From the NCBI GenBank assembly GCA_050944875.1, contig JBMNRW010000001.1, positions 85,436 through 149,435 of the forward strand: 64,000 bases of DNA, written 5' to 3'. Below the pieces are notes generated by a model. It had not been told where the DNA came from. It worked only from the letters and a program-made list of their open reading frames with translations, and did not search any database. Of this stretch, positions 1-64,000 are shown one piece after another (positions within the stretch are counted from its first letter, which is position 1; each line of letters opens with the position of its first letter). The DNA comes from Patescibacteria group bacterium. GTDB taxonomy: Bacteria > Patescibacteriota > UBA1384 > JACPKC01. The position numbers and the translations under genes are program-made.

Positions 1-134
1 ATAAGACGTTCGTCGTCGGCGTGTACTTCGGCGAACGCCTCCTCGCCAAGGGTACTGGCTCATCGAAGCAGCGAGCCGAGCAGGCAGCCGCGAGCGAAGC
101 GCTGAAGACCTGGGCGAATCCCTCAGCGAACTAG
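1..134 (+). CDS. rnc: ribonuclease III, C-terminal dsRBD fragment (5' end outside window)
   Basis: In-frame translation ...VGVYFGERLLAKGTGSSKQRAEQAAASEALKTWANPSAN*, matching the RNase III dsRBM signature (GxGxSKKxAxQxAA); TAG stop at 132-134. Confidence 0.7.
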   Translation, partial: KTFVVGVYFGERLLAKGTGSSKQRAEQAAASEALKTWANPSAN

Positions 135-154
135 ACTAGGACTTCTGCATAGAC

Positions 155-186
155 AAACGCCGCTACCGATTTGTAGCGGCGTTTGC
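155..186. terminator. bidirectional hairpin terminator between convergent rnc and PaaX-like gene
   Basis: AAACGCCGCTAC-CGATT-TGTAGCGGCGTTT perfect inverted repeat flanked by A/T runs. Confidence 0.5.
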
Positions 187-187
187 G

Positions 188-922
188 TTATTTCGCGTAG
201 CAGAAGGGCCGGAGTGATTCGTAGCGCCTATGAGCCAACTGCCTTGGGTAGTCCCGCGGCTCGAGCTCATATGGGAACTTTGGATCTTGCGAGAGTAGTT
301 TTGCGTACCGGTACACCAAAAGTCGGGCACGCAGTGAATTGTCGTGTGCGCGCTTGTCGTTTAGGTACTGGTCCGCTAGTTCAATGAATTGGTCGTACGC
401 TCGGGCAGGCGCTTTCCATTCCCACTCAAATGACCGAGCAAGCTCGCGAGCATCAGCGTTCGATAGCTGGGGCCGAAGTACGGTGACACGCTCGCGAATA
501 TGGCGTGAGTTTAGTACGTCTTCGAGCTCGAACTCAACGTCCCGGGCGGTCGCCCAGAGGCTGTTCTGTACACGCCCAAATCCTGCTTGGTTTAATCTGT
601 TGCGTAGGATATCCCGATACTTCCGTTGTCGCTCTGCGATATTGAATACCACGACGAGCCAAGTGCCCTCATGCGGTTCGACGCTGAGCTTCAGGTGTGA
701 GAGTGTTCGCGTCACCTTAGCTTGGCCATCTTGGGTGATCTGGTACCTTGTTTCCCCTGCCTTGCGGTCCCGGTTGGTTTTTACCCAGCCACGGCCAATG
801 AGACGGCCAAGTGTCGAGGATAACGTCTGCTTCGTCCGTCCCTCGAGCGCTGCTGTGCAGTCGTCAATCGCTCGTTCATCTTCATCATCAAGGAGCACCA
901 ACAATTCGTCGATGACCGTCAT
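188..922 (-). CDS. PaaX-family transcriptional regulator (N-terminal wHTH plus PaaX_C-like domain)
   Basis: Central WLVVVFNIAERQRKYRDILRNRLNQAGFGRVQNSLWA resembles the PaaX core; N-terminal winged helix; 244 aa. Confidence 0.5.
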   Translation of the reverse strand: MTVIDELLVLLDDEDERAIDDCTAALEGRTKQTLSSTLGRLIGRGWVKTNRDRKAGETRYQITQDGQAKVTRTLSHLKLSVEPHEGTWLVVVFNIAERQRKYRDILRNRLNQAGFGRVQNSLWATARDVEFELEDVLNSRHIRERVTVLRPQLSNADARELARSFEWEWKAPARAYDQFIELADQYLNDKRAHDNSLRARLLVYRYAKLLSQDPKFPYELEPRDYPRQLAHRRYESLRPFCYAK

Positions 923-1003
923 ACGTAATCCCCTACCTTAGATCGGCTACTCTTAACTGTAGCCTATCGACTTACGTCCGAACGTGTCAAATGTGGATGA
1001 GTA

Positions 1004-1960
1004 CTACTTCCAGGAAAACGAGTCGAATGCCCAGGTCAGGAGTTTGCGGCTTTCCTTCGCACTCGCCTCAACGGTCTGCTCGGTCGTGCCGAGTACAACA
1101 CTTACGACCGTATGACCATTCTTGACTGCGCTCGAAACCAAGCAATGGCCGGCGGCTGGGGTAAAGCCGGTCTTGAGACCGGTCGCATACTGGAAATATA
1201 ACGGGTGATCGACCTTCAATAAGCGGTTTGATGTTTCGAGTTCATGGACTTGCGACCCGTCGACCGCCGTGATGGTGACCCGCTCAAGTGCGACGATTTC
1301 CTGGACTTTTTCGTACCGGAGGGCGTACGCCGCCAACACCGCAAGGTCTCTGGCTGTTGAGTGGCCTTCGTCATCGAGTCCGGCTGGGTCGAGAAAGCGC
1401 GTGTTGGTTATACCAAGCTCGCTCGCCGTCTCGTTCATCCAGGTGACGAACTGGTCGCGTCCCCGGTGTTCCGCGAGCGCGAGCGCGGCGTCGTTTCCAG
1501 ATTTGATCAGCAATCCCTTGAGCAGGCTTTCGACGGTAATCTTCTCGCCAGTAACAAGGTTGATGTCGGAGCCAATTTGACTGGCCGCTGCCTGGCTCAC
1601 GGTCACGACCTCATCGAGCGCGTAGTGATCCAGGACGACTATGGCAGTCATGAGCTTGGTCGTCGAAGCGATCGGCACCACCTCCGTCTCGTTCTTCTCG
1701 TAGAGCGGGTACCCGCTCTCAACGTCGTAGACCGCCATCGCCCGCGCCGAAGCTGTGGGCAGCTTCATTGAATTTGTTGTCGGCGGCTGCGTGAATGCAG
1801 GGCTCGTAACGTTAAGTGCTGTTCGTCGGGCAGCGAGCTCTACGGGCCGTTCATCCGTCGCACGACCCCAGAGAAGACTGCCGACGCGCCATGCGCTCGT
1901 TACGGCAACGCCCACTACAAGTATGCCAAGGAGAATGCGTTCCCTCCTACGTAGCACCAT
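1004..1960 (-). CDS. D-alanyl-D-alanine carboxypeptidase (peptidase S11, PBP5/6-like)
   Basis: SxxK (ASTTK), SGN (KSGNDAA) and KTG (LKTGFTPAAG) motifs; N-terminal TM; start overlaps aspS stop (TAATG). Confidence 0.85.
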   Translation of the reverse strand: MVLRRRERILLGILVVGVAVTSAWRVGSLLWGRATDERPVELAARRTALNVTSPAFTQPPTTNSMKLPTASARAMAVYDVESGYPLYEKNETEVVPIASTTKLMTAIVVLDHYALDEVVTVSQAAASQIGSDINLVTGEKITVESLLKGLLIKSGNDAALALAEHRGRDQFVTWMNETASELGITNTRFLDPAGLDDEGHSTARDLAVLAAYALRYEKVQEIVALERVTITAVDGSQVHELETSNRLLKVDHPLYFQYATGLKTGFTPAAGHCLVSSAVKNGHTVVSVVLGTTEQTVEASAKESRKLLTWAFDSFSWK

Positions 1961-3348
1961 TACCCCTGCTTTGCCTCTCGTAGGCCAATATGCACATCGC
2001 GGAGTGATTTCTCTGAGAGTGGAGTGGGTGCGCCAGTTAGTGGTTCTCGAGCATCACCGGTCTTCGGGAATGCCATTACCTCGCGAATATTGGGTTCCCC
2101 GGCCAGGATCATGCACAATCGGTCGATACCAGGTGCCATACCGGCATGCGGCGGTGCGCCAAATTGAAATGCCTTAAGGAAGTGACCGAAGCGACGCTCG
2201 ATTTCGTCCTCGGGAATGCCGAGTAAATTGAATACCTTCCGCTGGAGTGCCTGATCATGTATGCGTACGCTCCCTGAAGCGAGTTCGAATCCGTTGCAGA
2301 CAAAATCATATGACCACGCGCGTACTTGTAGTGGATCTGATTCGAGTAAGTGCAGGTCATCTGGGTGTGGCATGCAGAACGGGTGGTGTGCGGCTGTGAG
2401 ATTCCCCTCAGAATCTTTTTCAAAAAGCGGAAAATCGACGACGTATGCGAACGCAATTTCGTTCGGATCGTTCTTGTCGCGTCGCAGATCAGGCTTATCG
2501 GTCCCGTACTTCTCCATTGCTTCAGCGTAGGTGAGTCGTGGCCACGGCGTACTCGTCAGTGTTTTTTCGGGGAATTCTTCCCTGACGAGCGATGTCATTA
2601 GGCTTTCAACCAAATTCAGCACTTCATCTTGACCCACAAAGCTCATCTCCAGATCCAGTTGAGTGTGTTCTGGCTGCCTGTCGCCCCGTTGATCCTCGTC
2701 ACGGAACGCACGAGCAATTTGGTAGTACCGATCGACGCCTGAGATCATGAGGAGTTGCTTGTACTGCTGTGGGGACTGTGGCAGTACATAAAATGCTCCT
2801 TCGTGAAGTCGTGACGGAACAATGAATTCACGAGCACCCTCGGGTGTGCCCTTGGTGAGGCAGGGTGTCTCGATCTCCACAAATTCTTGCTCGTTTAAGT
2901 ACGAACGGAGAAAGCTTACAACCCTGTGTCGCAGAAGTAGGTTTCTTGTCATTCGTTCCGACCGTAAATCGAGGTAGCGATATTCAAGGCGCAACTCTTC
3001 ATCTACCGGCGATGTATCCTTATCAAGTTCGAATGGCGGTGTGACTGCCTCGTTGAGTACTTCTATTGATTCGGCCTGTAATTCTACCGTTCCGCTGACG
3101 ATGTTCGGATTGACGAGCTTCTCGGGGCGCTTGGCGACGGTGCCGGTGATCGTGACGACGAACTCAGGGCGGATGTGTTTAACTGACTCAGCGAGCTCGC
3201 CAGCGATGACCACCTGCAACAGTCCCCAGCGGTCCCTTAGGTCGAAGAACGTGATCTTGCCGTGGTCACGACGCGTGTGGACCCAGCCGGCGACAGTGAT
3301 GCGTTCGCCGACTTTCTTCGGTGTCTCATGGGTACGGGTGCGTTGCAT
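1960..3348 (-). CDS. aspS: aspartate--tRNA ligase, short form lacking the GAD insertion domain
   Basis: Class II motif 2 FRDEDQRGDRQPEHTQLDLEMSF and C-terminal GIDRLCMILAGEPNIREVMAFPKT; only 462 aa. Confidence 0.85.
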   Translation of the reverse strand: MQRTRTHETPKKVGERITVAGWVHTRRDHGKITFFDLRDRWGLLQVVIAGELAESVKHIRPEFVVTITGTVAKRPEKLVNPNIVSGTVELQAESIEVLNEAVTPPFELDKDTSPVDEELRLEYRYLDLRSERMTRNLLLRHRVVSFLRSYLNEQEFVEIETPCLTKGTPEGAREFIVPSRLHEGAFYVLPQSPQQYKQLLMISGVDRYYQIARAFRDEDQRGDRQPEHTQLDLEMSFVGQDEVLNLVESLMTSLVREEFPEKTLTSTPWPRLTYAEAMEKYGTDKPDLRRDKNDPNEIAFAYVVDFPLFEKDSEGNLTAAHHPFCMPHPDDLHLLESDPLQVRAWSYDFVCNGFELASGSVRIHDQALQRKVFNLLGIPEDEIERRFGHFLKAFQFGAPPHAGMAPGIDRLCMILAGEPNIREVMAFPKTGDAREPLTGAPTPLSEKSLRDVHIGLREAKQG

Positions 3349-3356
3349 GGTAGCTC

Positions 3357-5324
3357 CTAGCGGATTTCTGCGCCGAACGATGCTGCGAGCGCCCGTTCGA
3401 GGCCTGTATGTACGTCGTTGATGTCGGTTTCGGTTAGGGTTCGTTCCGGGTGTGAGTAGTACACGTGGTACGCGATGCTCTTGCGGTCAGGGCCGAGCTT
3501 GTCGGAGCTGAACTCATCAAACAGCTCGACGAGTTCGATAGATTCGTGGAACCCTGCGATGAAGGTCCGCACTGCGGCCGCGTCCGTGGTCCGTGGTACG
3601 AGAAACGCGATATCGCGGGTAACTGGCGGGTACTTCGAGAGTGGTCGGTACGATTGAACGATGGACGGAATGAAGGGATTTGTAGGGATTCGACGGGCGG
3701 CAGTAAGTGCCGTGAGCGGGAGCTCAATGAGCGTGACGCGTTTCCGTCTGATCTTGTACTGCTGAAGGAGTTCGGCTGTGAGCTCGATGACGCTCGCCTG
3801 TGCTGTGAGTGCGCCGGAATCGAGGCCAATCCGGTCGGCGAACTGCGCAAGCCAGGCTTGGGCAGGCAGCGTGTTCCCGGCAAGGGCGATTGCGAGGTTT
3901 GTCGTTTCGCCGGCTGGCGTGAAGACGTGACCAATCTCGAATACCTGGACCGGGTCGAAGGCGCTGTTCGCCGCAATGACGCGCGTCAGGCCGGGGAGGA
4001 GTGAGGGGCGAAGGAAACGCAACGTCGGGTTGAGCGGGTTTGCAAGCTCACCGGTCACGGGCAGCCCAAATCGGCCAAGGTCAGACTGGCCAATGAAGCT
4101 GTACGTCTGTACCTCGGACAGTCCGAGCTCCACGAGGCGGTCTTTAATCCCCTCTGCCCATTCGTACTCCGAGCGGGGCTGGCTACCTTCCCATGTCCGG
4201 AGCCGTTTTGTTGGCACTGTATCGTTGAGACCGGCGAAGCGAGCAATCTCTTCGGCAACGTCTTGCCAGTAGGCGAGGTCGAACCGCCAGGACGGGGCAA
4301 TAACCTCGTAGGTATGCTTCGACACTGGCGTGACGGCGCAGCCGAGCGCCGCTAGGTGCGCACGCTGCGTATCGGCAGCTGTTGCGAAGCCGAGGAGGCG
4401 GTCAACCCGCTGGGCGTCGACAGGGAGTGGACTCTTTGGCGATGGCTTGGCACCTATGAGTAGTGCTCCGACAGCTTTCGCTCTGCCGAACGGTTTGGAG
4501 CCGAGAAGCGCGATCGCCTCCTCGAGGACTGCATAGGAGATGGTCGCGTCGACGCCGCGCTCGTACCGCGCTGAGGCGGGTGTGCGGTGGTTCAATGTGT
4601 TTGCCCCACGACGAATGCGCCCGGTGTCGAAGATTGCGGACTGCAGGAGGACGCGTGACGTCGTCAGCCGGACTTCTGAGTTTGCGCCGCCCTGGATGCC
4701 GGCCAGGTCAACGAGACCTTCCCGATCGGCGATGACGAGCGCGCCATCCGGCAACGTGTGCTCCGTGCCGTCGAGCGTGGTAAGGCTCTCGCCGGCACGC
4801 GATTCCCGAGCCGTCAGCGTCTCGCCAAGGAGGGCGTCGGCATCGAACGCGTGGAGCGGCTGTCCGTAAAGCTCCATGAGGTAATTCGTGACGTCGACGA
4901 TGTTCGAGATCGGTCGAATGCCGAGTAAGGTGAGTTCGCGCTGCAACCACTCCGGGCTCGGGCCAACGGAAACGTTTTCCAGGAGGACAAGGTGGTACTG
5001 CGTAACGAGTTCGGGCGGTTCGATCGCGAGCGCAGGAGTAGTGAGTGCAGGGAGCGCTTCGAGCGTGCCGGCAGCAGTGAGGTGCAAGGGCGCTGGCCGA
5101 CGGGCATGGGTACGCGTCCGGTACGCGACGAGCTCCCGGGCAAGGCCGAGGTGGCTCATGGCGTCGCCGCGGTTCGGGGTGATGCTGACGTCGAGCACGG
5201 GTGTCTCGCCGGGCAGTAGCTCAGTTTCGAAACCGAGGAGCGTCAGCGTCTCTGCGAGCAGGGCCGGGTCAACGTCGGCGAGCGACGGCGCGAGCTTGGT
5301 GAGGAGTGATGGGAGTACTCTCAT
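3357..5324 (-). CDS. pheT: phenylalanine--tRNA ligase beta subunit (no N-terminal tRNA-binding domain)
   Basis: LDVSITPNRGDAMSHLGLARE (B3/B4 region) and C-terminal FDX-ACB domain; 655 aa vs ~800 typical. Confidence 0.85.
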   Translation of the reverse strand: MRVLPSLLTKLAPSLADVDPALLAETLTLLGFETELLPGETPVLDVSITPNRGDAMSHLGLARELVAYRTRTHARRPAPLHLTAAGTLEALPALTTPALAIEPPELVTQYHLVLLENVSVGPSPEWLQRELTLLGIRPISNIVDVTNYLMELYGQPLHAFDADALLGETLTARESRAGESLTTLDGTEHTLPDGALVIADREGLVDLAGIQGGANSEVRLTTSRVLLQSAIFDTGRIRRGANTLNHRTPASARYERGVDATISYAVLEEAIALLGSKPFGRAKAVGALLIGAKPSPKSPLPVDAQRVDRLLGFATAADTQRAHLAALGCAVTPVSKHTYEVIAPSWRFDLAYWQDVAEEIARFAGLNDTVPTKRLRTWEGSQPRSEYEWAEGIKDRLVELGLSEVQTYSFIGQSDLGRFGLPVTGELANPLNPTLRFLRPSLLPGLTRVIAANSAFDPVQVFEIGHVFTPAGETTNLAIALAGNTLPAQAWLAQFADRIGLDSGALTAQASVIELTAELLQQYKIRRKRVTLIELPLTALTAARRIPTNPFIPSIVQSYRPLSKYPPVTRDIAFLVPRTTDAAAVRTFIAGFHESIELVELFDEFSSDKLGPDRKSIAYHVYYSHPERTLTETDINDVHTGLERALAASFGAEIR

Positions 5325-6013
5325 TGCTGCACCTCGAACTGCTTGAGGAACCGAAGGTTGCCGCTGTAGAAGTGACGGATATCGTCGATGCCGTGGCCGA
5401 GCATGACGAGGCGTTCGACGCCCATGCCAAAGGCAAAGCCCTGGTACCGCTCCGGGTCGACCCCCATCTTCTCGAGTACCTCAGGGTGAATCATGCCGGC
5501 GCCAAGAATTTCGAGCCAGGCGTCGCCTCGCCGCATGAAGACCTCGAGCCCAGGTTCGACGAACGGGAAGTAGCCAGGCACGAAGCGGACTTCAGTATCG
5601 GCGCCGTACATTGTCTGGAGGAAGCGCGTCAGGGTGTCTTTGAGGTGCGCGAGGCTCGTCGACTCGTCGATGACGAACCCCTCAAGTTGGTGGAACGTCG
5701 TCTCGTGCGTCGCATCGGTGGCTTCGTTGCGGAAGACGCGGCCGGGGACGAGGAAACGCACCGGCGGAGTCTGCCCCTGCATGCCGGGAACTTGGTGGGC
5801 AGAGGTCTGCGTCCGAGGTAGGCGTCCATCCTTGAGCCAGAATGTGTCCTGCATGCGGCGAGCTGGGTGGTCGGCGGCAACGCGCAGGTCATCAAAGTTG
5901 TGCTGCTCGGACACGATTTCGGGGCTGTCGAGAACTGTGAACCCCATACCTTTGAACACCGTAATTGCCCGCCTGAGGTACTGCGTGATCGGATGGAGGC
6001 TGCCGGCTGTCAT
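5321..6013 (-). CDS. pheS: phenylalanine--tRNA ligase alpha subunit, catalytic core only
   Basis: FRNEATDATHETTFHQLEGFVIDE motif 2. ORF runs to 6148, but the ATG at 6011-6013 overlaps the upstream gene's TGA (ATGA) and matches the start of the catalytic domain (MTAGSLHPITQYL...). The upstream 45 codons are Arg-rich and unlike a coiled coil. Confidence 0.75.
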   Translation of the reverse strand: MTAGSLHPITQYLRRAITVFKGMGFTVLDSPEIVSEQHNFDDLRVAADHPARRMQDTFWLKDGRLPRTQTSAHQVPGMQGQTPPVRFLVPGRVFRNEATDATHETTFHQLEGFVIDESTSLAHLKDTLTRFLQTMYGADTEVRFVPGYFPFVEPGLEVFMRRGDAWLEILGAGMIHPEVLEKMGVDPERYQGFAFGMGVERLVMLGHGIDDIRHFYSGNLRFLKQFEVQQ

Positions 6014-6399
6014 GCGTGGACCTCTCGTCGTTTGAACGATAGCGCGAGCTCGGCGAAGACGAGTGCGGTGCCGAGGAAGGCGATTTCCACCCAAGACGTG
6101 CTGCCAACCGCCCACAGTCCCGTTGCGCCGACCACGAAGATTGCACACTCGATTCCCTGTCGGAGCGCTGCCCGGGTCGCGTCGGCGAGTCGCTCTGGTC
6201 GCTGTCGAACCCGACGGACTTCAAGCCCGAGGAACGTCGCAAAAGAGGCGAGTGCGAGCGCGAGGCCGGCGCCCAAGGCAAGGTAACTCATCGCGTCGGC
6301 TTCGGGCTGCGGGGTCGCAGTGATAACCCAGAGCACAAGGAATGCTCCGAGGAAGAGCCCGGACGCCGTCCAGCTGTAGACTCTACCGTGCGTCGTCAT
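6010..6399 (-). CDS. hypothetical small integral membrane protein (4 predicted TM helices)
   Basis: 129-aa ORF with four hydrophobic segments; stop overlaps pheS start (ATGA) and start overlaps rbfA stop, suggesting translational coupling in an rbfA-x-pheS-pheT operon. Confidence 0.5.
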   Translation of the reverse strand: MTTHGRVYSWTASGLFLGAFLVLWVITATPQPEADAMSYLALGAGLALALASFATFLGLEVRRVRQRPERLADATRAALRQGIECAIFVVGATGLWAVGSTSWVEIAFLGTALVFAELALSFKRREVHA

Positions 6400-6737
6400 T
6401 CCTGCTCCCGCAGATCTTCGAGGAGCTCCTCGACGCGCGTAATCTCAGCTTGCTCCGCGTCATTGCGGAAGGTCAGCCGGGGAATCGCTTTAAAGTTGAG
6501 TTCAGGCTTCAGCGTGTCCTGGAGACGCGGGGCGAGCTGCTGGAGGGCGGCGACGTGCTCGTCAGTCCGGTCGCTCGCAACCAGGTAGACGTCTGCCTGG
6601 CGAAGATCACGCGTCGTTCGTACGCGCGAGACAGTGACAAGGTCGTTCCCCACGTCGTACTCTTCGGCGATAAGCTCGCCAAGTCGCCGCTGTAAGTGCG
6701 CGTCGACGCGTTCCATGCGGTGTGATTCGTGCTGCAT
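6396..6737 (-). CDS. rbfA: ribosome-binding factor A
   Basis: DLVTVSRVRTTRDLRQADVYLVAS resembles the RbfA KH-like core; start chosen at MQHESH (ORF extends to 6767). Confidence 0.7.
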   Translation of the reverse strand: MQHESHRMERVDAHLQRRLGELIAEEYDVGNDLVTVSRVRTTRDLRQADVYLVASDRTDEHVAALQQLAPRLQDTLKPELNFKAIPRLTFRNDAEQAEITRVEELLEDLREQE

Positions 6738-6827
6738 GGAGGCATCGTAGCACACGGGAGAGGTCATTCCAACCTGTTATTCGCTCGTGTGGCTGCGTAA
6801 GAACGGCCGGTCTGCCATACTGAATCC

Positions 6828-7466
6828 ATGCATGTGACGTTTACGTACGATCCGAGCCGCGAAGTCGTACCGCTCCGCTTTGGTATGACGTACACGGCCG
6901 GCGGACAGAGGCAGTTGACCGCGTTCGAGCAGCGGATCCTGGCGGCGCGGGTTGATCCGGCAGATGTAGGAGCAGTCGCATCGCTCGCACGGGTTGTGCT
7001 CGACGAGCACGGGGTGGATGTTGGAGCGGTGACTAGGCGGTACGAAGCGGCTTGGCTCCCGCACGAGGCGGAGGTGCTCCGTCGTTTTCAGCGCATGTTT
7101 GCAAATGACTGGGATCCTGGGCAGGTTGCGGCATACCTGACCGTCAGCAAGCGGTGCCCATACAACGTGGCGAACCGCCTATTCTTCGTCTCGTTCCTCC
7201 GGACGACGTACGTCGCGAACTCTCTTCACGAACTCCAGCACTTCTTCGTCCATGAGCTCTACGAGAACGACTTCGCGGCGCGCGGCTTAGGGAGTGAATT
7301 TCCTCACTTTAAGGAATCCCTCACCGTGCTCCTGAACGAGGCGTTCGCCGACATTATGGAAGCGCCGGATGCCGGGTACGAGATGCACGCAGAACGGCGC
7401 CAGCGGATTCTCGAGCGGTGGCGCGCTGGTGAAACAATCCGAGCAATCGCTGCCTCGTGGCAGTAG
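6828..7466 (+). CDS. hypothetical protein with HExxH motif (possible zinc-metallopeptidase-like)
   Basis: 212-aa ORF on the opposite strand between two minus-strand operons; contains LHELQHFFVHELYE (HExxH...E); no family recognised. Confidence 0.4.
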   Translation: MHVTFTYDPSREVVPLRFGMTYTAGGQRQLTAFEQRILAARVDPADVGAVASLARVVLDEHGVDVGAVTRRYEAAWLPHEAEVLRRFQRMFANDWDPGQVAAYLTVSKRCPYNVANRLFFVSFLRTTYVANSLHELQHFFVHELYENDFAARGLGSEFPHFKESLTVLLNEAFADIMEAPDAGYEMHAERRQRILERWRAGETIRAIAASWQ

Positions 7467-7478
7467 TCCTCCCTGCGT

Positions 7479-7513
7479 AAAAAAAACGTACGGCACCGAA
7501 AGGTGTCGTACGT
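7479..7513. terminator. rho-independent terminator (T8 on minus strand after rpsI; A8 on plus)
   Basis: ACGTACGGCACC-GAAA-GGTGTCGTACGT hairpin immediately preceded on plus by AAAAAAAA; on minus the hairpin is followed by TTTTTTTT, closing the rplM-rpsI transcript. Confidence 0.7.
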
Positions 7514-7539
7514 TCTGTTGCGTGATGTCTAGTTGAAGG

Positions 7540-7923
7540 TTACCGCTTTGCCCACTGCGGTGCGCGGCGGGCGCGCTTGAGGCCCGGTTTCTTCCGCTCC
7601 TTCTCGCGCGGATCGCGGGTCAGGAGGCCAGCCTTCTTGAGCGCTGACTTGAAATCAGCTTGGTACGCGACGAGTGCGCGGGCAATGCCGTGGCGGACTG
7701 CTTCGAGCTGTCCGTTTACACCACCGCCGAGGACTTTCGCAGAAACGTCCACCTTGTCGGCGACGCCGGCAAGCGTGAGCGGTTGGCGGACCACCGGTTG
7801 CTCGGCAGCGATCTCTTTGCCGTTGATCGTCACTTTACCGGTGCCGGTTGTGAGTCGGACTCGGGCGACGGCGCGCTTTCGGCGGCCGACCGCGGCAACG
7901 TAGGATGTCTTTCGTTCTGCCAT
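7540..7923 (-). CDS. rpsI: 30S ribosomal protein S9
   Basis: Typical S9 with C-terminal RRAPQWAKR. Confidence 0.95.
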   Translation of the reverse strand: MAERKTSYVAAVGRRKRAVARVRLTTGTGKVTINGKEIAAEQPVVRQPLTLAGVADKVDVSAKVLGGGVNGQLEAVRHGIARALVAYQADFKSALKKAGLLTRDPREKERKKPGLKRARRAPQWAKR

Positions 7924-7925
7924 GG

Positions 7926-8312
7926 TTACTCCTCAGCTCCGGTCGCGTGGATCGTCAGGCGCTTCATGAGCTCTTTCCGGAGCCGGTTGTCCGGGAGCAT
8001 GCCGTAGACGGCTCGTCGGATGACCTCTGCCGGATCGCGTTCCATAAGGTGCTTCAGTGTCTCCGACTTCAAGTTTCCGAGGTAGCCGGTGTGCTTGTAG
8101 TACACCTTGTCATCGAGCTTGCGACCCGTGACGCGCACCTTGGAAGCATTGATGACGGTGACGAGGTCGCCCGTGATCTTGTGCGGTGCGAACGCAACTT
8201 TGTCTTTGCCGCGGAGTGCGACGGCGATCTCGGTGGCGAGACGGCCGAGCACCTTGCCCGACGCATCAAACGTCCGGGTTGCGCTCTCAGTTGGGAGGTA
8301 CGTCTTCGCCAT
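7926..8312 (-). CDS. rplM: 50S ribosomal protein L13
   Basis: MAKTYLPTESATRTF..., L13 family. Confidence 0.95.
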   Translation of the reverse strand: MAKTYLPTESATRTFDASGKVLGRLATEIAVALRGKDKVAFAPHKITGDLVTVINASKVRVTGRKLDDKVYYKHTGYLGNLKSETLKHLMERDPAEVIRRAVYGMLPDNRLRKELMKRLTIHATGAEE

Positions 8313-8315
8313 AGG

Positions 8316-8756
8316 TTACTCCGTTGCCTTCGCTGTCGTGTTCTTTGCGGCTGGCGTCGCGGTGTTCTTCGCTGCCTTCTCAGGCTTCGCGGCCCGGTCG
8401 ACGAGGAGTACTATTGCCTTAGGTGCCGCGTCACCGACGCGGTGGCCGGTCTTTAGGATGCGGGTGTAGCCACCTGGACGGGTAACTGCTCGCTTGGCGA
8501 GGTCGTCGACGAGTTTCGTCACAGTGTCGTCGTGTCCCACGATCGCGATAAGGCGTCGTCGCTCTGCGAGCGAGGCCATGCCTTCGGCTGAAGCAACGCG
8601 CTTCGCCATGGTGATCCACCGCTCGACGATCGACCGGACCTCCTTGGCCTTCGGGAGTGTGGTTTCGAGCTTCTCCGCACGCACGAGCAGGCGCCCCATG
8701 TTTGTGAGGAGGTGTTCGCGGTGCGCTTTCGTGCGTCCGAACTTCCGGGTCATCAT
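8316..8756 (-). CDS. rplQ: 50S ribosomal protein L17
   Basis: MMTRKFGRTKAHREHLLTNM... plus an Ala/Lys-rich C-terminal tail. Confidence 0.95.
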   Translation of the reverse strand: MMTRKFGRTKAHREHLLTNMGRLLVRAEKLETTLPKAKEVRSIVERWITMAKRVASAEGMASLAERRRLIAIVGHDDTVTKLVDDLAKRAVTRPGGYTRILKTGHRVGDAAPKAIVLLVDRAAKPEKAAKNTATPAAKNTTAKATE

Positions 8757-8761
8757 CTGCC

Positions 8762-9541
8762 TTACTCGGCCGATTCGGCCGATTCCTTCTTCGTCTTCTT
8801 CGCTGCCTTCTTCGGCTTCACCGACTGGGTCGCTGCTGCGTCGACTGAGGCCTGAGTAGCGTCGCGGACGATCGTGAAGTGCTCGGTGAGGATCTGCGAG
8901 GCGTGCACCATCGCTTCAGCCGGCGTGACGGTCCCGTCCGTGGTGAGCTCGATAGAGAGCTTGTCGAAGTCGGTTCGGTCGCCGACACGGGTGTGCTCAA
9001 CGTCGTAGTGGACGCGCTTGATTGGCGTGAAGATCGAGTCGACGGCAATCGTGCCGATCGGCAGCTTCTCACGGTCTTTCTTCTCAGTCGGGAGGTAGCC
9101 CTGTCCCTTCTCGATGGTGACTTCCATGGAGAGCTTGCCATCCTTGTCGAGGGTAGCCAGGTAGTGCTCAGGATCGGCGATCGCTACATCGGCGTTCGGC
9201 GCAAAATCCGCAGCCGTGACTGTGCCGGCGCCCTTCTTCTCGAGCTTCAAGACCACTGGCGCGTCGCTCTCAGAGCGGACACGGAGCGTCTTGAGGTTCA
9301 AGATAAGGTCGACGACGTCTTCGCGCATGCCCTTGACCGTTGAGAACTCGTGATCGACGCCCTGGATCTTCACGTACGCGACCGCTGCGCCTTCGAGCGA
9401 GGTCAGGAGAACGCGTCGGAGCGAGTGCCCAACGGTCATGCCGTACCCTGGCGAGAGCGGTTCAATGACGAAGGTAGAGACCCGGTCGGATTCCGGCTGC
9501 TCGGTGATCGTCATGCGCTCGGTTTCAGGAAGTGTGTACAT
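8762..9541 (-). CDS. rpoA: DNA-directed RNA polymerase alpha subunit, NTD only (no alpha-CTD)
   Basis: 259 aa: alpha-NTD (dimerisation/assembly) followed by a Lys-rich tail (KPKKAAKKTKKESAESAE). rplQ starts 6 nt downstream, leaving no room for a CTD. Confidence 0.9.
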   Translation of the reverse strand: MYTLPETERMTITEQPESDRVSTFVIEPLSPGYGMTVGHSLRRVLLTSLEGAAVAYVKIQGVDHEFSTVKGMREDVVDLILNLKTLRVRSESDAPVVLKLEKKGAGTVTAADFAPNADVAIADPEHYLATLDKDGKLSMEVTIEKGQGYLPTEKKDREKLPIGTIAVDSIFTPIKRVHYDVEHTRVGDRTDFDKLSIELTTDGTVTPAEAMVHASQILTEHFTIVRDATQASVDAAATQSVKPKKAAKKTKKESAESAE

Positions 9542-9565
9542 TGGTGCCTCTCTTTCCCCTTAGTA

Positions 9566-10165
9566 CTACCGTGAGTAGAACTCAACGATGAGCTGCTCTT
9601 CGATTTCCGTTGGGATCTGCTCGCGTGACGGAATCTCGAGGAGCGTGCCTGTCAAACCAGTACCGCGCTTAAGCCAAACTGGTAGCTCGGCTGCTGACGG
9701 TTTTCGCTCGAGCTTCACGAGTTCAACAGTGTCGCCAGCATTCACCTGATAGGACGGGATGTTGACCTTCTTGCCATTGACGCGGACGTGGCCGTGTGTC
9801 ACGAACTGCCGTGCCTGTGGTCGTGAGTCGGCGAAGCCGAGGCGGAAGACGATGTTGTCGAGCCGGCGTTCGAGGAGCTGGAGGAGCGTGGTGCTCGTGT
9901 CTGTTGTCGCCCGGCTCGCGGTCTGGAAGTACCGGCGGAACTGGCGCTCGAGGATGCCGTAGATCGCCTTCATCTTCTGCTTTTCGCGGAGCTGTCGGCC
10001 GTACTCAGAGACTTTCCCTCGCCGTCGACGTGGGCCGTGCTGGCCTGGCGCGTAGGCGCGGCGGGTCATCGGGTTCTTCGGGCCAGCGCTGCGTTCACCT
10101 TTTAGGAAGAGGTTGACGCCGGCGCGGCGACTAATGCGGTCTGTTGGTCCGGTGTAGCGAGCCAT
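9566..10165 (-). CDS. rpsD: 30S ribosomal protein S4
   Basis: MARYTGPTDRISRRAGVNLFLKGER..., S4 family. Confidence 0.95.
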   Translation of the reverse strand: MARYTGPTDRISRRAGVNLFLKGERSAGPKNPMTRRAYAPGQHGPRRRRGKVSEYGRQLREKQKMKAIYGILERQFRRYFQTASRATTDTSTTLLQLLERRLDNIVFRLGFADSRPQARQFVTHGHVRVNGKKVNIPSYQVNAGDTVELVKLERKPSAAELPVWLKRGTGLTGTLLEIPSREQIPTEIEEQLIVEFYSR

Positions 10166-10173
10166 AGGGATCC

Positions 10174-10554
10174 TTACACGCGCCGGGGCTTCTTCGCCCG
10201 GACGCCGTTGTGTGCGATTGGGGTAACGTCGGTAATGCTCGTCACGGCGACGCCTGTTCCGGCGATCGATCGGACCGCTTGCTCGCGGCCAGAACCGACA
10301 CCGCTCACGAACACGTCAGCTTCCTGGAAGCCGCGGAGTTTCGCCTTGTCGAGTGCGGCGTGCATAGCAGTCTGCGCAGCGTACGGGGTCGCCTTGCGGG
10401 CGCCCTTAAATCCCTGGCCGCCGGCGCTCGCCCACGCGATAACGCCGCCCTGCGCGTCAGTGACGGAGATGATGGTATTGTTGAACGTGGCCTGGACGTA
10501 GATCCGGCCACGGGCCACTGGTGCCAGCTTCTTCGCTTTTCGTGTTACTGCCAT
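10174..10554 (-). CDS. rpsK: 30S ribosomal protein S11
   Basis: GRIYVQATFNNTIISVTD, S11 family. Confidence 0.95.
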   Translation of the reverse strand: MAVTRKAKKLAPVARGRIYVQATFNNTIISVTDAQGGVIAWASAGGQGFKGARKATPYAAQTAMHAALDKAKLRGFQEADVFVSGVGSGREQAVRSIAGTGVAVTSITDVTPIAHNGVRAKKPRRV

Positions 10555-10598
10555 GGTACCTCTCGCTTGCTCTGACTAGATGACGGGTGTTGTCGGGC

Positions 10599-10985
10599 TT
10601 ACGTCTTCGACGCGGTTGGCTTGCGGCCGCTGCCGACAGTGACCCGTTTACCGCGCTTCGTCCGGGCGTTCGTCTTCGTCCGCTGGCCACGGGCCGGCAG
10701 TCGCTTTGCGTGCCGGGTGCCACGGTAGGTGCCGATCTCGATGAGACGCTTCACGTTCTGCGTGGTCTGCATCCGGAGTTCGCCCTCAACGGTGTGCTGC
10801 TTTTCGATGAGTGCGCGAATGCGCTCGAGTTCGTCATCGGTAAGCTTCATCGTTCGGACGCCGCCATCGATCTTCGCCTGAGCGAGGATCTGCTCTGACT
10901 TCTTCCGGCCAATGCCAAAGATCGCGGTGAGTGCGATGACGATCGGCTTGTTGTTCGGGAGGTTGATCCCTGCGATGCGTGCCAT
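10599..10985 (-). CDS. rpsM: 30S ribosomal protein S13
   Basis: MARIAGINLPNNKPIVIALTAIFGIG, S13 family. Confidence 0.95.
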   Translation of the reverse strand: MARIAGINLPNNKPIVIALTAIFGIGRKKSEQILAQAKIDGGVRTMKLTDDELERIRALIEKQHTVEGELRMQTTQNVKRLIEIGTYRGTRHAKRLPARGQRTKTNARTKRGKRVTVGSGRKPTASKT

Positions 10986-10991
10986 AGCGTA

Positions 10992-11105
10992 CTACCCCTG
11001 GCGCTGCTTGTGCTTCTTATTCTGGCAAATGACCCAGACACGACCGTGGCGCCGAATGATGCGGCACTTCTGGCAACGGGGTTTTGCGGATGCGGAGACT
11101 TTCAT
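10992..11105 (-). CDS. rpmJ: 50S ribosomal protein L36 (not in ORF track)
   Basis: Minus-strand ATG at 11105 gives [37 protein letters not shown], the Zn-ribbon L36 signature; sits between infA and rpsM as expected. Confidence 0.9.
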
Positions 11106-11114
11106 GGCGACCTC

Positions 11115-11369
11115 TTAGCGACCTTGTGTTGGGTTCGTGTCGTGCGGGTTATACCGGTAACTGATACGGCCTCGGGTGAGGTCGTACGGAGAGAGCTCCA
11201 CCTTTACGCGGTCGCCCGGGAGGATGCGGATGCGGTGCATCCGAACTTTGCCGCCCAGTGTCGCGAGCACGGTGTGCTCACCCTGCTTCATCTCGAGGGT
11301 TACCCGAAACATAGCATTCGGTAACGCTTCCGTTACCGTTCCATCGAATTCAACAACGTTTTTTGACAT
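11115..11369 (-). CDS. infA: translation initiation factor IF-1
   Basis: [17 protein letters not shown]...[24 protein letters not shown]1-like OB fold. Confidence 0.95.
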
Positions 11370-11417
11370 GTGGAATTGCGTGAACTATCGGGAGTGTACT
11401 GGAAGTCTGGCTGACTG

Positions 11418-12188
11418 TCAACGGGTTTGCACCGCTTGCCGTGACCCTGTGAGGAGCTCGGCACCATCCGGGGTGACGAGCACCGTCTCCTCGACATGGG
11501 CGGCGCGCGTCCGATCGGCGGCGATAATTGTCCAGTCATCTGCTTCGGTTCTGACGTCTCCGCTCCCTCTCGTGAGCATCGGTTCAATACAGAACGTCAT
11601 GCCGGCCTGGAGCGAAAGGCCCGTTCCGCGGTTCCCGTAATTGGGGATATCCGGCGCCTCGTGAAGCGATCGCCCGATGCCGTGGCCGGTGAGGTCGCGG
11701 ACGAGCCCGTACCCATGCCGTTCGATGACAGTCTGGATTGCCGCTTGGACGTCGCCGAGCTTCACGCCTGGCCGGATCTGGCCGAAGCCGGCGTAGAACG
11801 CCTCCCACGCCGCCGCAACGAGCGCACTGTCGGCACTGTCGGCTGGCGGAACGACGAGTGAGCGAGCAGCATCAACGTGCCAGCCCTGGAGCTTGACGCC
11901 GAGATCGACGCTCACGAGGTCGCCAGGAGCGATCGGACGCTGGGAGGGAATGCCGTGCACTACCTCTTCGTTGATAGAGATGCACAGCGAGGCTGGGTAG
12001 CCGCGGTACCCCTTGAAGGCTGGTTCGGCGCCGTGGTCACGGATATAGGTTTCGGCAAGTCGATCAAGTGCCACGCCGGTTGCGTCCGGCTGGACAGCGT
12101 GCACGACAACGTCGAGCGCGCCAGCAAGGATTTCCCCTGCTCGGCGCATGCGTGCAATTTCTTCGGGCGTGCGGAGGTCAACAGCCAT
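11418..12188 (-). CDS. map: type I methionine aminopeptidase
   Basis: Catalytic core (HGIGRSLHE, metal ligands); start placed at MAVDLRTPEEIARMRRAG (ATG 12186-12188), directly after the adk stop. The ORF's extra 47 N-terminal codons overlap adk. Confidence 0.85.
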   Translation of the reverse strand: MAVDLRTPEEIARMRRAGEILAGALDVVVHAVQPDATGVALDRLAETYIRDHGAEPAFKGYRGYPASLCISINEEVVHGIPSQRPIAPGDLVSVDLGVKLQGWHVDAARSLVVPPADSADSALVAAAWEAFYAGFGQIRPGVKLGDVQAAIQTVIERHGYGLVRDLTGHGIGRSLHEAPDIPNYGNRGTGLSLQAGMTFCIEPMLTRGSGDVRTEADDWTIIAADRTRAAHVEETVLVTPDGAELLTGSRQAVQTR

Positions 12189-12190
12189 GA

Positions 12191-12772
12191 TTAGAGGATG
12201 CCGCGCTTGATGAGCGCCGCAACGATCGCTTCGTGCACGTGTTCTATCGTGTCGTCGCCGTTGATATCGATCACCCGGCCTTCCCTGCGAAAGTGGTCCA
12301 CGACCGGTCGGGTTTCGGCGTAGGACCATGCGAGCCGCTTCTCAATCATCTCTTTCGTATCGTCGTGCCGGCCACGCTTCAGGAGTCGCTCGACCGAGAT
12401 ATCGTGCGGGACTTCGAGGTTGATGACGATCGGTTCAGCGAGCTTGTGCTTCGCACGGATATTCGTGAAGGCCCGAGCGTTCTCCATCGAGCGGAGGACG
12501 CCGTCGAGAATCGCGCCATGCGACACATCGGTTTTTGCGAGGTGGTCGTCAAGGACATCCTGCCAAACGCCAATTGGGACAAGCTCACCTGCTGAAAGGA
12601 TCGCTTTGACGCGCTGCCCGAGTTCTGTCGGTTCGGCTGCAAGCGCACGGAACAGGTCGCCCATCGTGATGATTGGCACGTTGCCGAGCTCCTTTTTTAA
12701 GAGGTTCGCCTGCGTGCCCTTTCCGCTTCCGCTTGGACCGGTGAAGAGAAGAACAACCTTATGATCGCCCAC
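12191..12772 (-). CDS. adk: adenylate kinase
   Basis: P-loop LLFTGPSGSGKGTQANLL; a GTG start at 12770-12772 preceded by GAAGGAG gives a 193-aa protein. The ORF track's upstream ATG would overlap the preceding gene by 53 nt. Confidence 0.85.
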   Translation of the reverse strand: MGDHKVVLLFTGPSGSGKGTQANLLKKELGNVPIITMGDLFRALAAEPTELGQRVKAILSAGELVPIGVWQDVLDDHLAKTDVSHGAILDGVLRSMENARAFTNIRAKHKLAEPIVINLEVPHDISVERLLKRGRHDDTKEMIEKRLAWSYAETRPVVDHFRREGRVIDINGDDTIEHVHEAIVAALIKRGIL

Positions 12773-12785
12773 CCTGACTCCTTCG

Positions 12786-13829
12786 CTACTTCTGGATAGT
12801 AATGAGTTGGTTTGCCGCTCGTCGCTCGATTCGCGCACCAGTCACCAGGTCAACCAAGTGAATAGTACCGCTCGGCAGCTCATCCGACGTCGTCGGTGCG
12901 ACGAGTACCCCGAGCACACCGGCACCGACGCAGAGGCTCCGCTCGCGGCCAGGAATATCGATGAGCGGGGCTCGTGCGCCGTCAGTGAGAGAGAGACGCT
13001 CGACGACGGCTACTGCTGCGCCATCGGCGGTGCGGGGCTCGACGACGAGCGCCAACGCGTTCTCGTCGATCCACGCGACATCGACCACCGCTTGGGTGTT
13101 TGGCAGTGTTGCGCGATCAGTTGGTTTGCCGGATGCGTCCACCGTTGCAAGGACTGTCCCCCCGTCGGGACTGGTCTGTCCCCTTGCGAATGCAATCGTC
13201 TGTCCATCTGGTGACCAGGCAAGCGGTCCGATTCCCGCTGTGTCTGACGCGACGGTTTTGCTGCTTCCACCTTCGAGTGAATCTATGACCAAATTAAACC
13301 CGAAGTCGCGCTCGGCATTGTTGAAATACACTGCTGCAACTTTACCCGTTGCGGACACAACCGGCGTGGCACTGCTCATCGGGAACGTACTTCTGCGGAC
13401 GGCGAGATCGCCGGTTCCGTCAAGCTGGATCTCAACAAGCGAAGATTCGGCTGAGCCGTTCCGTCGAGCAATCGCGAAGACCCGGGTGCCATCTGTCGCG
13501 GTTCCGAGGACACGCTCGAGCTTCAGTTCCTCATCTGTGTCGGTAAAGAGGATGCGTTCAGTTCCGTCCGGTTCGGTGCGGACGATCGTCGTGACCATAC
13601 CGGTCTTTCGGAGGGTTACCGTGGCGACGGCGATCGATTCGGCGGTGTTCGTCGACGTGTCTTCGGTCGTCGTCTTGACAGCGGGTTCTGCCTCGTCAGA
13701 CTTCGGTTCGGTTGGCTCTGTTGGCAACGGCGCTGAAGCCTGGTCTGCGACGAGGAGGATACCCCCGAAGCCGAGCGCGAGGAGCGCCAGCGTAAAGAAC
13801 CCCTTCGCTGCGGACGACTTAGAACTCAT
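12786..13829 (-). CDS. secreted/membrane-anchored PD40 (TolB-like) beta-propeller repeat protein
   Basis: N-terminal hydrophobic anchor, Thr/Glu/Pro-rich linker, then LAWSPDGQTIAF-type PD40/WD40-like repeats; inserted between secY and adk. Confidence 0.6.
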   Translation of the reverse strand: MSSKSSAAKGFFTLALLALGFGGILLVADQASAPLPTEPTEPKSDEAEPAVKTTTEDTSTNTAESIAVATVTLRKTGMVTTIVRTEPDGTERILFTDTDEELKLERVLGTATDGTRVFAIARRNGSAESSLVEIQLDGTGDLAVRRSTFPMSSATPVVSATGKVAAVYFNNAERDFGFNLVIDSLEGGSSKTVASDTAGIGPLAWSPDGQTIAFARGQTSPDGGTVLATVDASGKPTDRATLPNTQAVVDVAWIDENALALVVEPRTADGAAVAVVERLSLTDGARAPLIDIPGRERSLCVGAGVLGVLVAPTTSDELPSGTIHLVDLVTGARIERRAANQLITIQK

Positions 13830-15081
13830 AGCGTCGGGTTTGCAGGTGGGCGCGGATCTGGCGCATCGTGTCGAGGACTACCGACACGATAATGAGCGTC
13901 GACGTTCCGCCAAGCACGAGCGTCTGGATGTTCGTGAGTGCCTGGACGATGAACGGCAGGACGGCGAGGAGGCCAAGGAAGAGCGCGCCGAAGAGCGTCA
14001 GCCGTGAGAGTACGGCGCCGAGGTAGTTCGCGGTTTCGCGGCCGGGGCGGACACCAGGGACGAAGCCGCCTTGGCGCTGGATGTTCTCAGCGACCTGCTC
14101 CGGCTGGAAGACGACGAACGTGTAGAAGTACGTGAAGATGATGACGAAGAGGAAGTACGCGATACCGTAGAACGTGTCGTTTCCGAAGAGGTCGATCGTT
14201 TTCTCGGCCGCGTCTTGAATCCAGGCGACGTCGACGGTCTGGAGGAACCGGGCGACCACCGGAGGGAAGAGCATGAGCGAGAGCGCGAAGATGATCGGGA
14301 TGACGCCGGCCATTGCGACTTTGAGCGGGAGGTTTGTCGAGACGCCACCCTGCCGGGCAAGGCCGCGGACGCGACGCGCATAGATGATCGGAATCTGCCG
14401 CTCGGCCTCGTTCACGAAGACGATCGCGACGGTAGCCAGGAGGGCGAGAACCGCGAAAATGATGACGCTCAAGTAGCCGGTCTGGTCGATTGTCGCGTAC
14501 GTCTGCGAGAGCGATACAGGAATCCCAGTCATAATGCCGAGCGCGATGAGGAGTGAGATGCCGTTCCCAATGCCGTACTCACTGATGAGCTCGCCAAACC
14601 ACATGACGAGGAGCGTTCCAGCGCTGATCGTGAGGAGAGTCGCGATGAGGTCGAAGCCGCCAGCGAGCTCAATGACGCCTTGGTTCCTAAGGAGGAGGAG
14701 TGTCGAGTAGCCCTGGAGGACAGCGAGCGGCACGGTGAGGAGTCGCGTGTACTGGTTGATCTGCTGGCGACCGGCTTCGCCCTCTTTCTGGAGCTCTTCA
14801 AGGCGTGGCACGATGACGACGAGGAGCTGGAAGATGATCGAGGCGGTAATGTACGGGCCGACGCCCATGAGGACGAGGGAGAAGTTCTCCATGGATCCAC
14901 CAGTGAACAGATTGAGAAGGCCGAAGAGCTCATTGCGCGCGAAGAACTCCCGGAGCGCCGACAGGTCGACGCCTGGCATCGGGATGTGCGCGAGAACGCG
15001 GAACAAGACGAGGAGCCCCATCGTCGTGAGGACTCGTCGTCTGAGGTCAGGATTCGCGAAGAGTGTGCGGAGCGTCGTCAT
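13819..15081 (-). CDS. secY: preprotein translocase subunit SecY
   Basis: 10-TM protein with SecY signatures (FTGGSMENFSL, IPIIYARR). Confidence 0.95.
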   Translation of the reverse strand: MTTLRTLFANPDLRRRVLTTMGLLVLFRVLAHIPMPGVDLSALREFFARNELFGLLNLFTGGSMENFSLVLMGVGPYITASIIFQLLVVIVPRLEELQKEGEAGRQQINQYTRLLTVPLAVLQGYSTLLLLRNQGVIELAGGFDLIATLLTISAGTLLVMWFGELISEYGIGNGISLLIALGIMTGIPVSLSQTYATIDQTGYLSVIIFAVLALLATVAIVFVNEAERQIPIIYARRVRGLARQGGVSTNLPLKVAMAGVIPIIFALSLMLFPPVVARFLQTVDVAWIQDAAEKTIDLFGNDTFYGIAYFLFVIIFTYFYTFVVFQPEQVAENIQRQGGFVPGVRPGRETANYLGAVLSRLTLFGALFLGLLAVLPFIVQALTNIQTLVLGGTSTLIIVSVVLDTMRQIRAHLQTRRYEF

Positions 15082-15124
15082 CGTCGTCTCTTTCTCCCCT
15101 TCCCCTTGGGGCGAGCGCCGCTAC

Positions 15125-15577
15125 TCAGGCGTCCGCAGTGGTTCGTTTGGTCGCGCGCTTCTTGCCGTACAGCGTCTCGTACACGGAAGCCGTGAACGAC
15201 AGGCCGCGGAACTTCAGTGTTTTCGTGAGCGTGCCAGTGCCGACGATACGTGCCGCCTGAGCACCGCCGTGCGCAAGACCCTTGGCCTTCAAGGTGTCAA
15301 GCGAGACGACATCGCCGTTGGCGAACATCTTATCGAGCTGGGCGAGCGTTACGGTCGCGCGAACGGTGCGCGGGTTATTCCCGAGACCACGGAGCTTCGG
15401 CAAGCGCATATAGAGCTTGCTCTGCCCACCTTCGAAGCCGGTCGGGATGTTCGCACCAGTGCGTGCCTTCTGGCCTTTAGTGCCGAGACCAGCGGTCTTT
15501 CCCTGGCCAGCGGCAATGCCACGGCCAACCCGCTTCGCGCGGTTCGTGGTACGTGGGAGGTTGTGTAGGTCTGCCAT
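15125..15577 (-). CDS. rplO: 50S ribosomal protein L15
   Basis: GRGIAAGQGKTAGLGTKGQKAR, L15 family; rpsE stop is 3 nt upstream, so there is no rpmD. Confidence 0.95.
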   Translation of the reverse strand: MADLHNLPRTTNRAKRVGRGIAAGQGKTAGLGTKGQKARTGANIPTGFEGGQSKLYMRLPKLRGLGNNPRTVRATVTLAQLDKMFANGDVVSLDTLKAKGLAHGGAQAARIVGTGTLTKTLKFRGLSFTASVYETLYGKKRATKRTTADA

Positions 15578-15579
15578 GG

Positions 15580-16101
15580 CTACTCCTTCGCTACCTTGAG
15601 CGATGCGAGCGTTTCAAGGGTAGCTCGGACGTTGTTGATCTTGTTTGAGCTCCCGATGATCTTCGAGAGGATGTTCCGGATACCAGCGAGCTCAATCACG
15701 GCACGAACTGGGCCACCAGCGATGATGGACGTTCCCGCTGCCGCTGGTTTTAGGAAGACTACTGCGCTGCCGTACTTGTGCGTCGTTTCGTGCGGGATGG
15801 TGTCGTTGACGATCGGCACGTCGATGAGGTGCTTCTTCGCCTGGTTGACCGCCTTCTGGATCGACGACTGTACGTCGCCGGCCTTGCCGACGCCCATGCC
15901 CACCTTCCCCTTCTTGTTCCCGATGACGACGAGCGCGCGGAACCGCATGCGCTTGCCACCCTTTACGGTGCGGGAGACACGGTCGATCTCGACGACGCGC
16001 TCTTCGAATTCCTCCTCGACGCGCTCTTCGCGTTCGCGGCTCGGCCGATTGTTCGGTCGGTTGCCACCTGGACGGTTGAATCGTTCTGGTCGGTCTGCCA
16101 T
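15580..16101 (-). CDS. rpsE: 30S ribosomal protein S5
   Basis: VVEIDRVSRTVKGGKRMRFRALVVIGN, S5 family. Confidence 0.95.
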   Translation of the reverse strand: MADRPERFNRPGGNRPNNRPSREREERVEEEFEERVVEIDRVSRTVKGGKRMRFRALVVIGNKKGKVGMGVGKAGDVQSSIQKAVNQAKKHLIDVPIVNDTIPHETTHKYGSAVVFLKPAAAGTSIIAGGPVRAVIELAGIRNILSKIIGSSNKINNVRATLETLASLKVAKE

Positions 16102-16109
16102 GTGTCTCC

Positions 16110-16457
16110 TTAGAGTGCGAGCCCTGCGGCGCGTGCGGCGTCCGCAAAGGCGGCGACGCGGCCATGGTACTGGTAGCCTCGGCGATCGAGCACGGCAGCC
16201 GTAATGCCAGCAGTGCTCGCTTTCTCAGCGATGAGCGTGCCCACGGCAGTCGCCTGCTCCATGCCGGCCGACGATCTCTTGAGCTCGCTGTCCGACGCGG
16301 CGACGAGCGTCTTCCCTGCCTCGTCATCGATGAGCTGAGCGCGGAAGTGCTTCGCGGTTCGTTCGATTGCGAGGCGCGGACGGTTCGCCGTACCGCGAAC
16401 CACGGCGCGGATGCGTCGGATGCGGGCGGCTCGTTGTGTGGTTCGTGTTGCGTGCAT
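16110..16457 (-). CDS. rplR: 50S ribosomal protein L18
   Basis: PRLAIERTAKHFRAQLIDD, L18 family. Confidence 0.95.
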   Translation of the reverse strand: MHATRTTQRAARIRRIRAVVRGTANRPRLAIERTAKHFRAQLIDDEAGKTLVAASDSELKRSSAGMEQATAVGTLIAEKASTAGITAAVLDRRGYQYHGRVAAFADAARAAGLAL

Positions 16458-16466
16458 GTGCTTCCT

Positions 16467-17009
16467 TTACGCGCCGGCTTTCGCGGCTTTCCCGGCCTTC
16501 CGCTGGACGATCTCATCGGAGTAGCGGATGCCTTTCCCCTTGTACGGCTCCGGCGGGCGGACGCGGCGGATGTTCGTCGCGACCTGGCCCACGAGTTGCT
16601 TGTCGATGCCGGTGACGGTGATGACGTTCTTCTGGACTGTGATCTCGATCCCCTCTGGTACGTCGAAGTTCACCGGGTGCGAGTAGCCGACGTTCAAGAC
16701 GAGCGTCTTCCCCTGCATCGCGGCCCGGTACCCGACGCCGTTAATCTCGAGCGATTTCGTATACCCGTTGGAGACGCCGGTGACGACGTTTGCGATGAGC
16801 CGAGTGCTTAGGCCGTGGAACGCCTTGGCGCGCTTGCCACCACCGCTCGTGGTGACGGTAATGACACTGTCCGCCTGTTCAACCACCGCGTACGGCGGCA
16901 GCGCCAAGCGGAGCTCGCCCTTCGGTCCTTTGGCAATGAGGTCTTTCCCGTCCACCGTTACGGTGACGTCGGCCGGAACGTGAATTGGTCGCTTACCAAT
17001 ACGGCTCAT
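16467..17009 (-). CDS. rplF: 50S ribosomal protein L6
   Basis: MSRIGKRPIHVPADVTVTV...; start ATG 17007-17009 overlaps the rpsH stop (ATGA). Confidence 0.95.
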   Translation of the reverse strand: MSRIGKRPIHVPADVTVTVDGKDLIAKGPKGELRLALPPYAVVEQADSVITVTTSGGGKRAKAFHGLSTRLIANVVTGVSNGYTKSLEINGVGYRAAMQGKTLVLNVGYSHPVNFDVPEGIEITVQKNVITVTGIDKQLVGQVATNIRRVRPPEPYKGKGIRYSDEIVQRKAGKAAKAGA

Positions 17010-17407
17010 GACAGTACCTCGCAAATGACTTCGCCGCCCATATGCCGTCGCTTCGCCTCGGCCCCGGTCATGAGACCGGCAGGCGTCGAGACAATCATGA
17101 GGCCGAAGTCGCCACGTGGCCGCGGAAGCTCTGCTGCGCCACGGTAGATCCGGAGCCCTGGGCGCGAGATGCGTCGGAGCGTTCGAATCGCCGGGATGCC
17201 GCCGTGGTACTTCAGCGTCACGATAAGCTGCTTCTTGACCCCGTCTTCAGCCGTCTCGGTGGCGACGTCCTCGATGTACTCCTTCTCTTTGAGGATCTCG
17301 AGGATGCCAGCCTTGAGGCGGGAGTGCGGGATCACGACCGTCGGCTTCTGGAGCGCGGCGGCGTTTCGGATTCGGGTGAGCATGTCTGCAATTGGGTCCA
17401 TACGCAC
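17006..17407 (-). CDS. rpsH: 30S ribosomal protein S8
   Basis: DPIADMLTRIRNA, S8 family. Confidence 0.95.
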   Translation of the reverse strand: MRMDPIADMLTRIRNAAALQKPTVVIPHSRLKAGILEILKEKEYIEDVATETAEDGVKKQLIVTLKYHGGIPAIRTLRRISRPGLRIYRGAAELPRPRGDFGLMIVSTPAGLMTGAEAKRRHMGGEVICEVLS

Positions 17408-17409
17408 TC

Positions 17410-17595
17410 CTACCAGGATGACTTTACGACGCCGGGGATCTCCCCGCGGCTTGCTCGTTCACGGAAGCAAATCCGGCACAGGCCGAACCGTCGAAGGTAG
17501 CCGTGACCGCGACCGCAGATCCCGCACCGGTTGACCCGGCGAGTCGAGAACTTCGGCCGTCGCTTCGATTTGGCAATCATTGACTTCTTCGCCAT
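17410..17595 (-). CDS. rpsN: 30S ribosomal protein S14, type Z (zinc-binding, 61 aa)
   Basis: [23 protein letters not shown] CxxC...CxxC motif. Confidence 0.95.
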
Positions 17596-17599
17596 AGCC

Positions 17600-18142
17600 T
17601 TAGCTCCGTTTCACGAGTGGGAACCCGAGCGCTCGTAGGAGCGACTCTGCGGCCCGATTGTCGGTTGCTGTTGTGGTAATCGTAATACCGACCCCGTAGA
17701 ACTCCCGGACGTTGTCCTGGTTGATCTCAGGGAAGACGGTGTGTTCGCGAACGCCGAAGCTGTAGTTTCCGCGCCCGTCAAACCCAGTGGTCGGGAGGCC
17801 GCGGAAGTCGCGGATGCGCGGGAGGACAACCGTCACGAGGCGCTGGAAGAAATCTTCCATCCGCTTACCCCGGAGCGTCACCGCGTACCCAACAACCTCA
17901 CCGGCGCGGAGCTTGAACCCGGCAATCGCCTTGCGGGCGGTGCGGGTCACTGGCTTCTGGCCCGTAATGAGCGCCAGGTCGCGGGTAACGATCTCCTCGA
18001 GCCCCTGCGTACCGCGTCGCGAACCCGTGCCGACGTTCACGCTGATCTTCGCGAGGCGTGGTACCGCGTGCGCGTTCTTCACGCCGAGCTCTTTCGTGAG
18101 CGCGGGCGCAACGGTCTTCGTGTACTGCTCTTTGAGGCTCAT
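17600..18142 (-). CDS. rplE: 50S ribosomal protein L5
   Basis: [20 protein letters not shown]..., L5 family. Confidence 0.95.
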
Positions 18143-18402
18143 GCGGTCCTCGCTTTACGGGTCGGTTTGCCGTCGGCGTCGACGCGGAGCACGTTGCTCG
18201 CGTGGACTGCGGCGTTGGTCGTCACGATGCCGCCGTGTGGCTGCTTCGGGGTCGGTTTCGTGTGCTTCTTCACTTCGCCCACGCCCTCAACGACGAGACG
18301 TGATTTCGACGGGAGGACGCGCAGGACCTTGCCGCGCTTCCCCTTGTCCTTGCCGGAGATGACGAGGACGGTGTCGCCGGTTTTGATCTTTAGGGTCGTC
18401 AT
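18139..18402 (-). CDS. rplX: 50S ribosomal protein L24
   Basis: [29 protein letters not shown] motif; start placed just after the rplN stop (ORF extends to 18513). Confidence 0.9.
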
Positions 18403-18403
18403 A

Positions 18404-18772
18404 CTACACCACCTCTGGCGCCAAGGAGACAATCTTCTGGTAGCCGCGGCCGCGAATTTCACGGGCAACCGGTCCGAGGACGCGAGTGCCGCGTGGCTGG
18501 CCGGCGTCGTCAATAATCACCACCGCGTTGTCGTCAAAGCGGATCGTCGAGCCGTCAAAGCGCTGAAATGGCGCGCGCTGGCGGACAATGACCGCCTTCA
18601 CGACCTCTTTGCGCTTCACGGTGCCGCGAGGTAGCGCCTCCTTGACGCTCGCGACGATGATATCGCCGAGCTGGGCAGCATCATGGCTGCGTCCGCCAAT
18701 GACCCGGATGCACTGGATAACCTTCGCGCCGGTGTTATCGGCGACATGGAGTCTGGAGTACGGCTGAATCAT
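18404..18772 (-). CDS. rplN: 50S ribosomal protein L14
   Basis: [25 protein letters not shown]14 family. Confidence 0.95.
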
Positions 18773-19032
18773 GCGAGCTCCTCAACGGTGCTCCCGCGGC
18801 TGACGACTCGCGTCAGCACGTGGCTCTTCCGCTTGCTCACCGGCCGGCACTCCGTGATTTCCACGGTGTCACCGAGGTTGACTGTCATGTCAGTTGGGAC
18901 GTGCACGAGGAACGAGCGCGTCACACGGTACGGCTTCTCGTAGATGGGGTGCCGACGCACGTCTTCGACCCGGACCCGGATGGTCGGGAGGTTGACGTGG
19001 ACGACAGTGCCTGTTTGCGCAGTTCGTGCCAT
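18769..19032 (-). CDS. rpsQ: 30S ribosomal protein S17
   Basis: [33 protein letters not shown]; start placed after the rpmC stop. Confidence 0.9.
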
Positions 19033-19034
19033 GG

Positions 19035-19271
19035 TTAGTTCGCTTTCTCTTTCGCACCCTCGGCGTCCCGGGTCAGTTTCTCCCCGAGAACAGTCCAAAG
19101 CTGCGCCAGTTCACGCTTCGCTGTGCGCAGCTCTTTGAGCGCGCTCACGGTACCAAACCCAACGTCGAATCGCAAGGAACGAATCTTCTCGTACCGGGTA
19201 TCGAGCTCCTTTCGGAGCCACGCCGCGTCCTTGTCGCGGATCGTCTTGAGGAAGTCAGTGTGCTTGGCCAT
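19035..19271 (-). CDS. rpmC: 50S ribosomal protein L29
   Basis: LRKELDTRYEKIRSLRFDVGFG, L29 family. Confidence 0.9.
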   Translation of the reverse strand: MAKHTDFLKTIRDKDAAWLRKELDTRYEKIRSLRFDVGFGTVSALKELRTAKRELAQLWTVLGEKLTRDAEGAKEKAN

Positions 19272-19272
19272 A

Positions 19273-19683
19273 TTAGCTCTCCCTCGTCACGAAGCGGGTC
19301 AGGACGGACAGCTTGTGGGCGCCGAGGCGGAGCGCTTCCTTCGCCTGAGCTTCAGTGACGCCGTCCATCTCGAAGATGATGTTGCCTGGGCGGATGACGG
19401 CGACGAAGTGGTCGAGTGCGCCCTTTCCGCTCCCCATCGGCTTTTCTGGTGAGCCGGCAGTGACTGGCTTATCGGGGAAAATGCGGATCCAGACTTTTCC
19501 ACCGCGCTGGATGTAGCGGGTGATTGCTCGCCGCGCAGCTTCGATCTCGCGTGAGCTCATCCAGCCGCGGGTCGTGGCCTTCAGGCCGAACTTTCCGAAC
19601 GCGACGCTGTTGCCGCGCAGGGCGTAGCCGCCGCGCTTGCCGCGGTGCTGCTTCCGGTGCTTGAGTTTCTTCGGCAGTAACAT
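19273..19683 (-). CDS. rplP: 50S ribosomal protein L16
   Basis: [20 protein letters not shown]16 family. Confidence 0.95.
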
Positions 19684-19692
19684 GCTCGCTCC

Positions 19693-20427
19693 TTACCGGC
19701 CCTGGCGGTCTTGCGTCGCTGTAGCTGGGGCGACTGGCCGCTCGCCGCGGTAGATCCAGACCTTCACCCCGATCGTGCCGTACGACGCGGTCTTCGCATC
19801 CACGTGCGCGTAGTCAATTTCATTTTTCAGGGTTGAGAGCGGGACGGTCCCTTCAGCGTACTTCTCGCGGCGGGCAATGTCCGAATCGTTCAAGCGACCG
19901 CTCACGGAGATCTTCATCCCCTGGGCGCCGCGCTGCATCGTCTTCTCGATGGCCTGGCGAACGGCGCGTCGGTACGGGAACCGGTTCTCAATCTGGCTCG
20001 CAATCGTCTGGGCGACGAGCATCGCGTAGAGTTCCGGCGCCTTGATCTCGACGATCTCAATCTTTAAGCCGGCCGGGAGCGACTTCTTCCGCTCGTTCTC
20101 GCTCCGGACGTACTGTCGGAGGTTCTTGTCTCGGAACGATTGCAGCGTGCGCGCCATTTTCTCGCGCATCGCCTTAATGCCAGCGCCGCCGCGACCAATC
20201 ACCACGCCCGGCTTCGCCGTGTGGATGATAATCTTGACGTCCTGCGGGCTTCGCTCGATCTCGACACGCTCGATCGCCGCGTTCTTGCCGTACGTCACGT
20301 CGATCAGGCTGCGGATCGCCGCGTCCTCAATGACGTTGTACGCGATCATATGGTTCGCGAACCACTTCGAGCGCCAGTTCTTCGTGAGCGGCAGGCGGTT
20401 CGAGATAGGGTTGGTCTTGTGGGTCAT
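19693..20427 (-). CDS. rpsC: 30S ribosomal protein S3
   Basis: KH domain and S3 C-terminal domain (GRGGAGIKAMRE). Confidence 0.95.
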   Translation of the reverse strand: MTHKTNPISNRLPLTKNWRSKWFANHMIAYNVIEDAAIRSLIDVTYGKNAAIERVEIERSPQDVKIIIHTAKPGVVIGRGGAGIKAMREKMARTLQSFRDKNLRQYVRSENERKKSLPAGLKIEIVEIKAPELYAMLVAQTIASQIENRFPYRRAVRQAIEKTMQRGAQGMKISVSGRLNDSDIARREKYAEGTVPLSTLKNEIDYAHVDAKTASYGTIGVKVWIYRGERPVAPATATQDRQGR

Positions 20428-20885
20428 GCCTGCTCCTTCTTCGTCGTGCGGCGCTTCGGGGTCGCGGCAGCCGTCTGCTCGGTCTTCGGTGTCTCAGCCT
20501 TCGCTTCGGCAGCCTTGGGCTCAGCCTTTGGCGCTGGAGCCTTTGGTGTCACGATCGGCTCAACCGAGAGCGTCAGGTGCGACCCGCGCTTCGCGAACCG
20601 GCCAGCCCGGCCCTTGCTCTTCCGGCGGGTGCGGTAGAGCCGCATCGCGTCGTTGCAGAATACCTCGGCCACCCGGAGGTCGGTGCCCTTGAGGTTTGGG
20701 TTCTTGTCTTGCGCCGCAGAGATTGAGGCGCGCAAGAGCTTGCGGAGCGGTTCAGCCGTAAGGCGTGGTGAGGCGTCGAGGCGAGCAATCGCGTTCGCAA
20801 CGACCGCGCCGCGGACATGGTGTAGTACCGCGCGGAGCTTGCGCGGAGGAATCGGGAGTCGGTTGTAGTGGACGGTAACGCGCAT
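20424..20885 (-). CDS. rplV: 50S ribosomal protein L22 with Ala/Pro/Lys-rich C-terminal extension
   Basis: L22 core plus ~45-aa low-complexity tail. Confidence 0.9.
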   Translation of the reverse strand: MRVTVHYNRLPIPPRKLRAVLHHVRGAVVANAIARLDASPRLTAEPLRKLLRASISAAQDKNPNLKGTDLRVAEVFCNDAMRLYRTRRKSKGRAGRFAKRGSHLTLSVEPIVTPKAPAPKAEPKAAEAKAETPKTEQTAAATPKRRTTKKEQA

Positions 20886-20893
20886 ACGTGTCC

Positions 20894-21172
20894 TTACTTC
20901 GCCGGCTCAGCAGCGGCTTTGCCACCGTGGCGTCGGAACTTCCGTGTCGGCGAGAACTCGCCGAGCTTGTGCCCGACCATATCCTCGACAACGAGGACGC
21001 TGATGAAGTCGCGGCCGTTGTGGACCTGGAACGTGAGACCCACCATCTCTGGTGTGATCGTCGACGAGCGTGCCCACGTCTTGATCGGCGACGGCTTTGA
21101 ACGGTCGGCCTGCTCCACCTTCTTCATGAGTTTCGGGTCTACGAACGGACCTTTTTTCAGTGATCGGCTCAT
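20894..21172 (-). CDS. rpsS: 30S ribosomal protein S19
   Basis: [20 protein letters not shown]19 family. Confidence 0.95.
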
Positions 21173-21177
21173 GGCTC

Positions 21178-22023
21178 CTACTTCCTGCGCCCGCTGTGGC
21201 GGCTATGGACGATGTAGACGTTCGTCCGTCGGTTCTTTCGCGTCTTGTACCCAAGCGCCGGCTTACCCCATGGGGTTTTCGGGTGCTTGAGACCGATCGG
21301 CGAGTGGCCTTCACCACCACCGTGCGGGTGGTCATTCGGGTTCATCGACTTCCCGAGCACTTCTGGTCGGCGGCCCATGTGGCGCTTACGACCAGCCTTC
21401 CCGATTACGACAGACGAGTGCTCTGGGTTCGAGACCGTGCCGAGCGAAGCGTACGCAGTCGTGAGGACGCGTCGGACTTCGCCACTCGGGAGCTTAACCT
21501 GGGCGTAGCGGCCGTCATCCTCATGGGCGACGAGCGTGGCGTGTGTGCCGGCGGATCGGACCATCTGGCCTTTGCGATTCGGGTCGATCGCGATCTCGTA
21601 GATCGTGAAGCCGCGAGGGATGTTCTTCAGCGGAAGGCGGTTGCCGGGTTCGAGCAGGGCTTCAGCGCCGTGCTCCAGCACCTGACCAACCTTCATCTCC
21701 TGGCCAGCAAGAATGTACGCCTTCGTGCCGTCTTCGTAGCTTACGAGGGCGATGTTCGCGCTGCGGTTCGGGTCGTACTCAAGCGCAATGATCGTGGCGG
21801 TCGCTGACGTGCCCCGCTCGAGCGTGGAGATGATACGGTACTTGCGCTTGTTGCCGCCGCCCCGGTGGCGGATAGAGATGTGGCCAAACCGGTCACGACC
21901 GGCGTGCTTCTTGAGCGCCTCGGTGAGGGATTTCTCCGGCCGCTTCTTCGTGAGATGCGTCTGCTTGTTGACGGTCATCCCACGCTGGCCAGGGGTAGTC
22001 GACTTGCGTTCAATGATAGGCAT
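21178..22023 (-). CDS. rplB: 50S ribosomal protein L2
   Basis: L2 signature region and HPHGGGEG motif. Confidence 0.95.
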
Positions 22024-22025
22024 GG

Positions 22026-22361
22026 CTACTTCTTCTCCACTGCGTCGTGCGCGTGGTCGTGCTCATGGGTGTGGTCGTGGTCGTCCGCGGTCGGGACAGA
22101 GAGCTCGAAACCCGCGATCTTCTCGCCGGCCTTGAGGCGGACAATTGCCTTCGCTCGCTCCTGCGTGGCGCCGCGGCGCTTCGGCTTACTCGGACGCTTC
22201 GCGATGTTCACGTCTTCGACAGTCACCTTGTACGCCTGGCGGACTGCCTGGGCGATACCGAGCTTCGTCGCCCAGCGTGGGACGATGAAGGTGTACACGC
22301 CGCCTTCGGCGGACCGGAGCGACTTCTCGGTCACGAGTGGGAGGAGGGAGATTGTTCTCAT
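22026..22361 (-). CDS. rplW: 50S ribosomal protein L23 with His/Asp-rich C-terminal tail
   Basis: MRTISLLPLVTEKSLRS...; start placed after the rplD stop; C-terminus ...ADDHDHTHEHDHAHDAVEKK. Confidence 0.9.
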   Translation of the reverse strand: MRTISLLPLVTEKSLRSAEGGVYTFIVPRWATKLGIAQAVRQAYKVTVEDVNIAKRPSKPKRRGATQERAKAIVRLKAGEKIAGFELSVPTADDHDHTHEHDHAHDAVEKK

Positions 22362-23011
22362 TTCGCCGCCTTTGGCGCTGGGTTCTTCGCTGCTTTCGGA
22401 GCTGCCGGCTTCACGCCAATCCGATTCGCGAGCACGGTCCATGCGGCATCGTCAGCGACGATTTGCCCGGCACGGAGGATGTCACGGACGGTAGCGCGGT
22501 GCGCCGATTGGACGGTCACGCCCTCGAGGTTCTGGCTAGCGCGCGCGAGGAGCGGGGCGCTCATCTCACCGTGGAGGATGAGGAGTTGCTTCGCCGTAAT
22601 TACATCGTCCCGGAGCGCGTCGATCACCGACTTCGCTTTGCCGTCGGTTGGCCAGGCGTTCACCGTGAAGAGGCGCTTTGTCGCCGCGGCGTCAGCGAGC
22701 GCCGCTTTGAGCACTGCCTGCTTCGTGCGCTCGTTCACTGCTTGGGTGTAGTTCCGCTCTTTCTTCGGGCCGTGGGCAACGCCACCGGTCCGCCAGACAG
22801 GGTTACGTGACGAACCAACGCGGGCGTGTCCAGTACCCTTCTGTCGCCAGGGCTTCTTGCCGCCACCGCGGATGTCGCCGCGGGTGAGCGTGTGCGAACG
22901 GGCAACGCGCTCGTTCGCCTCGTACGCCTTCACGACGAGCGCGACAGCGACCGGCGAGACGTCGGTCGTGCCGACGAGTGCATCGAACTGCGTGGCCTGG
23001 GTGACGCTCAT
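22358..23011 (-). CDS. rplD: 50S ribosomal protein L4
   Basis: GGGKKPWRQKGTGHAR, L4 family. Confidence 0.95.
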   Translation of the reverse strand: MSVTQATQFDALVGTTDVSPVAVALVVKAYEANERVARSHTLTRGDIRGGGKKPWRQKGTGHARVGSSRNPVWRTGGVAHGPKKERNYTQAVNERTKQAVLKAALADAAATKRLFTVNAWPTDGKAKSVIDALRDDVITAKQLLILHGEMSAPLLARASQNLEGVTVQSAHRATVRDILRAGQIVADDAAWTVLANRIGVKPAAPKAAKNPAPKAAK

Positions 23012-23649
23012 GCTACCTCACCTTCTAGGTGGCGCGGCGAAATCGAGAGTTCGACGAGCGCACCCTTAATGCCTGGTACGGCGCCCTTGATCACGAGGAG
23101 GTGGTCCGAGGCAATGACGTCGAGCACCTCGAGGTGCTTCACCGTCACGCGCTCGTCACCCATGTGGCCAGCCATACGCTTGCCAGGAATGACGCGCTGC
23201 GGCTGCTGCGCACCGATCGAGCCCGGCCGGTTCACGTTCATCGAGCCGTGGCTCCGTGGCCCCTGGGCGAAGTTGTGTCGCTTCACTGTACCAGTGAACC
23301 CGTGCCCCTTGCTCGTCGCAACGGCGTTCACGATGTCGCCGCGCTTGAACACGTCCACCGTGATCTCGCTGCCGAGCTCTGGGAGCGTGGCAGCGGTGTC
23401 GGCAGGGCGAACCTCACGAAAGACATGGCCGGTCTCGGTCTTTGCCTTCTTCGCGTGGCCCTGCTGCGGCTTCTTCGCCTTCGTGGCGTCGCCAAAGCCG
23501 ACCTGTACGGCGACGTAGCCGTCCGTGTCGGTCGTCTTCACCTGCGTGACCACGTTGGGCGTGGCCTGGATAACGGTCGCACTGACGAGGTTACCCTCGC
23601 GGTCGAGCGCGCGCGTCATCCCAACTTTTCGTCCGAGTATGAACTGCAT
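23008..23649 (-). CDS. rplC: 50S ribosomal protein L3
   Basis: MQFILGRKVGMTRALDREGN, L3 family; separated from rpsJ by a 3.4-kb insertion. Confidence 0.95.
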   Translation of the reverse strand: MQFILGRKVGMTRALDREGNLVSATVIQATPNVVTQVKTTDTDGYVAVQVGFGDATKAKKPQQGHAKKAKTETGHVFREVRPADTAATLPELGSEITVDVFKRGDIVNAVATSKGHGFTGTVKRHNFAQGPRSHGSMNVNRPGSIGAQQPQRVIPGKRMAGHMGDERVTVKHLEVLDVIASDHLLVIKGAVPGIKGALVELSISPRHLEGEVA

Positions 23650-23808
23650 ACACCCTCATTTATGGGCACGTACGAAAAAGGGCCGGGATCTGTCCACCTT
23701 GGGCGGCGATTTCCCGACTCACCCTGCTCGCACTGTTAGGGGTTCGCTGAACTTCTTGGGGCAGTGTACGTGTTTAGAGACACCTTGTCAACGGCTACGT
23801 GCCGGCGG

Positions 23809-23837
23809 TTGACCAGAGTGGCACTACCCGTTACGGT
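23809..23837 (+). promoter_or_regulatory. candidate sigma70-type promoter for dut (TTGACC-N17-TACGGT)
   Basis: -35 TTGACC (23809-23814), 17-nt spacer, -10 TACGGT (23832-23837), ~50 nt upstream of the SD/ATG. Confidence 0.3.
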
Positions 23838-23886
23838 CGCACCGAGCTTTGCCCTTTTCCATTTTCTCGATTGGAGAACACCAATA

Positions 23887-24579
23887 ATGGAGAGTCTTTC
23901 GGTAGCAACGCAATCGACCCCGCGTTCTAACACTCCGCCGTACCCGCCGATCCGCGTCTTTCTCCTGCCAGGCGGCATGTTGCCGCAACGGATGAGCGCC
24001 GGAGCTGCCGGGTTTGATGTCTACGTCCGGGCAGTAGTGTCGGCAACGGGACTCGACGGGGAAGGACGGTTTCGCAGAACGCTCTTCGACTTCGAATCGC
24101 TGCGGGATCCGAACGTGGATCTGTACACGTACTACCGGGTAATTCGGAAACCGGACGGTTCGCTTGCGTATCGGCTCAATGCGGGTGAGCGCGTGACGCT
24201 CGGCATCGGCTTCGCCACGGAGTTTCCCTCCCCTGAGTTCTTCTGGGTGTCGCCGCGCTCCGGCCTGGCGTCGAAGCAAGGGGTTACGATTGGCAACGCG
24301 CCTGGGACGATTGACGCCGACTATCGGGGCGAAGCATGCGTCGTCCTTATTAACGGCAATGTACCGTCGCCACACGCTAACCTACCCTACGTCCGCAGTC
24401 GTGGTACCCGGATTGATTTCGCATTCGACATCACGCGAGGGATGCGGGTTGCGCAAGCGCTCTTTGGACGAGCTGGCGTTCCTGAGCTCCAGCTCGTTGA
24501 GCACTACGATGCGCTCACAGCAAGTGAACGTGGTTCCGGCGGCCTGGGTTCGACCGGACTCATTGATCATTGCGAGTAG
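23887..24579 (+). CDS. dut: divergent dUTP diphosphatase (all five dUTPase motifs, with insertions)
   Basis: Motif I AGFDV, II PRSG, III GTIDADYRGE, IV RVAQAL, V ERGSGGLGSTG; ~55-aa insertion between motifs I and II and ~12 aa between III and IV; start at ATG 23887 with GGAGAA SD (ORF track starts earlier at 23764). Confidence 0.7.
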   Translation: MESLSVATQSTPRSNTPPYPPIRVFLLPGGMLPQRMSAGAAGFDVYVRAVVSATGLDGEGRFRRTLFDFESLRDPNVDLYTYYRVIRKPDGSLAYRLNAGERVTLGIGFATEFPSPEFFWVSPRSGLASKQGVTIGNAPGTIDADYRGEACVVLINGNVPSPHANLPYVRSRGTRIDFAFDITRGMRVAQALFGRAGVPELQLVEHYDALTASERGSGGLGSTGLIDHCE

Positions 24580-24610
24580 CGACAAGTGAAGGCAGTAAAC
24601 GCAGCAATTT

Positions 24611-24638
24611 GACGGCGCGAAAGCGCCGTCTTCTTTTA
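24611..24638. terminator. terminator shared by convergent dut and TerC-like gene
   Basis: GACGGCGC-GAAA-GCGCCGTC hairpin followed by TTCTTTTAT on plus. Confidence 0.6.
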
Positions 24639-25562
24639 TGTAAGAGCAGGTGTTCGGGCCTGCTCCCGAACCGACCGCCAGAAGAAGTAGCTAATGATAA
24701 GAATCGTGACAATCGGCGAGAACCAGTGTGGTACGTGAACACCGAACGCATCGGCGAGCATGACGCCGCCAAGGACGAGCACGGAGTACATAGCTCCGTT
24801 CTTTAAGTACGCGTACCGCTTAATGCGCTCTACGTTGCCGACCGTAAGCTGGCGTACAACGATTGCGCCAATGCCATTACCAAGGAGGATGAGTGGCACA
24901 GAGAGCGTAAATGCGAATGCGCCCAGTACGCCGTCAATGGAAAACGTCGCGTCGATCGCTTCGAGACACAAGATTTTCGACAGGTCTGACAGATGGCCCG
25001 TTCCCGCTACGAGGTCTGCCTCTGCTCTCTCCGCCTGCGCTTTGAAGCCATGGGTAATGAAGAAGGCAGTGGAGCCGACGACGGCGCCGAATGCGAGGAG
25101 TGGATCCACTCGGAGCGCAAACCAGACAAGCGCAGAGAGGAGGATTGACACGACGGCGTAGAACCAAATACCTGTTCGCTGGAACAGTCGCTCGTGGCGG
25201 AGGCCAAAGTTCTTCTGCTCCAAGAAGAGCCAGTGGAAGAAGAGGAAGACGAGGAACGTCCCGCCGCCGGCGAGGAGGACGGGCGCAGCGGCCTCGATCG
25301 CCTCAATGACGTGCGGGTCGTTTGAGAAGGTCGCAGTTATCGCTTCGATCGGTCCAAGGCCAGGCGTGGCGAGTCAGACGATCAGCCATGGCAAGAGGCC
25401 GCGGATCAAGAAGACCGCAATGAGTATGCCCCAGACAAGAAACCAGCGCCGAGCCTTTTCCTTCATTGTAGAGAGTACTTCGGCGTTGATGATCGCGTTG
25501 TCGATACTCGAGACGGTCTCGAAGAGTCCGAGTACAATGAGTAGAGAGGACCAAATATCCAT
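24636..25562 (-). pseudogene. TerC-family integral membrane protein interrupted by an in-frame TGA (pseudogene, sequencing error or readthrough)
   Basis: N-terminal part (ATG 25560-25562, MDIWSSLLIVLGLFETVSSIDNAIINA) carries TerC motif 1; after TGA at 25374-25376 the same frame continues without ATG/GTG through motif 2 (LEAIDATFSIDGVLGAFAFT) to the stop at 24636. The ORF track's upstream extension (MAWKRSLVRIQYGPP) is the translated tRNA-Ala. Confidence 0.65.
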
Positions 25563-25589
25563 GGCGCAAGCGTAACGCGCGCAGTACAA

Positions 25590-25612
25590 CAAAATAACGC
25601 CGGGCGGCGTTG
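25590..25612 (-). terminator. terminator downstream of tRNA-Ala
   Basis: Minus strand AACGCC-GCCC-GGCGTT followed by ATTTTGTTG. Confidence 0.45.
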
Positions 25613-25628
25613 TTCGGTAGGTATGCAG

Positions 25629-25704
25629 TGGTGGACCGTACTGGATTCGAACCAGCGACCTCTTCCATGCCATGGAAGCGCTCTACCAACTGAGCTAACG
25701 GCCC
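25629..25704 (-). tRNA. tRNA-Ala (anticodon GGC)
   Basis: GGGCCGTTAGCTCAGTTGGTAGAGCGCTTCCATGGCATGGAAGAGGTCGCTGGTTCGAATCCAGTACGGTCCACCA: cloverleaf with G3:U70, A73, anticodon loop AU-GGC-AU, encoded CCA. Confidence 0.9.
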
Positions 25705-25762
25705 AAGTGCGCGTGACGTCGGTATTCTACCCTGGAGGTCGACGGAGAGCAAGACTGCGGGT

Positions 25763-26266
25763 ATGCTTGACCTTGTGACTATAGCGCTTATTCTCCACAT
25801 TATCGGTGCGGTACTCGGCGTAGGCGGCGCAACATACAACGACCTCCTGCTGGTGCGTGCAATCGGCGACCGTGAGCTTGGGCCGGCGTACCAGAAGAAC
25901 GCCGCAGCATTCTCACTTGTCATCTGGACGGCGATCGCGCTCCTCGTCGCGACGGGACTATTCTTCGTCGTCAATGACACCTCGCTGCTGGCGAACCAAA
26001 AGTTCCTGACAAAGCTCAGCCTCGTCGTGCTTCTCGTCGTGAACGGCGGACTCATGAATTCGCTGTTTCAGCCGCCACTCGAGCGACTTCGCGCCATCGA
26101 CTGGGCCGAACGAACACCCGCGCTCTGCCGACTCGTCCGAGGCGCACTCCCCTTCGCGAGCATCTCCATTGTGACGTGGTACACCGTGCTGATTTTCGGA
26201 GCGCAGGCACGCAGCCGTGGACGACAGCACAGATTCTTCCTTGGTACGTCGGCGCTATCGTGGTAA
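25763..26266 (+). CDS. hypothetical integral membrane protein (4 TM)
   Basis: 167-aa ORF with four hydrophobic helices; no recognisable family. Confidence 0.5.
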   Translation: MLDLVTIALILHIIGAVLGVGGATYNDLLLVRAIGDRELGPAYQKNAAAFSLVIWTAIALLVATGLFFVVNDTSLLANQKFLTKLSLVVLLVVNGGLMNSLFQPPLERLRAIDWAERTPALCRLVRGALPFASISIVTWYTVLIFGAQARSRGRQHRFFLGTSALSW

Positions 26267-26400
26267 ACTACCTCGTCGCGCTCTTCGTACTCGAACAGCG
26301 CCTCGGCGCGGTCCGCTAGCGATCGCGCTCTTGCTTCATACCTGTTCTCCAGGTACGTTTTCTATACTCTTTTCAAACCCGAATGCCGGAGGATAGCTGT

Positions 26401-26994
26401 ATGCAACGCGGACACGCAATCCGACCCCTCGAGCGCGCTGAGGACAGTCAGGAACCCTGGGTGTTCCTCGCGGGCCCGATTCAGGGCGCGGCCGACTGGC
26501 AGGCCCAGGCGATCGAGCTCCTGCACGCAATTGACCCAGTGCTCAACATCGCGAACCCGCGCTCAGCTGAACCATTTCACGGGAACTGGCGCGCGCAGGT
26601 GCACTGGGAATCATACTACCTTCGACTCGCCGCTTTGACCGGCTGTATACTCTTCTGGGGCGCGGAAGAGCAGAAACACACCTGCAATCGTGCGTACGCA
26701 CAGACGACGAGATTCGAACTCGGTGAGTGGTTCGCCCTTCATCAGTTCCTCCACTGCCAAGTCGTGATTGGTTGCCACACAAGATTTACCGGTATGCGTT
26801 ATCTGTGTGAGCGGTACTTCTTCACACCAACCGAATCGGTTCGCGTCCACCATAACCTCGAGGCCGTCTGCACTGAGGCTGCCGCCCGGGCGCGAATGCA
26901 CACTGAGCGCGGCACACGTCGGGAAAGCGCATTTAAGGACTCGCCGCTCAATCTCAATTACTACAGGCAATTTCTCGAAAACTTGCTTTCGTAA
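26401..26994 (+). CDS. nucleoside 2-deoxyribosyltransferase / DNPH1 (Rcl)-like protein
   Basis: WVFLAGPIQGAADW resembles the N-terminal YF(A/C)G(P/S) nucleotide-binding motif and TTRFELGEW the catalytic xELG motif of the NDT/DNPH1 fold; start at the second ATG (GGAGGA SD). Confidence 0.45.
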   Translation: MQRGHAIRPLERAEDSQEPWVFLAGPIQGAADWQAQAIELLHAIDPVLNIANPRSAEPFHGNWRAQVHWESYYLRLAALTGCILFWGAEEQKHTCNRAYAQTTRFELGEWFALHQFLHCQVVIGCHTRFTGMRYLCERYFFTPTESVRVHHNLEAVCTEAAARARMHTERGTRRESAFKDSPLNLNYYRQFLENLLS

Positions 26995-27001
26995 AACAAA
27001 T

Positions 27002-27033
27002 AAAAGAGCGGACCCCATTCGGGATCCGCTCTT
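27002..27033. terminator. strong rho-independent terminator after rpsJ (minus) and the NDT-like gene (plus)
   Basis: AAGAGCGGACCCCATTCGGGATCCGCTCTT hairpin; on minus followed by TTTATTTGTTTT. Confidence 0.7.
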
Positions 27034-27051
27034 CTTCTGTACCAAGCCGAG

Positions 27052-27387
27052 TTAGCCAGTCTTCACTTCGACGTCGACGCCAGCCGGAAGGTCGAGGCTC
27101 ATGAGTGCGTCAATCGTTTTCGAGGTCGGCGAGAGCACGTCGATGAGTCGCTTATGAATCCGCTGCTCGAACTGCTCGCGTGCGTCCTTGTGCTTGAAGG
27201 TGGAACGGAGCACCGTCACCTTCTTCACTTCCGTCGGGAGCGGGATCGGCCCGTTCACGGTTGCGCCCGTGCGCTTCGTCGTATCGAGGATCTTCCGTGC
27301 CGACTGGTCGATGACGCGGTAGTCGTACGCCTTGAGGCGGATGCGGATCCGCTGCGAGGCTGAAGTTGGAGTGCTCTTCGCTGACAT
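27052..27387 (-). CDS. rpsJ: 30S ribosomal protein S10
   Basis: [23 protein letters not shown]10 family. Confidence 0.95.
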
Positions 27388-27421
27388 AAGGTGCTAGCTC
27401 GCTTGCTCTGCTGGTACTTGG

Positions 27422-28606
27422 TTACTTCTCGATCGAGGTGACGACGCCGGCACCGACGGTCTTACCGCCCTCGCGGATGGCGAATCGCATACCCTGCTCG
27501 ATGGCAACCGGGACGAGAAGCTTCACCTTGAAGGTGATCGTATCGCCAGGCATGACCATCTCAGTGCCCTCTGGGAGCTCGACTTCGCCGGTCACGTCCG
27601 TGGTGCGGATGTAGAACTGCGGCTTGTAACCCTTGAAGAATGGGGTGTGTCGTCCACCTTCTTCTTTGGTGAGGATGTACACTTCAGCGGTGAACTCGGT
27701 GTGCGGGGTAATTGAACCCGGCTTCGCGAGAATCTGGCCGCGCTCGATGTCATCGCGCTCGACACCGCGGAGGAGGACGCCGACGTTATCGCCAGCCTGT
27801 CCCTGGTCGAGTTCTCTGCGGAACATCTCGACGCCAGTGACAGTGGTCTTGCGGGTGTCCTTGAGACCGACGATTTCGATTTCTTCGCCGACCTTGACGA
27901 CGCCACGGTCGATACGGCCGGTCGCAACGGTGCCGCGACCCTTGATCGAGAAAACATCTTCGACGGCCATGAGGAACGGCTTGTCCGTCTCACGAGCTGG
28001 CTCAGGGATCGCTTCGTCGAGCGCCTTGATGAGCTCCATGATCTGGTCCTGGTAATGCGCATCGCCCTCGAGCGCCTTGAGCGACGAGCCGCGGATGATC
28101 TTCGCATTGTCGCCGTCGTACTCGTACTTCGAGAGGAGCTCGCGGATTTCCATCTCAACGAGGTCGAGGAGTTCTGGGTCGTCAACCATGTCACACTTGT
28201 TCAGGTAGACGACGATCTCTGGAACGCCAACCTGGTGTGCGAGGAGGATGTGCTCGCGGGTCTGCGGCATTGGACCGTCAGCGGCCGAAACGACGAGAAT
28301 CGCGCCGTCCATCTGCGCCGCACCCGTGATCATGTTCTTCACGTAGTCGGCGTGACCTGGACAGTCGACGTGCGCGTAGTGGCGCTTCTCGCTCTCGTAC
28401 TCGACGTGCGCGACCGCGATCGTAATTCCACGCTCTTTTTCCTCTGGCGCAGTGTCGATCTGGTCAACAGCCTTATCGTCGGCCGTAAAGCCCTTATCTT
28501 TGAGGGTCTTGAGGATTGCAGCCGTCGTCGTGGTCTTACCGTGGTCGACGTGACCGATGGTGCCGACGTTGACGTGCGGCTTTGTCCGCTGGAACTTCTC
28601 AGCCAT
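27422..28606 (-). CDS. tuf: elongation factor Tu
   Basis: [21 protein letters not shown] motifs; 394 aa. Confidence 0.98.
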
Positions 28607-28691
28607 GCGTACTCCTTCTCTTGTACTTGCCCCTTATAACGGGGGTGATTTTACCTGTACTATACCCGAACGTCAAGTTCGGTGAACAGTC

Positions 28692-30809
28692 CTACTTCTT
28701 CCGGCCAGCAATGATCTCTTCCTGGACGTTGCGCGGCACTTCCTCGTACCGGTAGAACTCCATGGAGTAGGCTGCCCGGCCCTGCGTCATCGAGCGGAGG
28801 CTCGTCGCGTACCCGAACATGTTCGAGAGCGGCACCTTCGCCGTGATAACCTTCGCGTTCCCGCGCTCCGTATTCCCTTCGATCCGGCCCCGCTTCGCGT
28901 TTAAGTCGCCCATGACGTCGCCAAGGAAGTCTTCTGGCGTTGTCACCTCGACCGACATAATCGGCTCGAGGATGATCGGGTCAGCCTTCTTCACTGCGTC
29001 CTGGAGCGCCATTGAACCGGCGACCTGGAACGCCATTTCCGAGGAGTCGACGTCGTGGTACGACCCGTCGAAGAGCCGCGCCTTGATGTCGATGAGCGGG
29101 TAGCCAGCGATCACACCACGCGTGAGCGCTTCCTTGATCCCCTTCTCGATCGGGTTGATGAACTCCTTCGGAATGACACCACCGACGATCGCGTTCTCAA
29201 AGAGGAACGTTTCGTCTGGGTGCTCGGTGCGGTCTTCCTCGGAGAGCGGGAAGATCTCGATGACCGCGTGGCCGTACTGACCGCGTCCACCGGTTTGCCG
29301 AACGAACTTACCCTCGCCCTTTGCGTCTTTGCGAATCGTTTCGCGGTACGCAACCTGCGGCGCGCCAACGGTCGCCTCAACCTTGAACTCGCGCTTCATG
29401 CGGTCGACGATAATCTCGAGGTGGAGCTCACCCATGCCAGCGATGATCGTCTGGCCGGTTTCCTCGTCCGTGCGAACGCGGAACGTCGGGTCTTCTTCGG
29501 CGAGGCGCGACAGAGCGACGCCCATCTTCTCCTGGTCGGCCTTGCTCTTTGGTTCGACTGCGACGTGGATGACTGGCTCTGGGAAGGTAATTGACTCGAG
29601 CTTTACCGGGTGGTCGAGGTCGCAAAGCGTGTCGCCGGTCATGCCGTCGAGACCGACGACCGCTGCGATGTCGCCGGCGTAGAGCTCTTTCACTTCCTCG
29701 CGCTGGTTCGCGTGCATGCGGAGGATGCGCCCGATGCGCTCTTTCTTGCCGGTGTTGGCGTTCAGGACGTACGTCCCAGCGTTCAGCTGGCCCGAATAGA
29801 CGCGGATGAACGCGAGCTTGCCGACGAACGGGTCGGCCGCGATCTTGAAGAGGAGCGCGCTAAACGGCTCAGCGTCGTCGGCGTGTCGCTCGATCTTCTC
29901 TTCCTCGTTCTTCGGGTTCGTGCCCTGGATCGCGGGAATATCGAGCGGGCTCGGCAGGAAGTACGTCACCGCGTCGAGGAGGAGTTGGACGCCTTTGTTC
30001 TTCAAGGCAGAGCCGGTGAACACCGGAACGATCCGGTTAGAGACGACGCCCTTGCGGAGCGTGGTAATAAGCTCATCAACGGTCAGGGCTTCGCCGCCGA
30101 GGTACTTCTCAAGCATCGCGTCGTCGAGCTCCGCGATCTTCTCAACGAGCTTGTCGCGCCACTCCTTGGCCTGCTCAGCGTACTCGGCCGGAATGTCGGT
30201 CTCCTGCACGTCGGTCCCGAGCTCATTTGTGTAGATGTAGGCGCGCTCCCGAATGAGGTCGATGAGGCCGGTGAAGTCGCCTTCGGCGCCGATCGGCAGC
30301 TGGGCCGGAATCGCGTTCGCGCCGAGGCGGTCGAGGATCGAATCGTACGAACGGAAGAAGTCCGCGCCGGTGCGGTCGAGCTTGTTGATGAAGCAGATGC
30401 GCGGGACTTCGTACTTGTCAGCTTGGCGCCAGACGGTCTCGGACTGCGGTTCAACGCCAGCGACGCCGTCGAACACGACGACAGCGCCGTCGAGCACACG
30501 GAGCGACCGCTCGACTTCGACGGTGAAGTCGACGTGGCCTGGGGTGTCAATGATGTTGATCCGGTGCTTGTCCGACGGATTCGTCGTCGGCGCCCAGAAC
30601 GCGGTGGTCGCAGCTGAGGTGATCGTGATGCCGCGTTCGCGCTCCTGTTCCATCCAGTCCATCTCGGCTGCGCCCTCGTGGACCTCGCCGATCTTGTACT
30701 TCTTCCCGGTGTAGAAGAGGATGCGCTCCGTTACGGTTGTCTTCCCCGCATCGATGTGCGCGGCAATACCGATGTTGCGCGTCTTCTCCAGGCTGTACTC
30801 TCGTGGCAT
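28692..30809 (-). CDS. fusA: elongation factor G
   Basis: [17 protein letters not shown]; 705 aa. Confidence 0.98.
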
Positions 30810-30865
30810 GGTTCTTCCCGCCTCGTACTTTAAGCTCTTGGCTACTCGTAGAGCCGTTGGCGCCC

Positions 30866-30894
30866 ACTGTACCAGGAGAAGTAGATAGGGTCAA
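30866..30894 (-). promoter_or_regulatory. candidate sigma70-type promoter for fusA-tuf-rpsJ (TTGACC-N17-TACAGT)
   Basis: Minus strand TTGACCCTATCTACTTCTCCTGGTACAGT, ~55 nt upstream of the fusA ATG and downstream of a GC hairpin following the CYTH gene. Confidence 0.35.
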
Positions 30895-30942
30895 CGGAAC
30901 GAGAAAGGGCCGCCCAGTAATAGGTCGGCCCCGTGAAGCAAT

Positions 30943-31515
30943 CTAGAACATCTCGAACTCGCTCGGAGGACGAGCAACCGCCCAGCGAACCGCCCGACCG
31001 ATCTGCTGCTTCGTGAATAAATTCTGGCTACTGCGGAGAAACACTTGCGCAGCCTCACCAGAGAGCTTTCCGAGATGGACATTCTGGTACTCTCGATTGT
31101 CGGTCACTTCGATCGCACCTTGTGCCCAGGCCGGTAGTACATACACCTCTGCGTCCTCTGTCGTCGGGAATTCCCGTTCCATCAGCACAAGGCCGTCGAG
31201 CTCACCGGCAAAGACATCAATCTCTTCACCCGTCTCCGTAACTCGGCGCGACTTCATGATTGCATCAGTCGAGATTCCCCAGAGCTCCTCAAAGAGCCAC
31301 TCTGGAATCTTGACCTCCCACTCGTTGCGCGCCCGAAGTCCTGCGCCTTTTGCTATGAGGGTGAACTGCTCACCGTCGCGACGAGTGGCAGTCCGACGAA
31401 CGCGCAGCACCACGCCTGGGTGCTCCGCGACGTAGGCTTGGAAGATCGCAGTCTGTGAGTGAACCGGCGCGTCGCTCGGTAAGTGCGGCAGAAGCCACTT
31501 GCGCTCAATTTCCAT
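30943..31515 (-). CDS. CYTH-domain protein (triphosphate tunnel metalloenzyme; class IV adenylyl cyclase / triphosphatase-like)
   Basis: N-terminal MEIERKWLL (ExExK CYTH signature) plus downstream acidic residues; ATG at 31513-31515 preceded by AGGAGG; inserted between rpsG and fusA. Confidence 0.65.
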   Translation of the reverse strand: MEIERKWLLPHLPSDAPVHSQTAIFQAYVAEHPGVVLRVRRTATRRDGEQFTLIAKGAGLRARNEWEVKIPEWLFEELWGISTDAIMKSRRVTETGEEIDVFAGELDGLVLMEREFPTTEDAEVYVLPAWAQGAIEVTDNREYQNVHLGKLSGEAAQVFLRSSQNLFTKQQIGRAVRWAVARPPSEFEMF

Positions 31516-31586
31516 CACTGCCTCCTGATTGGATAGGATCGTTCCCTGAAGGACTTGCTTCAAGGTGCTGCATTACTACAAAATAG

Positions 31587-31618
31587 AAAGGAGCGCCGAA
31601 GCGCTCCTTTCTTTTTTG
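31587..31618. terminator. strong bidirectional terminator after rpsG
   Basis: AAAGGAGCGC-CGAA-GCGCTCCTTT perfect hairpin followed by CTTTTTTGTG; the mirror-image A-tract on minus closes the rpsL-rpsG transcript. Confidence 0.75.
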
Positions 31619-31632
31619 TGTGCTGGTTGTCG

Positions 31633-32106
31633 TTAGAGCCGGGCGTAGTGGGCGAAGGCCTTGTTCGCCTCGGCCATCCGGTGCATGGCATCGCGCTGGG
31701 CGATTGCCGAACCCTGGTTCTCGAACGCGAGCTGGATCTCACTGGCGAGCTTGTCCTGCATCGGCTTCCCCTTGCCTTTGCGGGCCGCGTCGATGATCCA
31801 CCGCATCGCGAGCGCGAGCTTGCGGGTTGGCCGGACTTCCATCGGCACCTGGTACGTTGCACCGCCGACACGCTTCGAGCGGACTTCGACGAGCGGTGAC
31901 ACGTTCTTGAGCGCCGTCTCAAAGATCTCTAGCGCCGGCTTCTCGAGCGCCGACTCCGCGCTATCGAGCGCATTGTAGACGATCTCGCGGGCCGTGAGCT
32001 TCTGGCCGTCGAGCATCACCTTGTTGATGAACTGCGCAACGACGACGGAGTTGTACTTGTAGTCCGGGGTAATCTCCCGGCGGGTAGTGGTTCGCTTGCC
32101 TCGCAT
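31633..32106 (-). CDS. rpsG: 30S ribosomal protein S7
   Basis: S7 family. Confidence 0.95.
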   Translation of the reverse strand: MRGKRTTTRREITPDYKYNSVVVAQFINKVMLDGQKLTAREIVYNALDSAESALEKPALEIFETALKNVSPLVEVRSKRVGGATYQVPMEVRPTRKLALAMRWIIDAARKGKGKPMQDKLASEIQLAFENQGSAIAQRDAMHRMAEANKAFAHYARL

Positions 32107-32115
32107 TGGGGCCTC

Positions 32116-32526
32116 TTACTTCTTCGCGCCGTACTTCGAGCGGGACTGCTTGCGCCCTTCGACGCCAGACGTGTCGAGGAGGCCACGGACGATGTGGTAC
32201 CGGACACCTGGCAAGTCCTTCACGCGTCCGCCACGAATCATGACGACCGAGTGCTCCTGGAGGTTGTGACCCTCACCGGGAATGTACGCGGTGACTTCTT
32301 GTCCGCTCGTCAATCGGACGCGAGCGATCTTCCGGAGTGCGGAGTTCGGCTTCTTCGGCGTCATCGTCTTCACCTGGAGGCAGACGCCACGCTTCAGCGG
32401 CGCGCCCTTCCGAGAATCGGTCGGCCGGTTCTTAATGAAGTTGAACCCGTGGTGCAAGGCTGGTGCCTTCGACTTCGACGTGCGAAGCGATCGGCCCTTG
32501 CGGATGAGTTGGTTTGCTGTAGGCAT
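32116..32526 (-). CDS. rpsL: 30S ribosomal protein S12
   Basis: [10 protein letters not shown]...VRYHIVRG, S12 family. Confidence 0.95.
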
Positions 32527-32572
32527 AGTGACTGGCGTAGTGTAGCGAGATTTCCCCGAGGGGTCAACCCGT

Positions 32573-35500
32573 TTACTTCCGCCCCTTCCTGAAGCCCGTC
32601 CCGGCTGGGATCAGGCGGCCAATAATGACGTTCTCCTTCAATCCCTTGAGGTGGTCGACCGCACCCCGGATCGCGGCGCCGATGAGGACGCTCGTCGTCT
32701 CCTGGAAGGAGGCTGCCGAGAGGAAGCTCGGCGTCGTGAGCGCGACGCGCGTAACACCAAGGAGTACCGGTTCGACGGTTGCCTCGTTCTTCCCCTTGCG
32801 GAGCTTGCGGTGCGCCTGCGCAAGCGCTCGTCGGTCGACGAGTTCGCCTGGTAAGAAGCGCGTGCCACCACCGTCGACCACGTGGACCTTCGAGAGTAGC
32901 TGTCCGACAATAATTTCAATGTGTTTGTCGTTCAGATCTTGGCCCTGAGAGGTGTAGATCTCTTGGATCTCTCGGATAATGTACGACTGCACTGCATCCT
33001 TGCCCTGGTACTTGAGGAGCTTTTGGAGGTCCAGGTGTCCTTCGGTCAATGCTGCACCGCGAACGACGCGCTCGCCGTCCTTGATGCGCGGTGTCTGCGT
33101 CGTGTCGAGCGGGTATTCGACGCTCATCGGCTCGAGGGCCTCGACGACGATCGTGCGATCTTTCACCGTCGCATTGCCACCGATGTTCGTTCGGATCGCC
33201 TTCTTACCCGGCGCCGAGGCAATTGCCTGCTTCGCCTTCACGCTCTCACCGTTCTTCACGAGGAGCTCGTAGCCCTCTGGTACTTCGACCGTGGTCTGGT
33301 CGATCGCATCCGCGATGACCTCGATCACGCGGCCGCTCTTCCGATCTCGGATCCGAGCCGTACCCTCGAGGTCAGCCATGATGGCTGGCGTCTTCGGCGA
33401 CCGCGCCTCGAGGAGCTCTTCAACGCGCGGGAGACCGCTCGTTGCGTCCGAACCGGCGACACCACCGGCGTGGAAGGTGTCGAGCGTGAGCTGGGTCGAG
33501 GGCTCACCGATCGCTTGCGCTGCGGTAATCCCGACGACTTCGCCGAGCTCAACGAGCTGCCCGGTTGCGAGGTCGCGGCCGTAGCACGCCTGACAGATCC
33601 CCCACTCGGTCTCGCAGTTCATTGGCGTGCGGACGGTGACTTCGGTAATCGTCGCGTCAGCCTCGATCGCCTGCGCAGCCTCGGGGCTAATGAGTTCGCC
33701 CGCGGCAACAGCTTCACTGTCCGCTGTCACAGCAGTAAGTGCGACACGTCCGTTCAGACGGTCACCGAAGGCGGTACCGCGCTCCTCGGACTCGGCGCGC
33801 GTTACCGTTACCCCGCGCTCGGTGCCACAGTCGGCCGTCGTGATAATCACGTCCTGCGCGACGTCGACGAGGCGACGGGTAAGGTAACCAGCGTCTGCCG
33901 TACGGAGCGCCGTGTCAGTCTTACCCTTACGACCAGCGTGCGTCGCTGTGAAGTACTCGAGCTCGGTCAGACCTTCTTTGAAGTTCGAGGTGATCGCGGT
34001 CTCGATAATCTCACCGGCCGGGTTAACAACGAGCCCCTTGAGGCCAGCCATCTGGTTGAGCTGCGTCTTCGAACCTCGGGCTCCAGATGCAACTGCAATG
34101 TGGACGGGGCTGTTCTTATCGAACTGCTCAATCATGTCCTTCATGATCGCGTCACGGGCCTGCTCCCAGCGTCGGATGATCTGCAGTCGGCGTTCGCTGT
34201 CGGAGATGAGACCCTGCTGATAGAGATCCTGGAGCTTCTCCACGTCCTTCTCACTCTGCTCGATGATCCCGTACTTTGTCTTCGGTGCGTGGACGTCGCT
34301 CATCGCGAAGCTCATGCCCGAGCGGAGCGCGTGCTCGTAGCCCAAGACCTTGATCTGGTCGACGGTCTCCGCTGCGGCGGCTTGGCCGAGCTTCGTGATC
34401 GTCTCGAAGATAATCCGCTTCAACGCCTTGCTGTCCATCGCGTCATTGCGGAACCGGAGTTCCTTTGGAATGACGTTGTTGAAGAGAATGCGACCGACGG
34501 TCGTTTCGACGAGCTCGTCTGCCGCCCCGTCTCGGGGGCTCATGCGAACCTTAATCTTCGCCCGAACGTGCAGGTCACCCATCTGGTACGCGAGGATCGC
34601 TTCGTTCTTCCCAGAGAAGATCTTGCCCTCACCCTTCACGCCATCCTGGAAACTCGTGAGGTAGTAGCAACCGTACACCATGTCGAGGTTTGGCGAGACG
34701 ACCGGCTCACCCGAGCTCGGCTTGAGGAGGTTCTTCGCCGATTCCATGATCTCGCGTGCTTCCCAGATTGCCTGGGCCGAGAGCGGGACGTGGACGGCCA
34801 TCTGGTCACCGTCGAAGTCTGCGTTGTACGCGTAGCAGACGAGCGGGTGCAGCTGAATCGCCTTCCCTTCAATGAGGACCGGCTTGAACGCCTGGATGCC
34901 GAGGCGGTGCAGGGTTGGAGCACGGTTCAAGAGGACATACTTCTCAGCGGTCACCTTCTCGAGCGCGTCCCAGACTTCTGGCGCGCGCTTCTCGATGAGG
35001 CGTGACGCGTTCTTGACGTTCTGAATGTGCCCTTCGGCAATGAGCTGGGCAATGACGAACGGCTTGAAGAGCTCGAGCGCCATCGTTTTCGGAATGCCGC
35101 ACTGGTTGAGCTTGAGCTCAGGACCAACGACGATGACCGACCGCCCAGAGTAGTCAACGCGCTTACCGAGGAGGTTCTGACGGAATCGCCCCTGCTTCCC
35201 GCGCAGCATGTCCGAGAGCGACTTCAGGCGTCGCTGAGTCGCACCGGCAGACACAGCGCGGCCGCGGCGGGCAGAGTTATCGATGAGCGCGTCCACCGCC
35301 TCCTGGAGCATGCGCTTCTCGTTCCGGCAGATCACCTCCGGCGCACCTTGGGAGAGGAGCTTCTTCAGCCGGTTGTTGCGGTTCAGAACACGGCGGTAGA
35401 GGTCGTTCAGGTCGCTTGCCGCGAACCGACCACCGTCGAGCTGGACCATCGGCCGCAGGTCTGGCGGAATGACTGGCAGGCGCGTCATGACGAGCCACTC

Positions 35501-36334
35501 AGGTGAAATCTTCGCCTCGCGCATCTGCGAGAGGAGTTGTAGTCGGCGCAGGAGCTTGCGACGCAAGGCGTCGCCAGCATCCTCAGCGCGCGCTTCGAGC
35601 TCTTTGACCTCGGTGTCGATGTCGATCGACTTAAGGAGCTCAAGTACTGCTTCTGCACCGATGCCAACGCGGATAACGTTGCCGTACCGGAGTGAGATCT
35701 CCTGGTAGCGCGCCTCGGAGAGAATGAGCTTACGCTTCAGCGCTTGGAGTTCTTGCTTCGTCTCGCGGTACGCCGCTTCGACGTCAGCTGCTGGCGCAGC
35801 GTTCTCGCCCGCTTCTGCGGTGAGCTCGGCGTACTCTTCTTCAAGTTGCTTTAGGAGGTCGTCACGGAGCTCGGTGTCGACGTCGAGAACAATGAAGCCC
35901 GCGAAGTAAATCACCTTCTCAATGTCTGCCACGGACATATCGAGGAGCTGTGACAAGACAGATGGAATGCCACGGACGAACCAGATGTGGGCGACCGGTG
36001 CCGCGAGCTCGATGTGTCCCATGCGCTCGCGCCGGACGGACGACCGGGTGACCTCAACGCCACACTTGTCGCAGACGACGCCCTTGTACCGGATCTTCTT
36101 GTACTTCCCGCAGTAGCACTCCCAGTCCTTCGTCGGACCGAAGATTCGCTCGTCGAAGAGTCCGTCGCGTTCCGGCTTCTGAGTCCGGTAGTTAATGGTC
36201 TCTGGTTTCAGGACCTCGCCGTAGGACCACTGGAGGACTTTCTCCGGGCTCGCGACCGCAATGCGGACGGCGTCGAAGTCAGTCAGGCGGATCCCCTCTC
36301 GGTCAGTTCGCTGTTTCGGTTGCTGTGCGCTCAT
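32573..36334 (-). CDS. rpoC: DNA-directed RNA polymerase beta' subunit
   Basis: Zn-finger [30 protein letters not shown] active site; 1253 aa. Confidence 0.98.
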
Positions 36335-36343
36335 GCTGACTCC

Positions 36344-39300
36344 TTACTCCTCACCCATCACTTCGTCCGGGCTCGCTTCCGGCGGGTTCTCCTCCTGTCC
36401 GGCCAGGAACTCGGTCGCCTCAATGTCACTCTGCTCGTCGCTCGGCGTCTCCTCGGTACCTTCCGCTGGCACTGGAGCCGGCTTCTTGCCGCCGTGGATG
36501 CTCGGGTCGACGAGTTCACCTGAGTTCGTCACGAGCTCGATGTCGAGCCCGAGGCTCTGCAACTCGCGAATGAGTACGTAGAACGAGGCAGGGATACTCG
36601 GTCGCTGAATCTCTTCTGAACGGATAATCGACTCGTATGCTTTCGATCGTCCAACGACGTCGTCGGATTTGATTGTCAGCATCTCTTGCAGCGTGTGCGC
36701 AGCACCGTACGCTTCGAGCGCCCAGACTTCCATCTCGCCGAATCGCTGGCCGCCGAACTGCGCCTTACCGCCGAGCGGCTGCTGAGTGACCATGGAGTAC
36801 GGCCCGATCGAACGCGCGTGCATCTTGTCATCGACGAGGTGGATGAGCTTCAGGATGTACGTGTACCCGACAGTCGTTTCCTGGTCGAACTCGTTCCCCG
36901 TACGGCCGTCACGGAGCTTCACCTTGCCGTTCGCAGGCAACCCGGCCTCGACGAGGAGTTCACGGATCTTCTCTTCCTTCAACCCTTCGAAGACCGGCGA
37001 TGCCATCGTCTTCCCGAGCTTCTGCGCCGCCCAGCCGAGGTGCGTCTCGAGCACCTGGCCGAGGTTCATACGCGACACGACGCCGAGCGGGTTCAGAATA
37101 ATGTCGACTGGCGTCCCGTCCGGCAGGTACGGCATCTCCGCCTGCGGGAGGATCGCCGCAATGACGCCCTTGTTCCCGTGTCGACCGGCGAGCTTGTCAC
37201 CGACCGAAATCTTGCGGAGCTGGGCAATCGAGACCTCGACGAGCTGGTACACGCCGGTCGGGAGCTCGTCGCCCGCGTCTTTCGAGAAGATCTTGACGTC
37301 GACGACCTTCCCGCGCTCGCCGTGTGGCAAGCGGAGCGAAGTATCCTTCACGTCTTTCGCCTTCTCGCCGAAGATCGCGCGGAGAAGCTTCTCCTCGGCG
37401 GAAAGCTCGGTCTCGCCCTTCGGCGTGATCTTCCCGACGAGGATGTCACCAGCCGACACCTCGGCACCAAGCCGAATGATGCCCTGGTCGTCGAGGTTTG
37501 ACAGCGCATCCTCGCCGACGTTTGGAATGTCGCGGGTAATGACTTCTGGGCCGAGCTTCGTATCGCGGACTTCGATCGGGTACTTCTCGATGTGAATCGA
37601 GGTTAAGAGGTCTTCCCGGACGAGCCGGTCAGAGATGACGATCGCATCCTCGTAGTTGAGACCCTTGTACGACATGTACGCGACGAGGAGGTTCTGGCCG
37701 AGCGCGAGCTCGCCGCCGTCGGTGGCCGGGCCGTCAGCGAGAACATCGCCCCGCTTCACCTTCTGGCCGACCTTCACGAGGGCGCGCTGGTTGATCGACG
37801 TCGCCTGGTTTGAGCGGATGAACTTGTGGAGCTGGTACCGGTCCTCAACATCTTTCCCGCCTTCCTTGCTCGTTACGACGATCTCAGCAGCGCTGACGTA
37901 CGTGACTTCGCCGGCACGGCGAGCCATGACCATTGAGCCTGAGTGCTCAGCTGCGTCCTTCTCCATACCAGTGCCGACGAGCGGCGCCGACGGCTTGATG
38001 AGCGGGACTGCCTGTCGCTGCATGTTCGATGCCATGAGCGCGCGGACGATATCGTCGTTCTCGACGAATGGAACGAGCGACGGCGAGATAGCGACGATCT
38101 GCTTCGGTGAAACGGACATGTAGTCGATCTCGGAGACGTCGACTGTCACTGGCTTTCCGTTGCGCCGCGCGAGCACCTGCGCCTCAGCAAAGGAACCGTC
38201 TGGGTTCGTCGGCGTCGAGGCAGGAGCGATCGTCGATACTTCCTCAACGGCAGCGTCGAGGTGGACGAGCTCGTCGGTCACGACGCGCTTCCCACCCTTC
38301 GTCGCAACCTTGAAGTACGGGGTCTCGATGAACCCGTACGGGTTGACGTACCCGTAGCTCGCGAGATAACCGACGAGACCGATGTTCGGGCCTTCCGGCG
38401 TTTCAATCGGGCAGATTCGGCCGAAGTGTGACGCGTGCACGTCACGAACTTCGAACCCGGCGCGTTCGCGTGAGAGACCGCCTGGACCCGTCGCGTTGAG
38501 CGTCCGCTTGTGCTCGAGCTCTGCGAGCGGGTTGGTCTGGTTCATGAACTGAGAAAGCTGCGAGCTCGCGAAGAACTCTTGGAGGATCGCCTGCACCGGC
38601 CGGTTGTTGATGAGGCTGGCTGGGGTGACGAGCGCAGGGTCGGCAACGCTCATGCGATCTTTGACGATTCGCTCCATGCGCAAGAGGCCGACGCGTAGTC
38701 GCCCTTGCATGAGTTCACCGACCGCCCGGACACGCCGGTTCTTCAAGTGGTCAACGTCGTCAGCGGTCGCCATCGGGTCATTGTTGAGCCGGATGATCTC
38801 CTTGATGACCTCGATAACGTCTTCGACGCGCAGCACGCGGAACTCCGGCGTCTCCGGGTGGTTCACGCCAAGGCGCTGGTTCATCTTGTACCGGCCAACC
38901 TTGCCAAGGTCGTAGCGCTTCGGGTTGAAGAGCATGGTCTGGAGGAAGGTCTTCGCGGTGTCAGGTGTTACGAGGTCGCCTGGTCGAATGCGCTTGTACA
39001 CCTCGATGAGCGCGTCTTCGTACGACTCAGCTGGGTCGCGCTCGAGCGTGCGTTCGATGAAATTGTGTTCTTCGTCGAGGTCAACGCCGGCGAACGCCTG
39101 ACGGATCTGGTCGGTGGAGAGGTTGCCGATTGCGCGCAGGAACGTCGTGACCGGGATCTTCCGCTTCCGGTCGATCTTTACCGAGATCACGTCTCGGCCG
39201 CTCGTCTCGAACTCAAGCCAAGCACCGCGGGAAGGGATGATCTTTGCACCGAAGAGCTTTCGGCCGGCGCTCATCTCGTCCATGAAGAGGACGCCGTAGC

Positions 39301-39691
39301 TCCGGACAATCTGTGAGACGACGACACGCTCGACGCCGTTGATGATGAACGTGCCACGGTCGGTCATAACGGGGAAATCACCGAAGTAGACTTCTCCCTT
39401 CTTCGTCTTCTTTGTGACCTTGTTCTCGAGGGTCACCTTCACGTGGAGCGGCGCCTTGTAGGTGAGGTTCCGCGCCCGCGCCGTCGTCTCAGAGATCTTC
39501 GGCTGACCAAGCTCGTACTCACCGAAGGCCAATGTGTAGTTCTGATTCGTGAAGTCCTCAATCGGGGAAATCTCCGCCAGGAGCTCCCGCATCCCCTCGG
39601 TGAAGAACCATTCGTAACTCGCGGTCTGGATCTCCGTGAGATCCGGCAACGGCACGTGCCGTGCTGCTTTCGTGAACCGAACTCGCTCCAT
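36344..39691 (-). CDS. rpoB: DNA-directed RNA polymerase beta subunit
   Basis: Full beta-subunit signatures; start at [11 protein letters not shown] (ORF extends to 39712). Confidence 0.98.
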
Positions 39692-39847
39692 GCCGACTCC
39701 TCTCTGCCACACCCCGGTGCTAGGGGTGGGAACAAGAAACGCAAAAAACGCCCAAACTAGGGCCCTCTCCAGATCCTATGTTCTGGCGGTTCGCTCTTCC
39801 ACTTGGTGACTCACCCTGCTGCGCTACGGGTTGATACCGGGATCGTA

Positions 39848-40867
39848 TCACTCCCCAGGAGTACCGTCAAGGGGTTGCCGCGTCTCCATGACGCCGCTCT
39901 TCATTGCACCGAGGAGCTCGTCAACCCCTTCATTCGTCGCAGACGAGATGAAGAACGGACGAAGCGCAGCGAGCGTGGTACGAAGCTCGTTTTGACGTGT
40001 CGCATCCACAGCGTCGATGCGCGACACAACAACGAGCTCTGGCCGCGCACTGAGCGAGGGGTCAAATGCCTCGAGTTCTGCGCGGACTGTGCGGTAGTCA
40101 GCAAGCGGGTCTTTAGCGAGCGCATCAATGAAGTGCGCAAGGAGACGAGTTCGTCGGATGTGCTTCAGGAAGGCGTCACCCAAGCCCTTACCCTCGGACG
40201 CGCCAGCAATGAGGCCTGGGATATCCGCCGCCACCCAACGCGCGCCATCTCGCTCAATGACGCCGAGGTGCGGTTCGAGCGTGGTGAACGGGTAGTTCGC
40301 AACTTTCGGCTTCGCCGAGGAAACGCGGGCGAGAAAGGTTGACTTCCCAACGTTGGGCAAACCGATAATCCCGACATCGGCAATGTGCTGGACGATGAGC
40401 TCAAGTTCCTTGCGCTCGCCCGGTGTCCCGCGTGTGAACTCCCGCGGCGCCTGGTTGGTCGCCGACGCGAAGTGGACGTTCCCCAAGCCGCCCTTGCCGC
40501 CGCGGGCAATACGGACGAGTTCAGTTGGCTTCGTCGCCATGTCGACGAGGAGCGTGCGCGTTCCGTCTGGTCGCCGCTCGTAGACGAGCGTGCCTGGTGG
40601 CACGTCAATTGTAATATCTTTCCCTTTCCGGCCGTACATCTTCTTGCCCATGCCGTTTTCCCCGTTCTCGGCAGCAAAGCGATGCGTCGCCGCCAATCGC
40701 GCGAGACCGTGAATGCTTTCTTTCACGCGCAAGTAGACGTGCCCGCCGTACCCGCCGTCGCCGCCGTCTGGGCCGCCCCGCGGGATGAATTTCTCACGAC
40801 GAAACGAGGCTGAGCCATCGCCGCCTCTTCCTGCCTGGACACTAATTCGCGCTTCGTCGAGGAACAT
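39848..40867 (-). CDS. obg: GTPase Obg/CgtA
   Basis: Gly-rich Obg fold (GGDGGYGGHV) and G domain (GLPNVGKSTF). Confidence 0.9.
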   Translation of the reverse strand: MFLDEARISVQAGRGGDGSASFRREKFIPRGGPDGGDGGYGGHVYLRVKESIHGLARLAATHRFAAENGENGMGKKMYGRKGKDITIDVPPGTLVYERRPDGTRTLLVDMATKPTELVRIARGGKGGLGNVHFASATNQAPREFTRGTPGERKELELIVQHIADVGIIGLPNVGKSTFLARVSSAKPKVANYPFTTLEPHLGVIERDGARWVAADIPGLIAGASEGKGLGDAFLKHIRRTRLLAHFIDALAKDPLADYRTVRAELEAFDPSLSARPELVVVSRIDAVDATRQNELRTTLAALRPFFISSATNEGVDELLGAMKSGVMETRQPLDGTPGE

Positions 40868-40918
40868 GACTGCACAGCGTAGCACAGTACATGCTTGTTG
40901 TCACGACGGCCGCGACGC

Positions 40919-41935
40919 TTAGAACGGGTCAACCGCCCGACCGCCAGCCCGAGTTTCGAAGTGCAAGTGCGGGCCAGTCGAGTAGCCGGTGTTTCCCGAC
41001 CAGCCAATTGTCTCTCCTTGGCCTACGGTCTGCCCTGGCGCAACGCCAATGCGCGAGAGGTGCGCGTAGCGGGTCGTCAGGCCGCCGCCATGATCGACGA
41101 GAATCGAGATGCCAAACCCGCCAGCCCAGCCGCTCGTCGTCTCAATGACCCGGCCTTCCTGCGCTGCACGGACCGGCGTTCCCTCGGGCGCCCGGTAATC
41201 GTAGCCCATGTGGTAGCTCGAAAGCCCACGAGAGATACCATTGTGGCTAATCGGCACGACAAAGTTCATACCTGCGACACCGGCGTACTCGCCGTTCGCT
41301 CGCTGCCTCGACGTCGCCTTGCTCCGACTCGCTGCCTTCGACTGCGCAACCGCTTTCGCGCGCTTCGCAGCCTCAGCGAGCGCACGTTGACGCTCTTCTT
41401 CCTTCTTCTGGTTAAGCTGGACTAGCCACTCTTTCGAGTTAGACGTATCTTCCGCAGGAATAACGAGCTCCGTACCAGGCTTGATGCGCTCAATCTCCTC
41501 AATGCCGATCTGGTTGCGCTCAGCAATGGTCGCGACGTGTAGCCCAAACTTATCGGCAATGCCGGTAATCGTGTCCCCTTTTTGCACGACGTACGTCTCT
41601 TCGAGTTTCGTGCCGGTTGTTACGTACGGATGTTCAGTAGCTGTCGCCGCGACGAAGCCACCAATGTCTGAGCCGCCGAGCACGACGTCAATGTCAACGC
41701 TCTGCTCACTGAGGAGCGGTGTGTACTGGTCAATGGCGGCGAGGAGCGCACCAGCGCGAGAAGGGTCAACGTCTATGTAGCGCTGCTGGGGTGCCGAGGC
41801 AAATGCGAGGCGATCTTGATCTGCCTGGAGGACGTTCCACCCTAGCACAAGCGCAACGAGAGTAAGGAATGCGATATGACGCTGCGCAACGGATACCGTT
41901 GCATGCGTTGTTCGATGAGCGTGCTGTACATGCAA
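40919..41935 (-). CDS. M23-family peptidoglycan endopeptidase with LysM domain
   Basis: LysM (YVVQKGDTITGIADKFG) plus M23 motifs (HLHFETR, GYDYRAPEGTPV); N-terminal TM. Confidence 0.8.
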   Translation of the reverse strand: MHVQHAHRTTHATVSVAQRHIAFLTLVALVLGWNVLQADQDRLAFASAPQQRYIDVDPSRAGALLAAIDQYTPLLSEQSVDIDVVLGGSDIGGFVAATATEHPYVTTGTKLEETYVVQKGDTITGIADKFGLHVATIAERNQIGIEEIERIKPGTELVIPAEDTSNSKEWLVQLNQKKEEERQRALAEAAKRAKAVAQSKAASRSKATSRQRANGEYAGVAGMNFVVPISHNGISRGLSSYHMGYDYRAPEGTPVRAAQEGRVIETTSGWAGGFGISILVDHGGGLTTRYAHLSRIGVAPGQTVGQGETIGWSGNTGYSTGPHLHFETRAGGRAVDPF

Positions 41936-42052
41936 GAAATAGCCACGCCACCAGTCATGTAGACGTTTGATATCTCCTCCTGCAACGAATCTATCCTACC
42001 TGAACCGAGGAGTGCGTCAAATGACAGGTTTGAACGTGGACGTATCCACAAG

Positions 42053-43273
42053 CTACTGAGCCGGCGCAAGCGTGACGACGACTTCTTGTGGCTCGACCCC
42101 ATCGACGGTAAGTGGCTCGCTTCGTCGGAATGATGCAGCAGTAAGTGGAAATCGGTTCTCGCCGGCGCTCAACGTGGCTGCGGACAGCGACAGACCAAGG
42201 TTGCCGCCAGGCAAATCAGGCAAGAGGGAGAGCGGCCCTTCAACGTTAACGATCACAGTTGGCGGATTCACTGCAACAAGCCGTAGCGAACGAGGCAGAT
42301 CGATCACTTGCACAGGCACCTGCACCGATCGCCTCGCTGTCGCTTCGCCAATCCGAACAGTAACTGAGACAGTACTCCCTGCTGGTTCGATGAGCCGAAT
42401 TCCATCGGGAATCTGAAGTGGGAGCTGAGCCGTCGTGTCCATAGACAAGTCCGCAAGAGAAAACGGTACTGTCTTCAGTGCATCTAAACCTGACAGTAGC
42501 TGTGCCTGTCCCGTAATCGTCGCGACCACTGGCGCCACCTCCACTGCCCGCACAACGAGACCTCGCTTCGGCTCACCGATGGTTGGCACTGTAATTCCCA
42601 CCGTTCTCGTGTTGCTTGCCCGCGTAACCGGAACTCTCGCGCGCACAGTTGCCGGCTCGAAGCTCACCGCAGCAGTGAGTTCAACCTCCGGTAAAGCCCG
42701 TACAGTTGCTGTCGCAGTGACGTCTTCCCGCTCGCCAGTTAATTCTACTCGCGCAACAGCTCGGTCGATTAAACTGAGTACGCTTCGCGGACCACGGACG
42801 ACTACGGTCTCGGGTTGCGACTCAGCTTCACCTGGCGCAAATCCCGCTGCCACCTCTCCGCCGACTTCCACGTCCACAGTCACCTGTTTCTGCTCTATCG
42901 GCTCCAGGCGCACCAACACCCGTGCTGGCGTTACACGGACAACACGGGTATCAGTACGAGTTGAGCGCACAGAAACATCCCGATCAACAACCCCCTCGAG
43001 CGCGCCAAGTAGGTCCACGGTTGCGATGAACTGTTCCGCCTGGAAGGACTGCCAAGCGGGTCGGGCCGCAGCCAGAATGACCTCTACTCGCTGCGGAGCG
43101 CCCACAGGCACGAGCCCTTCGGGAACGTTCACGTACTCAACCGTCACGCCGCCAGGGTACGTGCTCATCCGCTGCGCATCAGATGATGCCACTAACCACA
43201 AGCCAATCGACACGACGAGCGCCATAACCTTGACTGGCCAATTCCGCAAGAGGAGTCGAAGTACCGCCCTCAT
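42053..43273 (-). CDS. cdaR: YbbR-repeat protein CdaR-like (regulator of diadenylate cyclase)
   Basis: N-terminal TM plus repeated YbbR-like beta domains; start overlaps cdaA stop (ATGA). Confidence 0.7.
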   Translation of the reverse strand: MRAVLRLLLRNWPVKVMALVVSIGLWLVASSDAQRMSTYPGGVTVEYVNVPEGLVPVGAPQRVEVILAAARPAWQSFQAEQFIATVDLLGALEGVVDRDVSVRSTRTDTRVVRVTPARVLVRLEPIEQKQVTVDVEVGGEVAAGFAPGEAESQPETVVVRGPRSVLSLIDRAVARVELTGEREDVTATATVRALPEVELTAAVSFEPATVRARVPVTRASNTRTVGITVPTIGEPKRGLVVRAVEVAPVVATITGQAQLLSGLDALKTVPFSLADLSMDTTAQLPLQIPDGIRLIEPAGSTVSVTVRIGEATARRSVQVPVQVIDLPRSLRLVAVNPPTVIVNVEGPLSLLPDLPGGNLGLSLSAATLSAGENRFPLTAASFRRSEPLTVDGVEPQEVVVTLAPAQ

Positions 43274-44091
43274 ACCGGCCTTGCCTCACTGCGGAGATAA
43301 CTCGCAAGACGCTGCTCGAGTCGCTCAAGTGGAGTTCGAGTCAACTTCCCATCGACGACGAGCGATACTCGTCCGGTTTCTTCGGAAACCACAAGAACCA
43401 CTGCATCAGTCTCTTTCGAAATACCAAGTGCTGCGCGATGCCTCGTGCCAAGGGAGATATCCTGGGCTTCATCTGTAAGTGGCAGGAATACGCTTGCGGC
43501 GACAATGCGACTATTCCGCACGATCACCGCACCGTCATGTAGCGGTGACTTCGGGGTGAAGATCGTAATGAGCGCCTCAGGTGAGAAGAGTGCATCGAGC
43601 GCAACGCCGGTCGTTGCAAAGTCCCTGAGCCCTGTCTGACGCTCGATAACAATGAGCGCGCCAATCCGTTGCTCGGAGAGGACCTGTGCCGTTTTTACGA
43701 GATCAGCGATGAACCCACTGCGAGTGGAGCGGTTTCCCGAGCGGAACGATTGGACGAAATCCCCCCTACCGATTCGCTCAAGCGCAGCCCGTAGCTCCGG
43801 CTGAAACACAACGGGAATGGCGACGACGATAATCGCCACGGCGGACTCGAGCACGAATTTAAGTGCTAGGAGATTAAGCCAGCGAGCCAAGAGGTAGACA
43901 GCGCCGAGCACGAGAAAGCCATAGAGAATACGCAGTGCACGCGTCTCTTGGATGAGGCGGTAGACACCGTACACGATGAACGCGACGAGAAAGATATCGA
44001 GAATGTCGGCCCAGTGGAGCGGGAGAAATGCAAGGGCTGCCGCATCCGCGAGCCGCCGCAGTATCTCAGCGAAACCACTCCCCTCAGTCAC
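43270..44091 (-). CDS. cdaA: diadenylate cyclase CdaA (c-di-AMP synthase)
   Basis: 3 N-terminal TM helices plus DAC domain (DGAVII...TRHRAALGISKETDAVVLVVSEETGRVS). Confidence 0.85.
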   Translation of the reverse strand: MTEGSGFAEILRRLADAAALAFLPLHWADILDIFLVAFIVYGVYRLIQETRALRILYGFLVLGAVYLLARWLNLLALKFVLESAVAIIVVAIPVVFQPELRAALERIGRGDFVQSFRSGNRSTRSGFIADLVKTAQVLSEQRIGALIVIERQTGLRDFATTGVALDALFSPEALITIFTPKSPLHDGAVIVRNSRIVAASVFLPLTDEAQDISLGTRHRAALGISKETDAVVLVVSEETGRVSLVVDGKLTRTPLERLEQRLASYLRSEARPV

Positions 44092-44117
44092 TACCCCTCC
44101 TCCGTATGCTTACCGTA

Positions 44118-45950
44118 TCACTGCGTCTCGTCGACGTGAATGACCAAGACGTCACCAACAGCAGCCGGGGTCGTTGTTGCGAGCGAGAGTCCACACTCCT
44201 CACCTTCGCGAACAAGGTCGGCAGGCGTCTGTCCGCGCTGGACTGATCGAATCGTCCCGGTACCTACTTCTTCCCCGTCACGCATAATCGTAGCGACCGC
44301 ACCAGTTCGAACGTCACCCTGCTCCACCCGGCCACCGACGATCTGCTCGGTCTTTGTCGTGCGGAACACGCCGAGAATCTCCAGTCGCCCTGTTTCGACC
44401 CGAAGTACAGTCGGTTCACGCAGCGCCTTAGCCTGCGTTTCAACGTGCTCAATGAGTTCGTAGATCACCTGGAAGCTGTAAATAGGCAGATTGTTGAGCT
44501 TTGCGAGGTTCTTCGCAGCCGCCGTGACATTTGTACGAAACGCAAGGAGGAGCGGATGTCGGGATGCCATGGCAAGGTGGACGTCCGACTCAGTAAGATC
44601 ACCAACCGCATCGTGAATCAATCGAACCTCAACCCCTTCGGGCTGCAAGTTGGCGAGTGATGAGCGAATCGCCTCAACAGAGCCGCCAACATCAGCCTTC
44701 AGTACAACAGATAGGTGCGGCGTTTCGTCAGACTCTTCGTAATTCACGAAACGAGCTCCCGAGCGATCGGCGGCTTGTTGTGCAGCTGCTCGCGCAGCCT
44801 TCTCGCTGGTCATTACCGCGAGCTGAGTGCCGAAGACCGCAACGCTAGACAGACCAGCTACGCGTACCGGCGTTGATGGCTTCGCAGTGAGGTGTCGGGT
44901 TCCGTACTCATCCTCCATGAATCGAACGCGGCCCCAGGCAGTACCAGCTACAACCATGTCACCAACGCGCAGTTCGCCACGCTGGACGAGCACAGTTGCC
45001 ACTGGGCCGACGCCCGGCTGCATGTGCGACTCAATGATTACGCCCCGAGCTAAACCGTCTGGACGAGCTGTCAGTTCGCCCAGATCTGCAACGAGGAGCA
45101 CAGTGTCGAGAAGGTCATCGATCCCGGTCCCTGCTTTTGCGGACACCGGAACTACTGGGGTTTTTCCGCCCCAATCCTCTGGGTTAAGCCCAAGTTCTAC
45201 AAGCTGCCCCTTCACTCGGTCGACATTCGCGCCAGGCTTATCCATTTTATTGATTGCAACGATCACCGGGACGTTTGCGGCACGAGCGTGCGAAAGCGCT
45301 TCCTTCGTCTGCGGTTTTACCCCATCGTCTGCGGCGACGACGAGAATTACGATATCCGTAATGCTGGCGCCGTGCGCTCGTAGTGCCGAGAATGCTTCGT
45401 GGCCGGGCGTATCAACGAACGTGATCCGGCGTTCCGGCAAGTTTCCATCGCTTCCGCGCCAGACCACCTGGTACGCGCCGATATGCTGCGTAATACCGCC
45501 AGACTCCGATGATGCTACGTTCGCTTGACGGATCGAGTCGAGTAACGAGGTTTTCCCATGGTCGACGTGTCCCATTACCGTTACGACCGGAGGCCGTGGA
45601 ACAAGCTCGCTCTCTACGTCTGCGTCAGTAGTTTCGGCGGCCGCCACTTCGTCAATCACCCGGATACCGAGCTCCTCCCCGATGATCTCTACGGTTTCGC
45701 GGTCGACAGAGTCATTGACCGTCGCAATGACACCGTTCCCGAGCAGGGCGCCAACGATCTCAGCGGACGTTCGGCCAGAGCGACGTGCAAGGTCGGCAAC
45801 CATAATGGTCGATCCGACTGGAACGTCGACCGTTGTCCGAGCTGGCTTCTGCGGCGCAACGTCTTCAGTGCGCTTCGGCGCTGCATCAACCTTACGCTGC
45901 GCCTTGAGCTGCTTCTTTGAGAGTTTCTTTTTCTGGGGACGTCGTGCCAT
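44118..45950 (-). CDS. infB: translation initiation factor IF-2 (short N-terminus)
   Basis: G domain [24 protein letters not shown]; 610 aa. Confidence 0.95.
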   Translation of the reverse strand: MARRPQKKKLSKKQLKAQRKVDAAPKRTEDVAPQKPARTTVDVPVGSTIMVADLARRSGRTSAEIVGALLGNGVIATVNDSVDRETVEIIGEELGIRVIDEVAAAETTDADVESELVPRPPVVTVMGHVDHGKTSLLDSIRQANVASSESGGITQHIGAYQVVWRGSDGNLPERRITFVDTPGHEAFSALRAHGASITDIVILVVAADDGVKPQTKEALSHARAANVPVIVAINKMDKPGANVDRVKGQLVELGLNPEDWGGKTPVVPVSAKAGTGIDDLLDTVLLVADLGELTARPDGLARGVIIESHMQPGVGPVATVLVQRGELRVGDMVVAGTAWGRVRFMEDEYGTRHLTAKPSTPVRVAGLSSVAVFGTQLAVMTSEKAARAAAQQAADRSGARFVNYEESDETPHLSVVLKADVGGSVEAIRSSLANLQPEGVEVRLIHDAVGDLTESDVHLAMASRHPLLLAFRTNVTAAAKNLAKLNNLPIYSFQVIYELIEHVETQAKALREPTVLRVETGRLEILGVFRTTKTEQIVGGRVEQGDVRTGAVATIMRDGEEVGTGTIRSVQRGQTPADLVREGEECGLSLATTTPAAVGDVLVIHVDETQ

Positions 45951-46018
45951 TGAGCTCCTTCGGTAAACGGAAGTAGCCTACCAGAAGGAATGCTTCCGGG
46001 CAATGCAAACCGTGTGCG

Positions 46019-48577
46019 CTACGCGTCAGCCACGCCCTCAAGCTCAGTTGGGATAACAATCCCATCAGCTTCATCAGAGACCTTGAGTAAGGCAATTGAC
46101 GCGACAGCATCGTCCGAATCCCTAAACCGCATCAGTGTCACGCCTTGCGTGTCACGACCGAGCCGCTTCACCGACTTCAGCGGGAGTCGGATCGTCTGCC
46201 CGTGCTGCGAGATCATCACGACATCTGCCTCATCGCCCTCGACGATCTGCGCCCCGACGACAATGCCTGTTTTGTCCGTTACTTTGGCCGCCCGAACTCC
46301 GAGTCCGCCGCGTTTCTGCAGGCCGAAGAGATCCACTTTCGTCCGCTTACCAAAGCCGTTTTCGAGCACAATGAGGAGATCAGCGTCTTGGTTAGGTACG
46401 ACGTCCATCGCCATCACCTGGTCACCGTGCCTGAGCTTCATGCCGCGAACACCGGCTGCACTGCGCCCCATTGGCCGGACATCTCGCTCGTGGAACTGAA
46501 TTGCCTGGCCGTGCTTCGAAGCCATCATGAGCGTGCTATTACCGTTCGTCACCCTGACCCAGAGCAGCTCATCGCCGTCGCGAAGCCCGATTGCAATAAT
46601 GCCGCTCTTGCGGACGTTCTTATACTTCTCGATCTCGGTTTTCTTCACGACTCCGTCTTTTGTACCCATGAAGAAGTGTGTCCCTGCTGGCTGCTTAGCG
46701 TTCAGCGTAATCATGGCGGTAACGTGCTCATCCGGCGCGATCTGCACAATATTCACGACCGGCGTACCTTTTGCCTGACGCGACGCCGCAGGAAGCTCGT
46801 ACACCTTGGTGGCGAAGAGTCGACCTCGCGAGGTGAAGAACAGAATATCGTCATGGGTACTCGCGACCGCCAGCTGCGCAACGCTATCCTCTTCTTTCGT
46901 TGTCATGCCAACGATCCCTTTGCCGCCCCGCTGCTGAGACTTGTATGCAGATACCGGAACCCGCTTTACATAATTTTCGTTCGTGACTGTGATCACGACC
47001 TGCTCGTTCGGAATCAGGTCTTCCGCGGAGAACTCGCCGAGGGCGGTTGGCACGATTTCGGTCCGCCGGTCGTCGCCGTACTTCTCGGACACTTCGTCAA
47101 GTTCTGCCTTGATAATCTCGCGAACGCGCTCTTCGGACGACAGAATTGCCTTCAGTTCCGCAATGAGCGCTTCCTTCTCAGCGATCTCGTCGAGGACCTT
47201 CTGACGCTCAAGGCCGGCAAGCGCAGCGAGCCGCATGTCGAGAATCGCGTGCGCTTGACGATCAGAGAGCGAGAAGCGATTCATGAGCTCATCGTGCGCC
47301 ACCTCACGGTTCGCAGACTCACGGATGAGCGTGATAATTTCGTCGATGTGGTCGAGCGCCGTCCGGAGGCCCAAGAGGATGTGAAGCCGATCCTCTGCGC
47401 GCTTAAGGTCATACGCTGTCCGTCGCCGCACAACGGTAATGCGGTGCGCAATAAACTCAGTCAACACGTCTTTAAGCGAGAGTACTCGCGGCTGAATACC
47501 GTCAACGAGTGCGAGCATGTTCACGTGGAACGCAGTCTGCATCGCCGTCAAGTCGTAGAGCCGGTTCAAAACCTTCTTCGGGTAAGCGTTCTGCTTGAGC
47601 TCAATGACGATCCGGACCTTCTCCTCTCGGTCTGACTCATCTCTCAGGTCGGAGATGCCCTCGATTTTCTTGAGCTTCACCAGCGTTGCGATCTTCGCGA
47701 CGAGGTCAGCCTTGTTCACCTGGTACGGGATTTGCGACACGATGATCTGGTGTCCATTTTTCTTTTCCTGGATCTCTGCCACCGCGCGCATGACGATCCT
47801 ACCCTTGCCCGTCGAGTACGCGGTCCGGATATCTTCCTTCCCGTAGACGACAGCGCCAGTTGGGAAGTCTGGCCCTGGAATATGTTCCATGAGCTCGTCG
47901 ATCGTGATATCGGGATTATCAATTTGCGCCTTCGTCCCCGCAACGATCTCGCGAAGATTGTGCGGCGGAATGCTCGTCATCATGCCAACCGCAATACCAA
48001 GTGATCCGTTTAGGAGGAGGTTCGGCGCCTTTGCTGGCAGGTACCTCGGCTCCTTTAGGCTTGAGTCGTAGTTCGGCACGAAGTCGACGGTGTCCTTCTC
48101 GATATCGACAAGCATCTCCTCGGCAATCGACGTCATTCGCGCTTCGGTGTACCGCATTGCCGCCGGCGCGTCGCCGTCCATAGAACCGAAGTTCCCTTGT
48201 CCGTCGATGAGTGGGTATCGGTAGGCAAAATCCTGAGCCATCCGTGCGAGCGTGTCGTACGCGGCCTGGTCTCCGTGCGGGTGAAACTTCGCAAGCACTT
48301 CGCCCACGATCTTCGCCGACTTCACGTAGCGTCCCCGCGCCCGAAGGCCCATCTGGTACGCGGCATACAGCACGCGGCGGTGCACAGGCTTCATGCCGTC
48401 ACGGACATCCGGAAGTGCGCGCGACACGATGACGCTCATCGCGTAGTCGAGGAAGCTCTTCGACATCTCCTCCGTAATCGCTCGGGCTTGGATGAGGCCG
48501 ATGCCCTCTTCGTGCACGGGCACGTTCTCCGTTGCAGGAGTCTCGTTCTCTGGTTGTGGTGGGATTTGGTCGTCCAT
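46019..48577 (-). CDS. gyrA: DNA gyrase subunit A
   Basis: Active-site region [24 protein letters not shown]; 852 aa. Confidence 0.97.
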
Positions 48578-48589
48578 GGTGCTCCCTCG

Positions 48590-50605
<2,016 letters not shown>

Positions 50606-50679
50606 TCAAGACAAAACAATGTCGCCTAGCGGCGTAGTCCCACTCTACCAAGCGCCCTATCCGGCGAGAAGGGGACAAC

Positions 50680-52011
50680 TCACTCGATCGTGAACGTCCT
50701 ATCGGTCGTGACCGTACCAGAGAATACCGGAATGCCGTATGCGGTAATTCCCAGCTGGTCAGCGAGCACGCCAGGCTGCTTTATGTACGTCACCGTAGCC
50801 GTGGGCTTGGGCAACGTGTATTCGATACGGATTTGACTGCTCTGCTGTGGCAGCGTCGTCACCCACGCACCGACAGCGGTCAATCCGTGTTCTTCGCTCA
50901 CGTGTTCCGAAACCGGCAACGTCGCGTCGTTGAGCGTGATCCGCAGAATATTCGACCCAGCTGGAAGTAGTGCGCGGAGATAGTTCGTATTCTCTCCGTC
51001 TGGCCAATGGCCATCACCTCTATGCGTTCGGGTCACCGCCAATTCGTGCACAGCGCCCGACTGATCCCGCCGAACTGACAGTTCGACCCGTTGGGCGACG
51101 TTCAAACTGCTCTTCTGCCCACCGACATTCGCGTTCACGATCGCAATGGGGTGCTCGGCCGCAGGAAGGGCTCCGGCCCAACCACGTTCGACGATACTCG
51201 CCTGCACCGCTTCGTCGGTGTGGTACAGCAGGATATGCTTTTCATCGAGCTCTTGTGCCAGGAGACGCGGAAGCTGTGCTGCGACCGCAGGCGAAAGTGC
51301 TCGGTATGCCAGTGTCCGGTAGAGGTCGCGGAGTACAGACTTTGGCTCATTCTCCCGCTGACGATCGGCATCGTAGAAGTACTCTTTCTCCACTTTGTAA
51401 TGGAGCACGTCAAAGAAGGATGCTGCGGTAACCGAAGTACCGTCAGATAACGGCACTTCACCGATAAGCTCCACAAAGTCGCGGATCACGCTCGCATTGA
51501 CTGCGATCACCCCATCTACTGGTTCGCCACCTTCTTGTTCGTAGAACCAGAGCACCTGCGTGGCGGCATCTCGGAAGTCCGCTGCCCAGTTACTATCTCG
51601 CAGTGCCCAGCGTTCAGTGACCCGCTGAAGCGGGGCTGGTGGCGTTACTGCGTGACGAGCCGTAAACGCGTGATCACGCTTGTAGATATTCGTGTCGAAC
51701 GCCAGGCTGCGCGGACCATAGGCGCTCAGCTCCACTGTTGCAATCGTACCAATGAAGCCACCGCTTGGCCGGAGTTCGGCGTTGTTCTGGAGGAGTACGA
51801 GGTATCTGCCAGAAGGGAGTACGTCGCGGAAGGCCCAGACCGTCTTTGTTTGCGCCGCGACGACGCTCACGAGTGCGAGTATCCCTGCAACGAACACGGT
51901 CGCCGCCAAGCCAGTTGAGATCACCCAACGAAACCGCGGCAACGCGATCCAACCCCAGCCCTTCCGAGCCGGAGCATTTGCGAGCCGACGAATGCCGTCG
52001 ACTGTCCGCAT
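50680..52011 (-). CDS. DUF4012-family membrane-anchored protein (polysaccharide-cluster associated)
   Basis: N-terminal TM then VLLQNNAELRPSGGFIGT, characteristic of DUF4012. Confidence 0.55.
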   Translation of the reverse strand: MRTVDGIRRLANAPARKGWGWIALPRFRWVISTGLAATVFVAGILALVSVVAAQTKTVWAFRDVLPSGRYLVLLQNNAELRPSGGFIGTIATVELSAYGPRSLAFDTNIYKRDHAFTARHAVTPPAPLQRVTERWALRDSNWAADFRDAATQVLWFYEQEGGEPVDGVIAVNASVIRDFVELIGEVPLSDGTSVTAASFFDVLHYKVEKEYFYDADRQRENEPKSVLRDLYRTLAYRALSPAVAAQLPRLLAQELDEKHILLYHTDEAVQASIVERGWAGALPAAEHPIAIVNANVGGQKSSLNVAQRVELSVRRDQSGAVHELAVTRTHRGDGHWPDGENTNYLRALLPAGSNILRITLNDATLPVSEHVSEEHGLTAVGAWVTTLPQQSSQIRIEYTLPKPTATVTYIKQPGVLADQLGITAYGIPVFSGTVTTDRTFTIE

Positions 52012-52014
52012 CCG

Positions 52015-52644
52015 CTACTCGTGACGTCGTGGCTGCGCAGGTAAGCCGAGCGAAAGGATAAGCAGCACGATGAAGCCGAGCACGGTACCGGCAATTGCAC
52101 TGAGCGCCAGGACAACAGGCAAGCTACGCGACTCTGCCTCGCGAACAACTACTTCGCCGCCGGTTACCCCAAAATCACGGTAGAACCCCTGTTGCTGCAG
52201 TGCTTCGAGCTGGCGAGACGCTACGGTCCGCGTCGCGACGAGTAGGCGCTCCGCCTGCCATGCATCCGCATGCGTGAGCTCAGCGAGGAGCGCTGCGTTC
52301 CCCTGCGCCGTCAACTTCACCACGCCGCTAAGCTGCTCCAGCGAGTATCCGCTCGAATCAACGCCCGCCTCGCGCAGGATAGTAGTACCCGCAGCAGGAT
52401 CGAGAAGCCACCCGCGGAGCTGCTCCGTTAACAAACTACTAGCCTGAAGGTTGTAGTACTCCCCGTATTGGTACTCCGTGACCGCTGATGGCGGGCGTTG
52501 GACAACCGACAAGAGCACACTTCCCTCGTACGAGGTCGGTTCGCGCAGCACGAGGAGGAGTGTGCCTACAACTGCCACAACGATAACCGCGACAAACACG
52601 AGCCAGTAGCGGCGAAACAGCGCTGCGTACATTGCAAGATCCAT
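52015..52644 (-). CDS. Wzz/YveK-like polysaccharide chain-length determinant domain protein
   Basis: Two terminal TM helices bracketing a ~150-aa extracytoplasmic domain; sits between DUF4012 and GT4. Confidence 0.4.
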   Translation of the reverse strand: MDLAMYAALFRRYWLVFVAVIVVAVVGTLLLVLREPTSYEGSVLLSVVQRPPSAVTEYQYGEYYNLQASSLLTEQLRGWLLDPAAGTTILREAGVDSSGYSLEQLSGVVKLTAQGNAALLAELTHADAWQAERLLVATRTVASRQLEALQQQGFYRDFGVTGGEVVVREAESRSLPVVLALSAIAGTVLGFIVLLILSLGLPAQPRRHE

Positions 52645-52652
52645 GCGAACTC

Positions 52653-53783
52653 CTATCTGCCGACGCGCGGGTTCGCCCGCACCTCGTCAATTACTTGTAG
52701 GATGTGCTCTGAGAATACCGTCACGTCGAACTTCGACACGTGGTTTCTAATCTCGGTCGCATTATACCGCGACCAGTCGTGTGCCGTGAGCGCCTCAGTG
52801 AGCGATGCGACCGTCTGCTCAGCAAAGAACTCGCCGCTCACGCCAGGCTGGACCGACTCAAGCGCCCCGCCTTTCCCGTACGCTAGCACCGGACGACCGC
52901 TCGCCATTGCCTCTAGTGGCACCATCCCTGCATCCTCCTCGGGCGGAAAGATAAACGCACGGCAGTGTGCGTAAAGGTCTGAAAGCTCGTCGTCACTCAC
53001 GCGACCAAGGAAAGAAATATTCGGGTACTTCGCAAACTGTTCTCGGTACTGTGCGAGCCGCGTGCCGCTGCCGGCGATCTTCAGTGGCCAACCGAGCTCG
53101 GCGAACGCCTGGGCGACGAGATCAACCTGCTTGTACGGCTCAATCCGCGACAGCACCAAGAAGTAGTCGCTCGGTGCGGGACTTGGCGCAAATCGTCGGA
53201 GATCAACGAAGGGGAAGATCGTCGCAAGCGCTTCGCGATCATAGTAACGCTTGAGCTGCCCTGCGACGTTGTTCGAGTTTGCGACGTACGCATCTGGCCG
53301 CTGCGCAGCCAGGTAATCCCAGCGCTTGAGCCGATCGAGGACCGGACCGACGAATGGACGCACCGCAGCAGGAATCGGCGCGTTCTCAACGTACGACTCG
53401 CGGACCGACCACAAGTATCGCGTTGGCGTATGCAGGTAGCACAGGTGCGGGATACCAGGTGGCACACGCACACCTTTCGCAAACGCCGATGCATCCGAAA
53501 GCACGAGGTCAACATCATTGGGAATCTGGAGCGACTCCGTCGCCCAGGGCATGAGCGCGAGGTACCACTTGTAGTGCGTCCGCGCCCGTGGAAACCACTG
53601 CAGCGACGAGACCCGGACTCGGTGGGCCGGGAATGCCTTCCCCATTCGTTTCTCATCGTACACGAGCGTGTACACGAGTGCGTCCGGGAACATGGACATA
53701 AAGTGCTCGAGCACGCGCTCAGCACCGCCATACTGGGCGAGGAACTCGTGGACGAGCGCAACCTTGAGCTGTCGCTGGCTCAC
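52653..53783 (-). CDS. GT4-family glycosyltransferase
   Basis: GT-B fold with EX7E region (FPPEEDAGMVPLEAMASGRPVLA). Confidence 0.85.
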   Translation of the reverse strand: MSQRQLKVALVHEFLAQYGGAERVLEHFMSMFPDALVYTLVYDEKRMGKAFPAHRVRVSSLQWFPRARTHYKWYLALMPWATESLQIPNDVDLVLSDASAFAKGVRVPPGIPHLCYLHTPTRYLWSVRESYVENAPIPAAVRPFVGPVLDRLKRWDYLAAQRPDAYVANSNNVAGQLKRYYDREALATIFPFVDLRRFAPSPAPSDYFLVLSRIEPYKQVDLVAQAFAELGWPLKIAGSGTRLAQYREQFAKYPNISFLGRVSDDELSDLYAHCRAFIFPPEEDAGMVPLEAMASGRPVLAYGKGGALESVQPGVSGEFFAEQTVASLTEALTAHDWSRYNATEIRNHVSKFDVTVFSEHILQVIDEVRANPRVGR

Positions 53784-55225
53784 GCTGCCTTCCTCGAGCG
53801 AGACTGAATAATCGAAATCGGCGTCTTCAAGATAATCCGGACATCCTGCCAGAAGGACCAGTGCTCGATGTAGCTGATGTCGAGTCGGGCCTCCTCCTCG
53901 AAATCAAGGTCAGACCGTCCGGAGATCTGCGCGAGTCCGGTGATGCCAGGCTTCACAGTAAAGAGCTTCTCCTGCCACGGCTCGTACTTCTCGACCTCGC
54001 GCGGCTGGTGTGGGCGAGGACCGACGAGGCTCATGTGGCCGAACAGTACGTTAAAGAACTGCGGAAGCTCATCGAGGCTCGACTTGCGCAAGAACTCGCC
54101 AATCGGTGTAAGACGTGGATCGTTGCCGACTTTATAGATCGCACCCTGTCGTGTGTTCTGCTTCGCAATGAGTTCCTGTTCAAACGCCATCGCTTTCGCG
54201 CCGCCATAGCCATCACCCGTACAGTACTCCTGGCGCATCGTGCGGAACTTGTAGGTCCAAAAGTGCCGCTTATCCTGTCCTACGCGTTCGTTGTAGTAAA
54301 TGATCGGGCCAGCGGAGGTGAGTCGCACGGCCAGAGCAGTGAGGAGCATGAAGGGGCTGAACAGAAGAATCCCAACCACTGCCCCAATGGCGTCAACAGC
54401 ACGCTTCACGATCCTACCCCAGCCCTGGAGCTTGGTACGCTGGAACTCAACGAGCGGTACGCCCGCCATCGAGGAGAACGTCACATGGGTCGTCTGGATT
54501 CCTACAAGGTTCGGCGTGATGCGCAGGTCGACGCGCTGTTGGTTCGTCAAGGCCAGGAGCGCAAGGAACTGCTCATCTGGCAGCTGGGGATCGGCAAGAA
54601 TTATCTCGTCCGGGCGATGCGTTTCCACGATGCGTGCGAGCTCACTGAATGCACCGAGCTTCCGTCCGAGCTCTGACGAGGAAGCGCGACTTGTCGCGGT
54701 CGCGACGTACCCGAGGTACACGCAGCCAAGCGCAGGTTTGTGCGTCATCTCTCGGGCGAGCTGATACGCTGTATCGTTAGCACCGAGAATAATAACTCGC
54801 CGCGTACCCACCCCGTACTGGTAGAGCGAACGCTGTACCTGGCGGAGAAGCCAACGACCTAAGAGGACGAAAAGAAAAGCGAAGAGGTACGCGTAGAGAA
54901 GGACGATACGGGAGCTAATCTGCGTATTTGTGAGGAAGATTGCCGCAGTCACCAGGAGGACGCCAAGTGACACGGAGATAAAGATCGACGCGAGCTCGTC
55001 AAACCCACGACGCATCGAACGGATGGCGTATAAGCCCTCAAGGCCGAAGACGAGAATCCAGACTGGGAGCAAGGAAAGGACGAAACGCAGGTAGTCCGCG
55101 AGCGGAAGAATATAGATAACTTCCGCGTTCGTGCGGATCTCGTACGCCAAGAGAAAGGCGAGCACGACCATCGCGGCGTCAACCGGGATCGCGAGCAGGC
55201 TAAAGACTAGTTCGGATTTCTTCAT
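53780..55225 (-). CDS. undecaprenyl-phosphate sugar phosphotransferase (WbaP/bacterial sugar transferase)
   Basis: N-terminal TM block plus C-terminal catalytic domain ([20 protein letters not shown]...KPGITGLAQ). Confidence 0.85.
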
Positions 55226-55290
55226 ATGGTATCCCCCTTTCGGAGTGAATCATCATACCAGATGAACTCATGGCGCGTACCGACGAAACC

Positions 55291-55316
55291 AAAAATTCCG
55301 CCGAAGCGGAATTTTT
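55291..55316. terminator. bidirectional rho-independent terminator
   Basis: AAAAATTCCGC-CGAA-GCGGAATTTTT perfect hairpin with A5/T5 flanks. Confidence 0.7.
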
Positions 55317-55332
55317 GGAAGGCCATGCAGGC

Positions 55333-55548
55333 CTAGTTGCTCATGCGCTTGAGCATCGGGAGACCCGTGCGAGAGTTCTCCATGACCTCGTATCCGTCTG
55401 GCAACTGCTCAACAGGCGTGCCCTTCGCGTTCTTCGCATCGCGCGAGAAGTAGAAAATCCGCTGTTTGCGTCCACCGCGGAGCGTCACTTCCTTCGTGTA
55501 CAGGTAGTACGTTTCCCCTGTCTTCTTTGACTGCGCTGCGTATGGCAT
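55333..55548 (-). CDS. small hypothetical protein (71 aa)
   Basis: ATG at 55546-55548 preceded by GGAGGAGAGGAGG; MPYAAQSKKTGETYYLYTKEVTLRGGRKQRIFYFSR...; no family recognised. The ORF track's 44-codon upstream extension is unlikely to be real. Confidence 0.4.
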   Translation of the reverse strand: MPYAAQSKKTGETYYLYTKEVTLRGGRKQRIFYFSRDAKNAKGTPVEQLPDGYEVMENSRTGLPMLKRMSN

Positions 55549-55687
55549 ACCGTTCACCTCCTCTCCTCCTTGATTGTTCTGCGACTCAACTCTACCAACG
55601 GCTCCAGGAGAGTCAATCGAGTGACCAGGAGACTTTTCCACACGAACCTGTTCTGACCGAGAGAATTCAGCGATAAGCAAGACGACA

Positions 55688-55712
55688 AATGCAGCCGGGA
55701 TGGCTGCATTTG
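55688..55712. terminator. hairpin terminator downstream of tRNA-Gln
   Basis: AAATGCAGCC-GGGA-TGGCTGCATTT. Confidence 0.5.
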
Positions 55713-55725
55713 CTCTACGGTATCG

Positions 55726-55799
55726 TGGCTCCGGGACTAGGATTCGAACCTAGATTCACGGCTTCAAAGGCCGCTGTCCTGCCATTAGACGATCCCGGA
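55726..55799 (-). tRNA. tRNA-Gln (anticodon UUG)
   Basis: TCCGGGATCGTCTAATGGCAGGACAGCGGCCTTTGAAGCCGTGAATCTAGGTTCGAATCCTAGTCCCGGAGCCA: U1:A72, G73, anticodon loop CU-UUG-AA, encoded CCA. Confidence 0.9.
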
Positions 55800-55840
55800 T
55801 CACCGCGGCAATGGTACCAAAAACCCCGAAGGATCGGGGT

Positions 55841-56180
55841 ATCTGGTGCGAACGTACTCATAAGCCGGGTTCTGTCTTCGCATGAAGCGAAGGGTGGTAT
55901 CTCTCTCAGCGTCCGGACCCAGGGACGTCCCCCGAGCAGGGGTTGACGACGAGTGGGTCCACCGGACTTGCACGACGTAAGTGTTTTGCACTGCGACACC
56001 TTCCAGTGCCGCACTGTGAGCTCTTACCTCACCGCTTTTCACCCTTGCCCGCACTCTTTCGAGCCGCTGGCGGTATGGTCTCTGCGCCACTCTCTCTGGC
56101 CTCACGGCCGCCCAGCTTGCACTGGGTACGCTGCTCTACCGTGCCCGGACTTTCCTCTCGTTGTTACACGAGCACCAACC
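55841..56180 (-). ncRNA. rnpB: RNase P RNA, bacterial type A
   Basis: Minus strand carries CGAGAGGAAAGTCCGGGC (P4 5' strand), GGGCAAGGGTGAAAAGCGGTGAGGTAAGAGCTCAC (P10-12 region; cf. E. coli GGGCAAGGGUGAAAGGGUGCGGUAAGAGCGCAC) and GACAGAACCCGGCTTAT (P4 3' strand), followed by hairpin CCCCGATCCTTCGGGG+TTTTT. Only spurious ORFs occupy this span. Confidence 0.85.
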
Positions 56181-56257
56181 ACGGTGCGTTCGCGACAATA
56201 TCCTACTGATTTCCGCCAGGAGCGTCAATCAGTGCTCACTGTATCTGTGCTGTTACC

Positions 56258-57064
56258 CTAGCCCTGCGAAGATGGCACAGGCTCAGGGTTTACGCCGCCG
56301 GCGCGTTGGTTGTTTGGATTCGCGTCGATCCGCTCCCCATTGATCGCTCTGTTTGCTGGCGTGCGCTGGATGCTACCCGTTCCGGTCGCAGTCGCACCCT
56401 CCGCACCGCTCTGTACGCTTGTCGGAGTATTAGATACACCCGGGACATACGGCGTGGGATTCCTGTCGAGGCCCAGTGCCTGGACGATAAGCGGAATCAA
56501 CAATAAAAGTGCAAGCCCGGTCACGACACTCACGAGGAGTTCTGCCGACGACTTCACTTTATCCGGACTCCCCAATGAGGTGATGTACTGGTAGCCCGCG
56601 TACACGATCATGAGAAAAACCAAGAGAAACGCGAGCGGGATTGCTTTCTGATAAATGTTTTTCAAGTTGACCGTGATATCGCAATTAGGATCGATTAACT
56701 CAAAACGCTCAAATACAGGATCACAAGGTACGTCGGATACAGGATTACTTACTGGCGGAACGTAGTTGTAGGTCCCATCCGGATTTACAGTAAGCGTACC
56801 ACCATTAGCAATATATTTATCCTTTACTTCCTTGGGTACCTTCTCGTAAATTTTTCCTTGTACTTCAGTTTTTCTGTCAGTGACTGGTCGAAGATTCTCC
56901 TGCTGCTTCTCTGACACCTGCCTCGGAGGATCTTCTGCGCTTGCGTTCCATGGCCACCACTGCGTGTTCGCGGTCACAGCGACGCCGAGCGTTGCCAGCG
57001 CAAAGAGGACGGCTGCCAAGTGAGCACGCATCGAGAACGATTTGAAGTAGCGAGTAAGCCGCAT
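56258..57064 (-). CDS. hypothetical secreted/membrane protein with AT-rich core (possible horizontally acquired; two adjacent TM helices reminiscent of a pilin-like topology)
   Basis: Signal-peptide-like N-terminus, Lys/Asn/Tyr-rich domain encoded by a ~300-bp stretch of ~42% GC (56600-56900), two hydrophobic helices, Gly/Asn/Pro-rich tail. Confidence 0.5.
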   Translation of the reverse strand: MRLTRYFKSFSMRAHLAAVLFALATLGVAVTANTQWWPWNASAEDPPRQVSEKQQENLRPVTDRKTEVQGKIYEKVPKEVKDKYIANGGTLTVNPDGTYNYVPPVSNPVSDVPCDPVFERFELIDPNCDITVNLKNIYQKAIPLAFLLVFLMIVYAGYQYITSLGSPDKVKSSAELLVSVVTGLALLLLIPLIVQALGLDRNPTPYVPGVSNTPTSVQSGAEGATATGTGSIQRTPANRAINGERIDANPNNQRAGGVNPEPVPSSQG

Positions 57065-57092
57065 CGTACCCTCCTTCTATCAATTACACAGT

Positions 57093-57118
57093 ATAGCAGT
57101 GCCGAATAGCAGTGCCGA
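57093..57118. repeat. 13-bp perfect tandem direct repeat (ATAGCAGTGCCGA x2) next to a 9-bp-stem hairpin spanning the uvrA stop
   Basis: ATAGCAGTGCCGA-ATAGCAGTGCCGA directly followed by CTACCGCAC-CAATGTTA-GTGCGGTAG; lies between the uvrA stop and the SD (GAAGGAGGG) of the downstream gene. Confidence 0.6.
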
Positions 57119-57132
57119 CTACCGCACCAATG

Positions 57133-59637
57133 TTAGTGCGGTAGTAAGGTCTTGAGGTACTGTCCAGTCACCGAACGCTCAACAGCTGAGACCTGCTCAG
57201 GCGTACCTTGCGCAACAATCTCACCGCCGCCTGCGCCCCCATCTGGCCCAAGGTCAACGAGCCAGTCGGCAGACTTAATCACGTCGAGGTTGTGCTCGAT
57301 GACGAGCACGGTATTCCCCTTGTCCACGAGCGCCTGGAGTACTTCGAGCAGGTGTCGGACATCTTCGAAGTGCAATCCTGTCGTCGGCTCATCAAGAATA
57401 TAGAGCGTATTGCCCGTTGATGCCCGAGAGAGCTCAGTCGCGAGCTTCACGCGCTGCGCCTCACCACCTGACAAGGTAGTGGCCGGCTGTCCAAGCTCTA
57501 GGTAGCCAAGCCCGACGGCAACGAGCACCTGGAGCTTTGTGGCGATGGGTGGTTGGTCTGCGAAGAACTCATTCGCTTCCGTGATGGACATACTGAGCAC
57601 GTCAGCAACGGTCTTCCCGAGGTATGTAACATCCAGAATGCTCGGGTTATACCGCGTGCCGCCACACGCTTCACACGTGACGTACACATCAGGCAAGAAG
57701 TGCATCTCGTGCTTAATGACCCCGTCGCCGCGACAGACCTCACAACGTCCGCCACGGACGTTGAAGCTGAAATGACCAGCGTCGTACTTTCGCTCGATCG
57801 CAAGCGGGGTAGCAGCGAACAAGTCTCGGATTCCTCCGAACACATTTGTATACGTCGCAGGGTTTGAACGGGGGGTGCGACCAATTGCCGATTGGTCAAC
57901 GTTAATGACTTTGTCGATATGCTCGAGGCCGCGCACTGCCTTGTATGGACCAGGCTCGGCTTTTGCGCGATAGAAGTGCTTGGCGAGTACCTTTGCAAGT
58001 ACATCTCTCACGAGCGTTGACTTTCCTGAACCGGATACGCCCGACACGCAGAGGAGCGTCTGTAGTGGAAATGTCGCAGTGACATTACGGAGGTTTCGAC
58101 TTGTCACGCCCTCGAGGATGAGCGACTTGCCACTCCCCTTGCGACGAGCAGCTGGCACAGTTATCTCACGTTCGCCGCGAAGATATTGGGCAGTTAGGGA
58201 TCGCTTCGACTCTCGGACGGCCTCAGGCTTCCCTTCGGCCACAACTTTACCGCCTGCTACGCCTGCGCCTGGACCAATATCGATGAGGTAGTCAGCCGCC
58301 TCGATCATCTGCGTGTCGTGCTCGACGACGATAAGTGTATTCTCAAGATCACGAAGCTCAAGGACAGCCTCAATAAGCTTATCGAGATCGCGCGGATGCA
58401 AACCGATCGAAGGTTCGTCGAGGACGTATAGCACACCGGTAAGTCCTGATCCAAGTTGCGTCGCGAGCCGAATTCGCTGTGCCTCTCCCCCGGCGAGCGT
58501 ATCTGCGCTACGGTCGAGCGTCAGGTAGTGCAACCCCACGCGCTCAAGGTATGACAAGCGCGATAGGACGTCTTTGCAAATCGGCGCTGCAAGTTCGTGT
58601 GCGGTTCCCTCAAACTGGGTGGGTAGCTGCGCAAAGAACCCTTCTGCTTCTTCGATCGTGAGTGATGTAACGTCGACAATCGATTTGCCAGCAACTCGGA
58701 CTGCGAGCGCCTCTGGCTTTAACCGCTGCCCATTACAGCGCCCACAAACACGCTCCACCATGTATCGCTCAATTTCTGTGCGAACGTACGGTGAGTCAGT
58801 ATCTTGGTACCGTCGGTTAAGGTGGGGCACTACCCCCTCAAAACCGCGCTCAGGATCACCGTACAGCAGCCGTTGTCGTTCAGTAGGATCGAATTGCCCA
58901 ACTGGAGTATCAACGCTTCCGCCGGCGCGACTGAACTCATCGAGTAGCCGCTGGACAACCTGCCCCTGGTTCCCGAGCCGTGACAGTGGCCGGATCGCCC
59001 CCTCGCTGAGCGTCAGCCTTGGATTAGGCAAGATGAGACTCGGTTCAATCTCCCACCGAGTACCGAGTCCGTGACAGTGCTGACAAGCGCCTTGCGGACT
59101 GTTGAACGAAAATGTGCCGAGTGAGAGTTCATCGTACGTCGCATCACAGGCCGGGCAGTAGAGCTGCTTCGATGTTCGCCGCTTCTGGCTCTGTGGACGA
59201 GCTCGTGATGGCTTTACTGCCTTCGTCACTGCCTGAACAATTAGCACGGCATCGCAGGTCGGACAATGCGGCGTACCAACCCGGGCAAAGAGCAGTCGGA
59301 GGTAGTCGTAGATCTCACTCATCGTGCCAACCGTGGACCGGGGAGTCTGCGCTGCACTGCGTTGATCGATGGAAATAGCCGGCGCCAAGCCTTCAATTAA
59401 GTCGACGTCTGGCTTCTGGAGCGTGCCAAGAAACTGGCGTGCGTAGGGGGAAAGCGATTCGACGTAGCGTCGCTGCCCTTCGGCGTAAATCGTATCGAAG
59501 GCGAGCGATGACTTTCCAGAGCCAGAGAGCCCTGTGATTACTGTCAGTTTGTTCCGCGGGATACTCACGGACACATTCTTCAGGTTGTGGACCCGGGCAC
59601 CTCGGACCATGAGGTGTGTGCGCCGCGGTTGGCTCAT
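57133..59637 (-). CDS. uvrA: excinuclease ABC subunit A
   Basis: Two ABC ATPase modules and Zn-finger cysteines ([24 protein letters not shown]); start uncertain (MSQPRR vs MVRGARVHN; ORF extends to 59688). Confidence 0.95.
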
Positions 59638-59794
59638 AGTGGGATTCTCCATTCGGCTACCCGTCAAAGACGGGAGGAGTATAGCCACTCAGTCCACTCC
59701 TTGCAACCCTACCAGCGCTCTGTTAGGCTCCGGTCGAAGTACACGATTCGGCGGCAAACCGTTGGGGGCGGGGCCGAAGCAATGGAGGTCAGGC

Positions 59795-60313
59795 ATGTTT
59801 GAGGGAAATGGTCAGGACACAATGAGCGGCCCTGGCACTGTTGTTGGCGCAAACGTCAAACTCACTGGCACGATCAGTGACGTGAACGATATTACTGTCC
59901 ATGGCACCGTCGATGGCGAAGTGCGGTCGGACAAGACCGTCACGATCTCAGAAACTGCTTCTGTTAAGGGGCCGGTCACTGCCCAGATGGTCAGCGTCTC
60001 CGGCCGGGTAAACGGCTCAATTGTCGCCCAGCAGAAGCTCGAGCTTCAGCCGACCGCAGTTGTGAGCGGCTCGATCACGACCGCCGAGCTCAACATCAAG
60101 CCAGGCGCCGTCTTCAACGGCAAGAGCACGATGGCGAAGGGCGACGAGCAACTCCTGCGCGACTCGAAGGCACACGGAAACGAAACAGCACACAGCAATC
60201 CAACCCCCATTCGGACCGAGCCGGATCCAGTCCCAGAACCTGAGCCGAAGCAGCCTGAATCGAAGGCCCGAGAAACGGTGCCAGCGACACAGGGCGTCGA
60301 ACTCGAAGACTAA
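59795..60313 (+). CDS. bactofilin-family cytoskeletal protein
   Basis: Beta-helical repeats ([23 protein letters not shown]...VSGRVNGSI...VSGSI) and Pro/Glu-rich tail; ATG 59795 preceded by GGAGGT (ORF track starts at 59534 inside uvrA). Confidence 0.75.
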
Positions 60314-60340
60314 CCCAAGAGAGCACACCTGGGACGGTGG

Positions 60341-61129
60341 ATGTACTACTACATCAGTGAAGCTCCCCGATCCCGCGACGAGCAACGCAGCCTCGAGCAC
60401 GTTCGAACACTCCTGACGAACTACGGCATTGCCGGTGAATTCGTCACTACCTCTCCTGCGAGGACGATTGAAGAGCTCGCCGAGCTCGGCGTGGCAAAGA
60501 AGTACTCGACCATCGTCGGGGTTGGTTCGGATATGCTCATCAACCGCTTGGCGTCTCTCCTCGCTGGAACGCCGTACGTGTTCGGCGCGCTCCCGCTCAC
60601 GAACCCCCGAGCGCTCGAGCTGATTACTGGCGTCACGACCATCGAGGAAGCGGCCGAGGCACTGAAGTACCGACGCATCTACACTGTCCCGATTACCCGC
60701 ATTGAGCCGAATAAGTTCCTCCTGACCGAAGCTGTCATCCACCTCCCCCGCCCCGCAGTAGCCCGCCTAGAAATTGATGGGGCGAAGATCGAGGCGACCT
60801 GCACTGACATCCGGATCGCCGGAAACGGTCGCGTCATCATTGAGCACAAGGATACTGCGACGAGCACCCTCGGCAGCGTGTGGCAGTGGATGCGGGGCCA
60901 CGTCGCGACCGACCCAGCGCCATCGCACTTCGTCGGCACCCACATTACGCTCGAACTCGACACCACCTGCCCGGCCTACGTTGGTACTGACATCATCGCG
61001 AAGACGCCGCTTGCGGCGACGGTGCTGCCAGGAGTATTGAAAATCATTGCGAAGCGTGGTAGGCTCACGCAAGCACAAGAGCAAACTGAACCCGCCGGGA
61101 GGCAGCAATACGCACTGACAAACGGGTAA
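60341..61129 (+). CDS. DAGK_cat/NAD-kinase-fold protein with degenerate GGDG motif (GVGSD); function unknown
   Basis: YYYISEAP...[44 protein letters not shown] aligns with the lipid-kinase core (..VVAAGGDGTVNEV..LGILPLGTGND..) but lacks the glycine-rich catalytic loop. Confidence 0.4.
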
Positions 61130-61602
61130 ACGAGGCAATTTCTGCCCGCGAACTTCGACTCATTGACGAGCAGGGAAACCAGCTCGGCGTCGTCAGTCGC
61201 GAACAGGCGTTCTACCTCGCCGGCGAAGCTGCGCTTGACTTAATGGAGCTCTCGTCGCCAGGCACCGTCCCACCGGTGGTTCGAATCCTCGACATTGGGA
61301 AGTACCAGTACGAGGAAGAGAAGCGAGCCAGGAAGCAGCGCGTGCAGAACCGCGGGGGCGAAATGAAGGAAGTGAAGCTCTCGTACAAGATCGACGAGCA
61401 TGACTTCCAAACGAAACTCCGTCGCGCCCAGCAGTTCCTTGCCAAAGGCGACCGCGTCAAGGTATACATACAGCTGCGCGGCCGCGAGAACATCTTTGCA
61501 GAACAAGCGAAGGACAACGTTGTCCGATTCGCCACTGAACTTGGCAGCGCAATCGAATCAATGAGCAAGCAGGGAAACCGCATTACTGCAATACTGAAGT
61601 GA
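61108..61602 (+). CDS. infC: translation initiation factor IF-3 with non-AUG (ATA) start
   Basis: Frame gives ...[62 protein letters not shown]...; in-frame TGA 21 nt upstream of ATA (61108), GGGAGG SD 6 nt upstream. The ORF track only catches the internal Met at 61243. Confidence 0.8.
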
Positions 61603-61610
61603 GGAACGGC

Positions 61611-61814
61611 ATGAGCAAGCGCAAAACCCACCACTCCGCATCGAAGCGTATCCAGAAGCGAACGAAAGCAGGCGCGTTCATTGGCCGTGCCATGAGCGCA
61701 CAGCACCGCACGACCGGCAAGTCATCGCGTGTTCAGCAGCGGTCACGGAAGACGCAATCGCTGTCGAGCGCGAATGTAAGTCGGCTTGAAAAGCTCCTGC
61801 CGTACAGCGGGTAA
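61611..61814 (+). CDS. rpmI: 50S ribosomal protein L35
   Basis: MSKRKTHHSASKRIQKRTKAGAF...LLPY; GAGGAA SD. Confidence 0.9.
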   Translation: MSKRKTHHSASKRIQKRTKAGAFIGRAMSAQHRTTGKSSRVQQRSRKTQSLSSANVSRLEKLLPYSG

Positions 61815-61825
61815 AGAGGACTACT

Positions 61826-62176
61826 ATGCCACGAGTCAAACGCGGAACCCAGGCGCGCAAGCGTCACAGCAATCTCCTTCGACGGACCAAGGGCTTTCTC
61901 CACGGGCGAAAGAACCTCATCAAGCTCGCCCACCAGGCGGTCGTTCGCTCGATGCACAATGCGTACCGGGATCGACGAACAAAGAAGCGGACGTTCCGAT
62001 CACTCTGGATTGTACGCCTGAACGCAGCGCTCCGAGAACACGAACTGACGTACTCAACCTTTATGCCGCTCATGAAGCAAGCAAACGTCACCCTAAATCG
62101 CAAGGTCCTCTCTGAGCTCGCCGCTGACTATCCTGAGCAATTCGCAACACTGGTTCAGCGCATCGCGAAGAAGTAG
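61826..62176 (+). CDS. rplT: 50S ribosomal protein L20
   Basis: MPRVKRGTQARKRHSNLLRRTKGF, L20 family. Confidence 0.95.
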   Translation: MPRVKRGTQARKRHSNLLRRTKGFLHGRKNLIKLAHQAVVRSMHNAYRDRRTKKRTFRSLWIVRLNAALREHELTYSTFMPLMKQANVTLNRKVLSELAADYPEQFATLVQRIAKK

Positions 62177-62199
62177 TCACTACTCAAGCAGATCAGACT

Positions 62200-62225
62200 G
62201 TAGCACCGCCACCGGGCGGTGCTAC
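62200..62225. terminator. hairpin between convergent rplT and lspA
   Basis: GTAGCACCGCC-ACCG-GGCGGTGCTAC; no strong T-tract. Confidence 0.4.
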
Positions 62226-62605
62226 TTCGTGGTACGGGAGAAACCAACGAGCAGCAAGACGCCGGTCACAATGGCAATGTCAGCAATGTTGAAGTCAGGG
62301 AACCACTGGGCGAGGTGGATCGGATCAATCACTGCGCCCACGCGGATTCGATCAATGAGATTGCCTGCTACGCCAGCTAGAATAAGTGCCCAAGCGAATC
62401 TCCCTCTCGGCAGTGCGCGCTCGCGCCCGGTCTGCTGCCAGAGTAGCGCCAGTACCAGTAGGCCGAGCGCAATAAACGCTACCCGAGCACCGGGAATACT
62501 CCCCCCTAAGCCGAACGCCAACCCAGCGTTCTCCGTACTGGGTCCAGCCTGCCACTTGTGCACCTGGTCGAGCACAAGGACGACAATGAATACAATTGGT
62601 TGCAC
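62222..62605 (-). CDS. lspA: lipoprotein signal peptidase II (short)
   Basis: GNLIDRIRVGAVIDPIHLAQWFPDFNIADIAI, conserved LspA motifs. Confidence 0.85.
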   Translation of the reverse strand: MQPIVFIVVLVLDQVHKWQAGPSTENAGLAFGLGGSIPGARVAFIALGLLVLALLWQQTGRERALPRGRFAWALILAGVAGNLIDRIRVGAVIDPIHLAQWFPDFNIADIAIVTGVLLLVGFSRTTK

Positions 62606-62641
62606 GAAACCTACGCTACCGGGTACAATACCCGGCGTCCA

Positions 62642-62718
62642 GGTCGTATAGCTCAGTTGGTTAGAGCGCTTCGTTCACATCGAAGAGGCCCCTGGTTCGA
62701 GTCCAGGTACGACCACCA
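62642..62718 (+). tRNA. tRNA-Val (anticodon CAC)
   Basis: GGTCGTATAGCTCAGTTGGTTAGAGCGCTTCGTTCACATCGAAGAGGCCCCTGGTTCGAGTCCAGGTACGACCACCA: cloverleaf, anticodon loop UU-CAC-AU, encoded CCA. Confidence 0.9.
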
Positions 62719-62744
62719 CGACGACCACGCACGGGAGTGCTATA

Positions 62745-63332
62745 GTGCGAGCAATGACGAACCAAACCCCCTATACCGGCAAAGCACCTGAGTCAGCGTA
62801 TGAGACGCTGCGGTTCATCGTGCTCGCGCTCATCGCTGCGCTAGCAGTGCGCGCCTTCATTGCGCAGCCGTTCGTTGTTCAGGGACAGAGCATGGAGCCA
62901 ACCTTTCACAGCCAGGACTACCTGGTCGTCGACAAGGTGAGCTACCGCATCGGCGAACCGGCCCGCGGCGACATCGTCGTGTTCAAGTCACCCGAGGACA
63001 TGTCGCAGAATTATATTAAGCGGGTGATTGGCCTCCCGGGTGAGACGATTCGTATCGAGAACCAGCGGGTCTCGGTTAATGGGACGCCGCTCGACGAGCA
63101 GTACCTCTCGATCGAAGACCAGAAACGTATCTTCGGTAGCAATGGCACGTTCTCGATGGAGCAGCAGCTTGGCAAGAGCGAGTACTTCGTGCTCGGAGAT
63201 AACCGTCAGCACTCGTCTGACTCCCGCCGGTGGGGACCGCTCCCACGTCAAAACATCCTCGGCCGAGCGATTCTCACGGTATTTCCCTTCGCGAGCTTCG
63301 GTCCGATCGAGCGGCCTCTATACACAGAGTAG
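62745..63332 (+). CDS. lepB: signal peptidase I (S26)
   Basis: QGQSMEPTF (Ser box), NYIKRVIGLPGE (Lys box), VLGDNRQHSSDSRRWG. Confidence 0.9.
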   Translation: MRAMTNQTPYTGKAPESAYETLRFIVLALIAALAVRAFIAQPFVVQGQSMEPTFHSQDYLVVDKVSYRIGEPARGDIVVFKSPEDMSQNYIKRVIGLPGETIRIENQRVSVNGTPLDEQYLSIEDQKRIFGSNGTFSMEQQLGKSEYFVLGDNRQHSSDSRRWGPLPRQNILGRAILTVFPFASFGPIERPLYTE

Positions 63333-63370
63333 ACGACAGCACGTGACCGACGTGCAATACTGCAGTGTAC

Positions 63371-64000
63371 ATGGTGTACGCTGATATTGTTATTGACGCG
63401 CCGTCGCCCAAGATCCTTAGCTACGGAATCACGCCTGAGCACCTGCCGTCAGTCGTGCCGGGGCAGCTCGTCGAGGTTCCGCTTGGGAACAGGGCCGTCA
63501 TGGGAATCGTGTGGGCACTCCGCAAGCGCCTGAATCAGGCCGTCGCACCGACCTCAATCCGCCCGCTCAATCGGGTCCTCTCCAATGGCCCCTGGGCAGA
63601 CCCCTCTACCCGGAAACTCGCCGAGCTCATTGCCCACGAGACAGACGAACCGATTGGCACCTGCCTCTTTCGCCTTCTCCCTCCGCCAGGCAAGCGCAGC
63701 ATCCCTACACTTACTGGCGAACTAACGCCATCCAGCAGGCGAGGAACCACGTACCACGTCATTGCAGCGAGTCGTCTCCGGACCAAAACGTACGTCGACC
63801 TCATTGTGCGCGCCCACCGCTCAGGCGAGCAGTCACTCATCGTCGCACCGCTCCACCGGTTTGGCGATCTTCAGAATCAACTCTCGTCAACCGAACTCCT
63901 CGTCACGTCGGTCTCCGCTGCCGACGCACCTACCAGCCAACGACGGACAGCAAGCGCGTTCGCAAAGGGGGAAATCGACGTACTCATCGCCACGCGCCAC
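63371..64000 (+). CDS. priA: primosomal protein N' (PriA), N-terminal part (3' end outside window)
   Basis: Open frame from ATG 63371 to the window edge: ...VVPGQLVEVPLGNRAVMGIVWAL... resembles the PriA N-terminal DNA-binding region. Confidence 0.6.
   Translation, partial: MVYADIVIDAPSPKILSYGITPEHLPSVVPGQLVEVPLGNRAVMGIVWALRKRLNQAVAPTSIRPLNRVLSNGPWADPSTRKLAELIAHETDEPIGTCLFRLLPPPGKRSIPTLTGELTPSSRRGTTYHVIAASRLRTKTYVDLIVRAHRSGEQSLIVAPLHRFGDLQNQLSSTELLVTSVSAADAPTSQRRTASAFAKGEIDVLIATRH

Follow-up and report, generated by a model that had tools for sequence, protein, structure and literature searches.

Does a gene placed between those for ribosomal protein S7 and EF-G reveal a new link to translation, or an ordinary gene in an unusual spot? 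In the window (the whole stretch of DNA analysed here, 64,000 nucleotides), the flanking genes of the canonical str operon (rpsL-rpsG-fusA-tuf) are present in the same order, and a minus-strand ORF of 190 aa (31515–30943, N-terminus MEIERKWLL) lies between rpsG and fusA. The first-pass annotation had assigned this ORF to the CYTH, or triphosphate-tunnel metalloenzyme (TTM), family, placed it inside the operon, and seen in its position a hint of a link to translation. At face value, a CYTH gene in this place would point to a so far unknown route by which nucleotides or polyphosphate feed into translation in a CPR bacterium with a minimal genome. The features of the locus, all on the minus strand (-), are as follows.

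36334–32573 (-): rpoC
32526–32116 (-): rpsL
31633–32106 (-): rpsG (ribosomal protein S7), upstream neighbour, a 157-aa ORF
31578–31619 (-): intrinsic-terminator hairpin after rpsG, with A-tract, 12-bp GC-rich stem, UUCG loop and U-tract (scan and folding)
31555–31579 (-): 5' arm of a 25-nt imperfect inverted repeat flanking the CYTH gene, 72% complementary
31521–31526 (-): Shine-Dalgarno sequence AGGAGG, 5 nt before the ATG (direct reading)
30943–31515 (-): predicted CDS of a CYTH/TTM (NeuTTM-type) triphosphatase (sequence, profile and fold matches)
30917–30941 (-): 3' arm of the 25-nt imperfect inverted repeat, overlapping the 5' half of the downstream hairpin (repeat search)
30906–30932 (-): weak GC hairpin, then UUUCUCGUU; possible weak terminator of the CYTH gene (folding)
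30866–30894 (-): promoter-like site of fusA, TTGACC-17-TACAGT, with an extended TG before the -10 (scan)
28692–30809 (-): fusA (EF-G), downstream neighbour (ORF list)
28606–27422 (-): tuf
27387–27052 (-): rpsJ

The CYTH gene and its product

The upstream neighbour was identified as rpsG with the help of three related contigs. The near-identical 157-aa product at the same position in contig L081 contains the Ribosomal_S7 domain (PF00177), as do the 94%-identical products of L082 and L083. The CYTH ORF as called mechanically starts at a TTG at 31563 and comprises 206 aa. The ATG at 31515 is supported as the start codon by the AGGAGG 5 nt upstream and by the N-termini of homologues, which read MEIERK in all 24 aligned sequences save one MSVEIERK. 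Thus, the 190-aa ORF with its own ribosome-binding site was present as the first-pass annotation had described it. An antisense ORF of 140 aa (31013–31435, plus strand) lies wholly within the homology-supported CYTH CDS on the opposite strand.

A phmmer search of the PDB matched residues 2–148 of the CYTH protein to NE1496/NeuTTM (2fbl, 3typ; E = 1.9e-12), which was the only significant PDB sequence match in both protein and profile searches and was recovered at E = 1.5e-47 by a profile of the family alignment. The AF2 model (pLDDT 86.7, pTM 0.80) contained the eight strands of the CYTH tunnel. When this model was compared with the PDB using Foldseek, the top four matches were all NE1496 (E 2e-11, TM 0.69–0.71 by target length), followed by SaTTM, AtTTM3, and HpAC1, and the top PDB matches were all TTMs.

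Fifteen alignment columns were invariant and were checked in the sequence (E2, I3, E4, R5, K6, Q26, Y28, R38, R40, K56, E65, E98, D100, E113, and E115), and the ExExK motif (M-E2-I-E4-R-K6) was unchanged across all 25 aligned sequences. The acidic residues predicted to bind metal are all present after alignment (E2, E4, E65/E67, E98/D100, and the beta8 ExE E113/E115), and the basic residues K6, R38/R40, K56, and K88/R90 appear positioned to hold a triphosphate. Y28 and K56, both invariant in the family alignment, align with the Tyr-28/Lys-52 catalytic dyad proposed for NeuTTM; residue roles follow PMC3440374 and PMC8233210. In the alignment and the predicted structure together, the protein has the fold of a two-metal triphosphatase and lacks none of its residues. 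These comparisons mark the ORF as genuine and intact, coding for a small triphosphate-tunnel (CYTH) metalloenzyme of the NeuTTM/CthTTM type, and the family assignment of the first-pass annotation was borne out.

Scans of the protein against Pfam, including the CYTH model PF01928, and NCBIfam yielded no match even at E ≤ 1. We did not retain this silence as evidence against CYTH membership, since the nearest homologues themselves sit at the threshold and the sequence, profile, and fold comparisons with the PDB speak strongly for it. The scores of these homologues straddle the PF01928 cut-off (16.7–25.1 bits vs 23.2), so the Pfam model appears to cover this NeuTTM-like branch poorly. PADLOC anti-phage defence models gave no match at E ≤ 0.1. 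Besides the 99% copy on L081, no protein was more than 48% identical, whether among 1.84 billion representatives or, in a separate search, among 5.8 billion clusters. Identity to relatives was only 35–48%, yet the ~15 catalytic or binding residues were all kept. Many of the homologues were clostridial, and the closest named cluster belonged to Solirubrobacteraceae (42% identity), which is too distant to be called a source. Genome and metagenome contig scans with the CYTH protein returned only relatives of at most 40% identity, with no orthologue elsewhere and no donor.

Residues 1–150 form the catalytic domain, while residues 151–190 are predicted to form a lineage-specific helical tail. This tail had no homologue in the family alignment or among the 1.84 billion protein representatives, and AF2 modelled it as a helix with confidence falling from pLDDT 83 to 52. 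A C-terminal plug helix has been reported to affect substrate preference in TTMs, and the 40-aa tail could therefore shift substrate specificity.

Predicted activity

The best sequence and fold match, NeuTTM (NE1496 of Nitrosomonas europaea; PDB 2FBL/3TYP), is a specific inorganic triphosphatase. Like the window protein, it has a single domain of similar core size, and the ExExK, RxR, K, ExE, KxR, ExD, and ExE motifs are conserved between them, with Y28/K56 corresponding to Tyr-28/Lys-52. The two proteins are about 28–29% identical, and the window protein differs in having five extra residues, TATRR, after R40 as well as the C-terminal tail. CthTTM of Clostridium thermocellum, a tripolyphosphatase/NTPase, was grouped with NeuTTM in cluster 2 of a published SSN (PMC8233210). 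Its likeness to the window protein is one of subfamily, by literature classification; no CthTTM chain was among the PDB matches. Judged by similarity searches rather than by a rebuilt SSN, the window protein appears nearer to NeuTTM and CthTTM (SSN cluster 2 of PMC8233210) than to other CYTH clusters. SaTTM (Sulfolobus acidocaldarius, PDB 7NS8-7NSF) and AtTTM3 (5A67) share the TTM fold (Foldseek E 5e-5 to 1e-4); they are longer proteins, only 14–17% identical to the window protein, belong to SSN clusters 3 and 9 (PMC8233210), and in SaTTM include a C-terminal plug helix. Foldseek alignments to these two spanned 175–180 columns vs ~160 for NeuTTM, from which we infer that the tail of the window protein may take a place similar to their extra length.

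NeuTTM and CthTTM are both highly active PPPases that lack significant cyclase activity, and the characterised enzymes of this subfamily favour inorganic PPPi, although CthTTM is less specific than NeuTTM and hydrolyses NTPs too (PMC3440374). By analogy, the CYTH enzyme would cleave the terminal phosphoanhydride of inorganic triphosphate (PPPi -> PPi + Pi); NTPs would perhaps also be substrates, and no cAMP would be made. Within TTMs, PPPi vs NTP behaviour is not reliably readable from sequence. Thiamine triphosphatase was considered and rejected: this activity requires a WxRxR motif whose Trp stacks on the thiazolium ring (PMC8233210), and the window protein reads V36-L-R38-V-R40, with V36 in the place of the Trp.

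The first-pass annotation had left the choice between triphosphate hydrolysis and class IV adenylyl cyclase (AC-IV) activity open. The residue set fits the former. A CyaB-like cyclase producing a cAMP signal would be in keeping with membership of the CYTH superfamily, with the ExExK motif shared with the enzymes of Aeromonas hydrophila (AC2) and Yersinia pestis (AC-IV), and with the label 'adenylate cyclase' given by sources to several of the homologues. However, AC-IV enzymes are distinguished by HFxxxxExExK, by a small residue for the first Arg of RxR, and by Ala for the second Glu of the beta8 ExE (PMC8233210, Vogt et al. 2021), and the window protein fails all three discriminators: its ExExK begins at residue 2, with N and Q as the upstream in-frame residues at the HF positions, and both R38 and E115 are retained. 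Moreover, cyclase activity is not significant in NeuTTM, the characterised enzyme to which it is closest (PMC3440374), and the best AC-IV-like structure in the Foldseek search (2aca) ranked only 16th (E 4e-3). We therefore regard a cyclase as extremely improbable.

The spacer between rpsG and fusA

The strong terminator that the first-pass annotation had placed upstream of the CYTH gene was readily recovered. A scan located its 12-bp stem at 31585–31612 on both strands, inverted-repeat arms at 31578–31619 were 95% complementary, and the folding energy of -28.6 kcal/mol (z = -7.2) was reached by 0 of 200 shuffles. This terminator looks bidirectional, having an A-tract before and a U-tract after the stem. 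On the other side of the gene, a GC hairpin and the TTGACC-17-TACAGT site had been proposed ahead of fusA, and both were found, but the hairpin is only weak (-18.6 kcal/mol, z = -2.3, 6/200 shuffles as good). Four promoter-like sites were detected in the 4.2-kb region, compared with 0.6 expected from shuffles. Between the terminator and the CYTH ATG, the promoter scan gave no passing site, and the best candidate by eye, TTGAAG-17-GATCCT, had 7/12 matches.

We compared the locus with its relatives. The best named relatives by EF-G belong to Candidatus Berkelbacteria (84% and 79% identity). The S7-CYTH-EF-G context was found only in the 99% identical L081 contig, and a CYTH gene was absent from the rpsG-fusA junction in nine relatives with EF-G 79–92% identical. 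In the two nearest of these, L082 and L083 (EF-G 92%), the 152-nt spacer contains no gene, and it holds a homologous hairpin, with two compensatory pair changes relative to the window (GG/CC to AC/GT), and a fusA promoter, TTGACC-17-TAAAGT, to which the site in the window aligns. The remaining relatives have rpsG-fusA gaps of 25–108 nt or a different gene. In addition, none of 160 other CYTH-homologue loci from genome and metagenome scans lies in a str cluster, and only L081 has S7, S12, or S10 together with EF-G. Literature searches pairing CYTH with either Patescibacteria or rpsG and fusA came up empty. Thus, the insertion is not conserved across the lineage, and the suggested link to translation receives no comparative backing.

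Comparison with the empty sites shows that the CYTH gene arrived as a single-gene segment of ~0.67 kb, comprising a 5' leader with the Shine-Dalgarno sequence, the ORF, and the weak hairpin. By the same comparison, it entered the rpsG-fusA spacer after the rpsG terminator and ahead of the fusA promoter, and did so in a single species-level lineage of a CPR bacterium resembling Berkelbacteria. The insertion junctions and age are approximate, because the organism with the nearest empty site is only 92% identical in EF-G. The nearest relatives, whose site is empty, have both the terminator and the fusA promoter; these two elements therefore predate the gene, which occupies a gap between two transcription units rather than being embedded inside an operon as first described. 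Here the sub-clade departs from the canonical str operon: the hairpin and promoter part rpsG from fusA even without an inserted gene, and the CYTH gene fills this split.

Other genes have entered such spacers as well. In three relatives from a sister subclade, an unrelated orphan gene of 215–235 aa is tightly packed at the rpsG-fusA junction; it is not a diverged CYTH gene (BLASTP E 0.31). In the window, rpsJ and rplC are 3.4 kb apart, with four unrelated genes and a tRNA between them. With the same junction occupied by the orphan gene and rpsJ interrupted from rplC, these ribosomal-cluster spacers appear to tolerate insertions.

Interpretation of the position

Our preferred explanation, to which we give a probability of roughly 0.7 as a whole, is that a NeuTTM-type triphosphatase gene was inserted singly into a permissive spacer, with no functional tie to S7 or EF-G. 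The position of the gene would then reflect the permissiveness of a spacer between transcription units. No good sigma-70-type promoter precedes the gene, so its transcription would start at a weak promoter or depend on polymerases reading through the rpsG terminator, and transcripts passing its weak hairpin would enter fusA.

The position could instead be functional, with the enzyme acting on a translation-linked triphosphate (GTP, (p)ppGpp, or 5'-triphosphate RNA) or being co-regulated with EF-G, and with read-through of the S7 terminator tying its dose to ribosomal-protein synthesis. The S7-CYTH-EF-G order on one strand, the strong Shine-Dalgarno sequence, and the mere weak hairpin before fusA agree with this, as does the want of a recognisable promoter of its own, which makes dependence on read-through possible; the unique basic tail could be an interaction module, and the sister subclade, too, has a gene, unrelated to this one, tightly packed into the junction. 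Nevertheless, we consider a functional position very unlikely, because the gene order is not maintained across relatives (in the nearest ones the spacer is empty, and 0/160 other CYTH loci lie in a str cluster), fusA retains its own pre-existing promoter, a strong terminator separates rpsG from the CYTH gene, the characterised subfamily enzymes favour inorganic PPPi (PMC3440374), and constraint on the gene appears weaker than on its neighbours. The last point comes from the comparison of the window with L081, in which the CYTH gene has 2 nonsynonymous and 0 synonymous changes and the flanking genes 2 and 15 (Fisher one-sided p = 0.035, on tiny counts from two copies); these numbers fit weaker constraint. 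They also agree with a passenger gene that is silent or decaying: barely expressed and drifting between a strong terminator and a promoter, where transcription would be all but absent, and with a tail that may stem from loss of the original stop codon. Such a passenger would account for the strong terminator directly upstream with no promoter-like site, for the 40-aa tail without a homologue, and for the failure to reach the Pfam model. Yet both independent samples have an intact ORF, which keeps ~15 catalytic or binding residues at 35–48% identity, has a canonical Shine-Dalgarno sequence at ideal spacing, and gives a confident AF2 core model. Its GC3 of 0.65 is like that of the other non-ribosomal or accessory genes here (0.64–0.70; translation genes, 0.77–0.86), which argues for long residence over a fresh foreign fragment, and a foreign origin by base composition was rejected on the same grounds. 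Decay is thus unlikely, and an ordinary gene for a predicted triphosphatase remains our reading.

How the segment arrived is a separate matter. The gene could be the cargo of a small cassette, mobile (though non-autonomous) or spread by recombination, that ends in inverted repeats, duplicates its target, and homes to terminator-promoter spacers, which would be compatible with the preferred explanation of protein function. The 25-nt inverted repeat that brackets the gene (consensus GTARTANNNNNGCNCCNTGAAGCAA) has 18/25 matches, a level that none of 2000 shuffles of the flanks attained, with lengths chosen after seeing the data. Just outside both arms is a 13-nt direct repeat, GGCG..CCTTTCT (11/13), between 30914–30902 (the 3' stem end of the weak hairpin plus TTTCT) and 31597–31585 (the 3' arm of the rpsG terminator), and 'CNTTGA' occurs at both junctions in the alignment to the empty site. 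Pairing of the two arms at the RNA level was rejected, as the MFE fold of the 690-nt segment leaves them unpaired and does not beat shuffles (z -1.0). The two L081 changes within the arms keep G-U pairing, which carries no information on the matter. Against a cassette, no transposase or integrase was found, and neither the arms nor the direct repeat had further copies in the 64-kb window beyond the two defining ones. On its outer side, the left arm matches native spacer sequence in the alignment to the empty site, so the arms may be partly pre-existing, and the inverted and direct repeats do not abut but lie 5 nt and 2 nt apart. With the repeat lengths also picked after the data were seen, we find such a cassette quite unlikely. 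Still more speculative, and hardly to be expected, is a combination of these ideas, in which the 0.67-kb segment is an undescribed promoter-less single-gene cassette entering CPR ribosomal terminator-promoter spacers, read-through expression ties PPPi, GTP, or (p)ppGpp hydrolysis to ribosomal-protein and EF-G expression, and the orphan gene of the sister subclade is a second cargo.

The comparative data remove most of the idea of an input into translation, as the gene is confined to one species-level lineage and a pre-existing gap. Only one species of Berkelbacteria-like bacterium has the CYTH gene there, so it seems to be an ordinary accessory gene, unusual in its location, and not a new link to translation. 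It clearly illustrates how, in this Berkelbacteria-like clade, terminators and promoters divide the str/S10 ribosomal supercluster, into which accessory genes have entered repeatedly; inferences of function from gene order around ribosomal genes should take this into account. The gene reported here encodes a very divergent NeuTTM-type triphosphatase, at most 48% identical to anything else among billions of proteins, missed by Pfam and NCBIfam, and carrying a unique tail, and it adds one more case to the question of the cellular role of PPPi-specific CYTH enzymes.

The CYTH gene and its product

The first-pass annotation had placed a gene for a CYTH protein (triphosphate-tunnel metalloenzyme, TTM) between rpsG and fusA, with its own AGGAGG, flanking hairpins and a promoter-like site, all of which were found as described.

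Genes and signals around the CYTH gene, in order of transcription
36334-32573, - strand, rpoC
32526-32116, - strand, rpsL
32106-31633, - strand, rpsG, upstream neighbour
31585-31612, found on both strands, 12-bp stem of the upstream hairpin, arms extending to 31578-31619 (hairpin scan, inverted-repeat arms)
31515-30943, - strand, CYTH ORF, 190 aa, stop at 30945-30943
30932-30906, - strand, downstream GC hairpin (folding)
30894-30866, - strand, promoter-like site TTGACC-17-TACAGT (promoter scan)
30809-28692, - strand, fusA, downstream neighbour
28606-27422, - strand, tuf
27387-27052, - strand, rpsJ

The mechanical ORF begins at TTG 31563. We took ATG 31515 as the start because AGGAGG (31526-31521) lies 5 nt before it and all 24 aligned homologues begin at the equivalent of MEIERK. 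An antisense ORF of 140 aa (31013-31435, +) lies entirely within the coding region, shows no sign of being a gene, and is probably a by-product of the GC-rich coding sequence. Elsewhere in the window, tRNA-Gln(TTG) is preceded on its own strand, at a distance of 45 nt, by a class A bacterial RNase P RNA (55845-56192, -; 160 bits), the pair spanning 55726-56192 (-).

The CYTH protein matched nothing in Pfam or NCBIfam even at E ≤ 1. Its closest homologues scored 16.7-25.1 bits against the Pfam model, around the gathering cut-off of 23.2; the model thus represents this branch poorly, and that explains the miss. A phmmer search of the PDB matched residues 2-148 to NE1496 (NeuTTM), the inorganic triphosphatase of Nitrosomonas europaea (E = 1.9e-12), and a profile of the protein with 24 homologues matched it at E = 1.5e-47. 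The eight-stranded tunnel expected of a CYTH enzyme was predicted by a confident AlphaFold2 model built from the 25-sequence alignment (mean pLDDT 86.7, pTM 0.80, eight beta strands). The top four Foldseek matches in the PDB were all NE1496 (E 2e-11, TM 0.69-0.71 by target length), followed by the triphosphate-tunnel enzymes SaTTM, AtTTM3 and HpAC1. The acidic metal-binding residues, likewise expected, were all present within a complete signature set: E2, E4, K6, Y28, R38, R40, K56, E65, E67, K88, R90, E98, D100, E113 and E115. The protein is a NeuTTM-type CYTH triphosphatase, a new and highly divergent representative of a kind of enzyme already known.

Several of the top matches were multidomain proteins of 346-568 aa. 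The best non-self match, P0145 (568 aa, JGI/ENA metagenomes; 48% identity over residues 1-148), carries its CYTH-like part as a C-terminal domain fused to a PPDK_N (pyruvate phosphate dikinase AMP/ATP-binding) domain, and the 6510-aa protein P0205 contains 14 stretches matching the CYTH protein.

According to Vogt et al. 2021 (PMC8233210), class IV adenylyl cyclases are recognised by an HF motif that precedes ExExK by four residues, by a small residue replacing the first Arg of RxR and by Ala replacing the second Glu of the beta8 ExE; thiamine triphosphatases (ThTPases) carry WxRxR (PMC8233210). In the CYTH protein ExExK begins at residue 2, the in-frame upstream residues at the HF positions are N and Q, and both R38 and E115 are kept, which rules out the adenylyl cyclase offered by the first-pass annotation as one option. 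V36 at the Trp position rules out a ThTPase. NeuTTM and the Clostridium thermocellum enzyme CthTTM share cluster 2 (PMC8233210) and show high PPPase activity without significant cyclase activity (PMC3440374), and the dyad proposed for NeuTTM, Tyr-28/Lys-52, corresponds to Y28/K56. Given the failure of the cyclase and ThTPase readings and the kinship with these two enzymes, two-metal hydrolysis of inorganic triphosphate to PPi and Pi is the best-supported activity, possibly with some additional NTPase activity. Residues 151-190, modelled as a single long helix with confidence dropping along it, were covered by none of the homologues among 2115 significant representatives; C-terminal plug helices are reported to influence TTM substrate preference, and this tail is therefore a caveat on specificity.

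Conservation of the arrangement

The EF-G sequence assigned the window to the CPR/Patescibacteria, with Candidatus Berkelbacteria as the best named relatives (84% and 79% identity). The sole other copy of the CYTH gene, 99% identical (protein P0001), was on a 2.9-kb Logan contig (L081) with the same order, rpsL-rpsG-CYTH-fusA. We compared the str region in nine relatives, ranked by EF-G identity to the window.

The rpsG-fusA interval in str loci of relatives
L082, L083, EF-G 92%, 152-nt spacer, gene absent
L085, EF-G 84%, 47 nt
L168, EF-G 84%, unrelated 215-aa orphan gene at 737-1384
L084, EF-G 83%, unrelated 216-aa orphan gene at 3346-3996
L087, EF-G 83%, unrelated 235-aa orphan gene at 3189-3896
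L169, EF-G 81%, 108 nt
L170, EF-G 80%, 29 nt
L086, EF-G 79%, 25 nt

In L085 (1-3025; Candidatus Berkelbacteria GCA_016198415.1), rpoC was called as two adjacent genes 30 nt apart, of 500 aa (Rpb1 domains 1-2) and 745 aa (domains 3-5); either the beta' subunit is truly split, or a frameshift or a mistake in the assembly has produced the two calls.

Genome and metagenome scans recovered 160 loci encoding CYTH homologues, all at ≤40% identity, and none had S7, S12 or S10 with EF-G beside the homologue, L081 being the sole exception; one carried an EF-G paralogue (38% identical) on the opposite strand. An exhaustive HMMER search of 1.84 billion representatives found, apart from P0001, no CYTH homologue above 48% identity, and a literature search found nothing on a CYTH gene in such an arrangement. 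The CYTH gene's linkage to S7 and EF-G is therefore confined to a single species-level lineage: among the str regions and CYTH loci compared, the insertion was found in the window and L081 only. With no conserved linkage, the gene neighbourhood lends no support to the functional tie with translation at which the first-pass annotation had hinted.

Anatomy of the insertion

The upstream hairpin folded at -28.6 kcal/mol (z -7.2) and the downstream one at -18.6 kcal/mol (z -2.3, just marginally better than shuffles). The empty site in L082 and L083 consists of the rpsG stop, a hairpin (AAAGAAAACAGCGC-CAA-GCGCTGTTTTCTTT), 19-21 nt, TTGACC-17-TAAAGT and the fusA leader. This hairpin is homologous to that of the window, the two differing by compensatory changes at two base pairs (GG/CC to AC/GT), and the promoter and leader (CAACGGCTCT...GTAG...) can be aligned with the window's fusA upstream region; the 108-nt gap of L169 likewise contains a TATAAT-type promoter as well as a hairpin. 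The terminator and fusA promoter, initially taken as features of the insertion, are therefore older than it, and the CYTH gene occupies the gap between two transcription units. No promoter-like site passed the scan between terminator and CYTH ATG. Transcription would need either TTGAAG-17-GATCCT, a weak site that was the best candidate by eye (7/12 matches), or read-through of the strong terminator.

Apart from the ORF, the inserted segment (~31571 to ~30901, ~0.67 kb) contains nothing but a leader with the Shine-Dalgarno (SD) sequence and a weak hairpin. The gene is bracketed by an imperfect inverted repeat of 25 nt (31579-31555 / 30941-30917) with 18/25 matches, a score equalled in 0 of 2000 shuffles. 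Immediately outside it lies a 13-nt direct repeat, GGCG..CCTTTCT (31585-31597 / 30902-30914; 11/13 matches), and CNTTGA occurs at both junctions when aligned to the empty site. The left inverted-repeat arm is partly alignable with native spacer sequence, the arms were not predicted to pair in RNA folding, and the 64-kb window held no further copies of the flanking repeats. These repeats could be marks of a cassette-like insertion mechanism.

The GC3 of the CYTH gene was 0.65, against 0.77-0.86 for the flanking translation genes and 0.64-0.70 for other non-ribosomal genes in the window; its equality with the latter rules out a compositionally foreign gene. Between the window and L081, it differed by 2 nonsynonymous (V39I, I54T) and 0 synonymous changes, and rpsL, rpsG and fusA together by 2 and 15 (Fisher one-sided p = 0.035). 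These counts fit a gene that may be less constrained than its essential neighbours, though numbers this low do not establish decay. Several features speak against decay: the ORF is intact in two samples, the SD is ideal, and the catalytic set is kept in full at 35-48% identity to any relative.

Accessory genes in the ribosomal cluster

The orphan genes at the rpsG-fusA junction of L084, L087 and L168 encode proteins of 215-235 aa with 52-74% mutual identity and conserved ends (N-terminus MPERFSGG, C-terminus ITPLLELTEIDDVEG). Sequence comparison showed them unrelated to the CYTH protein. They had no Pfam or PADLOC match and were the sole members among 5.8 billion protein clusters. Spaced 2-18 nt from rpsG and fusA, the orphan gene is packed like a true operon member, whereas the CYTH gene is not.

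The rpsJ-rplC junction of the window is split by ~3.4 kb (23650-27051) with genes on mixed strands.

Genes within the rpsJ-rplC junction
26383-26994, + strand, Nuc_deoxyri_tr2-like (nucleoside-deoxyribosyltransferase-like) gene
25763-26266, + strand, membrane protein, 167 aa
25629-25704, - strand, tRNA-Ala(GGC)
24636-25223, - strand, DUF475/TerC-family protein
23764-24579, + strand, dUTPase-like protein, 271 aa

The genes after rpsJ differ among relatives; in L084 a giant ORF (7910-10115; 1996 aa, weak Peptidase_C39_2 match) begins 134 nt past the end of rpsJ and in the same orientation.

In this clade, accessory genes have thus entered spacers of the str/S10 supercluster repeatedly. The location of the CYTH gene is unusual and non-conserved, and given these recurrent insertions, positional accident is the economical reading of it.

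Follow-up and report, generated by a model that had tools for sequence, protein, structure and literature searches.

The open reading frame of 268 aa at 56258..57064 on the minus strand is probably the gene of a single-copy, orphan VirB2-like pilin from a Berkelbacteria-related Patescibacterium, an ultrasmall bacterium, and a hypervariable, recombining resident of the interval between uvrA and rnpB. The frame exists as described in the original prediction, and its assignment draws on the ORF call, a match to PF18895, eight orthologous alleles, and orthologues from Berkelbacteria. From its N-terminus onward, the encoded protein has a long leader and a variable ectodomain, then a Cys pair and a membrane hairpin of two helices, and finally a variable tail. 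The rest of the window, that is, of the whole 64-kb stretch of DNA analyzed out of a 175-kb contig, is made up of housekeeping genes.

The pilin gene is the only one in the gap between uvrA and rnpB. The left flank, uvrA (57133..59688, minus strand; ORF call and homologues), and the right flank, the class A RNase P RNA gene rnpB (55845..56192, minus strand; Rfam RF00010, 160 bits), are conserved, and both are putative anchors for recombination. A tRNA-Gln(UUG) gene (55726..55799, minus strand) is also a conserved neighbor and offers no integration site; both RNA genes had been correctly placed beside the reading frame, and rnpB separates the tRNA gene from the pilin gene. Searches with Pfam families and a hairpin HMM over six-frame ORFs recovered no type 4 secretion system (T4SS) genes in the window, so the pilin is an orphan copy whose assembly into a pilus is deduced from family membership. 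T4SS genes, including virB4 and virB6, are likewise absent within 10 kb of the pilin gene in the related loci L002 and L003. Neither paralogues nor silent cassettes were detected in the 64 kb by a repeat search and the hairpin HMM on six-frame ORFs. Scanning the GTDB species representatives returned a single, distant match from Doudnabacteria, which leaves the lineage unrepresented there as far as the patterns used can tell, and a metagenome scan yielded distant hairpin matches only, all of them in T4SS clusters.

The family assignment comes from PF18895 (T4SS_pilin), the family of VirB2-like pilins of Patescibacteria and monoderms, which matches aa 134-197 with 28.8 bits against a gathering cutoff of 26.6. 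Of 11 orthologues tested, 8 pass that cutoff, and PF18895 ranks first among families in every one of the 11. In addition, hhalign of A3 against the T4SS-cluster pilin of L018 gives a probability of 92.9% (E 3.8e-7), and the VirB2-like topology suggested earlier is therefore borne out by homology to a pilin from a T4SS cluster. In L018 the gene order is pilin, a fusion of the hairpin with TrbL/VirB6, PrgI, and VirB4, and the pilin there also matches the Pfam family TrbC/VirB2. The 268-aa protein itself has no match to that family (PF04956) at E<=10, and two of its orthologues have sub-threshold matches (E 0.034 and 0.094). The profile is matched by 3,567 cluster representatives, only 8 of them at E<=1e-30. 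VirB2-like pilins are widespread and variable in Patescibacteria and sometimes arrayed, and neighboring virB4, virB6, or other T4SS genes, found in only 1135 of 1948 assemblies, are usual and not obligatory (PMC12102498). The pilins of the T4SS cluster are essential in a Saccharibacterium, Southlakia epibionticum (Wang et al. 2023, PMC10633639).

Hydropathy predicts three hydrophobic segments, comprising a signal-like segment at aa 10-34 and two closely spaced helices at aa 136-164 and 170-201, as the original prediction had noted; family and topology together support its further claim of a membrane or surface protein. The leader (aa 1-43; 56936..57064, minus strand) shows, from hydropathy and charge, a basic n-region and a hydrophobic core, which are followed by WWPW and then A-S-A. 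Residues W36-W39 (WWPW) are invariant across the nine alleles, AF2 models a leader helix at aa 7-33, and cleavage is predicted after A43 from the AXA motif. The next part, the hypervariable N-terminal ectodomain (aa 44-113; 56726..56935, minus strand), has a GC3 of 0.39 and is unalignable or rich in indels between alleles. The AT-rich core falls for the most part within it, as does the module VPKEVKDKYIANGGTLTVNPDGTYNYVP, which combines a helix with a beta-hairpin, recurs in the alleles of L002 and L020, and is placed by AF2 at H78-86, E90-93, and E99-102 with a pLDDT of 72-84. The description of this region as rich in Lys, Asn, and Tyr was roughly right for the first two, which are among the commonest residues of aa 46-140 together with V, P, E, and D, but Tyr is not on that list.

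A conserved juxtamembrane segment (56681..56725, minus strand) is bracketed by C114 and C128, which may form a disulfide on the outer face. C114 is invariant in the nine alleles and C128 in the five closest, and the distant alleles also have a Cys pair. The T4SS_pilin hairpin (aa 134-197; 56474..56665, minus strand) has two transmembrane helices with the short basic loop SLGSPDKVKSSAE between them; the loop LGSPDKVKSSA contains two Lys. AF2 gave a poor model from a 9-sequence alignment (pLDDT 57), whereas an 82-sequence alignment produced helices at 130-162 and 167-196 with a pLDDT of 87-94 and still left the tail disordered (pLDDT <55). This C-terminal tail (aa 199-268; 56261..56470, minus strand) is variable, rich in Pro, Thr, Gly, and Asn, and predicted to be extracellular. 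A match of GTLTVNPDGTYNY to the NCBIfam 'BapA adhesin' model, with 15 bits against a cutoff of 180, was set aside as motif resemblance only.

The hairpin could also be just a membrane anchor, or a partner of the VirB6 channel, in a stand-alone variable surface protein or adhesin that acts independently of any filament. This would suit an orphan gene with no T4SS gene in 64 kb, a mature protein of about 225 aa, three times as large as classical VirB2, a closest distant hairpin match that is the N-terminus of a VirB6 fusion, and the fact that Gram-positive T4SSs are mostly without pili (PMC12102498, PMC12857230). We consider it somewhat unlikely, given that the family members in T4SS clusters are pilin-sized, one of them matching Pfam TrbC/VirB2, and that a minimal orthologue of 118 aa occupies the same site in L025. 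Of the 144 listed relatives, 90 exceed 160 aa, which makes extended forms common in the family. The strong purifying selection on the hairpin, with a low dN and saturated dS, is also what a packing interface would show, in line with a pilus subunit.

The expression signals of the putative pilin gene (57069..57118, minus strand) appear strong and conserved, as judged from their motifs. They comprise a -35-like TCGGCA, a 17-nt spacer, and an extended -10 element TG-n-TATACT (57118-57090), followed by the Shine-Dalgarno sequence AAGGAGGG (57076-57069); the extended -10 and AGGAGGG are kept in all nine alleles and in L024. The 13-bp tandem repeat reported just upstream of the gene is indeed there (57093-57118; 2.0 copies, 100%) and overlaps the -35 element and the spacer. 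It was considered as a phase-variation element and rejected: it has two copies only and the duplication is unique to this allele, so switching by this repeat is unsupported. A promoter-like site for rnpB (56200..56228, minus strand; TTGACG, 17 nt, TAGGAT) lies inside the variable 3' spacer; L002 retains both of its hexamers, with a different spacer.

The feature that first drew attention to this gene is its AT-rich core (56601..56900), which with 41% GC is the lowest 300 bp of the 64 kb. The exact figure for 56600-56900 is 41.2%, close to the 42% originally given, and corresponds to a z of -5.5 among 300-bp windows (mean 0.598, sd 0.034), the second-lowest having a GC of 0.487. The background is slightly lower than the 62% claimed, since the stretch as a whole has 59.8% GC. 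The deviation is significant in codon usage as well: for aa 46-140 the observed GC3 is 0.40, whereas the same residues would have 0.71 under the codon usage of this genome (z -6.8), which rules out amino-acid composition as the sole cause of the dip. This segment has the lowest GC3 among real genes of the window, and the GC3 of leader, hairpin, and tail matches the genome (z -0.9, -0.2, and -1.3). The only stretch with a lower GC3, at 15692-16516, is a wrong-frame ORF.

The same deficit is found in the relatives. In eight of the nine alleles the ectodomain has a lower GC3 than the flanks of its own allele, so that a low GC3 identifies the variable region and does not indicate recent import; orthologues of essentially the same composition thus exist in related genomes, against an acquired origin of the gene. 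The tract that diverges between strains (about 56194-57166) is also far wider than the AT-rich core, and its remaining parts have normal GC3. The core is therefore a codon-level signature of the variable ectodomain and provides no evidence of a recent gene insertion. For sequence scans, the lesson is that a sharp intragenic dip in GC3 may mark a hypervariable surface domain and not necessarily an island.

A resident gene could still have received its AT-rich ectodomain segment fairly recently, by intragenic recombination from a relative of about 45-48% GC, and not yet have ameliorated it. The gene is demonstrably mosaic (see below), the other parts of the allele have host-like GC3, and the value of 0.40 in the core equals that of low-GC relatives at the same locus (0.40-0.46 in L003/L004; the genome of L027 has 45% GC). 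An import would, however, have to account for the deficit in eight of nine alleles and, in particular, for the GGTLxVxxDGTY module, which has GC3 values of 0.39, 0.39, and 0.46 in three different hosts of 55-60% GC even though the third positions of its copies have reached saturation (18-32% identity). Repeated recent events would therefore be needed, and a low-GC donor allele carrying the module was not found, which makes this origin of the core unlikely. A GC3 deficit that marks the variable ectodomain is the reading retained here.

Evidence for recombination comes from L002, a conspecific metagenome contig from SRR23967303, which is 99.25% identical to the window over 6,835 bp of flank, with every 200-bp window at >=97.5% and a uvrA dS of 0.023 (839 codons). 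Pairwise alignment (A2), sliding identity, and dS delimit against it a divergent allele cassette of ~970 bp (56194..57166) with sharp breakpoints at about 57166 and 56194 and saturated synonymous divergence. It takes in ~11 codons at the end of uvrA, the spacer that follows, the complete pilin gene, and the 3' spacer as far as the first base of rnpB. Within the gene, pS reaches 0.58 in the leader and 0.88 in the hairpin, where dN is only 0.077; the ectodomains are unalignable and the tails unrelated. Near-identical genomes thus appear to exchange the whole gene, together with both spacers, as an allele, as far as the alignments indicate.

A second conspecific pair, L003 and L004, the latter from SRR27197505, shows a uvrA pS of 0.010, and its pilin genes climb in pS from 0.03 to 0.31, 0.75, and 0.65 from mid-hairpin to tail before identity returns to 100% at rnpB. 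The alleles are also mosaic. The leader and hairpin of the pilin in the window are closest to those of L002, whereas its tail is closest to that of L005 (dS 0.31; 73% identity over the longer tail), a pair that is far more diverged elsewhere (hairpin pS 0.80, uvrA end dS about 1.07). Modules are shared in a patchy manner as well (P0001/P0003/P0007 and P0001/P0002/P0007). High synonymous divergence relative to the flanks, sharp breakpoints, and mosaic alleles, all seen in metagenome contigs, make the uvrA-rnpB interval look like a recombining, hypervariable surface-protein locus. The conspecific pairs that inform this comparison are two (the window with L002, and L003 with L004), since L025/L026 and L027/L028 are 100% identical and hence uninformative.

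The comparison loci being short-read metagenome contigs, many of them 1-2 kb long and ending in uvrA or tRNA-Gln, chimeric contigs joined at the conserved uvrA and rnpB could mimic the same pattern, and the pilin would then be merely a fast-evolving orthologue that differs between species. The right side is where such a mis-assembly, at a single junction, is most conceivable: exact matches of 55-91 nt in rnpB occur between species and the L002 and L004 contigs end just after this gene, which is too conserved to prove that their right flanks are conspecific. On the left, exact matches to other species extend over no more than 23 nt in the uvrA 3' end of the window and over 16 nt at most in the L003 gene, and no sampled species shares a 31-mer with either, so assembly chimeras at this junction are unlikely. 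The effect is moreover found in two pairs from different pipelines with differing left breakpoints, the divergence between L003 and L004 rises gradually, and the tail similarity to L005, being a dS of 0.31 and not identity, reflects an evolutionary mosaicism that no chimera explains. An assembly artefact is for these reasons improbable, and exchange of alleles at this locus the better account.

Gene order points to a long residence of the pilin gene at its site. The order uvrA, pilin gene, rnpB (with tRNA-Gln) is found in L002-L005, L020-L023, L024, and L027, with rnpB located downstream of the pilin gene in L002, L003, L004, L024, and L027. It holds in every relative recovered, over genome GC contents of 45-63% and UvrA identities from 99% down to 63%, the most distant of these relatives being Candidatus Berkelbacteria (63%). 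The pilin gene follows uvrA in 12 of the 12 related loci examined, with no presence/absence polymorphism among them. Its neighbors are housekeeping genes by Pfam, with no integrase among them, a repeat search found no att-like or other repeats involving 55700-57200, and atypical composition is confined to aa 46-140 instead of extending across the insert. Judged from this synteny, the pilin gene is long established between uvrA and rnpB and is not an inserted island.

The claim of a horizontally acquired island at a tRNA/rnpB hot spot, marked by the entire gene or, at a minimum, by the AT-rich core, had in its favor a strong composition outlier and the adjacency of tRNA and rnpB, but it is refuted by the conserved synteny and is hardly credible for a single gene with host-like GC3 in leader, hairpin, and tail, without integrase, att-like repeats, or other cargo, and with rnpB between it and the tRNA. 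What the alignments support is another horizontal process, namely a probable exchange of whole alleles among near-identical genomes. A diversity-generating retroelement target was also considered and rejected, since the region has no repeat in the 64 kb, no reverse transcriptase is found in 21 Pfam-scanned proteins, and what separates the alleles is large indels together with synonymous changes along their whole length, not fixed-length substitutions.

In the mechanism proposed for this protein, the long Sec-type leader ending in WWPW-x-ASA would direct export, and the two-helix hairpin with its short basic loop would insert in the membrane and pack the subunits, with the Cys pair sitting immediately outside the membrane. 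Both the N-terminal ectodomain and the C-terminal tail are predicted to face outward, so that they would decorate the surface of the cell or pilus. As the divergence pattern suggests, homologous recombination may swap alleles and sub-modules, with crossover points in the conserved end of uvrA, the 5' end of rnpB, and the conserved leader and hairpin, and would thereby leave near-identical strains with anciently diverged alleles. Its purpose may be diversifying selection on a surface structure that serves host contact or is exposed to phages.

We tentatively extend this to a view of the uvrA-rnpB interval of Berkelbacteria-like Patescibacteria as a site dedicated to exchanging the alleles of a surface-exposed T4SS pilin, a possibility to which we give somewhat less than even weight. 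Two nearly invariant housekeeping genes would serve as homology arms, and alleles and sub-modules would move between strains, even species, possibly by natural transformation, giving serotype-like or host-range-like types under frequency-dependent selection. Among these bacteria, the Saccharibacteria are the only ones with demonstrated natural competence, shown in one of their members (PMC10633639). If correct, this would be the first population-genetic evidence of an epibiotic CPR bacterium varying the surface of its T4SS pilus in the way that flagellin or type IV pilin is varied by pathogens. These uncultured organisms would then also have a strain marker accessible to PCR, as the uvrA end and rnpB would let the variable region be amplified out of metagenomic DNA and used to type strains. 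Few envelope components specific to Patescibacteria have been shown to be essential in epibiotic growth, and VirB2-like pilins are among them (PMC10633639, PMC11665869); a single-copy pilin that is flanked by housekeeping genes, whose membrane hairpin is under strong purifying selection and whose outward parts are replaced between near-identical strains, would be a natural handle on filament contacts.

The closest known system is that of the Patescibacteria VirB2-like pilins of PF18895 (Quinonero-Coronel et al. 2025, PMC12102498), which belong to the same family and have the same plan of leader and two-helix hairpin. The loop motif YAGYxYITSxGxP...K is conserved here too, and those pilins are likewise chromosomal in a CPR genome and highly variable in their exposed parts. 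There, however, the gene or array is inside a virB4/virB6 cluster, whereas here a single orphan lies between uvrA and rnpB, with about 70 aa of additional ectodomain and a 70-aa tail. The variation is also of another kind, being allelic, between strains at one locus, instead of paralogous within an array.

The classical conjugative pilins (VirB2/TrbC of PF04956, F TraA, and archaeal CedA1, PDB 8dfu) share the helical hairpin with a basic loop. The leader of VirB2 and TraA, of about 40-50 aa, is cleaved at an A-x-A site, and the pilin described here shares this plan, with cleavage predicted. Contrary to them, it is much larger, has no significant Pfam TrbC match, and shows no sign of cyclization or of a T4SS neighborhood.

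Outside the family, the hypervariable region of the flagellin FliC that underlies the H antigens (Hu & Reeves 2020, PMC7018530) shows a similar arrangement, in which conserved polymerization and export parts flank a surface-exposed region. As appears to be the case at the uvrA-rnpB locus, this region is unalignable within a species, and recombination exchanges its alleles at one fixed place in the chromosome. The two proteins are unrelated, as are their folds and export routes, and in the pilin it is both termini that vary around a conserved membrane hairpin. In Pseudomonas aeruginosa, the allele groups of the type IV pilin gene pilA are located between pilB and a tRNA-Thr gene. This is likewise a pilin cassette at a fixed site, bordered by an RNA gene and a conserved gene, and strains of the species differ in alleles that diverged deeply, although it concerns a type IV pilus and not a T4SS pilin, and the pilA groups come with accessory genes. 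By analogy, the uvrA-rnpB pilin locus may be comparable to the allele groups of flagellin and type IV pilin.

The 268-aa ORF at 56258-57064 (-) is present as originally predicted, and hydropathy confirms its signal-like N-terminus (aa 10-34) and two closely spaced hydrophobic helices (aa 136-164 and 170-201). Residues 134-197 match the Pfam T4SS_pilin family (PF18895) with 28.8 bits against a cutoff of 26.6. No orthologue tested scores better with any other family, and eight out of eleven pass the cutoff; the leader, the hairpin and a Cys pair are conserved. A profile of nine alleles aligns with a stand-alone pilin from a type IV secretion system (T4SS) cluster of a distant member of the Patescibacteria (L018) with 92.9% probability (E 3.8e-7). 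The L018 pilin itself scores 56.8 bits with PF18895 and 32.7 bits with Pfam TrbC/VirB2, and downstream of it come a hairpin-TrbL/VirB6 fusion, PrgI and a VirB4 ATPase. VirB2-like pilins are widespread in Patescibacteria, with 1135 of 1948 assemblies having them close to virB4, and in some cases arrayed and highly divergent (PMC12102498); those encoded in the Southlakia epibionticum T4SS cluster are essential (PMC10633639, PMC12857230). The family matches, the profile alignment and these published pilins therefore indicate that the VirB2-like topology was guessed correctly.

In the fusion of L018 (3866-5341), a TrbL/VirB6-like multi-pass protein carries a PF18895 hairpin at its N-terminus; the fusion is the closest distant match of the window hairpin (42% identity over aa 143-198). 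In an exhaustive profile search, E<=1e-3 was reached by 3,567 cluster representatives and E<=1e-30 by only 8; the orthologues of the window gene are a small group within a large family. Among the 144 further relatives listed, with a median length of 202 aa, 90 exceed 160 aa, so that extended forms are common. AlphaFold, run on an 82-sequence alignment, predicts the hairpin with a pLDDT of 87-94 and, within the AT-rich core, a small helix and a beta-hairpin (aa 72-102, pLDDT 72-84), leaving the linker and the tail disordered. The beta-hairpin prediction (pLDDT ~80) covers aa 89-103 (GGTLTVNPDGTYNYV, 56755-56799), a segment similar to the motif repeated in large adhesins of the BapA/VCBS type; NCBIfam NF045619 gave E 0.0099 and 15 bits against this region, far under its cutoff of 180.

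The stretch 56601-56900 has a GC content of 41%, the minimum among 300-bp stretches of the 64-kb window (mean 0.598, sd 0.034, z -5.5), the second lowest being 0.487. This agrees with the original reading of about 42%, while the background, then put at about 62%, was measured as 59.8% for the whole window. Residues 46-140 show a GC3 of 0.40, where 0.71 is expected for the same residues under the codon usage of the genome (z -6.8); the rest of the gene is genome-like (leader z -0.9, hairpin z -0.2, tail z -1.3). A recent import of this sub-cassette from a relative of ~45% GC might be envisaged, and we consider it doubtful. In eight of nine alleles the ectodomain has a lower GC3 than its own leader and its own uvrA flank (0.39 against 0.65-0.74 in the window allele, 0.37 against 0.65-0.72 in L002 and 0.53 against 0.77-0.82 in L023), the deficit being small in low-GC hosts. 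In addition, in three hosts whose GC lies at 55-60%, an ectodomain module, GGTLxVxxDGTY, has GC3 values of 0.39, 0.39 and 0.46, even though its copies are only 18-32% identical at third positions. Both observations favor a low GC3 intrinsic to the variable ectodomain; its sequence, indel-prone and with fast turnover, may lie close to a mutational equilibrium biased towards AT, or AT-rich codons may be under selection. The Lys/Asn/Tyr content is rejected as the full cause of the dip, since the expected value already accounts for those residues. The sole stretch with a lower GC3, a listed ORF at 15692-16516 (-) with GC1 0.88 and GC3 0.34, was rejected as a gene, since such values point to real genes read in the wrong frame.

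L002, a contig near-identical to the window, differs from it at the level of a whole allele, with sharp breakpoints. The two are 99.25% identical over 57166-64000 (6,835 bp), with every 200-bp window at 97.5% or above, and ~98% identical in rnpB. From ~57166, 11 codons ahead of the uvrA stop, to ~56194, two bases before rnpB, identity goes down to 30-80%. The uvrA genes show a dS of 0.023 and a dN of 0.004 (839 codons). Within the pilin gene, pS is 0.58 for the leader and 0.88 (saturated) for the hairpin, whose dN is just 0.077; the ectodomain is unalignable, including a 30-codon indel, and the tails are unrelated. Synonymous saturation in a segment whose protein sequence is conserved implies that the alleles are old and did not diverge in place after the strains split. 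At the nucleotide level, the hairpins of these conspecific alleles are 72% identical, compared to 59-72% between alleles of different species. The last ~11 codons of uvrA (57133-57166, -) fall inside the divergent tract, L002 ending in GHYLKPLLGQ and the window differently, which places the recombination boundary within the uvrA coding sequence; UvrA C-termini vary in length among relatives.

In a second near-identical pair, L003 and L004, pS is 0.010 in uvrA and 0.03 in the pilin leader, and the ectodomain carries six nonsynonymous changes, one synonymous change and a 3-codon indel. Between the first helix of the hairpin and the tail, pS then climbs to 0.31, 0.75 and 0.65, and identity returns to 100% at rnpB. 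The alleles are also mosaic across species: the window tail matches that of L005, another species, at a dS of 0.31, against a pS of 0.80 in the hairpin and a dS of ~1.07 at the uvrA end of this pair. The GGTLxVxxDGTY module occurs in alleles P0001, P0003 and P0007, and a tail module (IDANPNNQRAGGV) in P0001, P0002 and P0007. Strain-level allele replacement at a site flanked by housekeeping genes is the likely reading of these sequences.

Every locus used for comparison is on a metagenome contig, and such a replacement could therefore be mimicked by sequences wrongly joined where they have a conserved k-mer in common. Exact rnpB matches of 55-91 nt between species, together with L002 and L004 stopping just past rnpB, mean that the right flank is no proof of conspecificity. 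Mis-joins at the left junctions are nevertheless unlikely, the last 700 nt of uvrA in the window sharing exact matches of at most 23 nt, and the L003 gene of at most 16 nt, with any other sampled species; the tail mosaicism, being similar and not identical, cannot come from assembly. On balance an artefact is improbable, and allele replacement is retained. Of the contigs with an allele (among them L001, L002, L004, L005 and L020-L023), most have a length of 1-2 kb or stop inside tRNA-Gln or the conserved 3' part of uvrA, and a single sample, ERZ27315056, is the source of both P0002 and P0006. The pilin locus seems to tangle assembly graphs, which is consistent with several co-occurring variants, though low coverage could also be the cause.

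The predicted neighbors are in place: rnpB (55845-56192, 160 bits) begins 66 nt past the pilin stop codon and is followed by tRNA-Gln (55726-55799). The order uvrA, pilin gene, rnpB is fixed in every relative recovered, including L002 (59% GC), L003 and L004 (47-48% GC), the short contigs L005 and L020-L023 (uvrA 3' end, pilin gene and rnpB 5' end), and two loci of Candidatus Berkelbacteria, the nearest named UvrA relatives (63-72% identity): L024 (UvrA 72%) and L027 (UvrA 63%), the latter with downstream sugar-transferase genes as in the window. The pilin gene is thus an ancient resident of the interval. The island at a tRNA proposed by the original prediction is rejected, given the conserved synteny, the absence of integration machinery and an atypical composition limited to the core; of that prediction, the VirB2-like topology stands. 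No T4SS component, second hairpin gene, integrase or repeat involving the pilin region was found within the 64-kb window, whose content is housekeeping (aminoacyl-tRNA synthetases, IF2, Obg, CdaA, uvrA, signal peptidase), with gyrAB assigned by synteny with L003 and the large ORFs at 32573-39712 being, from size and position, probably rpoB and rpoC.

Another Berkelbacteria relative (UvrA 70%; L025 6642-6998, L026 6645-6998) encodes a minimal 118-aa pilin directly after uvrA. It consists of leader and hairpin, lacks ectodomain and tail, and is not followed by rnpB; the ancestral form may have been of this classical size. Just past tRNA-Gln, a 71-aa ORF (MPYAAQSKKTGETYYLYTKEVTLRGGRKQRIFYFSRD..., 55333-55548, -) is identical at 68 of 71 residues in L003, in contrast to ~72% for the DNA of that genome, and ~80% identical in L027. 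It gave no match in a Pfam search and is an unusually conserved small protein.

Expression signals are likewise conserved. An extended -10 (TGnTATACT or a close variant) lies ~20 nt 5' of a perfect AGGAGGG Shine-Dalgarno in all nine alleles and in L024, and in the window this promoter-like site spans 57118-57090 (-35-like TCGGCA, 17 nt, TG-n-TATACT). The 13-bp tandem repeat reported upstream is indeed found in two perfect copies at 57093-57118 (plus strand ATAGCAGTGCCGA). This duplication, restricted to the window allele, overlaps the -35 and the spacer, and provides the -35-like hexamer at 17-nt spacing to the conserved extended -10. Between the pilin gene and rnpB no terminator was found, and transcription could thus continue into the latter. 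For rnpB itself, a promoter-like site (56200-56228, -; TTGACG, 17 nt, TAGGAT) lies within the divergent 3' spacer, its conservation with L002 being limited to the two hexamers.

From the AXA rule and by analogy with VirB2 and TraA, which have long leaders, the leader would be cut after A41-S42-A43. The hairpin would be inserted with its basic loop inside and both termini outside, and the variable ectodomain and tail could coat a filament, should the pilin be polymerised by a T4SS encoded elsewhere in the genome. Alleles would be swapped through homologous recombination, with crossovers at the end of uvrA, in rnpB, or in the leader and hairpin, which are both conserved. This exchange may follow natural transformation, shown in Saccharibacteria only (PMC10633639), and the variety might be kept by diversifying selection that phages or the recognition of host surfaces impose. 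The closest analogues of this locus in behaviour are the type IV pilin allele groups and the hypervariable-region forms of flagellin (PMC7018530).
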